A stretch of DNA of 64,000 bases from Piromyces finnis finn (GCA_002104945.1 MCFH01000015.1:744001-808000), one strand, 5' to 3'; positions 1 to 64,000 are shown, counted from the stretch's first letter. Translations and numbers: made by a program. The notes: generated by a model from the letters alone, not told the origin.

Positions 1-583
1 GAGCCATCTTTTTTCTTAACAAACAAAATTGGGGCACCAGCAGGGGACGATGATTTCCTAATAAAACCTTTATTTAAATTATCATCTATATATTTTTTAA
101 GTTCCTCTCTTTCAACTTCAGTTAATGGATACAATGGTCCATAAAATAAAGTTGCATCATCCTTAAGCTTGATTTCATAATCATAAGGTCTATGAGGAGG
201 TAACATTTCACAATTTTTTTCATTAAACACTTCACTAAATTCTAAATATTGGGTTGGTACGGCGACTAATTTATCTTTATTAATATCTTTTTCATTATTA
301 TTACTATATGATTCATTATCATTATTACATATTTCATTAATTTTTGTTACAATACATTTAACTTTTTTTATTAATAAATTCATCTTCACTATCATCTTCT
401 TCGTTAATAGTTCTTACCAGGCGGCCTTTAATATACTCCTTTTCTTTAGGATTTTTTAAAGGAGTTGTAGAGTCAGTTTTAACTTTTTTGGTTAGACTTC
501 GGTCAAGGATGTCATGATCCAGTTGGCCTTTTTGAGACTTCTTTCTTTGCTTCCTTTTTCTTTTTCCATGGTTACAGTGTCTA

Positions 584-1315
584 TGTAAAAGTTTTATAAT
601 TTAAAACAGATTATAAAATTTTTACAATAAAACAACAACACAAAATAAATAAAAAAAAGAAGCAAGAAAATAAATTATATTTAAAAAAATTATCTCTTTT
701 ATTAGACTTATTTAGTTATTAACTAAATAATAGTCAATAACAATTACATCGTTTTAATCAAGAAATTTTACATGTATTTATATTTTTCGTAAATTATATT
801 TTAATATACTATTCTATTTAATTATACATATATTCAATATAAAATAAACAAAACTAATTTAATACTAATTTAATTAAATAATAAAATAATAAAACTAAAC
901 TAAAACTAATTAAATACACTTTTGATTCAATTTGAGTAAACTGCAAATTGAATACAGTCCATGTATTACCTATATATTAATTAAATATTAACAATACTAT
1001 TTATTATATATTTATAATTAAAAATACTAATTTCAAACTACGCTAAAGTTATTAAACTAATTTTAATTAAATAAAAACTTTTTAAGATTTAATTTGAATA
1101 TTTAAAATATTTAAATTTAATTATCCATTAATTTAAATATTTATCCAAATTCCATTTCTAACTTTGATATTTTAAAATTAATCTTTATTTAATTATTCCA
1201 TAAAATTTATACAATAAATTTTATAAACAATTTTTTCATTAAAATATCAAAATTATTATTCAATAATTATTAATTAATTATTAAATAATTTAAAGATATA
1301 CTTTATATCTTTACA
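584..1315 (-). mobile_element. Solo LTR, family C
   Basis: TGTAAA...TTTACA termini; perfect 5-bp TSD GTCTA (579-583 / 1316-1320); the empty site cagtgtctagcacaat is seen near 45555; reverse-complement copies at 47975, 55123 and 56194. Confidence 0.9.
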
Positions 1316-2152
1316 GTCTAGCACAATAACCTGAACTAAAAGCAATTTTCTTAGGATCATAAAAAGCTTCAGGATTGTGCTTTTTGATCCAAGGTAATCC
1401 AAGAATAACATCCACTCCAGGAACCTTTAAACCATACAACTGAATAACTTCGTTGTGGTTCCTGCATCTTAACATACATTTCTCCGATTTTTCCCAGACT
1501 GTAACGCGTATCTATATAAGTATTTAATAATGTGGTAATTAATAAACTTTATATAGATAATAATTTTGATCCCAATAAGTCAATTAATTTTATTTATTAA
1601 AATTTTTAATTATTTTCTATTTAAATTATTTTTTAATAATAAATATTTTTTTTTTTTTTTAAAAGTTAAAAGTTAAAAGTTAATAGTTAATAAAAACACA
1701 ATTTTTTTAATTTTCGATTCAAACCACTTCTATTTATACTTTTTCTAAATCTGATGTGGCTAAATCAAAAATTTTAATTATCTTTCTAGATTGTTCTTTA
1801 AATTAATTAAAAATTGCATAAGATGAATCCCGTGATAAAATTACAAAAAATATTTGATTTTTCGAATAAGTTCTATAAGTTTCTATGAGTCGTAAATTAA
1901 ATTGTTAAATAAATAATCTAAAATAGATTTCGGATCAAGGTGTGAGTCGAACCCGAGTGATCCAGATTAATGTCTTAAATACTAACCATTAAGACAATAT
2001 TAATTATCTAATAGATTCGTTACATGGTCTTCCTCCAGGATTCGGATACCAGACGAATCTTTGGATTCATTTTATGTTTTATTACAATAATAATTTTTTA
2101 AGCTATATAATTACTATATAATTAAACTATACTAATTGAATTACAATAAAAT

Positions 2153-2185
<33 letters not shown>

Positions 2186-2306
2186 TTATACATTTAATAT
2201 TAAATACATGCTTAAAGAAAATCTAAAATTTAAGAAAATTTAAAGAAGTTATTTTTTTTTTTAAATTAAAATTAAAAATAAATTAAAAATAAAGTTTCTG
2301 TTGAAA

Positions 2307-5300
2307 TCATTTCTTTTTGTTGAATTCCTTAAGTAGTTCTGGACAATTCAAATTTGTTTCTGGCTCCCAAGATGCTTCAGATATTGGGTATCCTTTCCAT
2401 TTAATTAGATATTGGACTTTACCATAATATCTTCTTTTATCCAATATCTCTTCGACTTCAAATTCTTCCTTATTATCCACAATAACCGGCGGAGGTGGCG
2501 GTTGCTTTCTATTGAACTTGTCTTCATGGTAGGGTTCCAATTCTGAAACGTGGATGACTGGATGAATGCGAATTTCTTTTGGTAACTCCAATTTGAAAGA
2601 AACTGGAGAAATTTTTTCAATTATTTTGTACGGACCAAGTTTTCTAGGTTTTAACTTCTTATTACCATTACGCATTATTAAAGAACTGTTGATCCATACT
2701 TTATCATTTACCTTGAGTTCAGGGGCTTTACTTCTGTGTTTGTTTGCGAATTTTTCTTGTTGATTAATGGATTTCTTCAAGTTATCTTTAAGAGTTTTAA
2801 TTATTTCTTTGAAATTTCTTGTGAATTCATCCGCAGTTGGTATCTCGGTACGACTTGGTAAAATTGGAGAATGTTTTGGATTATAGCCATAGTTAGCAAA
2901 AAATGGTGAAGTTTTGGTAGATTCTTGAACGGCATTATTGTAACTAAATTCAGCAAGATGTAAGAACTTGTACCAGTTAGAGCCTTTATAATTTGAGTAA
3001 CACCTTAGGTATTGTTCTACAACGGAGTTTACCCTCTCCGTCAGCCCGTTTGTTTGGTGATGGTAGGAAGAAGAAAATTTTAGGTTTATATCAAAAGATT
3101 TGCAAATTGAATTCCAGAATTTAGAGGTAAATTGAGTACCTCTATCCGAAAGAATTTCATTTGGTAATCCATGGAGACGAAAAACGTTGATCATGAAAGC
3201 ATCAGCAGTATCGGAGGCAGAAGGGATGTTCTCAAAAGGAATGAAGTGGCATAATTTAGTTAATCTATCGGTGACTACAAGAATGCAAGTATACTTTTGG
3301 GAAGGTGGGAGATCCGTAATAAAGTCCATAGATAAGGAAGACCAAGGACGTTCAGCAATTTCCAAAGGGGAGAGAAATCCATAGGGTTTGTGTCGAGAAT
3401 CCTTTGATCGGCAACATATTTCGCAAGACCTAACATATTCTTTGACATCGACTGAGAGATAAGGCCACCAAAAGTCACGAACAATAAGGGAAGTAGTTTT
3501 CTTTAATCCGAAGTGTCCAGCGGAGGGTGAGTCATGGCAAATTTTAAGAACTTCCAAACGACAATCTTGGGGGACATAGATCCTATTATTGAATAATAAT
3601 ACACCATCTTGAATTTTAAAGTTTTCGATTTGCGAATGAGGGACTGGGGGAATTTGAGTTTCTAAATATTTGCATACTTCAAAGTAAAATTTATCATCTT
3701 TGCTATTTGAAATGATTTTATCCATAAGGGGATTGTTATCCAGAACCATGGCACAAAAGTTTTCGGGTCTAAGGACGGAATTTGGAATGTCATTGTTATA
3801 CTTAAAATTTTCTAAGTAATCTGGTCTTCTAGATAAAGCGTCAGGTTTACCATTAGCAGAACCCGACCGATAAACGATGATAAAGTTAAACTCGGCAAGG
3901 AACAGAGACCAACGAACTAATCTTTGAGTCATTTTTTCGGGTTTCTTCTGGTAGAGCAAATTTCTATGATCCGAGAAAATCTTGAAAGGCTGAGTAGTTC
4001 CTTTGAGTAGATGTCGCCAAGTTTCTAAAGCAGCTACAATTGCTAAAAGTTCTTTATCGTAGATCGGATAGTTCCTTTCAGAAGAACTAAGCGATCTAGA
4101 GAAAAATGCCACTGGATGAACCGACTTGTCTTTTGGATTCGTTTGTGAAAGGATTGCTCCTATAGCGAAATTACTTGCATCCGTTTCAACTATGAAAGGT
4201 ATATCACGATTCGGGTATGCAAGAACAGGGGAAGAAGCAAATTTGGATTTGATTAAACTAAAAGAATTTTCACACTGATGAGAGAAGCAGAATTTAACAT
4301 CCTTCTTAAGTAACGCATTCAGTGGTTGTGCGATCTCAGCAAAACCGGCAATGAATCTTCTATAATAATTAGCTAACCCAAGAAACGCTTGAACCTCTTT
4401 AACGCTTTTAGGAGTTGGCCATTCCAAGATAGATGCAATTTTCTTTGGATCCATTAAAATACCTTCAGAAGATATACGATGACCTAAGAAATCGATAAAT
4501 GGGACAAAGAACTCACATTTTTCAAGTTTTGCGTAAAGTCCCGCTTTTCTAAGTCTTTTAAGTACTTCTTTAACCTGGATTACATGGGTTTTAAAATTTT
4601 CCGAGAAAATTATTAAGTCATCAATATAACTAAAGACAAATATTCCCAAGATTCCCTCAAGCACATCATTAATGAAATGTTGAAATACTGCAGGTGCGTT
4701 TTTCAAACCAAACGGCATTACAGTATATTCAAAGTGTCCATATTTGCAAGTAAAAGCAGTTTTGAATTCATCACCTTCTTTGATCCTCACAAGATTATAA
4801 GCGGATCTTAAATCAAGTTTGGAGAAGATGTTGCTTTTACCTAGATGTTCCAACATGTCATTAATTAATGGTAAAGGGTATGAATCACGGATTGTGATTT
4901 CGTTTAATTTCCTATAATCTTGACATAGACGTAGTTCACCATTTTTCTTCGGGACAAAAAGCACTGGGGCACCAGCCGGAGACTTCGAAGGTCTGATGAA
5001 ACCTCTTCGCAAATTTTCATCAATGTATTCCTTCAATACCATTGATTCTTTATCCGTTAAAGGATAAATTGGTCCATAGAAAAGTTTGGAGTCCGGCTTA
5101 AGACGGATTTCACAATCGTATTGCCTATGTGGCGGCAATTGTTCAGCGGCTTTTTCATTAAATACATCTTCAAAGGCTTGAAGTTCAGCGGGTAGAATAA
5201 CTTCTTGATTACTAGAAGTGTTAGTGGTGGAATCTTGACTTTTTGGAAGATTTGTTACAGAATCATGGATATAAGAATTGGTTGAAGTGCTACAAGAAGG

Positions 5301-6542
5301 TTTGGAATCATTAGAAATAGAAGAAATAACATAAGTAGGGGCAACATTTGGAATGACAGAGCAATGTGACAAACAGAAATTTGAATTAAAAGATAATTCT
5401 TTTTCAACGAAGTTAATAATAGGGTTGTGCTGATGTAACCATTCAGCACCTAAGATACCACAATATCCCGGGAGGTCTACAATATAAAATATAGTTTTAC
5501 ATTGGTGGTTTTTGTATTTAATTGAAATTGGGATGGATTTACCTAAGACTTGTTGTTCCCCACCAATACCAGAGATTTTGTCGAGAGAGACGGATTTATC
5601 AAAAGGAATGTTGTTTTCTTCTGCAAAGACCACATCTATTAGGTTAAGTTGGGATCCTGAATCAATTAGTAGTTTAGTGTTAACGGAGACGTCGGAAGTA
5701 TTGAGTTGGAACTCAAAAACTGGTTGTTTCAAATGGGGATTATCGGAGAATCTTATTCTAGGTTTCTTTTCAGGCATAGAATTAGAAATATGAGTCCCAG
5801 CTGTTTTTTCATTTTTACTTCTTTTTGGACAGTTGTTTAACTTGTGATCTGGAGAACCACAATATAAACAGAGATTCTCCTTAATTCTTCTAGCCTTTTC
5901 TTCTGAGGTAAGCGGTCCGTAAGTTTTCTTATTTCTCGAAGTGAAAGGTTTTCTATTTGCTTCAGTTCTTCGGTTTTGATTGGTGCTATTAGAGTGATTG
6001 TTGTTGAAAAATCTTCTATTAGTATCGATTCTAGAATCGATTCTTGATGCTATAACTTGTAAATTTAGTAGCGTTTGTGGACCGGGAAACATTTCTAAAA
6101 TTCTATTGGCGACTTGATCTTGTAGTCCAGCTAAGAAGGCGTCCATTTTTGCACTTTCGTTCCAAGAGGAGTCATCAGAGTATCGGTTAAATTCAAGAAT
6201 ATATTTTTGAATTTCTCCGATTTTCCTTTGCTTTATAGTTCGAAGCTTTTGATTAGCCACAAATGTTGAGTCGTTGTTGCCAAACATAGATTTAAGCTTT
6301 GTAACAAATGAGTCATAATTTAATAGGCATTCGTCATGGTTGTGAATTAATGATGCAGCCCAATTCAAGGCTTCACCATATAGTCTTGAAATAATATAGA
6401 CGATTTTTGCTTCGTCATCCGCGTAGCGCTCTGGGTAGACCATAAAGATTAATTCTATTTTGGCGAGAAAACCCTTAAAGAAACGACGATTTCCAGCGAA
6501 ACCATCCTTCAACGTAGCATGGTTCATCAATTCTTCATCCAT
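2307..6542 (-). CDS. gag-pol: Gag-Pol polyprotein 1411 aa: gag, CCHC knuckle, aspartic protease, RT, RNase H, integrase, C-terminal chromodomain
   Basis: [14 protein letters not shown]; LLIDSGS; YIDD; TDAS; H2C2 and D,D35E integrase; [18 protein letters not shown] chromodomain. Confidence 0.97.
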
Positions 6543-6880
6543 ATTCTTTATTTTATTGAAAATATCTAATTTTAATTCAATTTAATCGTATAATATATCC
6601 AAGAGAGTCCAAAAGAGTCCAAAAGAGTCCGAGAGAGTCCAAGAGTCCAAGAGTCCAAGAGAGTCCAAAAGAGTTGTAAAACAATATACAAAGGTAGTGT
6701 CTATTGCCTAGAGAAAAAATAAAGGAGTAAACAGAAGTAGTATCTAAAGTAGCAAAACAGAAAAGTACAAAAGTCAGGTAGATACTAATATACAAGTGGA
6801 TATTTAAACCAAGGGTAGACACTATAACAGGTAGGAAAAATAAACAAATTAATTAAGGTAAAGGGAATATGTTACAACTG

Positions 6881-6891
6881 GTGTTTTTATT
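6881..6891 (-). promoter_or_regulatory. Self-priming PBS of family A element (AATAAAAACAC), complementary to 7081-7091 in its own LTR
   Basis: Plus strand GTGTTTTTATT at 6881-6891 is the exact reverse complement of AATAAAAACAC at 7081-7091; no TGG-type tRNA PBS present. Confidence 0.75.
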
Positions 6892-7122
6892 GTAACGCGT
6901 ATCTATATAAGTATTTAATAATGTGGTAATTAATAAACTTTATATAGATAATAATTTTGATCCCAATAAGTCAATTAATTTTATTTATTAAAATTTTTAA
7001 TTATTTTCTATTTAAATTATTTTTTAATAATAAATATTTTTTTTTTTTTTTTAAAATTTAAAAGTTAAAAGTTAATAGTTAATAAAAACACAATTTTTTT
7101 AATTTTCGATTCAAACCACTTC

Positions 7123-7130
7123 TATTTATA
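7123..7130 (-). promoter_or_regulatory. Putative LTR TATA box (TATAAATA), about 30 nt upstream of the self-primer
   Basis: Same TATAAATA and spacing in LTR families A, B (9819-9826) and C. Confidence 0.6.
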
Positions 7131-7484
7131 CTTTTTCTAAATCTGATGTGGCTAAATCAAAAATTTTAATTATCTTTCTAGATTGTTCTTTAAATTAATT
7201 AAAAATTGCATAAGATGAATCCCGTGATAAAATTACAAAAAATATTTGATTTTTCGAATATTCGAACTTATTCTTTTTCGAATAAGTTCTATAAGTTTCT
7301 ATGAGTCGTAAATTAAATTGTTAAATAAATAATCTAAAATAGATTTCGGATCAAGGTGTGAGTCGAACCCGAGTGATCCAGATTAATGTCTTAAATACTA
7401 ACCATTAAGACAATATTAATTATCTAATAGATTCGTTACACAGACTCTTGAAATTCCATCATTGACCCCGGAAACACGGAATGG

Positions 7485-8125
7485 TGTCAAGAGTTAGAGT
7501 GGATTTAGAATTATAATTAAGTCTACTAGGTTAGGATAGGCTTAATTATATAGTAAATAATAAATTTTTATAAATAAAAGAGTAATAAATATAGTTTTTT
7601 AAGAAATATTTTATTTAATTTTTATAATATAAGTAAATGATAATTATTAATTTTAAATATTGAATTTACTATATAAAAATGAGTATAATAATCTCACAAA
7701 GAACTTCTTAAAGTTGTTCTTTGTTCAACTTATTTATACTTCATTTTTAATATAATGTTGATATTAATAAAGTATAATAATAATATAATTTAAGTTATAC
7801 ATGTATAATAATATAAATATAAATATTAATAAAATATAATAATAATAATAATATAATTTTCTTTAAATATCGATATTAATAAGTTGTTAAAAATAATATT
7901 AATAATTATTTAAATGAATCTTATTTTACTAATTGGTTTGTTTAATATTAATTAATTGTTACACTATTTATCTCCGGATAATAAATAGCTTTCCAATTAA
8001 TATTTATATTAAATAAACTATTATTAGTAAAATATTATTAAATTAATATTTTAATTAATTTAACTAATAATTCAAAATTATGAAATTTCATGAAATGTCA
8101 AATTTCATGAATTGTGATTTTGACA
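7485..8125. mobile_element. Solo LTR, family D
   Basis: TGTCAAGA...TTTTGACA termini; perfect TSD AATGG (7480-7484 / 8126-8130); partial similarity to about 10850-11250. Confidence 0.82.
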
Positions 8126-9185
8126 AATGGGTCAACATTCTCAAATTTAATACCGAGATTCTTAGCAATATCCGGGTTAATAAAATTTAACTCAGAACCA
8201 GAATCAATCAACACCTTGATTTTCGCTTCAGGAACCTCATTAGTACTTAAATAAAAGTCAATGAAATTCAAATCATCTTTTTTATTCATTACTCCTACTT
8301 TGTAAATTTTTGATTCAACAATTTTAGGGGTTTTTCCTTAATAATTCTAAAAACTTTCTTGGGTTTTACTCTGTTTGGACAATTAAATTTAAAATGCCCT
8401 GGATTTTTACACAAAAAGCAAACCCCCTTTCTCCTTTCTTCCTCAAATGTTCTCGGGCTTTCATCATAATTATTACTAGTTCCTTGAATGTTTACGAAAC
8501 GTTTACGCTTCTTTTCAGCACTAATTCTAAAAACATCAACATCCATAGGATCATTAGCCTTTCTATTATTAAAATAAAATTCACTCAAAGAATTCCTTTT
8601 CATCATATCTTCAACTAATATGGTTGAAGATATTAACTGTTCCAAAGATGATGGGTTTGTTTCAACAAACGCCAATTTTTCTCTGAGTAATGGATTTAAA
8701 CCTTTCAGAAACATATAGATCTTAGCACTTTCGTTGAAGCTAGAATTTTGGCTAACTCGTTGAAACTCGGTGATATAATCAACTACTTGACCAAGTTTTC
8801 TTTGTCTAATGTCATCGAGTCTACCGTTTGCAACAACGGTGTCATATCGATCACTACTGAAATTAGCCTTGAGTCGATCTATAAATTCATCATAACGGTT
8901 CAATACATTACTATTATTCCTCATAAGTGATGATGCCCACTCCAGGGGTCTAACAGAGAAGTAGGAAATAACGAAATCAACCCGGACGCGATCTGTATTG
9001 TACAGTGCCGGTCGAGTTCGAAATACCAATTCTACTCTAGTTAAAAACCCATCTAAATCTCTATGTCTACCAGTAAACAACGGGGTAGCATTAATAATGT
9101 TCCCTGGATTTACTGAAGAACCACCACCTCTTGCATCCATTCCTTCTAAATTTAAATTATCAAAAGTATTAATTAATTCCTCCAA
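8126..9185 (-). pseudogene. gag: gag plus protease of the family B host element, 1-bp frameshift near 8330
   Basis: CFLCKNPGHFKFNC knuckle; [12 protein letters not shown] protease; the copy at 45938-46065 is in frame across the same site. Confidence 0.88.
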
Positions 9186-9657
9186 CTCTAATTCAAAACA
9201 CAGAGAAGTAAAATTTAAAAAATAAAAACGCGTGTTTCTTACTATTATTCCAAGTAAATAATATATTTTTTTTTAACTAAAATTTTCGTCTTCTAACAAT
9301 AAGTTAATAAATTATTACAGACTCTCTCTGTATAATTACAGTGTCGAACAGGTTATCAACTAATGTTAGTTCCAAGTTTCAGCCGTAATATTAGCCCTTA
9401 CAGTGTAAAATATTTGAAAAATGTTCCGACAAGTTAAAATCTTCTTGTAGTCCGGAAGAATGCTCCAAAGTTCTTGATAATCTTCCTCAGGTAGCCCTAA
9501 AATTTTTTTTTTTTTTTTTAAAATTTCTTCTATTCCTTCAAGTAGAGTCCTCCAAAGGTTCTTCTATTTCTTCTAGTAGAATTTCCTAGTAGAATCCTCC
9601 AAAAGTTCTTCTTGATACCCTAACGTATTCGTTACTCTTCTTTTAGGTAATTGTTAT

Positions 9658-10253
9658 TGTAAAGTCAGACACTAAACCGAATAGATTAGGATATCTAACC
9701 TATTACAATAACAACACAAAATAAATATGTTTTATAAAGAATAGTTTATTTTTTATTAATTTATTGTAATAAAATTGTTAATAACAATTACATCGATAAA
9801 ATGATGAAAAATATCTTCTATTTATATTATATTATAACTATTTATTTCTTATATATTATTATTTAAAATCTACACTAAAATCTTGATTATTAATAAATAT
9901 TTAAACTATAACTATTTTTAGTAAAATACAATTGGCAATTCAAATTAAGTACCATTTAATTTGAATATGTGCCCATGTATTATTGATATATTAATCATTT
10001 ATTATTTATATATTAGTTATCTATTTCTATAAAAAAACAATACTAAAACTAGGGATTTAAATTGAGAATTTTAATTTACTTATTAAACATTAAAAATAAA
10101 TTAATAATTTATTTTGTTTTAAACTTTAATTATTAATAAATAAATTATGTCTCATTTTCTTTTTCTGTAATATAATTTGTGTAACTTAAACAATAATACT
10201 TATGGCTTAAGTTACATTAAAGATATCAAGCTGAGGTTTTTGATATCTTTACA
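9658..10253 (-). mobile_element. LTR, family B, with a self-priming PBS on its left and a PPT on its right
   Basis: TGTAAA...TTTACA; GTAATTGTTATT at 9647-9658 is complementary to AATAACAATTAC at 9780-9791; purine tract GAGGAGGGCCAT (minus) at 10254-10265. Confidence 0.88.
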
Positions 10254-10620
10254 ATGGCCCTCCTCGAGGATTCGGATACCAGACGAATCGTAAAGAACTA
10301 AACTAATTTATTAAATATTTAATCGAGTGAATTTTTTTTTTTTACATTATAAGATTTTAATTACATGAAAATATATTTTAAAATAACTAAACTAAAATTA
10401 AGAAAATAATAATTTTTTTTTTAAATCTCTCTTCTCTTTTCATTTACTATAAAATAAAATAATATAAAACAATATAAATTAAAGGTTTAACATTTTAATT
10501 TCTTTCATTAAATTTCTTGAGTAATTCTTCACAATTGAGATTTTTTTCAGGTTCCCATGAAGCCTCGTTGAGAGAGTATCCTTTCCATTTTATCAAATAT
10601 TGTGTTTTTCCGTAATGATA
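10254..10620 (-). pseudogene. 3' end of a chromovirus: chromodomain remnant, 3' UTR and PPT
   Basis: Minus-strand translation IKWKGYSLNEASWEPEKNLNCEELLKKFN around 10510-10600. Confidence 0.8.
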
Positions 10621-12064
10621 TAACCGCTAGTACTATTTTAGCTGTAGTTGAAGAAAATAAACCTAATAAAATAGAAAATAATAATAATAATAAAATGGAT
10701 ATTATTAATAATATAATTTCTAATATCAAAGTTGATAACGATGTTGATATTAGAAAATAAAATAATAATAATTTTATAATAGAACGCAAATCTAAACACA
10801 ATAGGCTAGTATATAAAATAAGTAATCAAAAAAAATTATTTTTTTTTAATTTTTGTAAAGTGGGCTAGGATTGGTATGTAACTTGGTCAGAATGTTTTAT
10901 ATAATATAACTTAATTTACTAATAAAATATTAAACTTATTTATTATTAAATCTTTTCTTCAGAACTTATTAAAGAATTTAAATAATACTAATTTAAAAAT
11001 TAAATAGGTTTTTATATTTAAAATAAGAATTTTAATATAATTTAATTATGAAATTTGTTTATTAATTATTTATTTATTAAGATAATATTTATTAAGTTAT
11101 ATTATAGTTAATAATTAATAATTAATAATCTTACAAAGAATTTCAAAATTGATTTCAATTCTTTGTTTAAATACTTTTTTCTTACATATAATAAAATTAC
11201 ATTGATTTTAATATTGATATTAATAATAAAGATAAAAATAAAATAATTTTAAATTAAAATATTAATAATTGATATTGATATTAATAATATGAATTCATAT
11301 GATAGATCTTAAGATTAATTTTTTAAATTACTTTTAAATAAAAAGTATTGTTTTAATCATTTTAAATTGTAAATATTTAATATTATAAATTGAGAATAAC
11401 AATTACTGATACTAATTATATATTCTCATGATTAATTAATTAATAATTATAACTAATGATTTTTGATCCAAAGGCTTTTTTGGTTTGATTATGATTGAGG
11501 TTATTAATCAAAATTATTTGAAAATTATTAATTAATTTTTATAATTGATTAGGTTTGTAATCAAGAATATTTATTATCTAACCTTATTTAATAATAATGG
11601 AGAATTTTTAAATTGAAATATTTATAGAAAGTTGGATGACTTGAATAATGACTTTAATTATATAAATTAATATTGATCATTTTAATATATATTTATTGGA
11701 ACTAATTAATTCTTTAATTAGCTATATCTCAGGAACTAGTGGTCTAAATTAGCTGAAAATTTGTGAGAATATAGATCTCAATTAGTACTTTCTAATAAAG
11801 TTGATTTGAATTCTCTAGAAAAGGAAAATAGGACGCGAGATTCAGAAGTTGTCACTAGTTTCGTATAGTACATTTTCTTCTCAAGGGTTAATTTATTGAA
11901 AATTAAATTTTTGTGATACTTAACCCTTCTCAATATTACATTTTCCCTAGTGATCTTTTTAATTATTTTTAAAAGTGTTTTATAATTTTTGAAATATAAA
12001 TTTGATTTTTAAATTGTTTATTTGAATATTTAATTTATTTTTTAATCGTCTTCTATTCTTGACA

Positions 12065-12300
12065 AGATTTTAAATAATAATATATAAGAAATAAATAGTT
12101 ATAATATAATATAAATGTATTTAGGAAAAATATAAATAGAAGATATTTTTCATCATTTTATCAATGTAATTGTTATTAATAAAATTTCTATTATAATAAA
12201 AGATATTTTTTAATAAAACAATTTTTATTTTTTATTTTAAATTTAGTGTTATTGTAATAGAATAGATATCCTAATCTATTCTTTCTCTGTCGCCATTACA
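12065..12300 (+). mobile_element. Partial family B LTR (3' part) abutting a gypsy RT
   Basis: Reverse complement of the left part of 57342-57925; contains TATAAATAGA...GTAATTGTTATT; ends CATTACA at 12300. Confidence 0.8.
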
Positions 12301-13859
12301 ATGGTTAAGAAGAAAAATGGAAAATGGCGCATTTGCATTGATTTTAGAAAATTAAATAATGTAACTGTTAAAGATGCATACGCCCTACCTAAAATCAAAG
12401 AAATTTTTGATTCACTTAAAGACTCAAAAATCTTTTCAACAATTGATTTATTTAGTGGATATCATCAAATTCCTATGTTCAAAGAAGATATAAAACTTCT
12501 TTTACCACGAAATTTGGTAACTATTATTTTAAAGTTATGCCTTTTGGATTAACTAATGCTTCTGCCACTTTTCAGCGCGAAATGAATCGTATCTTTTTCG
12601 ATTTAATTAATGAATGTGTTCAAATATATTTAGATGATATTATTATTTATTCTCCTAGTTTTGAAGATCATATTAATGACTTAAGAAAAGTTTTTACTAT
12701 TTTACGTAATAACAAATTAAAGTTAAATATTGAGAAATGTTCTTTTTGTCAACTTGAAATAGAGGCTTTAGGTCATCGGGTTACTATTGATGGTTTACTT
12801 CCTTTGGAAAAGAAAGTCGCATCTATTAAAGAAATGAACCCACCACGAGATATCTCTGAACTACGTTCATTTTTAGGTATGACTAGTTATTACAGAAATT
12901 TTATTGAAAATTATTCTGCTATTGCAGCTCCTCTTTGCAAATTATTAAAGAAGAAAATTAAATATGAATGGACAGAAATTCAAGAACAAAGTTTCAGAAA
13001 TTTGATATATTGCCTAGTTAATGCACCAACTCTTTGTTTTCCTAAATTTGATGTTCCTTTTATAATTAGATCTGATGCTTGTGGATATGGAATTGGTGGT
13101 GTTTTACTACAGTTATATGATGACAATATTGAACACCCAGTTTATTTTGTTAGTAGAAGTATTAAGAAATCGGAAGAAAATTATACCACTACTGAATTAG
13201 AAGGTACTGCTGCTTATTATTGTCTTTTACAATTTGAACCATATATTCTAGGGAATCCATTTCAAACTATTCTTTATACTGACCATGAACCTTTAGTTCC
13301 CATCATTAAGAAAGGAGAACCGAATACGAAAAAACATCAACGCTGGTGTGATAAATTTAGTCAATTAAAAGTTAATATTATTTATCAACCAAGAAAAGCT
13401 AATAAAATTGCTGATGCTTTATCCAGAATAACTTTGAAAGAGAATTTAATTGTTAACACTACTATTTCTGATGGTAATGACAATAATAATAAAGATGAGA
13501 ATAATAGTAATATTAATAAGTTTAATGCTAATAATTTGGATAATTTGGAAATTAATAATAATAATATTAATAATAATAATAATAACAGTAATTATAATAT
13601 CAACAATATCGATATTTCCAACAAAACCAATAGTTCCAATTTTACCAAGGAGGAGAACGAAAAATATGTTCGAACTATTGACAATAAATTATACTTCAAA
13701 GATAATAATAATTTTAGGGAGATTATTGATGATCCGTACACTAAAATTAAAATAATTGCAAAAGAGCATAGAATTGGACATGAAGGAGTACAGAAAACTT
13801 ATGAAAGAATCAAAATCAAATTTTATTGGAAAAATTTAATCATTGATGTAAAAAAATAA
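12301..13859 (+). pseudogene. pol: Ty3/gypsy pol fragment (RT, RNase H, start of integrase), frameshifted and truncated
   Basis: KKNGKWRICIDFRKLN, YLDD, RSDACGYGIGGVLLQ, ADALSR, HRIGHEG; frameshift near 12495; stop at 13859. Confidence 0.92.
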
Positions 13860-15759
13860 TTAATAATTAGAAAGAAGAGTTTTAATAAGACAATATTATA
13901 AGTGAAATTATTAATAAGAGAGAAGTTAATAATAATAATAAAATATTTTTCACCTAATATAATAAATTATAAATAAACTAATATTAAATTACTACAACAT
14001 AAAAGAAACATATATCAATAAGAAATAACATTTATTTATGTACAATAATTTCTCGTGATAATCATAATTTAAATATACGCCACGACTATAACTTTTTATG
14101 TAAATTTAAGATTTTTGTCGTAAATCAATTTATGGATTTTATGTAATTATTATAAATTTACCAATTTATAATAATTAAGGTTTATAATTTATATTTTATA
14201 TCAGTAACAAGGAACAATAGATGACTTATTATTTATGCAAGTTATACGATAAAATAAAAGTACAAAAGTGTAGGGACAAATAAATAATTGAAATACAATT
14301 AAATTTTAATAGTAAATAATATTAGAAATAAAAAATATTAAAAAAAATTAATAATTCATAGTATTATTATTTTATTTTTCAAAATTTGGAAATAAACTAT
14401 ATAAATAATCACTTATTAAACATAATAAACTTATCATTTAAAAGTAAATGAAGATTATAATAAAAATGATGGGGTTTTAAAGAATTTGGCTTTTTTTTTA
14501 TTTTTAATATTAATTTTATTTAAATATTTTTTTATATATACAATTATATAATGCTTTATTATTAGTAGTAGATAAAGTGTAATTATTAAAAAATTTATTT
14601 AATACTTTTGATTTTAATTTGAATAAATTGTAAAAATAGCATTAAAAATTTTAAAATTCAATTATTTCTCTTTCTCTTTATAAGATAGATTAAAATGAGT
14701 AAATCAATAATATTTGAATTTGAATTTTTTATATAAACAGTTAATCTAATTGAAGTAAAAAAAAAAAAAAATTGTTCACTCTATGTAAACAAAAAATTTT
14801 AAAAATAAGCCCTCGCTATTTCAGTTTGAGCTTCTCATTCAACCATAAATCATTCCGATCAATGGTTATAATTTTTTTCAAATTCTATGAAAAAAATTTT
14901 AATAAACGTATTCTTAGAATTATTGGTCTAAGAAATGTAAGATGAAAGTCTCACTGTTTCAGTGATAACTTTATATTAAGGAAGATATAATTTCTATATA
15001 TGTACCATTAATTTTTCAGCTTTATGAAAAATTAAATATTTTTTTTAGATCAACGGCTTATCCTTCGATGTAAAATTTTATCAATTTATTATTTTAAAAT
15101 TAAATTTTATAAACAACTTTAATAATTTTCATTTACTCTCTAAGAATAAATATTAATTATAATTATAGTAATAAATATTTAAATATTTATTATTTTTTAA
15201 TAAATAAATAAAATAAATAAATAAATAAACAAATAAATGACTAAATAAATAAATAAATCATGAATTAATAAAAATATCTGGTTGTTAATACCACTATTCT
15301 TTTTTTATAAATCATATGTTTATATATTAATATCTAAAAAAAAATAAAAATATATGATTCATCCATATATTGTAGAATATCCTATTAAATTTTAATAGTA
15401 TTACTAAAATAAATATTTTTTTTTGTTAAATCATATAACTTAAAATATAGATAGTTAATTATATATATATGTAATGTTTATTATTTATTAAAAAAAATAA
15501 TAATATTTTATAAATATAAAACCATTTTTATGTTTAAAAAAAAAAAAAAAACATAATCAAATAAAGTAATAAAGTAGAATATTTAATTTCGGTAGTAATA
15601 ATATTCTATAAATTTTAATTGATAAAACCATTTAACATTTTAATATTTCTAATATTATCGTAAAATATTTAACATAAATATTAGAAAAGGATGAAATGAT
15701 GAAATAGAATATTATATTTCAATTAATGAAAATAGAGAATCAACTTTTCCAAAGTATGT

Positions 15760-18700
15760 TATTTCAAAAATTGGAAGGAAATATACATTATTATTATTAT
15801 AAGGGTTAGATCCAATGTTTTTAAATTTACTAAATTTCCTAGTTCTTTTGGTAGTTCTGTTAATTTATTAAAAGATAGACCTAATTCTGGTAAATTTTTT
15901 AAATTTTTTAAAATTTTTATTTCTTTTAGTAATTCATAAAGTAAAATATCATTAGGATGTGAAAGTACCAACTTTTGTAAATTCTTTGCATTTAACATTA
16001 TTTGAAACAATTTTGAAATTTCTATACCAATATTATCAATTTTCAAACTCTTTAATTTTGGTGCTAATTTTTTAATATTTATTGTTTGAAGATTCAATAA
16101 ACCCAATTCTCCATCTATACGAAGTTCTTGAGACAATGCACTTTGATCAGCATCTTTTTTCTTATTTTCATTTATAACGATAATCTTCCATATTTTATTT
16201 AAATTAATAATATTTTTAATCAATTCATAATTTGATAATGGATAATTTAGGTTTGAAATAGTGATAAGATTTAAAATGGTATTCATCTTTAAATTGCAAT
16301 TAAAGGTTTCATCTTCATTATAAATAGGTTCTAATTTTTTTGTTTTTAATATGGATGTTGTTTCCTTTAAAATATTAATAATCAAATTATTATCCACAAT
16401 CACTTCTTCTATTAATGGTAAAGTCCATAATGTGTTTGGAAAAGTTTGTGTTGGATTATTATGAAAATCTAATTTTCTTAAATTTTTTAATTTTGAAATT
16501 AGTGGATGAATTTCCGTTGATTATTACTTAAATCAAGAATCTTCAAATTTTTCACAGCTTCAAAATCTTCATTAATAATATCATATGGAAATTGTTTAAT
16601 ATTTTTATTATTTACAAACAACGATTCACAGCATTCTGAATTTTTATAATAATATTTGATAGAAATAAAAGGTTGATAATCCAATTTAATTTTTTTTAAA
16701 TTTATTAAATTTCCTATTTCTTTTGGTAATTTTGTTATTTGATTATAACTTAGCTTCAATATTTTTAAATTTATTAAATTTAATATTTCATTTGGAAATT
16801 CTGCTATATTTCCAGATAGATCTAATTCTTGTAAATTTATTAAATTTCCTATTTCTTTTGGTAATTCTCTTAAATTATTATTAAATATTTCAAATAATTA
16901 ACTTATATATTTTATATTAAAAATAAATAATTCTTGCAAGTTTTTAAATTTCTTTTTATTTTTATTTTTTTTAATTCTATTATTTTATTATTAGATAAAT
17001 CCAATATTTTTAAATTACCAAATTTACTATCTCTTTCTTTAATTTTGTTAATCCATTACGACTTAGAAATAATTTTTGTAAATTTAATAAATTAAATATT
17101 TCTTTTGATAATTCTTTTAATTCATTTTCATTTAAATTCAATTCATGTAAATTTATAAAATTTTCAATTTCTTTTGGAATTCTGTTAATTCATTTTCATT
17201 TAGATCCAATTCTGGTAAATTTATTAAATTTCCTAATTTTTTTTTTGGTAATTCTGTTATTTAGTTCCAAGATAGATCTAATTTTTGTAAATTTATTAAA
17301 TTTTCAATTTCTTTTGGTAATTCTTTTAAACTATTACGAGATAGATCAAATTGTTGTAAATTTTTTTAAATATCCCATTTCTTTTGGTAATTCTGTTAAT
17401 TCATTTTCATTTAGATCCAATTCTTGTAAATTTTTTAAATTTCTCATTTCTTTTGGTAATTCTGTTAATTCATTTTCATTTAGATCCAATTCTTGTAAAT
17501 TTTTTAAATTTCCTATTTCTTTTGGTAATTCTTTTAAACTATTACAAGATAGATACAATTTTTGTAAATTTATTAAATTTCCTATTTCTTTTGGTAATTC
17601 TGTTATTTCATTATCCCATAATAACAATATTTTTAAATTTATTAAATTTCCTATTTCTTTTGGTAATTCTTTTAAACTATTTTCAGATAGATCCAGTTCT
17701 TGTAAATTTATTAAATTTCCTATTTCTTTTGGTAATTCTTTTAAACTATTTTCAGATAGATTCAATTTTTGTAAATTTTTTAAATTTAATATTTCTTTTG
17801 GAAATTCTGTTATTTGATTATTTGAAAGATGTAATATTGGTAAATTTATTAAATTTCCTATTTCTTTTGGTAATTCTGTTAATTTATTTTTATTTAGAAT
17901 CAACTTTTGTAAATTTATTAAATTTCCTATTTCTTTTGGTAATTCTGTTAATTTATTTTTATATAGATACAATTTTTGTAAATTTATTAAATTTCCTATT
18001 TCTTTTGGTAATTCTGTTATTTGATTATTATCAAGATCTAAATTTTGTAAATTTATTAAATTTAATATTTCTTTTGGTAATTCTTTTAAACTATTACGAG
18101 ATAGATCCAATTCTTGTAAATTTTTTAAATTTTTTAAAATTTTTATTTCTTTTAGTAATTCATAAAGTAAAATATCATTAGGATGTGAAAGTACCAAAAT
18201 TTGTAAATTCTTTGCATTTGACATTATTTGAAACAATTTTGAAATTTCTATACCAATATTATCAATTTTCAAACTCTTTAATTTTGGTGCTAATTTTTTA
18301 ATACTTATTGTTTGAAGATTCAATAAATCCAATTCTCCATCTATACGAAGTTCTTGAGACAATGCACTTTGATCAGCATCTTTTTTCGTATTTTCATTTA
18401 TAATGATAATCTTCCATATTTTATTTAAATTAATAATATTTTTAATCAATTCATTATTACTTAATGGATAATTTTGTTTGGAAAGAGTGATAAGATTTAA
18501 AATGGTATGTATCTCTAAATCGCTTATTTTTGAATTTTTAGAATAAGTTTCATTTTCAATAAAATAGGGTTGTTGTAATTCTATTGTTTTTAAAATGAAT
18601 GTTGTTTCCCTTAAAATATTAAGAATTAAACTATTATCCACAATCACTTCTTCTAATAATGGTAAGGTCCATAATGTTTCTGGTAAAGTTTGTAATGGAT

Positions 18701-21012
18701 TATTATGAAAATCTAATTTTCTTAAATTTTTTAATTTTGAAATTAGTGGAGGAATTTCCGTTAATTGATTATTACTTAAATCAAGAATTTTCAAATTTTC
18801 CACAGCTTCAAAATCTTCATTAATAATATCATATGGAAATTGTTTAATATTTTTATTATTTAATAATAAAGCTTCACAGCATTCTGAATTTTCATAATAA
18901 TATTTGATAGAAATAGAATGTTGATAATCTAATTCAATTTCTTTTAAATTTATTAAATTTCCTATTTCTTTTGGTAATTCAGTTAATTCATTATCATTTA
19001 GAATCAATTCTTGTAAATTTATTAAATTTCCTATTTCTTTTGGTAATTCTGTTATTTTATTCCAAAATAGATGTAATTTTTGTAAATTTATTAAATTTCC
19101 TATTTCTTTTGGCAATTTTGTTATTTGATTCCTCCATAAAATTAAATTTTGTAAATTTATTAAATTTCCTACTTCTTTTGGTAATTCTTTTAAACTATTT
19201 TCAGATAGATTCAATTCTTGTAAATTTATTAAATTTAATATTTCTTTTGATAATTCTGTTATTTGATTATCTGAAAGATCTAAATTTTGTAAATTTATTA
19301 AATTTAATATTTCTTTTGATAATTCTGTTATTTGATTATCTGAAAGATGTAATTTTTGTAAATTTATTAAATTTCCTATTTCTTTTGGTAATTCTTTTAA
19401 ACTATTTTCAGATAGATTCAATTCTTGTAAATTTATTAAATTTCCTATTTCTTTTGGTAATTCTTTTAACTTATTTTTATTTAGAATCAATTCTTGTAAA
19501 TTTATTAAATTTCCTATTTCTTTTGGTAATTCTTTTAAACTATTTTCAGATAGATTCAATTCTTGTAAATTTATTAAATTTCCTATTTCTTTTGGTAATT
19601 CTGTTATTTGATTATTTGAAAGATCTAAATTTTGTAAATTTATTAAATTTCCTATTTCTTTTGGTAATTCTGTTATTTGATTATTTGAAAGATGTAATTT
19701 TTGTAAATTTATTAAATTTCCTATTTCTTTTGGTAATTCTTTTAAACTATTTTCAGATAGATTCAATTCTTGTAAATTTATTAAATTTCCTATTTCTTTT
19801 GGTAATTCTTTTAATTTATTTTTATTTAGAATCAATTCTTGTAAATTTATTAAATTTTCTATTTCTTTTGGTAATTCTGTTATTTTATTCCAAAATAGAT
19901 TCAATTCTTGTAAATTTATTAAATTTTCTATTTCTTTTGGTAATTCTGTTATTTGATTACTCCATAAATTCAAATTTTGTAAATTTATTAAATTTCCTAT
20001 TTCTTTTGGTAATTCTGTTATTTGATTACTCCATAAATTCAAATTTTGTAAATTTATTAAATTTCCTATTTCTTTTGGTAATTCTGTTATTCTATTCCAA
20101 AATAGATCCAGTTCTTGTAAATTTATTAAATTTAATATTTCTTTTGGTAATTCTGTTATTTGATTATTTGAAAGATGTAATTTTTGTAAATTTATTAAAT
20201 TTCCTATTTCTTTTGGTAATTTTATTATTTGATTATAACTTAGCTTCAATTCTTGTAAATTTATTAAATTTCCTATTTCTTTTGGTAATTCTGTTATTTG
20301 ATTATTTGAAAGATGTAATTTTTGTAAATTTATTAAATTTCCTATTTCTTTTGGTAATTTTATTATTTGATTATAACCTAGCTTCAATTCTTGTAAATTT
20401 ATTAATTTTCCTATTTCTTTTGGTAATTTTATTATTTGATTATAACCTAGCTTCAATTCTTGTAAATTTATTAATTTTCCTATTTCTTTTGGTAATTCTC
20501 TTAATTTATTATTATTTAGAATCAATTCTTGTAAATTTGTTAATTTTCCTATTTCTTTTAGCAATTCATCAAATATAATATCATTAAGATATGAAAGTTC
20601 TAATTTTCGTAAATTCCTTGCATTTGATATTAATTGAGATAGTTTTGAAATTTCTATATCAATTTTATCAATTTTCAAATTCTTTAATTTTGGTGCTAAT
20701 TCTTCAATATTTATTGTTTGAAGATCCGATACATTTAATTCTTTATCAATAAGAAGTTCTTGAGATATTGTGTTTTGATTATCATTATTGCTACCATCCT
20801 AATACATTGTATAAAAATATAATTTTTAATATATATTCAATTAATTAAGTAATAATATTATAAATAAAAAAGCAAAAAAGTAAAAAAAAAAATAAGTAAA
20901 ATCATTATATAAATAAAAATCTTTTAATAACTATTATTATTATATAAATAAAATTTATATAAAAGAAATAAATAATTGAATAAATAATAATATTTTTTTA
21001 TAAAATTACCAT
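15760..21012 (-). CDS. LRR-only protein, copy A (main ORF 17346-20798; 23 + 11 repeats of 23 aa); distal part pseudogenised
   Basis: [23 protein letters not shown] repeats; the open frame extends to an AG acceptor at 20799-20801; +1 A frameshift near 17361, then stops and indels through modules 2-3. Confidence 0.88.
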
Positions 21013-24000
21013 TTTATATTTAATAAATTTTTATAAAGGAAAAAAAGGAAAAATGACAGTGAAATGAATATTTAAATAGATACAATATATAATAAAATAA
21101 AATATGAGTTAAAAGTAATAATGAATATTATATATATCTTGTTAAAAATTGTAATATTTAAATATTATTTATATATATATATTTTTAAAAAAGAAATAAT
21201 CATTGAAGATATTTAATAAATACTTTTTTATCAAATTTATACTTTTTTTTTTAAACTTTACCACAAAATAAAAAAAAAATGTGGTAAAGTTAAAAATAAT
21301 TAATTAATAAAAATATGTTTGATTTATTTAAAAATAAAATACTTCAAATATTCTCTTTCTTTTTTCAAATAAAACTATTTCAATCGTTTATTTATTATTA
21401 ATTATTAATAATTATTTATTTAATAGTTATTATTTTAAATTATTTTCTGTCTTTTTGAAATAACTTCATTTTCAACTCTTTAATAATAATTTATTATTGA
21501 TTTTTATTGTTTTTAATTTATTATTGTACAACATTTTGTATGGAATATATAGTATAGTGATAATATAAACATTTCATTAAATATTAATAAATATTGAAAA
21601 TTAGCATACAAAAATACAAAAATAAATTGAGAAAAGAAATTAACATATCGATAAGTGTAAAATGTAAAATCTATAAACAAATATATTATCATCTGCAAAG
21701 AAAATAAATTATGAAATTATTATTATTATTATAATTATAATATATATAATATATATTATATATTACATTCATATTAATATTTTTTTTTTTTATTTTTAAT
21801 TTTATATTATTTAATTTTTTTATTATTATTATAAATGTAAAATAAATTCATCATCTTCTTTAGTATTTTCATTTATAATGATAATTTTCCATATTTTATT
21901 TATACTAATAATATTTTTAATTAATTCATAATTTGATAATAGATAATTTAGGTTTGAAATAGTGATAAGATTTAAAATGGTATTCACCTTTAAATTACAA
22001 TTAAAGGTTTCATCTTCATTATAAATAGGTTCTAATTTTTTTTGTTTTTAAAATGGATGTTGTTTCCCTTAAAATATTAAGAATTAAACTATTATCCACA
22101 ATCACTTCTTCTATTAATGGTAAAGTCCATAATGTGTTTGGAAAAGTTTGTGTTGGATTATTATGAAAATCTAATTTTCTTAAATTTTTTAATTTTTAAA
22201 TTAGTGGAGGAATTTCCGTTAATTGATTATTACTTAAATCAAGAATTTTCAAATTTTTCACAGCTTCAAAATCTTCATTAATGATATCATATGGAAATTG
22301 TTTAATATTTTTATTATTTACAAACAACGATTCACAGCATTCTGAATTTTTATAATAATATTTGATAGAAATAAAAGGTTGATAATCCAATTTAATTTTT
22401 TTTAAATTTATTAAATTTCCTATTTCTTTTGGTAATTTTGTTATTTGATTATAACTTAGCTTCAATATTTTTAAATTTATTAAATTTAATATTTCATTTG
22501 GAAATTCTGCTATATTTCCAGATAGATCCAATTCTTGTAAATTTATTAAATTTCCTATTTCTTTTGGTAATTCTCTTAAATTATTATTAAATATTTCAAA
22601 TAATTAACTTATATATTTTATATTAAAAATAAATAATTCTTGCAAGTTTTTAAATTTCTTTTTATTTTTATTTTTTTTAATTCTATTATTTTATTATTAG
22701 ATAAATCCAATATTTTTAAATTACCAAATTTACTATCTCTTTCTTTAATTTTGTTAATCCATTACGACTTAGAAATAATTTTTGTAAATTTAATAAATTA
22801 AATATTTCTTTTGATAATTCTTTTAATTCATTTTCATTTAAATTCAATTCATGTAAATTTATAAAATTTTCAATTTCTTTTGGAATTCTGTTAATTCATT
22901 TTCATTTAGATTCAATACTTGTAAATTTATTAAATTTCCTATTTTTTTTTTTGGTAATTCTGTTATTTAGTTCCAAGATAGATCTAATTTTTGTAAATTT
23001 ATTAAATTTTCAATTTCTTTTGGTAATTCTTTTAAACTATTACGAGATAGATCAAATTGTTGTAAATTTTTTTAAATATCCCATTTCTTTTGGTAATTTT
23101 GTTAATTCATTTTCATTTAGATCCAATTCTTGTAAATTTTTTAAATTTCTCATTTCTTTTGGTAATTCTTTTAATTTATTTTTATCTAGAATCAAATCTT
23201 TTAAATTTATTAAATTTCCTATTTCTTTTGGTAATTCTTTTAAACTATTTTCAGATAGATCCAGTTCTTGTAAATTTATTAAATTTCCTATTTCTTTTGG
23301 TAATTCTTTTAAACTATTTTCAGATAGATTCAATTTTTGTAAATTTATTAAATTTAATATTTCTTTTGGAAATTCTGTTATTTGATTATTTGAAAGATGT
23401 AATATTGGTAAATTTATTAAATTTCCTATTTCTTTTGGTAATTCTGTTAATTTATTTTTATTTAGAATCAACTTTTGTAAATTTATTAAATTTCCTATTT
23501 CTTTTGGTAATTCTGTTAATTTATTTTTATATAGATACAATTTTTGTAAATTTATTAAATTTCCTATTTCTTTTGGTAATTCTGTTATTTGATTATTATC
23601 AAGATCTAAATTTTGTAAATTTATTAAATTTAATATTTCTTTTGGTAATTCTTTTAAACTATTACGAGATAGATCCAATTCTTGTAAATTTTTTAAATTT
23701 TTTAAAATTTTTATTTCTTTTAGTAATTCATAAAGTAAAATATCATTAGGATGTGAAAGTACCAAAATTTGTAAATTCTTTGCATTTGACATTATTTGAA
23801 ACAATTTTGAAATTTCTATACCAATATTATCAATTTTCAAACTCTTTAATTTTGGTGCTAATTTTTTAATACTTATTGTTTGAAGATTCAATAAATCCAA
23901 TTCTCCATCTATACGAAGTTCTTGAGACAATGCACTTTGATCAGCATCTTTTTCGTATTTTCATTTATAATGATAATCTTCCATATTTTATTTAAATTAA

Positions 24001-27000
24001 TAATATTTTTAATCAATTCATTATTACTTAATGGATAATTTTGTTTGGAAAGAGTGATAAGATTTAAAATGGTATGTATCTCTAAATCGCTTATTTTTGA
24101 ATTTTTAGAATAAGTTTCATTTTCAATAAAATAGGGTTGTTGTAATTCTATTGTTTTTAAAATGAATGTTTTTTCCCTTAAAATATTAAGAATTAAACTA
24201 TTATCCACAATCACTTCTTCTAATAATGGTAAGGTCCATAATATTTCTGGTAAAGTTTGTAATGGATTATTATGAAAATCTAATTTTCTTAAATTTTTTA
24301 ATTTTGAAATTAATGGAGGAATTTCCGTTAATTGATTATTACTTAAATCAAGAATTTTCAAATTTTCCACAGCTTCAAAATCTTCATTAATAATATCATA
24401 TGGAAATTGTTTAATATTTTTATTATTTAATAATAAAGCTTCACAGCATTCTGAATTTTCATAATAATATTTGATAGAAATAGAATGTTGATAATCTAAT
24501 TCAATTTCTTTTAAATTTATTAAATTTCCTATTTCTTTTGGTAATTCTGTTATTTTATTCCAAAATAGATGTAATTTTTGTAAATTTATTAAATTTCCTA
24601 TTTCTTTTGGCAATTTTGTTATTTGATTCCTCCATAAAATTAAATTTTGTAAATTTATTAAATTTCCTACTTCTTTTGGTAATTCTTTTAAACTATTTTC
24701 AGATAGATTCAATTCTTGTAAATTTATTAAATTTAATATTTCTTTTGATAATTCTGTTATTTGATTATCTGAAAGATCTAAATTTTGTAAATTTATTAAA
24801 TTTAATATTTCTTTTGATAATTCTGTTATTTGATTATCTGAAAGATGTAATTTTTGTAAATTTATTAAATTTCCTATTTCTTTTGGTAATTCTTTTAAAC
24901 TATTTTCAGATAGATTCAATTCTTGTAAATTTATTAAATTTCCTATTTCTTTTGGTAATTCTTTTAATTTATTTTTATTTAGAATCAATTCTTGTAAATT
25001 TATTAAATTTCCTATTTCTTTTGGTAATTCTTTTAAACTATTTTCAGATAGATTCAATTCTTGTAAATTTATTAAATTTCCTATTTCTTTTGGTAATTCT
25101 GTTATTTGATTATTTGAAAGATCTAAATTTTGTAAATTTATTAAATTTCCTATTTCTTTTGGTAATTCTTTTAAACTATTTTCAGATAGATTCAATTCTT
25201 GTAAATTTATTAAATTTTCTATTTCTTTTGGTAATTCTTTTAAACTATTTTCAGATAGATTCAATTCTTGTAAATTTATTAAATTTTCTATTTCTTTTGG
25301 TAATTCTGTTATTTGATTACTCCATAAATTCAAATTTTGTAAATTTATTAAATTTCCTATTTCTTTTGGTAATTCTGTTATTTGATTACTCCATAAATTC
25401 AAATTTTGTAAATTTATTAAATTTCCTATTTCTTTTGGTAATTCTGTTATTCTATTCCAAAATAGATCCAGTTCTTGTAAATTTATTAAATTTAATATTT
25501 CTTTTGGTAATTCTGTTATTTGATTATTTGAAAGATGTAATTTTTGTAAATTTATTAAATTTCCTATTTCTTTTGGTAATTCTTTTAAATTATTACAATA
25601 TAGATTCAATTCTTGTAAATTTATTAAATTTCCTATTTCTTTTGGTAATTTTGTTATTTGATTCCTCCATAAAATTAAATTTTGTAAATTTATTAAATTT
25701 CCTATTTCTTTTGGTAATTCTGTTATTTGATTCCTCCATAAAATTAAATTTTGTAAATTTATTAATTTTCCTATTTCTTTTGGTAATTTTATTATTTGAT
25801 TATAACTTAGCTTCAATTCTTGTAAATTTATTAATTTTCCTATTTCTTTTGGTAATTTTGTTATTTGATTATAACCTAGCTTCAATTCTTGTAAATTTAT
25901 TAATTTTCCTATTTCTTTTGGTAATTCTCTTAATTTATTATTATTTAGAATCAATTCTTGTAAATTTTTTAAATTTTTTAAAATTTTTATTTCTTTTAGT
26001 AATTCATCAAATATAATATCATTAAGATATGAAAGTTCTAATTTTCGTAAATTCCTTGCATTTGATATTAATTGAGATAGTTTTGAAATTTCTATATCAA
26101 TTTTATCAATTTTCAAATTCTTTAATTTTGGTGCTAATTCTTCAATATTTATTGTTTGAAGATCCGATACATTTAATTCTTTATCAATAAGAAGTTCTTG
26201 AGATATTGTGTTTTGATTATCATTATTGCTACCATCCTAATACATTGTATAAAAATATAATTTTTAATATATATTCAATTAATTAAGTAATAATATTATA
26301 AATAAAAAAGCAAAAAAGTAAAAAAAAAAAAAATAAGTAAAATCATTATATAAATAAAAATCTTTTAATAACTAATATTATTATATAAATAAAATTTATA
26401 TAAAAGAAATAAATAATTGAATAAATAATAATATTTTTTTATAAAATTACCATTTTATATTTAATAAATTTTTATAAAGGAAAAAAAGGAAAAATGACAG
26501 TGAAATGAATATTTAAATAGATACAATATATAATAAAATAAAATATGAGTAAAAAGTAATAATGAATATTATATATATCTTGTTAAAAATTGTAATATTT
26601 AAATATTATTTATATATATATATATTTTTAAAAAAGAAATAATCATTGAAGATATTTAATAAATACTTTTTTATCAAATTTATACTTTTTTTTTTAAACT
26701 TTACCACAAAATAAAAAAAAAATGTGGTAAAGTTAAAAATAATTAATTAATAAAAATATGTTTGATTTATTTAAAAATAAAATACTTCAAATATTCTCTT
26801 TCTTTTTTCAAATAAAACTATTTCAATCGTTTATTTATTATTAATTATTAATAATTATTTATTTAATATTTATTATTTTAAATTATTTTCTGTCTTTTTG
26901 AAATAACTTCATTTTCAACTCTTTAATAATAATTTATTATTGATTTTTATTGTTTTTAATTTATTATTGTACAACATTTTGTATGGAATATATAGTATAG

Positions 27001-28900
27001 TGATAATATAAACATTTCATTATATATTAATAAATATTGAAATTTGGATTAAAAATACAAAAATAAATTGAAAAAAAAATTAACATATCGATAAGTGTAA
27101 AATGTAAAATCTATAAACAAATATATTATCATCTGCAAAGAAAATAAATTATGAAATTATTATTATTATTATAATTATAATATATATATAATATATATAT
27201 TATATATTACATTCATATTAATACTTTTTTATATTTTTAATTTTACAATTTTACTATTTAATTTTTTTATTATTATTATAAATGTAAAATAAATTCATCA
27301 TCTTCTTTAGTATTTTCATTTATAATGATAATTTTCCATATTTTATTTATACTAATAATATTTTTAATTAATTCATAATTTGATAATAGATAATTTAGGT
27401 TTGAAATAGTGATAAGATTTAAAATGGTATTCACCTTTAAATTACAATTAAAGGTTTCATCTTCATTATAAATAGGTTCTAATTTTTTTTGTTTTTAAAA
27501 TGGATGTTGTTTCCCTTAAAATATTAAGAATTAAACTATTATCCACAATCACTTCTTCTAATAATGGTAAGGTCCATAATGTTTCTGGTAAAGTTTGTAA
27601 TGGATTATTATGAAAATCTAATTTTCTTAAATTTTTTAATTTTGAAATTAGTGGAGGAATTTCCGTTAATTGATTATTACTTAAATCAAGAATTTTCAAA
27701 TTTTCCACAGCTTCAAAATCTTCATTAATAATATCATATGGAAATTGTTTAATATTTTTATTATTTAATAATAAAGCTTCACAGCATTCTGAATTTTCAT
27801 AATAATATTTGATAGAAATAGAATGTTGATAATCTAATTCAATTTCTTTTAAATTTATTAAATTTCCTATTTCTTTTGGTAATTCAGTTAATTCATTATC
27901 ATTTAGAATCAATTCTTGTAAATTTATTAAATTTCCTATTTCTTTTGGTAATTCTGTTATTTTATTCCAAAATAGATGTAATTTTTGTAAATTTATTAAA
28001 TTTCCTATTTCTTTTGGCAATTTTGTTATTTGATTCCTCCATAAAATTAAATTTTGTAAATTTATTAAATTTCCTACTTCTTTTGGTAATTCTTTTAAAC
28101 TATTTTCAGATAGATTCAATTCTTGTAAATTTATTAAATTTAATATTTCTTTTGGAAATTCTGTTATTTCAGTATCCAATAATAACAATATTTTTAAATT
28201 TATTAATTTTTTAATATCTTTTGGTAATTCTGTTATTTGATTATTTGAAAGATATAAATTTTGTAAATTTATTAAATTTCCTATTTCTTTTGGTAATTCT
28301 TTTAAATTAATACGAGATAAATCCAGTTCTTGTAAATTTATTAAATTTCCTATTTCTTTTGGTAATTCTGTTATTTGATTACTCCATAAAATTAAATTTT
28401 GTAAATTTATTAAATTTCCTATTTCTTTTGGTAATTCTTTTAATTTATTTTTATTTAGATTCAATTCTTGTAAATTTATTAAATTTCCTATTTCTTTTGG
28501 TAATTTTGTTATTTGATTATAACCTAGCTTCAATTCTTGTAAATTTATTAATTTTCCTATTTCTTTTGGTAATTCTCTTAATTTATTATTATTTAGAATC
28601 AATTCTTGTAAATTTGTTAATTTTCCTATTTCTTTTAGTAATTCATCAAATATAATATCATAAAGATATGAAAGTTCTAATTTTCGTAAATTCCTTGCAT
28701 TTGATATTAATTGAGATAGTTTTGAAATTTCTATATCAATTTTATCAATTTTCAAATTCTTTAATTTTGGTGCTAATTCTTCAATATTTATTGTTTGAAG
28801 ATCCGATACATTTAATTCTTTATCAATAAGAAGTTCTTGAGATATTGTGTTTTGATTATCATTATTGCTACCATCCTAATACATTGTATAAAAATATAAT
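16200..28900. repeat. Tandem segmental duplication, unit about 5.4-5.7 kb, containing 69-bp LRR tandem arrays
   Basis: Intergenic 20800-21840 matches 26240-27290; coding 16200-20800 matches 21850-26240 apart from repeat number. Confidence 0.92.
21829..26453 (-). CDS. LRR-only protein, copy B (21 + 9 repeats), frameshift between modules near 23950, distal decay
   Basis: Near-identical flanks and non-repeat domains to copy A at an offset of about 5.4-5.7 kb; ORFs 23909-26116, 23052-23930 and 22196-22531. Confidence 0.85.
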
Positions 28901-29032
28901 TTTTAATATATATTCATTTAATTAAATAATAAATAAAATAATAAAGAATAGTTATACATAAATAAATCTTTATAAATTAAATAAATAAAAAATGGAAATA
29001 ATTAATTATAAATTTTTTTATAAAATTATCAT
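27276..29032 (-). CDS. LRR-only protein, copy C (single module, 11 repeats), frameshift near 27483
   Basis: ORF 27466-28755; same N-terminal domain and same 3' end ([13 protein letters not shown]) as copy B. Confidence 0.82.
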
Positions 29033-30579
29033 TTTTTATTGAATAGTTTTTATAAAAGAAAAACAACAATGAAATGATATTTGAATTTATACTAGAATAT
29101 AATAGGAATAAAAAGTAATAATGAATATTATATTTCTTATTAAAGATTGGATTATTTAAATATTATTTATTTATTTATTGAAATAATTATCTTTTTATTG
29201 AAATAAATTTTTCTTATTATCTTTTTTCTTACATATTTTATATAACAAATAAATAAAGGCATGCAAAGGATCTCAAGACTATTTTATATTAAAATTAATT
29301 TGTATATTGTTTTTTAAAATCGTATTATTTTTTAAATTGTAAAAATAGTTCATTTTAATTCTATAAAAAGTTAAAACTATTTTTAAGAAATATTATTTTT
29401 TATTTTATTACCTTTTATTTATTATAATTTTAAAATCTTGAAGGTATTATTTATATTATTCATATTATTTTTTTTTTCTTTTATAATTACTTGTCAGTCG
29501 TCAATATAAAAATTGTTTATAATTTCTAGAGTGTGTTGTTTGTCATGCTTCAACCTTTATTTTTTTTCATCCAAAATTAAAAGATATATTCTTAAAAAGA
29601 ATAAAATTTTTAATTTATCATAAAGTGGTCATGGTCACACAAATTTTAAAAAAATTAATTTTAAAATTAATTAAATATTATATCATATATTATTTTTGTA
29701 AACTAATATATGATTACAATATATTATGTTCATTTAAAATAAAATGAAAAAACTGTCAAAAAAAAAAAAGACAATTTTCATTAACATTAAAAAAAAATAA
29801 AGAAAGAAATGATTTATATATTGTTTATTATTCCAACTATTATTATTCTAACTATTATTATTGATGTTACAAATACTTTTTTTTCAATTAACAGAATAAA
29901 AATGATAATTTTATTCTGTAAAAAAATAATACTATATAATTCATTAAATATTTTTAATAAGAAAGAATAATTTTGGTTGATTCTTTTTAGCAATCCTTAG
30001 TTAAATTAATTGATTATTAGTTGATATCGTGAATTTAATATACTTAAATATTAAATTCACGATATAATACAAATACAAAAGTATAGGATTAACTATATAA
30101 TTCATTTATATCAAATTTAATAATATTTATATCAATCAATAATAATTATATAACTATTCAAATTATCTTTAAAAAAAAATTAAAGTATAAAATTTTTAAA
30201 AGGTTAAGTTATATATAAAAATGAAAATTATAATATTATCCATATGTACAATATATTAAATGTATCAAAAAAGTGATATTTAAAAAAAAGTATATTTAAT
30301 TTTTTATATTTAAATATACTAGTTTAAGAAAGAAAAAAAAAATACTATAAAAATTTCTATTCTATTTACCTATTTTTTTATTTTATACTATAAGCCCATA
30401 TATTTATATAAAAAAAAAAAAACTATCTTATTTATTTAATAAATATATACCATAAAATTTTCCCCTTTTTAATTAATTCAATAAAAATATATTATGAATT
30501 TTATAATTTTTTTTATGTGTTTATTATGAAATTATTGTTAATTAAAGGAAGTAAATGAATTAATAGAAAAAAAAGCAAT

Positions 30580-30867
30580 ATGTTTTTAAATAGTAAAGGA
30601 AATAATAAATCAACCAATACTCAAGTTAACAACAATAATTCTGATAATAGTAATATTGCATCTAACACTAACTCTGAAAATATTGTTAATACTACTAACA
30701 ACGCTGATACTGCCAATACTGCCAATACTGTCAATGCCACTACTAATCCAGGAAATAGTACACTTGTTAATTCAGAAAACAATAAAAACTCTGAGGCCAA
30801 ATCTTCAGGTTCAGAATTACCATACGTTACTGCTCTTACCTTGACTGCATTTCATTTCTTTTTATAG
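30580..30867 (+). pseudogene. 3' fragment of a paralog of the GPI-type protein at 31986
   Basis: Shares NPGNSTLVNSE and a hydrophobic C-terminus (VTALTLTAFHFFL); no signal peptide or Cys domain found upstream. Confidence 0.65.
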
Positions 30868-31985
30868 ATAAGAGTGATCCAATAGAATACTATAATATAA
30901 AAGGATTCAATAATAAATTAAATAAGAAAATAATTATTATTTTTTTTTTTAATTGTTGAAAATACAATATTAAAAAGTTAAAATTAAAATATTGAAAAAA
31001 AAAAGAATAATAATAATAAATGAAATAAGCAATAGAAATAAATAAATAAAAATATAAACGAACAAATAAAGTAAAACGTATAAAAGTAACATTTTATTTT
31101 GAAGGTATTAATTATTCATATTTAATAAGGTATCTACTTTTTGAAATAAATATTCATTCTTTATTTCAAAATCATCAACTATATTAATGAAAATGTTTAT
31201 AATGTTCATAAATGTATAAAATATATATGTCTTTTGACTAAGTTTATTTATTTCAATATTCATAATTTAAGTAGATAAATATTAAATCCTATTATCCTTG
31301 TAAAATGGTTTTATCCAAAATATGGATAAATAATGATGATGTGGATGTTTAGTAATGTAAATGTATACATTTTATATTACATGATAGTTTTATTGATATT
31401 AATTTAATGGAATATTATTGGATAAAAAATAGTTTAATATACATTTTTATTATAAAGAAATTTCGATTTAATGAATAAAGTTCTAGCCAAAAATCATTCT
31501 TTTATCAAATTCTAACAATCTTATCCAAGAATTAAAAAATAAATGAAAGAATGCTAAAATGAATATAAATCCTTTTATTATTTAATATCTTATGTTTTTT
31601 ATAGTAAAAAATAATTTTTTTTTTCAATTTTTAATCTTTTTAAATTATAATGGAACTCTCAATCAAAAGGGAATTAAAAGGAATTTTTATTTTTATTTTA
31701 ATTTATTTTAAAACATTTTAAAGTAAAATTTTTTAATTTGTTTTATTTTTTAATTTTTAATTTTATAATGCCACAATTAGATTATATAATAAGCCACTCA
31801 TTTTGATTAAAATCTTTAGCCAATAATTTTAATATTTTAATAGTTTCAAAAAACTATAAAAAAACGAAAAAAAGCACTTTTAAAATCTAAAACAACAAAA
31901 GCAAAACAAATATAATAAAAAAAAATATATATTTAGAGAAAACTTTTTATTAATCTCATTACTTTAAAAGATATATAATATTAAA

Positions 31986-32639
31986 ATGAAATTCTTTGGA
32001 AAAACTTTATTAGTTTCTACCTTAATTGCTACAATTAGTGCTGCTGTAGTACCTATTAAAGATAGATCAACAGAATGTGCAGTTGCTTTAGAAAAATTTA
32101 AAAATTCTAGCCAAGGAAAAAGTTTTTTTAATTGTTGTTCCATGTTAGAAGAAGATGATAAACTCGGTTTCTGTTCTGACTCTAAATGTAAATATTTATC
32201 TTTACCAAAAGATGTCGAAGATTGTTTAACTAGTTCTGAAAAAAGAAAATTTAATATGTATGTAGAATTATTAACAAACGTATACGATGAAATGTGTTAT
32301 GAATTATTAAATTCTGAAAGCAAAATTAACTCAGCCAATAATAAAGATAGCAACAATTTTTCTAATAACAGTAATATCGACTCTGCTAATACTATTACTA
32401 CTACTAACATTGCTAGTAATGCTGATACAACCAATACTTTTAATACTTCTAATACAATCAATACTGCTAATACTTCTAATACTGCAAATACCGCCAATAC
32501 CGCTATTAATCCAGGAAATAGTACACTTGTTAATTCAGAAAGCAATAATAACAACTCCGAAGTTAAGTCTGCCGGTTCAAAATTATCATACTCCTTAGTT
32601 ACTGCTTTTGCCTTAGTGGCATTCCATTTCATTTTATAA
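31986..32639 (+). CDS. Secreted, probably GPI-anchored Cys-rich surface protein, 217 aa
   Basis: Signal peptide MKFFGKTLLVSTLIATISAA; 7-Cys domain; Asn/Thr/Ala linker; small residues (SAG) then a hydrophobic C-terminus. Confidence 0.8.
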   Translation: MKFFGKTLLVSTLIATISAAVVPIKDRSTECAVALEKFKNSSQGKSFFNCCSMLEEDDKLGFCSDSKCKYLSLPKDVEDCLTSSEKRKFNMYVELLTNVYDEMCYELLNSESKINSANNKDSNNFSNNSNIDSANTITTTNIASNADTTNTFNTSNTINTANTSNTANTANTAINPGNSTLVNSESNNNNSEVKSAGSKLSYSLVTAFALVAFHFIL

Positions 32640-32935
32640 TAAGTAAAATAAATATAATATAAAAGATATTCAATAATGAGCAAGTGAATAATCAAAACAT
32701 AATAGTTTTATAATTATTGAATATTTTATTGAAAGTAAAAAATTAAAACGAAAATATTAAAAAATAAAAGAAAAATAATTTTATAAGTAAAATAAATATA
32801 ATATAAAAGATATTCAATAATGAGCAAGTGAATAATCAAAACATAATAGTTTTATAATTATTGAATATTTTATTGAAAGTAAAAAATTAAAACGAAAATA
32901 TTAAAAAATAAAAGAAAAATAATTTTATAATAAGT
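32640..32935. repeat. Direct tandem duplication of about 145 bp in the 3' flank
   Basis: taagtaaaataaatataatataaaagatattcaataatgagcaagtg... occurs at about 32640 and 32785. Confidence 0.8.
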
Positions 32936-34440
32936 AAAATAAAAAAATATATAATATAAAAAAAGAATATAAAGTAAAAATACAAAGAAAAATATAAAAT
33001 AAATAATTAAATAAAAATAAATTGAAAAAATTTTTAAAGTAAGCTTATAAAAATAAAATTTTATTTTGAGCTATTCCTTTTTATTTTAATTTTATTATTA
33101 TAATTTATTTATGTGAAAGGTGTGGTTTTTTGATTATTTATAACTTTAATGAAATAAATCAAATTCTAATCAAAATCTAACAATAAAATTAATACTTTAG
33201 AAGAATTAATATGATAGAATGCTAAAATGAATAAAAATCCTTTTATTTTTAATGATAATAAATGTTTTTTAGAGTAAGAAGGAAATGTTTTCTTTTTTAA
33301 TTTTAATAAAAGGAAGTATCAAAAATAATGTATTAAAAAAATGACCAAAAGTTTTTTATAGTGTTTTCTTATTATTAAAACTATTAATTTCAAAAATAAT
33401 AACAATATTAATAATAATTATACAAAAGATATATTTTAATCTATATTATAAAACAAATTGTTATAGAGTACTTTAAAATAGTATCATTTAGCTATTGCTC
33501 TCTTTTTATTATCAAGACATTAATGTAAATGTATACATTTTATATTACATGATAGTTTTATTGATATTAATTTAATGGAATATTATTGGATAAAAAATAG
33601 TTTAATATACATTTTTATTCTAAAGAAATTTCGATTTAATGAATAAAGTTCTAGCCAAAAATCATCCTTTTATCAAATTCTAACAATCTTATCCAAGAAT
33701 TAAAAAATAAAGTAATTTAAAGAATTATAACATGAAAGAATCTATTCTGTTTTAAATATAATGTTATTCATTTTTTTTGTTAGAGTCATCTAGGTTAAAT
33801 CAAATACATTAAAATTTTATATTAATGCCTATCTAATACATATATTACATAGTATTATATAAATACATTATTATAATACGCCACATCGTGTGAATGTTAA
33901 TGACATTACCTATGATACGGGTTAATTTTATGTAGAAAGAATTAAACTTTAAATAATATATATTTTATTAATAATTTTATTTATAACGTTCCAATATTTC
34001 TATTTTGTCTAAATACTAAAACGTTCTGTCGTTGTCAAATATTAAAATTCTAACTAAAACAAGAAGCCCTTTTTAATAATATTTATTCTAGTCTATTTAT
34101 ACTAATGAGGCTTACTTAATAATTAATTGTTCAATTATAAGGCTGGAACTATATGGATCATTCATTTACATTATTCTTTTACATTACATAATATTACATT
34201 TGTCGTACATTTACATTATATTCTTATACATTGTAGAAATAATTAATATTATAATAAAACTATATAAATTTAATATTAGGAAAAATTACTAATATAATAA
34301 TATGTTCAAGTCACATATTATTTTTATATCACCTATTTTACTATAAATTCTTTGTTAACAAATTTCTGTACTGTCATAATTAAACTTTATTTCTAACATT
34401 TTTATTCATTGTCCACATTTTTAAGTAATGAATTTTTAAA

Positions 34441-34720
34441 TTATTTTGTTAAAGTTCCATTAAGGTATTTCGTAAGACTATCAGCTAAGTCGAATTCTAA
34501 CTTGATATATTTCAATTTAATCTTATTTTCCTTAACTAGCTCTCTTATCTTGTGATATCTTAAATCAATGTGTATTGATTTTGGATTTATTGTTTCATTC
34601 TCACTATTATAGATAGTCTACATTGATTGACGTATTTTCAGTATGTATTCAGGAAATACTCATTCAAGCTATCGCTATCATATTCGCTGTAAGTGGTCGA
34701 AATTGATATACAATGTTGTA
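34441..34720 (-). pseudogene. Ty1/copia RNase H C-terminal remnant
   Basis: INPKSIHIDLRYHKIRELVKENKIKLKYIKLEFDLADSLTK, matching the copia KHIDxRYHxIRE...ADxLTK motif. Confidence 0.8.
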
Positions 34721-34888
34721 ACTTTGATAATAATTATATAGATTAATAATAAATATATCATAAAATAATCATTTAAACAACTATTATTCATTCACTTTTT
34801 TATATTAAATAAATATGCTTGAAATAATATTGATTGATTGATTGGTTTAATTATGTTTCATTATATTTTGTTTAGTAAAATTTATTTA

Positions 34889-35070
34889 AAAGATTATGAT
34901 ATATTTATTTTTTTTTATAATGATAAAGTTTAAAAGATTATGATATATTTATTTTTTTTTATAATGATAAAGTTTAAAAGATTATGATATATTTATTTTT
35001 TTTTATAATGATAAAGTTTAAAAGACTATGATATATTTATTTATTTATAATAATTAAATTTATTTAAAAG
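34889..35070. repeat. Tandem repeat of about 41 bp, about 4 copies
   Basis: aaagattatgatatatttattttttttataatgataaagttta repeated. Confidence 0.7.
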
Positions 35071-37632
35071 ATTATAATATTTAATTAGGGATAAAGTTTA
35101 TTTAAAATAGTAATATATATTCTTTCACAAAGTAACAAAAAAATAAAACCTTAAAGAAAATAAAATTGCTACTAGTTTTCTAGTATAATAAAAATTAATA
35201 ATTGAAGATAATGATACATTATAGGGTTTACTTTCTCAAACCATTACCAAATATTATTATCATTATCTAATTGACGTCAACATTATTTAATCCAACGATG
35301 TTCATACTCTTTTTTTTATAGTGATATCCATACTAGGTACTCAAATATTTGATGATAGTATGGTGGGACTACTAAATATTGTTTTTATTATTTTTTTTTA
35401 TAATAACCTATGAAATTCTTATTACAAGAATTTCTGGTGAAGATAGGTGTTTGGAAAGGAAATGTTAATAATAATACATCAGGATAACTCAAGTTATAAA
35501 TATTATAATAAACTTATCAAAAATATAATACAAATACAAAAGTATAGGATTAATAAATTGAGCTACCCTGACCTAGTGGTAATAACGTTTCAATAATACC
35601 TTATCACCACAATAATAAATTAAGATTTAATTATAACTTTTTTTAATAATTTTAGTATTAATAAATTTTCATATTATTTGATATTAATTGTATAGATAAT
35701 AATATAAATTAAAAGATTAAGTATAAAAAAGAAATACTTTAGTAATAATATCATCAAAGACTTAATAAAGTATACTGTGTCAAGTTTTTTATAGAGATTT
35801 ATTAATTCCAGACAAAAAGTCATAAATCAACAAAAACATATATAATAAAATTGGAAGAAAAAATTGATGATTCATTATTTTTTTTTATATTTATTTTTTT
35901 TTTATTTTAGTTTTATATTTAAAAAACAGTTTTTTGGTATTTTTTTCTGTATATAATTATTTTTTATTGAAAAAAAAATAAATGATCTATTTTATTATAA
36001 TGTATTGTACAATCTACACAAATAAAACTACATAAAAAATAGATAATAGATCTCATGAATACACCCCATCCATAAATTAATAGGTATTAATATTTAGAGT
36101 ATTAAAAAAAATTTTTAAATTAGAAAATTTAATATTGACATTACCAAAAAGACTTTTTTTTTTTTTTACAATTATTAATATATAAGAGAATGTTTTATAA
36201 TATTTATTTATTTTTCGGATATTCTACGTTATTTTTATCAATATTATATAACTAAATTTCTAAATAATATAATAATACCTTTTTTTCGGTTTTTACTTCA
36301 GATTATATTCATGGATGATCATTTGCCAATAAATACAGTTTATGAATCATCATACATTAATCATAGCATAAAGTTTAATAAATAATAATTTTTAATAAAA
36401 TAATTAGAAACTTCTATATAAAAAAGGATAAAAATAATTTCATTTAAATTAATGCATAAAAAAATTATTTTTTAATTAATACATTAATAATTAATGGGTT
36501 TGTTCCCATATATATATATATATATTTTTTTTTTTGGCCTTTAAAATATTACTTTTTTGAGTATAAAATGTCATGGAATTGATGCTAATGTAATATTATT
36601 ATTTTGGCAAAGAGAAATAAATAATTCCTATAGTTTAATGTAAAATATAGTAAAATCATTTGAGATATTCTAATGTAAGTTATACTTGTAAAAGATATCA
36701 GAAATAGTAACATCAACTTTATTAATCTAATACAAATATAAATTTATATATATACTATTAAGAAATAATAATTATCAATATTCTTTTTTTTTTTAATCAA
36801 TATCTAATTATAAATATATAAATAAATTAAATAAAAAACAACTATAAAATCTTTTTTTTTTTTCATTAAACCCTGTGAGGTATCCAAAATATAATATAGA
36901 ATGAGTATCCATTCCAAAATAAGCATTAAATATTGAAATTACTCAAATATTTAAAAGATTTTCCAGTTTATCCGTAAAATGAGATTTTAATAAGGTAATA
37001 TAAACTCTTTGATATAAGCAAAAATAATATATGCAAAATATGTTAAATTTTAATTAGTTAAGTATAAATTATAAAACATTAGATTTAGTTATAGTATGCT
37101 AAAGTACATACATTACAATACATTACATTATGTTAACTACATTTTACTTATTAATAAAATTTATACTAAAATTTGAGATTTTCTAGCAATTATTATTATT
37201 ATTATTATTAAATAATCCTTCTGAAGTTCTTGTCAATTCATTCATATAATAAATATTAACCATATGGTAAATAATGTAATTATAATTAAAGTTGTTATAA
37301 TAACTTTAATAATAATAAAATATTTTTAATAATTGGTAAATAGAAAAAAAAATAATCAAAAACAAAAAGTACTTATAATTAAAGTTTCAATACAACTTTA
37401 ATAATAATAAAATGTTTTAATGATATAATTAAAGTTTCAATACAACTTTAATTATATCATTTAAAAGATAAATTATTCTCTGGAGTTATTCGATTAGGTA
37501 TGAAAATTTTATTTAATGCTAATACATAATTATTTTTTAAATTATATAAAAGAAGTACATATATGCATTGCACATATTGTATACTATAGTCAGTCACCTA
37601 ACAATATTAGTCTTTCAATTTTTTAATTAAAA

Positions 37633-37678
<46 letters not shown>

Positions 37679-38691
37679 TTTTTTATCAACGGAAATGTAA
37701 CCAGTCAATTTTTTTTTCTTTTGGGAAAAAAAGTTTATTTATTAAAATAACTATACATATGATAGTATATATAATTTATATATAATTGTTGAAGATTACA
37801 TCTGCAATATTGCTGGACAAAGAAATTACTTTTTTTATAGAGTTTTCCTCCATCAGCTCAATACAAAAATCTAAAACAAAGATACATTGAAAGTATTAAT
37901 TAAAAAAAAATAAAAAAAGTTAATTCTATAATAAAAAAAATAAAGTTGACTTAAGCAATAATTAAAATATATTAAATAATAAACTATATTTTATATATTT
38001 TAGTATTTTTATTTTAGCTAACATTTTCATAATTTCATATTTTTATATTATAATGAATACATTTAAACATTTCTTTTTTTAAAAAAAAAAAGAACAATGC
38101 TTTAATTTTTACATTAGTTGATTTGATATTTGAGATAGGAATGATTCACAAAATTTTATATAATTTATAGGAATATTTTTGATTTAAATGGATTAGGAAA
38201 ATAGCAAAATGATAACTTTTTTTTCTCTCTCTTTTTATAAATAAATTATATATTTGTAAAAAAAACTATATGTAAACGTGGTTATATTATTTATATATAT
38301 TACTATTATTACTTTTTCTAAAACCATTTTATATAAATAGAAAAGTATTTTCTTTTTTTTTAAAGAAAATAAAAAAAAATTTAACCAAAAAAAATTAATA
38401 AATATAAAAAATAATATTTAAAATATTTTTTTTTCATAAAAAAAGAAAAGAAAGCAATGAATACTTTAAATTATAGATTTAAATAAATAAATTTATACTT
38501 TTTTTATTAAGAATATTATTATATATTTTTATATTATATTGATATATTGTATTTCTTAATTTTTATAAAAAGTAAAATTATAAAAATCCATAAAAGAAAA
38601 TAAAAAAAAGAAAAGAAGTGTAAAAGAAAATTAATTCTTTTTTTAAGCACTATTTAAATAAAAAAATAAAATATTATATCTATAAATAACA

Positions 38692-39210
38692 ATGGATGAA
38701 AGGTATAATAAGCATTTAAAAACATATACCAAAATTGGTATATCTAGATTAATTGAAATAGCTGGAGATAAAAATATTATCTTATTATTTCTTTATTATT
38801 CTATATCCTTGCCTCTCTATCATTAATTATTCCATACATTTCTACTTATAAGATTTTAGAGGTATAAGAAATTATGCCTTCTATTCTTGTCAAAATAGAG
38901 GTGAGAAGGGATTAGAAGAAGATAGCAATATCATGATCAAAGGAAGTATTTTTACTTTAGTTTCTTATGCTGTAAATGTGATCTTAGGTTATTTTGGTCT
39001 AATTTCTTCTCATATTGCTGCTAGAAAAATAAGAATAGAAACAGTGATGATGACAATGACACCCTTAAGAATATTAATATAAAAATGAAACAGGGAACAA
39101 TGATAGCATTAGTCGGACCTTCTGGTTCTGGAAAGATCACTATTTTTAAATTGTATTTAAAACTCTATGATGTGACTAAAGGTCAAATTTCATTTGCTGG
39201 AGAAGATATT
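38692..39210 (+). pseudogene. Decayed, internally deleted bacterial-type ABC exporter (TMD start fused to NBD start)
   Basis: IGISRLIEIAGDKNIIL...GLISSHIAARKIR, then LKNINIKMKQGTMIALVGPSGSGK...YDVTKGQISFAGEDI (Walker A at 39115-39135); frameshifted. Confidence 0.7.
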
Positions 39211-39782
39211 TTTTTTTCCAAATCAAAATTTTTATTGGAATAAAATTTTTGGTTTTGTATTTAATACAATAGAAATTTTGTCTCAAGTGGAATGTGTGTG
39301 TTTTCTTATTTAAAAAAAAAGTAGAAATAAATATTGCATGTATATTCGATAATAATAATGAAAGAGAATCATTTTTTTACAGCATTGATATCATACCATT
39401 TCGGTGAATATATTTTATTATTATAATTAATTTTTCTTTCTAATAATTTCATTTCTTTAATTAATTATTATATTTTATTATTAATTATAAAAAACCTCTT
39501 TCTAATTAATTATTAAATATTAATATTTTTATATTATTATTATGAAATATTTGATATAAATTTTTAAATATGAAATTGAATATTTTAAATAATAAGAATT
39601 ATTTTAAATATGGCACATATTAGTTTCATATCACATCTCATTATATAACCGTAATATTTACAATGTAACCTTTTCTCTTTGTTAACCTTATTAATAAAAT
39701 TATTTATTAATTTAATATATTTCACAGATTAAGAGTCTTAATCAATATTAAAATTATTCTAAAATTTAAAACAAAAAAAATT

Positions 39783-41420
39783 TTGTTTTTAAAAAAATTT
39801 AATATGTCCCAAAAATTCATTTTAGCCAATGACCAACGTCTTCATGGAAAGCCCAACTTTGATACTTGGAGTCTTTTAGTCAAGGCAGCCGCCTCTAGAC
39901 ATAGTCTTACTAGTTACCATGAATATGACATCATTGGAATTCTTAAAGACAATAGCTTTGAGATAAACCTCAATCTCAAAGATGTATATAACTTGGTTAC
40001 CATGAGGATTATCGCCGACTACCGTCCTAATAGTAACCTTGTGTCCATTTACAAAGCCCTCATTAAAACTACGGAGGAGGACGCCAACATTGAAATGTTG
40101 TAGCCGCCAATAAATTGATAAACTTATCAATTTCTAAGACCAAAATATTATCAGCAGCTGAAAAGTTAAATGCTGATATATATCTTATAATCATTCAAAA
40201 TGTGGATGAAAAAGTCTTCAGGGAGATTGGTCATAGTACTAATAGTTATCAAGTATTCAAAAAGCTGAATACTAAATATGGTAACGCAAATGCAGACATC
40301 GAATACTGGATAAAGAAGTTAAGAAGATTACATACTAAAAATGTAAGAAAAGTTAGTAAAACAGTTGATAAAGTTAAGGAAATCTTCCTTGAGATGTCTG
40401 AACAAAAAATGACCTTAAGTAAAAGTATTATTAATATTACTGATAATGGAGAAGTTAGACTTATTTTCAAAGACTCTGAAAATAAGATTATAATGCAAAC
40501 ATACTCAAATTAATAAAACCAATTTAAAGTTAAACTCATTAACAACAACAAAAATGATAATGAACCATTCATAGCAACATTCGAAAATTATTTAGATTTA
40601 TGGCATAAGAGACTTGGCCATTTTTCTCAAAAAATTTTGAAAAAATATCTAAATCAATACAATACTAAAGTAACTCTTTGCTTAGAATGTAAGATATCAA
40701 AAATAAAGAAGTCTCCTCACAACAAAATTATTAACTCTGATATTTCAGAGTTTTATTCATCCGTAAACAATAAGAAATATTTTATGACTATACTGGATGA
40801 TTACTCAAGAAAATTATGAATGTATAATCTTAAATCAAAATCTGAATCATTATTGAATTCTTAAAGAATGGCAATAATATTTTTGACAAATATAAAGTCA
40901 AAACATTCGAGACCGATGGTTAAAAAGAGTATAATAACAGTAATAGTATTGTAAGGAAAATGGTATATCTAAGGTAAACTCACCTCCTTTCATGCATGAA
41001 TTAAATGGAAAAGCAGAAAGAATAAATCAAACAATTGAAAATTCTGCTAAAACGCTGTTATATTGGGCAAAATTATCTGAAGATTTTTGGAGTTTTGCTG
41101 TAAAATATTCTTGTTGTTGTATTTACAACAAAATACCACATCAAGGCTTCGATAATTTTATTTCTGATGAAGTATTCTTTAATAAAGAAGCCGACCTAAA
41201 ATACTTTAAGTATATGGATTCATCTGCTACTTTAAGGACTACGAACTGAATAAGTCAAAATTCGCACCAAACGAGAAGAAAGATTCATCACTTATATATC
41301 TTCATGGAGATAGGTGGCGATAATCAAAAAATTCACTATTCGAAGGAAGTTGAATGTTGTGAAGATATGCCGGCAAAGTATGTTCATAAAAGCAAAAACA
41401 CAAATGATCTGTATTTCTCC
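39783..41420 (+). mobile_element. Degenerate Ty1/copia element (gag, GAG-pre-integrase, integrase)
   Basis: LDLWHKRLGHF; YFMTILDDYSR; LNGKAERINQTI...FWSFAVKY; many stops and frameshifts. Confidence 0.85.
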
Positions 41421-41699
41421 TTCACCAACTCATACAATATTAAAAATTACGACAATAACCCCAAGAATTAAATAATAATAATAACTATAACTCAAAAGGT
41501 GTAAAGGAGAAAGTTGTTTACAATAGGAACAATATTATGGATACAAATTTAAATATACACAATAAAGAAAATAATAATGCAGAAAGGACTACTTCCAAGA
41601 AAGGGAAAATATCCGCTTAAATAATGATAAAGAAAATAAAGAAGAAGAAATGATAGAAGAAGAAGAGAATAAAGTTTCTATAAAGTATTGATTATATAA

Positions 41700-42290
41700 A
41701 ATAGGTTACAATAATACCAACTACAAAATATTAAAATTTTCCTAAAAAATGACTTTTTTTTATTAAAACTTTATTTTATTTAAGAAGAAGAAAAAGAATA
41801 ACAATTACATCGATAAAATGATGAAAAATATCTTCTATTTATATTTTTCCTAAATACATTTATATTATATTATAACTATTTATTTCTTATATATTATTAT
41901 TTAAAATCTACACTAAAATCTTAATTATTAATAAATATTTAAACTATAACTATTTTTAGTAAAATACAATTGGCAATTCAAATTAAGTACTATTCAATTT
42001 GAATATATGCCCATGTATTATTGATATATTAATCATTTATTATTTATATATTATTTATCTATTTCTATGAAAAGACAATACTAAAACTAGGGATTTAAAT
42101 TGAGAATTTTAATTTACTTGTTAAACATTAAAAATAAATTAATAATTTATTTTGTTTTAAACTTTAATTATTAATAAATAAATTATGTCTCATTTTCTTT
42201 TTCTGAATATAATTTGTGTAACTTAAACAATAATACTTGTGGCTTAAGTTACATTAAAGATATCAAGTTGAGGCATTTGATATCTTTACA
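41700..42290 (-). mobile_element. Family B 3' LTR (left end diverged) followed by a PPT
   Basis: 41797-42290 matches 9780-10253; (GA)n PPT at 42291-42302 on the minus strand. Confidence 0.85.
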
Positions 42291-45200
42291 ATCTCTCTCT
42301 CTAAGTCGAGCTCCTGCGAGATTAATTTATAAGGAATCCTTTCTCGAGGGTATTTCAATTACAAATGGTTGGTATCTGTGCTTGATTAGATTACCAACTT
42401 TATTCTTTCTAATTTTCATGGAGGAGTCGTTCGATTTATGTTTTGACTTTTTAGAGTTTCTTTCAAACTCTTGTATTAATTGTTTATCTGGAATCTGATC
42501 TTCAGAAATCTAGGTGGATTTGTCAAATCCTTTCCACGATAACTTATAAAATGTTTCACCATTAACAGATTTCATCTTCTCAATTTTCTCTGGGATTTTT
42601 TCAATCAAATCTGTGTTAAGGTGAATGTTCCTCTTCCTACGATTAGATCTGTCGTTAAACTCGTTTTCAAAGTATGGTTCTAACAATGAGACATGAAAGA
42701 CTGGATGACATCTCATTGTCTTTGGAAGTTTCAATTTGAAAGCGAGGGAACTAACTTTTTCAATTATCTCAAATGGCCCAAGCATTTGAGGTGCTAATTT
42801 TTTCTTTAAGTTAGTTCCAGGAGAATCTTTCAATAACCATACTGTCTTTCCCACTTCGAACTCCGGGGACTCATTCTTTTCATATCTGCATATTTCTTAT
42901 ATGTTTCTTTTGCTTTTTCTAAGTTTTCTTTTAATAATTTAAAGTTTTCATTCATATCAATTACTCTTTGTTCAGCTCTACTAGGTCTATCATTAGCTGG
43001 AATTTCTAAGCTGAACTTTGGATGAAAACCATAATTAGCAAAGAATGGGGATTAATTTATAGATTGCTGTAAAGTATTATTATATGCAAATTCAGCAAAT
43101 GGGATAAGATCAACCCAGTTATTCTGCTTTTTATTTATAAAACAACGGAAATATTGTCCTAATATGCCGTTCACCCTCTCCGTTTGACCATCTGTCTGCG
43201 GATGGTTGGCAGTTGATTATGAATGATTGATATTAAGAAGGTCACAAAGTCTTGACCAAAAATCAGAAGTAAATTGTGAGCCTCTATCAGAAATGATGGA
43301 ATCAGGAAGACCATGCAAACGGAAGACATTAGCAATAAAAGCATCAGTAGCAATCGAAGCAGTAGGAAGACAACGTAAAGGAATGGCGTGAGCAAATTTT
43401 GTAAATCTATCGACAACAACCATAAGTGTAGTCATATCTCTGAACTTTGGAAAATCAACAATGAAGTCGATAGAGATATCAGACCAAGGCCTACTAGGAG
43501 TGTCCAGGGGATAACAATCCATAAGGCTTATGTCTGGGGACTTTGGATTTGCAACAAGTCACGCAAAATTTAATAAAGGATTTGACATCTGAATGGAATC
43601 TTGGCCACCAAAAGTTTCTTGAAATAAGTTCGACAGTTTTCTTAATGCTAAAATGGCAAGCAGCAACAGAATCATGATGAAGTTCCAAAACTCTTGTCCT
43701 AAGAGATTTTGGAACATAAATAAGATTATTAAATAACAGAAATCCTTCATCATCAATAATAACTTTATCGATATTTTTAATAGGTACATTATCTGTAGAA
43801 CCATTCATTTTAAATTGGACAATGGAATTATATAAATCGTCATTTTTGAGTTCTAATAAAATGGAATCGATTAACGGTTTGTTATCGCTATGATGAAGCG
43901 AAATAGTAAGACAAGAAACATCAGAGATAATATCACTTCTACGAGACAGAATGTCAGGCTTACTAGATTTCTTTCCAGCTCTATAGATGAGTTTAAAGTC
44001 AAATCTGGACAAGAACAAATTCCATCTAATTTGTCTCTGAGATAACATTTCAGGTTTTCTAGAAAATGTTAAGTTCTTTTGATCGGTATAAATTATGAAC
44101 TGATGACGTGCACCCTCTAAATAATGACGTCATTCTTCAAGAGCAATTATAATAGCTAAAAGTTCCTTGTCATATATAGGATAGTTTCTTTGACAACTCG
44201 TCAAACTCTTGAGAGAGGATAGCACCGACAGCATAATTACTAGCATCAGTTTCTACAATAAATTGTTTATTACTATCCGCATGTTTCAGAATAGGAGCTG
44301 ACGTGAATAAAGTTTTTAATAGAATAAAAGCGTCCTGATCTTCTTTCACCCAATTAAAAGCAACATTCTTTCTAGTGAGTTTGTGAAGAGGGTTTGCAAT
44401 TTTAGCAAAGTCTTTAATAAAAATTCTGTAATAGTTACATAAGCCAATAAAAGACTGAACCTCTTTAACATTCTTGGGAACCGGCCAATCGAGAATTGCT
44501 TTAACTTTATTCTCATCCATTTGCAACCCATCTTTTGAAATGACATATCCAAGAAAAGTAGTTTTCTCAACATCAAACTCACATTTTTCTAATTTAACAT
44601 AAAGATTATTTTCAAGTAGTTTCTTAAGTACCTTTTTAACATGCTCATGATGTTCTTCGATATTATTAGAATAAATAAGAATATCATCAATATATGAGAT
44701 AACAAAATCGTCTAAATAATCACTAAGAACATCGTTAATGAAGTGTTGAAAAGTTGCAGGTGCATTTTTCAATCCAAAAGACGTAACCAGATATTCAAAA
44801 TGACAATATCTCGTACGAAAAGCCGTTTTGTATTCATCACCTTCTTTAATACAAACAAGATTATAGGCGGATTTAAGGTCTAATTTAGTAAAAATCTTAG
44901 CATTTTTCACTCTATCCAGAAGGTCACTAATTAAAGGTTAAGGATATGAATTACGAATTGTAATATCATTCAACCTTCTATAATCAATATAAAGTCTTAA
45001 GGAACCGTCCTTCTTTTTAACAAACAAAATTGGGGCACCAGCAGGAGACGATGATTTCATAATAAAACCTTTATTTAAATTATCATCTATATATTTTTTA
45101 AGTTCCTCTCTTTCAACTTCAGTTAATGGATACAATGGTCCATAAAATAAAGTTGAATCATCCTTAAGTTTGATTTCACAATCATAAGGTCTATGAGGAG

Positions 45201-46068
45201 GTAACACTTCACAATTTTTTTCATTAAACACTTCACTAAATTCTAAATATTGGGTTGGTACGGCGACTAATTTATCTTTATTAATATCTTTTTCATTATT
45301 ATTATTACATGTTTCATTAATTTTCGTTATAATACATTTAACATTTTTGTTAAAATTAATATATTCATCATCGCTATCATCTTCATCATTAATGGTTCTA
45401 ACAAGTCGGCCTTTAATATATTCTTTTTCTTCATGGTTTGGGACGGAGGAATCTACTTTTGGCTTTTTGGTTAAGCTTCGGTCGAGAACATCATGATCTA
45501 ACTGATCATTCTTGGACTTCTTTCTTGGTTTTCTCTTTCTTTTGCCTTTATTACAGTGTCTAGCACAATAACCAGAATTAAAAGCGGTTTTCTTAGAGTC
45601 ATAGAAAGCATTTGGATTATGCTTCTTTATCCACGGCAAACCAAAAATAACATCAACACCAGGGACTTGTAATCCATAAAGTTGAATTACTTCGAAGGGA
45701 TTTTTGCAACGAAGCATGCACTTCTCAGTCCTTTCCCAAACATTTACAACTCCATCACTAACACTAGATACACGGAATGGTTCCACTTTTTCCAATTTGA
45801 TTCCAAGATCTTCCGCAAGACTTGGATTAATGAAATTCAATTCAGATCCAGAGTCAATTAAAACCTTAATTTTAACTTCTGGGACTTCATTGGTACTCAC
45901 ATGAAAATCAACAAGGTTTAAATCACTTTTTACACCTTTGACTCCAACTTTTGGATTAACAATTTTTGGAGTCCTTTCCTTAACTATTCTTAACACTTTT
46001 CTGGGCTTTACTCTATTAGGACAATTAAATTTTAAATGTCCTGGCTGTTTACAAAGAAAACATAAACG
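42291..46068 (-). mobile_element. pol: Degenerate family B chromovirus internal region (gag knuckle, protease, RT, RNase H, integrase, chromodomain)
   Basis: ORF fragments 44938-45996, 44170-44910, 43494-44048, 43217-43522 and 42510-42854 (YKLSWKGF). Confidence 0.92.
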
Positions 46069-46738
46069 TAATACACAGGAGGGTGTAGTTCATTGTAATC
46101 GCCTAGTTGTAATAATACACCACCCACTGCGTAATTACTTGCATCACACTCCACTATAAACTGATGATTATGGTCAGGACATGCTAATACTGGTGGAGAT
46201 AACAGCATTTCTTTTAACTTCTCGAACGCCTGAATGCGTTCTTCATTCCACAGGAACTGTATTTTCTTTGACGTCATGGCATATAACGGCCTTGCTATTT
46301 TAGAGAAGTCCTTAATAAACTTTCTATGATAGTCGCAGAACCCAAGGAAAGACTGTAACTCTTTGATGTTAGTTGGTTGTGGCCAACTAGCTACAGCTTT
46401 TAGTTTCTTTGGGTCAGTTTTAATCCCATATTTCCCTACGACGTGACCCAGGAATGCAAGTTCGTCCCTATGGAACTCGCACTTTGCTAATTTAGCTACT
46501 AGACGATTGTCTATTAACTTCTGTAGGACTCTTTTTACATGCCCTACATGCTTCTCAAGTGACTTGGAATAGATGGTGATATTATCCAAGTACACCTGAC
46601 AACACTCATTTATTTCTTCTGCCAGCACCGTATTGATGAAACCTTGGAACGTGGCAGGTGCATTAGTCAAACCAAATGGCATTACCAAATACTCGTAATG
46701 ACAGAACTTGGTTGAGAATGCGGTTTTGTATTCGTCAT

Positions 46739-47465
46739 TGTAAAGATATAATATATCTTTAGATTATTTAATAATTAATTATTAATTATTAAGTAATAAA
46801 TTAGTATTTAGTAAAATTAATTATAAAATTTTTGAATAAATTTTATGGAATAATTTAATAATAAATTATTTTATAATAATTCCATTAAATTTAAATTAAG
46901 ATAAATATTTAAATTTAAGGAATAAAAGAATTTTAATTAAATTTAAATATTTCAAATATTTTAAATAATTAAAATATTTTTTAAATACTTTTTTATTTAA
47001 ATTTAGAATAGTTTAATAATTTTAACTTATTTTTAAAAATAGATTTGTTTATATTTCAATAGGAAATATATTAAGAATAGTATTGACAATATTAAATTAA
47101 TTTATAGATAATACACAGGCTTTATTCAATTTTGAGTTTACTCAAATTGAGTTAAAAGTATAATGAATTAGTTTTAGTTTAGTTTTGTTTACTTTATATT
47201 AAATATATGTTTATTTAAATAGAATAATATATTAGAATAATTATGAAAAAATATAAATACATGTAATTTTTGTTTGTTAAATCAATGTAATTGTTATTTT
47301 CAGTTTTTTAATTATTAACTATTATATAGTTAATAATATTTTTAAGAGTTTTAAATAAAATGTTTTTTAAAACAAAAATTTAATGTTTTATTTTTTTTAT
47401 TTTTGTGTTAATAAAAATTGTTTTGTTTTAAGTATAAAATCTATTTTAAATTTTATATTATTACA
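46739..47465 (+). mobile_element. Solo LTR, family C' (C-related)
   Basis: TGTAAA...TTACA; TSD GTCAT/GTCAC (1 mismatch). Confidence 0.85.
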
Positions 47466-47974
47466 GTCACCTTCACGAATACGCACGAGGTTATAGGCAG
47501 ACTTTAAATTCAGCTTAGAGAAGATAGTCGCACCTTTCATAGCCTCGAATACTTGACTGATAAGTGGTAAGGGAAAGGAGTTACGTACTGTTACCTTGTT
47601 GAGACATCTGTAGTCAGTACACAGACGCCTTTCACCACTTTTCTTGGGCACGAACAACACAGGATATCCTGCAGGGCTCTCTGACTTCCTTATAAAGCCC
47701 TTTGCCAAATTTTCCTCTATATATTCCTTCAGCGCTTTTTCTTCTTCTGGATTGAAGGGATATATAGGCTCTTTATGAAGACTAGCATCCGGTTCCAGGT
47801 CAATCTTACAGTCGTAAAGACGATGTTCTGGCAACTGGTTTGCTATCTCTTCATTGAATGCTTCCCTGAAATCGTGGTAATATTTCTCCACAATTTCTTC
47901 TGGCGTAGGTTGATTTTTGTTTAAGTTTTCTTCTCGTACCAACCCAATGTAAATGTGGTTTTTCTCTAAGTTTG

Positions 47975-48696
47975 TGTAAAGATATAAAATGTATCTTTAA
48001 ATTATTTAATAATTAATTAATAATTATTAAATAATAATTTTGATATTTTAATGAAAATTTATTTGTAAAATTTATTGTATAAATTTTATGGAATAATTAA
48101 ATAAAAATTAATTTTAAAATATCAAAGTTAGAAATGAAAATTGGATAAATATTTAAATTAATGGTTAATTAAATTTAAATACTTTAAATATTCAAATTAA
48201 ATCTTAAAAAGTTTTTATTTAATTAAAATTAGTTTAATAACTTTAGCGTAGTTTTAAATTAGCAATTTTTAATAGCAAATATATAATAAATAGTATTATT
48301 AATATTTAATTAATATATAGGTAATACATGGACTGTATTCAATTTGCAGTTTACTCAAAATGAATCAAAAGTGTATTTAATTAGTTTTAGTTTAGTTTTA
48401 TTATTTTATTATTTAATTAAATTAGTATTAAATTAGTTTTGTTTATTTTATATTGAATATATGTATAATTAAATAGAATAATATATTAAAATATAATTTT
48501 CCAAAAAATATAAATACATGTAAAATTTCTTGATTAAAACAATGTAATTGTTATTGACTATAATTTAGTTAATAACTAAATAAATTAATAAAAAGAGAAT
48601 TTTAAATATATTTTGTTTTCGTTTTTTTTATTTTATTTTGGTGCCGTTTTATTGTGAAATTTTATAATCTGTTTTAAAATTTATAAAAATTTTACA
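47975..48696 (+). mobile_element. Solo LTR, family C
   Basis: Perfect TSD GTTTG (47970-47974 / 48697-48701). Confidence 0.92.
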
Positions 48697-50419
48697 GTTT
48701 GACTCTTGTACCAACCCTCCTGAAACTTCAATTTTCTCTAAGCTAGTACTTAATGCCAACCCTCCAGAGTTTCCAGTTTTAGGTTCTCTTGAAGCTTTGT
48801 GGCTACCGTTCCCACAATTTCAGCTTCGATATTTTCTGTAATTACAGTTACCAGAGGCCTTCTTGCCTTTGCATTAGTAACCGTAGTTATAGGGCTTAAT
48901 TGAGCGCAGTAGTAGATGTCACCACCGTTTATACCATGACCGTTGGTGTGCCCCTTTTCTTCGCTATTATCTACTACAAAATACCTTACTTGTGCATCTT
49001 TATCATAATCTCTGTAGATAGAGTACTCATCCATGAAGTCCAAACCTACGATAATCATTTCCGGCATGTTATCGGATAAGTGACAACTTGTGTTGAAGCA
49101 GTATGGTTTAGCTTCCTGCTCTCCAGTAGGAGTTAACCACAACTTCAACTGCAAGTCATCTGAGAACTTTAATTCAATATCCCCATTAACAGTTCTGAAT
49201 ATATTAAAACTATAAAAGAATTTATACCATTCTTTATCACTATATACAAAGTATCCCAAATTTAAAATTATAAATATATTGAATATGGGATGATTTGATA
49301 ATGACGTTTTACAGTAATATTTTTTAATGGTCATTAATCGAGTAATATTTACAATACGCAAACCAAATTCATCAATACAGCTGTAAATGATGTCTGATGT
49401 CATTTTTGAATTTTTTATTTTTCAAAGTATTATTTCCTTCAATTTTCATATTATTTAATCGATTATTAAGAATTCCAATTTCTACATTTGTTATTCTATC
49501 CTTTTCATCATTTTCATCACTATCAACTTTTATATTGTAGGTTTCTAGATATTTAGCAATCAATGAATAAAACTTTGACTTTTTAGTTTCGTCATGCTTT
49601 AAGAGGATAATAAAAAGTACACAATTGGATGGTATATATTAATACCACTTGTATCAATATCCTATGTATTTAATGCTACCATTTAATAGACAAATAAGAT
49701 TACTATCAAAGAAAACTTTGTAAACATAAAATATATAATTTTTTCATTTTAAAAAAAATAAAATATTATATTATCTATATTATATATATATTTAAATTAA
49801 TAAATAATGTAAATATTTTATTATTTTATTTAAATTTAGTAGATTATGATACATTTTTAAAAATTTAATAAATTATTTAAATATATAAAATATATTAAAA
49901 TATTTAAAATAAAAAATTATAATGCAGTTATATATATATATATATTTATGTATTTTTAATATATTAAATTCATATTATTAATAAATTATTAGTATCCTGA
50001 TATCTAATTTATAATTTATATCTTATTAGTGTATTATTTATCCATTAATAATAACATTAAAAATATGAATAAATGATATCATAATTGAATTATCTACATT
50101 TAAATATATATAATTATTAATAAATAATTTATTAACGATATTGATTAATAATATTAATATAATAATAAAAATAAATAAAAAGAGTAAATGTTATTAAATA
50201 AATCCATATTTGATTTTAATTTCATGGGAAAATTTGTCTTTACTAACTTCAACATCATTAAGTAATATTTCGATGATTTCTCTTTTTGAATATTTTTTTT
50301 ATTCAGCATAAGTAATAATACATTCTTTATCATCCATAGTTAATGGGAATACAAAGTGATGATAATGTTCTTGTAATTTTTGAAGTTTAATATCTTTTTT
50401 TATTTCTTTGTAAGAGATA

Positions 50420-53400
50420 ATAGTGAAAATTCTAATAATAATTCTTCTAATATTACTAATAAAATTTCTAATTCTAATTCTAATAAAATTTCTAATAATA
50501 ATTTTTCTTCCAATAATTCTAATATTAATTCTAATAAGTCTAAAACTATTAATAATTCTAATGATAATGATAATTCTAACACTATTTCTAATAATCTTAG
50601 TACCAATAATTCCATTAATACTAATTCTAATATTCATAGTAATTCTAATACTAATAATTCAAAATTTGTCCAAAATAATAAAGTTAGATTTAAGGATCCA
50701 CCTGTATTACTTGATCATAACAATAAATCTTATGTTCACATGCATGACTTCTCCTAAAACTAGGAAAGATCGTCATACTATTTTCGTAAAGAAAAATAAT
50801 ATTGAACCATATAATATCGAAAAAGACTTAGCTAATACCAAGTGTAACATTTCTTTTGCCCAAATTCTGGATATTTGTCTTAAACTTAGAAGTGAACTAA
50901 CTAAGAACCTTAAACTAGAAAAATTAAAATTTGTTAATTCTATGTATTTTAATGATGATTTTAATTTCTATAATAATAATATGACAGTCTATAATACCAA
51001 ATTTAAAAATGACGACTTAGGTATAGTTATAGCCTCAGTCGATAATATTAAAAATAAATTTCTTATTGATTTAGGAAGTAATCTTAATTTGGTTACTACT
51101 AAATATTTCAATAAACTTTCTGGGCAATACGAAACTGTAGGCGTTTATCGTGGTAAAATTGGTGAAGCATTAGGTGATGATACTATTTTTAATGCTATTA
51201 TAGTCCGCTTACCAATTGTTATTAATTCTTATTCCTTTATGGCTAATTTCTGCGTTATAGAACATGATGCAGCTTATTTTGATATCCTAGTTAGTCTTAA
51301 AACAATTGCCGATAATTATCTTTTTATTAACCCGGTATCTAAAGCAGTTTGTAAGTGTACATCCCCTGATTCCTTTGAAGTTTTAGTACCTATTGTCGAG
51401 GATCAAAATGCTAAAATTGTCACTTGTTTCATTAAATTCATAAGTCCAAATAAAAACATTATTTATTCCTCAAATTTTCTGAAAAATTAGATGATTTTTC
51501 TAATGATTTTTCCAATCTTAAAGTTACGCAAGACGAAAATTTGTCCCCAAGTGATTATATTCATTCTGAAAATTTTATTTCTGAATAAGATCCACAATAT
51601 AGAGATATTATAATTAATTCTTTAAAGGATAATATTGATGTTATTGGTACTTCGTCAGAACAATTATCACCGTCAGATCTTAATCCTCATCGTATTGAAT
51701 TTTGTAAAGATGCTGTTCCTTTTAAAAGTAAATTCTATAGACTTAATAAGTTCAAGTCCGATATTCTCAAGGAGGAACTTACCAAGTTAATTAATAAAGG
51801 TCTTATTGTTCCTTCTAAATATTCATGGTCATCCTCTATAGTCCTAGTCATTAAAAAGAATGGTAAATGGTGACTTTGTATAGACTATAGAAAATTAAAT
51901 GCTTTAACATTTCCAGATTCCTACTCCCTTCCCAATATTGACGAAATTTTTAGTGGGATTGATGGAGCAAAAATTTTTTCTACTCTGGATCTTTTCTCAG
52001 GGGTACCACCAAATTCATATGGACGATGATAGTATTGATTTTACTAGTTTTACTACTAAGTTTGGAAATTTCGTTTTTAAGGTCATGCCCTTCGGTCTCA
52101 CAGGTGCACTTGCGACTTTTCAAAGAGAAATGAATAGAATTCTCTTTGATCTATTAGGCCATTCAGTTTATATTTTCTTAGATGATATTTTAATTTTCTC
52201 CAATAATGTGGAAGAACACCTTTCACATTTAAACCAAGTTTTGGACATCTTCTGCCAACATAAGGTTAAAATCAACATTGAGAAATGTCGCTTCTTCAAG
52301 GAGGAAGTAGAGGTGCTTGGTCAAATATTGTCCAAAGATGGTCTCAAAACCATTAAGTCTAAAGTAGAAGCTGTAAAGAATTGGTCTAAACCAAAAGACG
52401 TATCTGAACTTAGGTCATTTTTAGGTACAGTTGGATATTACAGAAAATTCATAAATAATTTTGCTAAACTTGCTGCGCCACTTTATAAATTATTGAGAAA
52501 AGATTCTCAGTTTATATGGAATAATATAGAAGAAAGTTTTGACATACTAAAAATAACTTTGGTAGAAGCCCGAATATTATCCTTTCTTAATTCAAACAAG
52601 CAATTCATTATTAGAACTGACGCCTGTAAGGATGGTATCGGAGGTATACTACTACAAATTAATGATGAAGATGATTCAGAGCATCCGATACATTTTATTA
52701 ATAGAATACTGACGAAGGCTGAAAGAAACTACAGTACAACTGATCTGGAAGGCACAGCGGTTTACTACTGTGAAAAACAATTTAATTCCACCATTTTTTT
52801 TCAAAAATTTTATTTATGTTTAAAGTTTGACACTTTTGATAGTAATGAAATTTTCAAAAGTGGACTTTTACTATGAATAAACAGTGATATCATTTTAATT
52901 TTAATAAAAAATAAACGATAATATTAATAGAAAAGTTTGTACTGACGGTGTATATCATGAAAATGAAAACAATTTAGTTCCACCACTTTTTTCAAAAATT
53001 TTATTCATGTTTGAAGTTTGACACTTTTGATAGTAATGAAATTTTTAAAAGTGGATTTTTACTGTGAATATTATGAACCAGGTAAGAAAAATTGTCTTAC
53101 TGATGCCTTATCAAGAATTTAACTGCTACCATAGAAGGACAAAGTAATAACTTAGTTAATAAAGATGAAATTTTGTCAAGAAAACACAAAAATTTTCAAA
53201 ACACCACAAAAAGGTCAAAATAATTTAGAAAGTTAAAGTTATAATAAATTATCTAGTTAAAGAAATCAAATAATCTTGAATAATACAAAAATTTTTTCAA
53301 TTAAGAACAAATCCCATATATCAGAATGCAATCATAATATATGTAATCATATAAATCCTCATATATTAAAAAATAAATCAAAATAAATCGAAGAAATTTT

Positions 53401-53919
53401 TAATTAAATTGATTCAATTCAAAAAATGATATAAACAAATACTATTCTAATATATTATCCAATATAGAATCTCATATATTACAATATAATAGAGAAAATC
53501 AAATAGGAGTGAAAAATATAAAATTGAAAACTTATGTCAATAAAAATCAATTGAACCAAACTTTGAACAATATATTACAATATATAGATAACATATTAGG
53601 AAATAAGAACAATGAATATAATTTAATCAATTATAGAATATATTCTGATAATAATAGTAATAACAATGAGAATGATACAGAAGGAGATATAGCTGAATTT
53701 ATGAAAGAATTCTTTGAAGACCATATAATAACCTTAGATAGTGAAAGATACATTAAAGATGAAATTTAAGTACAAACAAAGAAAAATTTAATAATTTAAT
53801 TTGAAAAGCACATGCAATTGGTCACGGAGGCTTTGGTAAAACTTATGAGACTAAAGAAATCCTTCTATTGGAAAGGAATGACAATATGAATCTATATGTA
53901 AAAATGTTACACATATCAT
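50420..53919 (+). mobile_element. pol: Degenerate Ty3/gypsy element (Asn-rich gag end, protease, RT, RNase H, integrase zinc finger)
   Basis: FLIDLGSNLNLV; MPFGL; FLDD; RTDACKDGIGG; DALSR near 53100; HAIGHGGFGKTY near 53810; related to the 12301-13859 family. Confidence 0.88.
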
Positions 53920-55122
53920 AAATCAAAATTTTATTAATTATAAATTAAAAATTTTATTCAAACATTAAGAGGTTATTCATAATATATGTTAATGATTTAT
54001 GATTTATTAATATATATTACAATGAATGATCTATATATTATGAATGGAATTAATTTAAAATTTTAACTATTCAAAATCATTTAATTTCAAATGATGGGTA
54101 TTTGGAAAGAGTACGAAGATTTTTAAAAAAATTTAATAAAATTTGAATAAAACAAAAATAAATTAAATGAATAAAAATTAAAAAAAATAAATTTTCATTT
54201 TTATAACTATTCAAGTGTATTGTGATATCTTATTTGAAACGTAGCATAATAATAAATAATGAAATTAATAAATATAAAATTGTTATTATACTTGATTTTT
54301 AAGTTAACCCTGAAAGTAACTTAAAACAAGATATAGTTTAATTACTTGCTTTACCATAATTCCAAAATGAAATTAATTCTTAACACTGCATATATTTTAA
54401 TTATTGAAAGAAAATAATAAACTTTAATTAATAGAGATCAAAATATATAACTTTTGTTAAATTAATTGTTAAATTAAATATTTAATAACTTCTTTAGTAA
54501 ATTACACTTTAAAAGTAAACAAATATCCATGTTATAAAATAATATAATTAAATACTTTTGTTAAAATATTAAAAATAGTTATTACTTTAATTAATTGTAA
54601 AATAAACAACTTTTTATATTCTTTAACTTTTAATTATTTCTTTTATTGTTATTTCTAATTACTTTTATTACTTTTATTGTAAATAGTTATTAATTTTATT
54701 ATTTTAATATAAATAGTTTAAATTTAAAAGAAAATATAAATAAATGTAAATATTCTTATTTTAATTATTATTATTAATAATAAAGAAAATATTATATAGT
54801 TTAGCTAATATTTTTATAATTTTAATAATCATTTTAATAATTTAATAAATAAAATTTTAAATATTTAAATATTAGAAAAACGAATGTTTCTAATAAAACA
54901 ATTTTTGATAATTTTTATAACATTATTTTATAAATAACTTATTCAGTTTTATGTGAAGATATAATATAATAATCACTTTTTGAAATTAGAATTATTATAA
55001 AATCATATCATGTTTTGTCAAGAACTTCTTTAAATACTAAATTAAAATAAAATTAAAATAACACTAAAATGGAGTTTATTATAAAATATAGAGAAAAATA
55101 CTTAAATAATACAGACACTTAG

Positions 55123-55847
55123 TGTAAAGATATAAAGTATATCTTTAAATTATTTAATAATTAATTAATAATTATTGAATAATAATTTTGATATTTTAAT
55201 GAAAAATTGTTTATAAAATTTATTGTATAAATTTTATGGAATAATTAAATAAAGATTAATTTTAAAATATCAAAGTTAGAAATGGAATTTGGATAAATAT
55301 TTAAATTAATGGATAATTAAATTTAAATATTTTAAATATTCAAATTAAATCTTAAAAAGTTTTTATTTAATTAAAATTAGTTTAATAACTTTAGCGTAGT
55401 TTGAAATTAGCATTTTTAATTATAAATATATAATAAATAGTATTGTTAATATTTAATTAATATATAGGTAATACATGGACTGTATTCAATTTGCAGTTTA
55501 CTCAAATTGAATCAAAAGTGTATTTAATTAGTTTTAGTTTAGTTTATTCATTTTATTATTTAATTAAATTAGTATTAAATTAGTTTTGTTTATTTTATAT
55601 TGAATATATGTATAATTAAATAGAATAGTATATTAAAATACAATTTACAAAAAATATAAATACATGTAAAATTTCTTGATTAAAACGATGTTATTGTTAT
55701 TGACTATTATTTAGTTAATAACTAAATAAAATTAATAAAAGAGATATTTTTTAAATATAATTTATTTTCTTGTTTTTTCTTTATTTTGTGTTGTTGTTTT
55801 GTTGTAAAAAATTTTATAATCTGTTTTACATTTATAAAACTTTTACA
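55123..55847 (+). mobile_element. Solo LTR, family C
   Basis: Perfect TSD CTTAG (55118-55122 / 55848-55852). Confidence 0.92.
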
Positions 55848-55854
55848 CTTAGAC

Positions 55855-56193
55855 TGTAAATATATATATTTTTAGATTATTTAATAATTAATTATTACTT
55901 ATTAAATAATAAATTAATATTTAGTAAAATTAATTATAAAATTTTTGAATAAATTTTATGGAATAATTTAATAATAAATTATTTTATAATAATTCCATTA
56001 AATTTAAATTAAGATAAATATTTAAATTTAAGGAATTAAAGAATTTTAATTAAATTTAAATATTTCAAATATTTTAAATAATTAAAATATTTTTTAAATA
56101 CTTTTTTATTTAAATTTAGAATAGCTTAATAATTTTAACTTAGTTTTAAAAATAGATTTGTTTATATTTCAATAGGAAATATATTATGAATAG
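55855..56193 (+). mobile_element. Truncated family C' LTR
   Basis: Matches 46739 to about 47080. Confidence 0.8.
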
Positions 56194-56880
56194 TGTAAAG
56201 ATATTAAATATATCTTTAAATTATTTAATAATTATTAAATAATAATTTCGATATTTTAATGGAAAATCATTTATATAAATTTTATGGAATAATTAAATAT
56301 TTTTAAAATATGAAAGTTAAAAAATGAAATTTGGATAAATATTTAAATTAATGGATAATTAAATTTAAATATTTTAAATATTCAAATTAAATTCTAAAAA
56401 GCTTTTATTTAATTAAAAGTAATTTAATAACTTTAGCGTAGTTTTAATTTAGCATTTTTAATAGTAAATATATAATAAATAGTATTATTACTATTTAATT
56501 AATATATAGGTAATACATGGACTATACTCAATTTGTAGTTTAATCAAATTGAATCAAAAGTGTATTTAATTTGTTTTAGTGTAGTTTTATTAGTTTATTA
56601 TTTATTTAAATTAGTATTAAATTAGTTTTGTTATTTTATATTGAATATGTGTATAATTAAATAGAACAATATATTAAATTATAATATGTAAAAAAATAAA
56701 TACATGTAATAACTTCTATGTAAAAACGATGTAATTGTTATTGACTATAATTTAGTTAATAACTAAATAAGTTTAATAAAAGAATTTAAAAAAAATATTT
56801 TTTTGTTTTTTATTTTATTTTTTTGTGTGATTTGTTTAATTGTAAAATTTTATAATCTGTTTTAATATAAAACTTTTACA
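56194..56880 (+). mobile_element. Family C LTR, no matching TSD
   Basis: TGTAAAG...TTTTACA; flanks AATAG and ATAAT differ. Confidence 0.82.
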
Positions 56881-57341
56881 ATAATTGTTGTAAAATAAAC
56901 TAAAGTTCAGGTTTGTATACAACACTAAACTAACACAATTAAACTAATTATTTTTAATAATAATTTATTTATTTATTTATTTATTTTTAAAACTATACTA
57001 ACTAAACAACCGTTAATTACTTTACCGTGAAGGATATTTTACCAGAGCCCTCACTAGGTAATCAATATTTATTTTTTAAAAACTAACTTAATCTAAACTA
57101 TATAAACTATACTATATGATTTTCCAACTATCGTTTCAATAGTTGAAAAATTTTCTTTATTTATATTTTTTAAATAAATTGAATAAATTCTAATATACAT
57201 GCTTTAATATTATAATTTTACATTGTTTACATTTATGCATTTATTAAAAGAAATTATTTGTATTAAACTATTTAAACTCAATTTATTTAACAAAGAATTT
57301 TCTAAACTTAAAATAAAGTTTTGATTTATTTACTATATGAT

Positions 57342-57925
57342 TGTAATGTTGAACACTGAAAGAATAGATTAGGATATCTATTCTATTACAATAACACAAA
57401 AATTTGAAAAATAAAATAAAAAATTGTTTTATAAAATATCTTTTATTATAATAGAATTTTAATAATAACAATTACATCGATAAAATGATGAAAAATATCT
57501 TCTATTTATATTATATTATAACTATTTATTTCTTATATATTATTATTTAAAATCTACACTAAAATCTTGATTATTAATAAATATTTAAACTATAACTATT
57601 TTTAGTAAAATACAATTGGCAATTCAAATTAAGTACCATTTAATTTGAATATGTGCCCATGTATTATTGATATATTAATCATTTATTATTTATCTATTTC
57701 TATAAAAAAACAACACTAAAACTAGGGATTTAAATTGAGAATATTAATTTACTTGTTAAACATTAAAAATAAATTAATAATTTATTTTGTTTTAAACTTT
57801 AATTATTAATAAATAAATTATGTCTCATTTTCTTTTTCTGAATATAATTTGTGTAACTTAAACAATAATACTTGTGGCTTAAGCCACATTAAAGATATCA
57901 AACAGAGGCGTTTGATATCTTTACA
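57342..57925 (-). mobile_element. Solo LTR, family B
   Basis: Perfect TSD ATGAT (57337-57341 / 57926-57930). Confidence 0.92.
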
Positions 57926-58271
57926 ATGATTGATTATATTTCAAACATATATTTAATTTATTTATTTTTAATTTTGAGGCTTAGTTTATAAAAAAAAATT
58001 TTTATTATCTAAAATATTTATTGGTTTAAAAATTATTTAATTTAAAATTTTATTTTATCATCAAAAACTTTATCTTATCATAAAATTATATTTTACATAA
58101 ATTTATGTCAATGTATTGTGATATAAATTTTGTAAAAATTTACGGTACATTAATTTAATACATTATACATTATTTTAAATACGTATTAAATACATTATTC
58201 TATTAATACAATATTTTACAATTGTAACGAATTTATAAATGATAAACAATTAAATTTATAAATTATGAATT

Positions 58272-58323
<52 letters not shown>

Positions 58324-59810
58324 AAACACAGATAGTTAAAAATTAAAATAATTAACTTGTATAAAATTATTAAATTAAAAATTATAAATGTAAACTTTTC
58401 GTTTATTTAATTGTTTAATTCTATTTAAATTAAATAGTTTATATTTGTTTATAATTATACTTTAAAATAATAATTTTGTATAAATAGTGATAGAATTACT
58501 TTATTTTTAAAATTGTTCCTAATAATCCAGTAAAATTAGATAATAATATTAAATTTTATTAAAATAATAGTTGTGATTATATTTACATACATTCAAGATG
58601 TATTAAACAATAACATATATATATTTAATAATAAAAGAGTTATTAAATATTAAAACTTTATAATTAAATAAAATAATTTTATATTATAAACTAACAAAGA
58701 CTTGTAAATGAATAAGTATAAAAATCATTTATTCTATTTTTATTTTCTTATTTATTTTTATTTATTAAATTTTAGATACAAATATTATCACTTTCTATAT
58801 TCATTTATAGAATTAAGATAATATTTTCTTCGTATCATATGTAAGAATTTAATATATAATTTTAATTATATATGTACATTCTTAACTACAATGTAATAAT
58901 ACACTGTAAGTAATATAATAATATAACTATATTCTCAAAATAATTAATACGTATCTTTAATGTTTTGTTTTATTCTTATTTTAAATTATTGAATAATTTT
59001 TAAAAAAAATTTTATAAAAACTTCTCTTAATAAGTTTTGAGTTTATTTTTTCATACCAAGAAAAAATAATAACTCTTGAATTTTTTAATTAAATTTAGGA
59101 GTTGTTTTATTTATAAGAATTTTAAAATTTTGGGTTAAATTAAAGAATTTTCTAGTCTAACAAATAAATCTTCTAGGGAAAGACTAGATAAGAAAACCCT
59201 AGAAGGATTTCGATTAATAATCTATTCTTATTAATCACCGAATAATTAAATCAAAACATATTTGTGATAGGAAAAATATTTTATATCCGGTTCCTATCAA
59301 TTTTACTTTAATTTTAATTTAGATAATAAAATAAACTAAGCAATTAAATAAAATGTTTAAATTAAACTAAAACTACAATTTAATTTACATTACAAATATT
59401 ACATAATAAGTATTGTTACATTTATAAAATAGTAATAAAATAAAACATGAAAAATGTATACATTATACATTTTAATAAGAAATATAGAATTACTTAAGTT
59501 TAATTCTAATTTCTTACATCATAAAATATGTAAGAAATATTTGTGGCCATAAGTTTGCCCACAAATATTTCAATTGAAACCATATATTATGGTCACCATT
59601 TATTGGCCAGATATATACATAACCATATATTAATGGTTATTAATTAAATAGGAAGTTTATTTGCTTTACCCAATCAAGTGGTAAAGAAAATAAACTAATA
59701 TAGTTAAATAGCATAGCTAAAACTAACGTTAAATAATTTAGCATTAGTATTAAAGTAAATTAATACCTATAGTAATAAATAATGTATATAATTATAATTA
59801 ATAAATAAAA

Positions 59811-60600
59811 GATATGTGTAACATTTTTACATATAGATTCATACTGTCATTCCTTTCCAATAGAAGGATTTCTTTAGTCTCATAAGTTTTACCAAAGCCT
59901 CCGTGACCAATTGCATGTGCTTTTCAAATTAAATTATTAAATTTTTCTTTGTTTGTACTTAAATTTCATCTTTAATGTATCTTTCACTATCTAAGGTTAT
60001 TATATGGTCTTCAAAGAATTCTTTCATAAATTCAGCTATATCTCCTTCTGTATCATTCTCATTGTTATTACTATTATTATCAGAATATATTCTATAATTG
60101 ATTAAATTATATTCATTGTTCTTATTTCCTAATATGTTATCTATATATTGTAATATATTGTTCAAAGTTTGGTTCAATTGATTTTTATTGACATAAGTTT
60201 TCAATTTTATATTTTTCACTCCTATTTGATTTTCTCTATTATATTGTAATATATGAGATTCTATATTGGATAATATATTAGAATAGTATTTGTTTATATC
60301 GTTTTTTGAATTGAATCAATTTAATTAAAAATTTCTTCGATTTATTTTGATTTATTTTTTAATATATGAGGATTTATATGATTACATATATTATGATTGC
60401 ATTCTGATATGTGGGATTTATTCTGAATTGAGAGATTTTTTAAATTCCTTGAAAATTTCAAATTATCATATACCACCATTTTCCCCTCAATTTTTTAATT
60501 GATGAAATTTTTGAACTATTCAAAAGTATTTGATTTTTTTGACTTTATAAATTATTTTGGTCTATTTGTGGCGTTTTGAAAAATTTTGTGTTTTCCTTTG
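59811..60600 (-). repeat. Inverted copy of 53170-53919 (gypsy RNase H-integrase linker)
   Basis: Identical 86-aa ORF at 53509-53769 (+) and 59959-60219 (-). Confidence 0.9.
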
Positions 60601-61174
60601 ATGTATTTTCTTCTTTACTAACTAAATTATTTTCTTATCTGTATTCTTTAACTTAATTATTTATTTATTCTTATTTCTAATTACTTTTATTACTTTTTTT
60701 GTAAATAGCTATTAATTTTATTATTTTATTATTTTAATGAATTAAAACTGTAAATCAACGAAATTATTCCGAAAACTTTAATATCAGTTAAAAGCAAGCA
60801 TTTTGTTGAGCTCTATATTGATAGAATTCCAGGAATTACTGAAAAGTCTGTTTATCTGAACAGATACCAATTATTTAAAAATTATACACACCCATTATTC
60901 TTTTTTAATAGTGATATTTTCCAAAGTACCATTTTGGAATACATCTTTCTAAAAAAGAGGTAAAAAAAAAAAGATATTCCATTTTATAACACTTATTTCA
61001 TAATTAAGGAATACTTTGGTGAATATTATGTCAAATTAAGATATTTACAAGAAAGTCCCTTCACATATTTTCGAGATTTATTTGATCCTGTTCGAACTTT
61101 ATACAAATCTTATATAGTTTAAATTTGAAAGAAAATATAAATACTTGTATATACTCTTATTTTAATCATTATTA

Positions 61175-61668
61175 TTAATAACAATTACATCGATCAAGTG
61201 ATGAAAAATATCTTCTATTTATATTTTTCCTAATTACATTTATATTATTATGACTATTTATTCATTATATATTATTATTTAAAACCTATGCTAAAATCTT
61301 AATTATTAATAAAATATTTAAACTATATCTATTTTAGTAAAACAAAATAGACAATTCAAATCAAGTACTACTCAATTTGAATATGTGCCCATGTATTATT
61401 TATATATTAATTATTTATTATTTATATACTATTTATCTATTCCTATCAAAAAACAATACTAAAACTAAGAAATTAAATTGAGAAATTTAATTTACATGTA
61501 AAACATTAAAAATAAATTAGTAATTTATTTTGTTTAAACTTTAATTATTAATAAATAAATTATATCTCATTTTCTTTTTCTGTAATATAATTTGTGTAAC
61601 TTAAACAATAATATTTGTGGCTTAAGTTACATTAAAGATATCAAGCTGAGGCGTTTGATATCTTTATA
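61175..61668 (-). mobile_element. Partial family B LTR
   Basis: Matches 9780-10253; terminal CA mutated to TA. Confidence 0.8.
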
Positions 61669-62409
61669 AATATTATTTTTATAATTTTTATTATTAATTA
61701 ATTTTATTTAATTAGTAATTATTAATAATTATTAGAATTAAAAAATTAAAATAATTTTAAAGCCTCAATTGAAACTTTAGTATAAATAATTAAAGAAAAA
61801 AATAGTTAATCCTCATTGAGAATTATTTTCAAAATATTATAATCTCATTACTTTGACTAAAAAGTCCACTTTTAAATATTAATAAAAAATCAAATTATTA
61901 ATAAAAGAATCAAATAAATTTTTGATAAATTTTTATTATTGTTTTTTCTAAAAATTTTTACCAAACTCTAATATTAGAAATAATTCAACCTATTCGCCAA
62001 ACTCCTGATACATTTATCATGGTATCATACATAAATGAAATAATTTAAATTATTGTAAATTAGGTTAACGACAAGCTTTATTAAAAATTATATATTCTTA
62101 AAAATTTATTATAAACTTTTTGACTTTGTATGAATCTTGTTTGGATTTGCATACTTGTATTCACACAAAGTATTAGTGTTGGTATTAATGTAACTTATCG
62201 TAGTTGAATCTAATTGCTCTAGTTTATTCTTAATTATATATATGTCTATTAACACTAAACACTAAATTTTTAATATTTTATTTTCACTACCAGCGTTGTT
62301 TAATATTATAATGCTTATTTAATAATTAATTTTTAAAATAATATAACAAATATGTTATTATTAATTAATGATGATGAATTATTAATTGAATAGTTTTTAT
62401 AATATTAAT

Positions 62410-63097
62410 TTAGCGCTCATCATGCCAGCTTTTGCACTTAGAAACGTGACTTTGGATTAACCTACGCTGATGCACGTGATGTCACAAAAGAAGAATTATA
62501 CACGTGTTTACAACTATTAGTTATCGCCGACGCACATGTAGATAAATTAATGGTAGCTGATGGGGAATTTCCCACGGCTTTATCATTGGTTACTGTAGCA
62601 GAAACCCCTTCAATACTCTGTGTCGGTAAGATTTTACGACCTTGTAAATAAGTACATAAATTATTGAACTTTAAATGACAAACACTATACCAAATAGTTT
62701 TTGAGGCTGCACCAGCACCCATCCAAGAAAAACCAAATCTGTTTATATATTTGTTTTTAGTAGGGTTTGTTTTAAACAATTTGCGTAAAAATCGTTGTTC
62801 GCGTGGTGTTCTACGTACTATCATACGTGTTGTAGTATGGGTTGTACCGGCAGCGTTTCCTTTAACTGATTCGAATTGTCTATTGCCAATCCTACGATTT
62901 CTTCGTACAATCCTATCTCTTGCTCTACGTCCTAAATTTTGGGCCAATTGTCTTGCTTTATTACGCACCATCCTATTTCTCATTGCTCTTCGTAATACGT
63001 TACGTGCTACTACCGGTACTTTCCATAACGCTTGTCTTCCTATTTGTTGAATAGGATAATTTCTCGCTCTTCGTACAACTTGTTGTCGTTATGGCAT
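62410..63097 (-). pseudogene. cap: Probable endogenous CRESS-DNA (circular ssDNA) virus capsid gene, truncated
   Basis: ATG at 63097, TAA at codon 3, then in-frame RQQVVRRARNYPIQQIGRQALWKVPVVARNVLRRAMRNRMVRNKARQ...RRTPREQRFLRKLF...RFGFSWMGAGAASKTIWYSVCHLKF. The long Arg-rich N-terminal arm and an abrupt GC-rich island are typical of CRESS capsids. Confidence 0.72.
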
Positions 63098-63699
63098 TTT
63101 GATTGGTCAATCAAGTACATTCGTACATTATACGGACATTTATAGTAATTCCGCAAATTAAAGTTTAATTTAAAAAATTAATATAAATAGAGACTGGCAG
63201 GCAGGCATGGAGCGCTATATATTATTAATATATTACATGTAATACTTTATTGCTATTCTTATCAATTTAATAATCTTAACAAAGGATATATAATAGAATG
63301 AATTGAATTCGATTTTAATTCGTTGTAAAGATTATAGTTATTATCTTAATTATATAGTTAATAAATATATTATATCATTTATATTACTATTAAATAAATA
63401 AAAATTTATAAAAAAGTTGTTTTAAAACAAATATTGATTTTTCTTATTTGGAAGTTTTAAGTATTATATTATTTATTAAATTAAATTTCTTAAAAAAGAT
63501 TTTACTATAAAATTAATAACATTCTGACCTGGCCACATAACCAAACCCTAAAACTTAATAAATTAAGTTAGTTATTACTTCTCTATACGAGTTAATAACT
63601 AAATATAGTTTTATAAAAAATAAATAAAAAACTAAAATAAATATTAAACACTAAAATATTTATTAATAATAAATATTAGTAGTAAATAATTTCGTTTTA

Positions 63700-64000
63700 G
63701 TAGTGTGAACGTATTCAAGAATTATCTTTTTGTTTTTTATATTATCTTTGTTAAAATGATTTTATTTCAATATGTTTTAATTTTGAATTTAAGTAACCAT
63801 TTTCAATTGCTGTTTTGCTTGACAAATTATCAGTGAAAATAGTAATTGGTTTGTTGAAATTGAAAATTTCTTTGAGAATATTTCTGACCCATAGAACTTT
63901 CTTTGTGCGTTCAGCAGTACTTACATATTCAGCTTCTGCAGTTGAAGTGGCAACCGTTGTTTGTTTTTTAGATTGCCATAATATGGAACCTTTTCCCATT
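63700..64000 (-). pseudogene. pol: Ty1/copia RNase H end
   Basis: WQSKKQTTVATSTAEAEY...TDN...KLKHIEIK. Confidence 0.9.

Follow-up and report, generated by a model that had tools for sequence, protein, structure and literature searches.

How does a fungal gene cluster come to carry leucine-rich-repeat (LRR) arrays that differ in number and order between nearly unchanged flanking parts: through a dedicated generator of receptors, or through ordinary unequal recombination? A locus of Piromyces finnis on contig MCFH01000015.1 raises this question, and we studied it within a window of 64 kb (the whole stretch of DNA that was analyzed). An earlier, sequence-only reading of this DNA had proposed that a near-invariant linker acts as a recombination handle for a receptor repertoire, much as in lamprey VLRs. 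Our analysis favors another account, to which we assign a probability of roughly 0.7: the locus is a young, tandemly duplicated, partly decaying cluster of LRR-only genes that has been reshuffled by ordinary unequal recombination.

Organization of the locus

The cluster occupies positions 15,759–29,178 of the window on the minus strand, where a unit of ~5.5 kb, composed of head, 69-nt LRR array, and tail modules, is present in three tandem copies (A, B, and C). Module 1 holds 23 repeats in copy A, 21 in B, and 11 in C, and module 2 holds 11 in A and 9 in B. Repeat finding and linker matches both reproduced these counts, which agree with those given by the sequence-only reading when the head unit is included. 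Tandem Repeats Finder delimited the following 69-nt arrays:

16972–18132: 16.8 copies
18932–20567: 23.7 copies, 86% matches
22678–23700: 14.8 copies
24499–25976: 21.4 copies
27839–28644: 11.7 copies

A pattern for the 36-nt linker matched 96 times in the 64-kb window, always on the minus strand and between 15854 and 28641, in most cases at a spacing of exactly 69 nt. The same tail-to-flank junction recurs at 21848 and 27295. The DNA of the locus is ~18% G+C, and Ty3/gypsy elements lie on both sides of it. Pfam searches with the LRR ORFs returned LRR_14, LRR_8, and LRR_4 (E 1e-97 to 1e-224), and no non-LRR Pfam family was found on the ORFs of the cluster. Public P. finnis proteins on the contig match two ORFs of the window exactly.

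One intact copy and two broken ones

The locus had been described as three near-identical genes. The non-repeat parts of A and B are indeed nearly unchanged, but the copies are not equivalent: copy A alone is intact, whereas B is frameshifted and C is a truncated chimera of tail1 and tail3. The features of copy A are as follows:

20679–21847, minus strand: upstream/intergenic flank, matching the copy B flank at 26117–27294
20799–21012, minus strand: putative one-codon first exon and intron region, ATG at 21012–21010
21009–20799, minus strand: putative GT..AG intron of 211 nt, read from the sequence alone
17346–20798, minus strand: main exon, with N-terminal region, head1, 23 LRR, tail1, head2, and 11 LRR; stop at 17346
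17346–20678, minus strand: listed ORF, 1110 aa
20564 to 19046, minus strand: starts of the 23 LRR units of module 1
18977 to ~18160, minus strand: tail1
16147–17345, minus strand: decayed continuation, with 4 broken LRR units, short module 3, and tail3
16864, 16798, and 16729, minus strand: units of short module 3, then tail3
15759–16146, minus strand: extension found only in copy A, with the end of tail3, head4, and 2 LRR units

The frame of copy A is open upstream of the listed ORF as far as an acceptor-like TAG/GAT site at 20799/20798, and its main exon has no in-frame ATG upstream of head2. A putative gene start is the ATG of the one-codon exon, whose equivalent in copy B (26453–26451) is the exact start of a public gene call. 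The N-terminus predicted in this way, M-DGSNNDNQ..., is hydrophilic. A protein search with the N-terminal 80 residues gave no matches, and protein searches likewise missed the public gene calls that are on record for copies B and C; such blanks therefore say little about P. finnis paralogues. For copy A, no nearby anchor gene is on public record. Beyond module 2, the 4 decayed units stand at spacings of 70, 72, and 68 nt, which break the frame, and they contain an in-frame TAA; the frame-breaking lesions after module 2 are common to copies A and B. Within the extension of copy A, likeness to other modules stops at ~15808.

Copies B and C are laid out as follows:

23909–26453, minus strand: copy B module 1, with ATG at 26453–26451, head1, 21 LRR, and tail1
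26450–26237, minus strand: copy B putative intron of 214 nt, by the same kind of reading
23052–23930, minus strand: copy B module 2, head2 and 9 LRR; 292-aa ORF
21848–23051, minus strand: copy B decayed part, with decayed LRR units, short module 3, and tail3
28756–29178, minus strand: copy C upstream flank, 194 bp at 97% to the A/B flank and beyond that ~76%
27295–28875, minus strand: copy C, head1, 11 LRR, and chimeric tail
27466–28755, minus strand: copy C ORF, 429 aa, truncated after ...KTKK

In copy B, head1 carries a 9-nt insertion resembling head2, and the frame shifts near 23930, where a homopolymer of A6 in copy A has become A5. The public gene call spans 23909–26453 exactly, yet it encodes 661 aa and is 345 nt (exactly 5 units) shorter than our reading. 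The sole GT..AG candidate for a canonical in-array intron of that length, 26232 to 25888, fits poorly and was rejected: it leaves a 4-nt exon and deletes head1. Another public gene call, of 192 aa, lies at 23124–23699. The tail3 of copy B runs to a 14-residue ending and a stop, apparently the ancestral C-terminus, and then at 21848 meets the flank that lies upstream of copy A.

The first unit and the last 3 units of copy C are identical to module-1 units, and its middle units are distinct or module-2-like. Its tail has 36 consecutive sites in the tail1 state followed by sites in the tail3 state only, a switch that would fit a single crossover from tail1 to tail3. Copy C conserves the ATG, and its donor GT is replaced by AT.

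Invariant linkers and variable concave-face positions

Codons 1–12 of the 69-nt unit are almost invariant, synonymous sites included. Amino acid entropy is 0–0.5 bits across these codons, codon 6 excepted, and reaches 1.8–3.0 bits at codons 13, 15, 17, 18, and 20. An AlphaFold model has pLDDT >90 across the array and places a helix at codons 3–7 and a strand at codons 13–17, each 5 residues long and repeating every 23 residues. In this model, the variable codons fall on or after the beta-strand, on the concave side, in line with the earlier proposal that variation is concentrated at the xxLxLxxNx positions of the concave face.

The arrays are also mosaic. The 70 regular units comprise 34 DNA types of the variable half and only 14 types of linker, the commonest linker being present in 35 of the 70 and the SENSLKE cassette being used 10 times, in agreement with the cassette reuse described earlier. 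The linker/cassette pairs d6, d7, b6, and b7 all occur, which violates the four-gamete condition, and cassette 7 is paired with 4 different linkers. The linker half has a pairwise pS of 0.013, compared with 0.29 for the variable half; synonymous change in the former is ~5–20 times below that in the latter. Mean pairwise unit identity is 0.84–0.85 at the nucleotide level and 0.72–0.74 at the amino acid level, with the variable half far lower.

Scaffold codons have an omega of 0.15–0.24. At the exposed sites, omega is 2.2 from pairwise comparison and 1.5 from minimal steps, values not significantly >1; the minimal steps amount to 32.5 nonsynonymous versus 3.5 synonymous changes, where ~4.9 synonymous changes are expected under neutrality. 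Position-specific dN/dS is thus suggestive of excess amino acid change, or positive selection, at exposed concave-face sites, although the excess over neutrality is not significant.

Divergence between copies A and B

Copies A and B differ by 0.95% substitutions (11) and 9 indels in the upstream flank, many of these flank differences being homopolymer indels, and by 2.1% substitutions (26) in the decayed segment. By comparison, tail1 differs by 0.4%, head1 is identical, and the colinear coding parts as a whole differ by 0.1–0.4%. The two copies are also separated by distinct cassettes. Their arrays are colinear over 12 units, with differences confined to 3 local blocks and the loss of unit b14; the order common to A1 and B1 is c3-b4-b4 and b8-b7-(b9/b6)-b7-b10-e11-e7-f12-g13. 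To call the middle cassettes permuted was therefore an overstatement. Over the period of this divergence, at least 4 unit-level rearrangements separate the two arrays, and cassettes identical between A and B mostly reflect segmental duplication, not independent draws from a pool.

Could these differences have arisen in the assembly? Copy number and array lengths might have been misassembled from one or two loci, with the frameshifts as homopolymer sequencing errors. Repeat arrays of high internal conservation (HIC) are known to misassemble (PMC12222747), the frameshift of copy B is a single base in a run of A, the flank differences are often homopolymer indels, and only 68% of sampled words were present in the best DNA run. 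However, real substitutions separate the copies, in the flank as well as in the decayed part, and so do distinct cassettes; the junctions are consistent, copy C is a clean chimera, and A and B have frame-breaking lesions in common. We consider an artefact highly unlikely.

Another possibility is that the locus is a nonfunctional relic, a decaying pseudogene or minisatellite-like array in a transposon-rich region whose frames are open merely because the repeats are young. The frameshift of B, the truncated chimera C, the decayed units and broken tails after module 2 in A and B, the main exon that lacks an in-frame ATG, and the retrotransposons on both sides would all suit such a relic. Against these stand the 1110 open codons that copy A maintains at ~18% G+C, whereas the 4 adjoining unconstrained units already show 3 frame breaks and a stop. 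The low omega of the scaffold codons also argues for constraint, as does the fact that colinear coding parts diverge 3–10 times less than flank or decayed DNA. Moreover, the island of ATG and donor is conserved and a public gene call begins there, and part of the locus is present in probable RNA runs: of the words sampled from copy A, 15–39% occurred in runs guessed to be RNA, which, like the public gene calls for B and C, provides hints only of expression. On balance, a relic is unlikely.

The observed changes are differences between germline paralogues, with no evidence for a programmed or somatic generator of diversity. In a VLR-like system, the linker would be the handle by which cassettes are assembled, in a directed and possibly somatic copy-choice process, into a receptor repertoire for nonself sensing. 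The reuse of variable-half cassettes and their reassortment with linker variants are what such a system might produce, the hypervariable positions do lie on the beta-strand face, and the decayed LRR units beside the genes could in principle be donors. However, each array is a complete ORF that no noncoding gap interrupts; all 96 linker matches fall inside colinear modules, with no cassette bank in the 64 kb; A and B keep most of their units in colinear order; and copies B and C are broken. The proteins have neither a signal peptide nor a Cys-rich cap and belong to an intracellular, 23-residue type, and a Pfam scan of window ORFs detected no AID/APOBEC-like cytidine deaminase. Thus, one part of the handle-and-repertoire proposal stands, since in-register exchange, duplication, and deletion did occur, with breakpoints compatible with the linker; programmed assembly, in a locus without bank or caps and with 2 of 3 copies broken, is extremely improbable.

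Repeat class and relatives

The repeats have the 23-residue consensus LxxLxLxxNxLxxLPKEIGxLxxL, form a strand-plus-short-helix solenoid in the model, and belong to the SHOC2/Ras-group/Leptospira-type class. Among solved structures, LRRD1, SHOC2, and Leptospira LIC11098/12759/10831 come closest, with best PDB E values of 1e-91 to 1e-105. A protein of Piromyces sp. E2 (P0277), 35% identical, is likewise built of head, array, and tail, and its repeats have diverged. The combination of an invariant LPKEIGNL/linker with a variable xLxLxxNx recurs in P0259, P0260, P0302, and the L001 ORF, which include bacterial proteins. High internal conservation, the name given to such a pattern in the repeats of fungal NLRs, is seen in bacterial and viral LRR proteins as well.

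Arrays from Leptospira, Babeliales, and other bacteria are 49–61% identical to those of P. finnis, an identity that is consensus-driven, and do not have the head and tail in common with them. We rejected a bacterial origin on this ground, because head and tail are common only to the gut-fungal protein; the comparisons with bacterial LRR arrays gave no evidence of gene transfer. When the tail region and copy C were used as protein queries, all matches were generic LRR/Roco proteins apart from a single homologue in Piromyces sp. E2. With the tail as query, an exhaustive representative search found matches only via the embedded LRRs (query residues ~45–115), and a metagenome scan found 1 weak match, on a contig whose other ORFs are apparently bacterial. 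An Atlas feature search with the tail spacer returned only LRR-like clusters (~0.9).

A proposed model of unequal recombination

We propose that each module is one LRR solenoid, made of a capping head, a 23-residue SHOC2/Leptospira-type array, and an irregular C-terminal tail, and that the multimodule frames arose by fusion of several once-separate genes. Because neighboring 69-nt units are identical to one another over 36 nt, misaligned homologous recombination would then act on three levels: the single unit of 69 nt, the module of ~2.2 kb, and the whole gene unit of ~5.5 kb. It would probably proceed through unequal sister-chromatid exchange, gene conversion, and replication slippage. The probable mechanism, indicated by whole-unit indels, four-gamete combinations, and a clean chimera, is unequal crossing-over in register, together with gene conversion.

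Under this model, whole repeats would be added, lost, and recombined far faster than point mutation alters them. Selection would hold the scaffold, that is, the Leu/Asn core and the LPKEIG helix, and would tolerate, or may favor, change at 5 beta-strand and loop positions of the concave binding face. The pattern fits the ordinary concerted evolution of a tandem repeat whose scaffold residues are selected. The product is probably a cytosolic protein with a binding or scaffold role. More broadly, the locus offers a worked example of gene fusion combined with unequal recombination at the scales of unit, module, and gene, set in a genome that is very AT-rich. Arrays of this kind need long-read checking, as do the gene models that overlie them.

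Comparison with known systems

VLR loci consist of an incomplete germline gene and banks of partial cassettes that are assembled somatically with AID/APOBEC-like deaminases, and their products are secreted or GPI-anchored proteins with LRRNT and LRRCT caps. The P. finnis locus resembles them in that its LRR modules vary along the concave face and its cassettes have short sequences in common, through which exchange could be guided. In contrast to the gapped germline gene of the VLRs, however, the arrays of 23, 21, and 11 units are continuous in-frame ORFs, and the sole noncoding units are those of the decayed stretch common to A and B. The units have 23 residues, unlike the 24-residue LRRV, and the head and tail are not Cys-rich caps. 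The locus also differs from Roco genes: its proteins have no Roc or COR, whereas the best full-length match (P0001) has Roc, COR-A, and COR-B.

The repeats of fungal NLRs undergo concerted evolution with hypervariable sites (PMC4986451, PMC12222747). In the HIC repeats of the Podospora HNWD/het-e/het-d WD40 proteins, and in the ANK and TPR repeats of other fungal NLRs, few codons of the interaction surface are hypervariable, and repeat number and order are altered by unequal crossing-over and exchange between paralogues (PMC4986451, PMC12222747). The P. finnis locus has much in common with these, including whole-unit indels, reassorted cassettes, variable beta-strand positions, repeat-number variation (23/21/11 in module 1 and 11/9 in module 2), and shuffling between paralogues. 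However, its repeat type is the LRR, which was not found in the fungal NLR survey, and neither its LRR proteins nor the neighboring ORFs carry a NACHT/NB-ARC or effector domain. At 84–85% nucleotide and 72–74% amino acid identity, its units are at or below the HIC cutoffs (~80–85% or more). By analogy, the arrays could be an LRR counterpart of HIC sensor domains, a fast-diversifying, possibly mitotically unstable, NOD-less repertoire in an early-diverging setting that binds partners or nonself (bacteria, methanogens, viruses, or other fungal strains), with the 36-nt linker setting the register of exchange; we regard this as distinctly unlikely. Should the arrays prove to vary within cultures or from strain to strain, gut fungi would be a further case, beside Podospora-type fungi, of fast-evolving, internally conserved recognition surfaces, with a repeat type, the LRR, that is absent from fungal NLR surveys.

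Finally, TAL effector repeats are near-identical even in DNA except at their specificity codons, and new specificities arise by repeat recombination. These proteins come from bacteria, bind DNA, and fold differently, and the likeness is an analogy that extends only to the mode by which the repeats evolve.

Organization of the locus

The variation among these LRR arrays is real and well above chance, and the mechanism at the locus is ordinary, of a known kind. The entire locus lies on the minus strand at a G+C content of ∼18%. Its modules run from a capping, LRR-like head through an array of 23-residue units, each a 12-residue linker segment followed by xLxLxxNxLxE, to a tail, whose three irregular LRRs close with NPLQTLP and are followed by a spacer of ∼110 residues. 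A Pfam scan of the locus ORFs returned LRR families only and no other domain. A pattern search of the window gave 96 matches to the 36-nt linker, all within 28641-15854 and mostly spaced by exactly 69 nt.

Features of the LRR locus (unit counts include the head unit)
20798 to 17346, minus: copy A; head1, 23 units, tail1, head2, 11 units, stop; frame open throughout
26236 to 23052, minus: copy B; 21 and 9 units, then a decayed stretch as in copy A
28875 to 27295, minus: copy C; head1, 11 units, truncated tail
18932-20567, 24499-25976, 27839-28644, 16972-18132, 22678-23700: 69-nt arrays (Tandem Repeats Finder)

The array lengths claimed by the sequence-only reading (23, 21 and 11 in module 1; 11 versus 9 in module 2) were recovered. 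Its three near-identical genes were borne out in part: the flanks of copies A and B are nearly alike, but copy B is frame-broken and copy C truncated. The break in copy B, between tail1 and head2, is an A5 run where copy A has A6. Beyond its stop, copy A continues into four decayed units (spacings 70, 72 and 68 nt, with TAA in frame). Next come a third, short module and a tail3 that is broken, and lastly a fourth head, whose two units stop near 15808. Head2 of copy A also holds a 9-nt AAATTTTTA-type micro-repeat (window 18109-18156), with near-identical copies at about 15891-15919, 23685-23713 and 25961-25989.

Ty3/gypsy retrotransposon ORFs flank the locus on both sides. ORFs at 31986-32639 and 62462-62983 are exact Piromyces finnis proteins (contig MCFH01000015.1, GCA_002104945.1); the latter, on the minus strand, falls in a cluster of P. 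finnis proteins that includes one with the UniRef name "Capsid protein".

Surrounding features
2307-6542, minus: Ty3/gypsy gag-pol ORF, 1411 aa, apparently intact; capsid, RT, RNase H, integrase, SH3, chromodomain
8295-9185, 12537-13859, 43494-46688, 51938-52876: Ty3/gypsy-related element pieces
32631-32958: AT-rich 144-nt tandem repeat, 2.3 copies, 94% matches; after the LRR locus and before the next retroelement
34885-35080: AT-rich 44-nt tandem repeat, 4.4 copies, 92% matches; between the same two features

Gene start and gene models

The main exon of copy A has no in-frame ATG ahead of head2, and its frame is open upstream as far as TATTAG/GAT (20799/20798). Farther upstream, an ATG immediately abuts GTAATT at 21012 (minus strand; window 21008-21012). 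This island is kept in copy B (window 26449-26453, minus strand) and, save for a GT-to-AT change at the donor, in the otherwise diverged flank of copy C. We regard it as a putative one-codon first exon followed by a 211/214-nt intron, and the public gene call for copy B (23909-26453) begins exactly at the island ATG, 26453. That model has 661 aa, which is 345 nt, or exactly five LRR units, below what the ATG, one intron and the open frame would give. An in-array intron accounts poorly for this difference, since a 4-nt exon would remain if the sole canonical interval of 345 nt were removed. The shortfall could reflect collapsed transcript assembly, homology-guided modelling over the repeat array, or something real. 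Transcription of the locus is hinted at by four transcriptome-size runs, guessed to be RNA, that contain 15–39% of sampled copy A words, and by the public gene calls for copies B and C.

Exchange from single units to whole genes

The upstream flanks of copies A (20679-21847) and B (26117-27294) correspond, differing by 11 substitutions and 9 indels, and the junction of tail3 into flank is identical at 21848 and 27295. Thus, the ∼5.5-kb unit would have spread by homologous unequal exchange. In the tail of copy C, 36 consecutive informative sites are tail1-type and all later ones tail3-type, which fits a single crossover that removed everything between module 1 and tail3. In copies B and C, tail3 (21848-21900; 27295-27345) closes with a 14-residue end and a stop, probably the ancestral C-terminus. 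At internal tail-to-head joints (18230-18360), this end gives way to a stretch homologous to the N-terminal region that precedes head1. The replacement suggests that multi-module ORFs are fused, formerly separate neighboring tandem genes.

The 70 regular units extracted from the arrays fall into 42 different sequences at the DNA level; their linkers are of 14 types and their variable halves of 34.

Unit order in module 1 of copies A, B and C (letter, linker type; number, cassette, the variable half)
A1 = a0 a0 b1 b2 b1 c3 b4 b4 d5 d6 b7 b1 b8 b7 b9 b7 b10 e11 e7 f12 g13 b14
B1 = a15 a2 a16 b12 b17 b1 c3 b4 b4 d7 d7 b8 b7 b6 b7 b10 e11 e7 f12 g13
C1 = a15 b18 b19 b20 b21 h22 i7 f12 g13 b14

The middle cassettes had been described as permuted. 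Three local blocks do differ between A1 and B1, together with loss of b14, but 12 units remain colinear. These contain one substitution in 828 nt, compared with 0.95% divergence in the flank and 2.1% in decayed DNA. Thus, whole-unit structural change has been faster than point mutation.

Cassettes had also been thought to be drawn from a reused set. Reuse does occur, and linkers and cassettes reassort: linker d has three partners (cassettes 5, 6 and 7), and cassette 7 has four (linkers b, d, e and i). All four of d6, d7, b6 and b7 are present, which places exchange between codon 6 of the linker and the variable half. This four-way set and the clean tail1/tail3 chimera point to recombination. 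The sharing between A and B is mostly inheritance from segmental duplication, and the extracted units include no identical cassettes common to modules 1 and 2. The recurrence of cassettes 7, 1 and 4 within one array looks like local two- or three-unit duplication, in line with the 138- and 207-nt periods from Tandem Repeats Finder.

Where the variation sits

Across the 70 units, entropy is near zero over codons 1-12, codon 6 excepted, and high at codons 13, 15, 17, 18 and 20. L14, L16 and N19 are conserved as residues, though via several synonymous codons, and position 21 is only I or L. An AlphaFold2 model of copy C (mean pLDDT 79; >90 within the array) gives every unit a five-residue strand at codons 13-17 and a short helix at codons 3-7. 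Given the established LRR geometry, codons 13, 15 and 17 would then lie on the concave sheet, and codons 18 and 20 would belong to the loop at the Asn ladder. The proposed concentration of variation at concave-face residues thus holds up, as does the nearly invariant linker, where pairwise synonymous difference is 0.013 versus 0.29 in the variable half. Counted as minimal mutation steps, the linker synonymous rate is about five-fold lower (rough binomial p ∼0.02). Scaffold codons have an omega of 0.15-0.24. The five exposed codons reach 1.5-2.2, which is suggestive but not significantly >1, with only 3.5 synonymous steps.

These data fit a tandem repeat evolving in concert by in-register unequal crossing-over and gene conversion. 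The scaffold would be under purifying selection and the concave face under relaxed or diversifying selection.

Comparison with known systems

No close relative emerged from searches with the tail, copy C or the N-terminal region, but these blank results are weak evidence since the same searches likewise missed the public B and C calls. P0277, a 708-aa Piromyces sp. E2 protein, shares the head-array-tail layout at 35% identity, with ordinarily diverged repeats. Identity is highest (49-61%) against LRR arrays of bacterial and other proteins, namely P0259 (Babeliales), P0260, P0302 and an ORF of metagenome contig L001. In all four, the LPKEIGNL segment is invariant and the xLxLxxNx positions are variable; given the L001 ORF, this pattern is found outside fungi too. 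That ORF (L001:22-696) is an LRR protein, and the contig's other ORFs look bacterial by eye.

Among solved structures, LRRD1, SHOC2 and Leptospira LIC11098/12759/10831 lie closest. The repeat is of the intracellular 23-residue class, Cys caps are absent, and the predicted N-terminus is hydrophilic. The analogy with lamprey variable lymphocyte receptors (VLRs) fails at every sequence-testable defining point, and the proposed VLR-like system is not supported. An immune-repertoire reading of the arrays is unproven in general and unlikely in VLR form.

In fungal NLRs, the WD40, ANK and TPR repeats combine high internal conservation with hypervariable codons at the surface and polymorphic repeat number (PMC4986451, PMC12222747). 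Surveys did not find LRRs in fungal NLRs (PMC4986451, PMC12222747), and the P. finnis repeat differs in being an LRR without an attached NOD or effector domain. The behavior of its arrays fits the concerted evolution of these highly internally conserved repeats.
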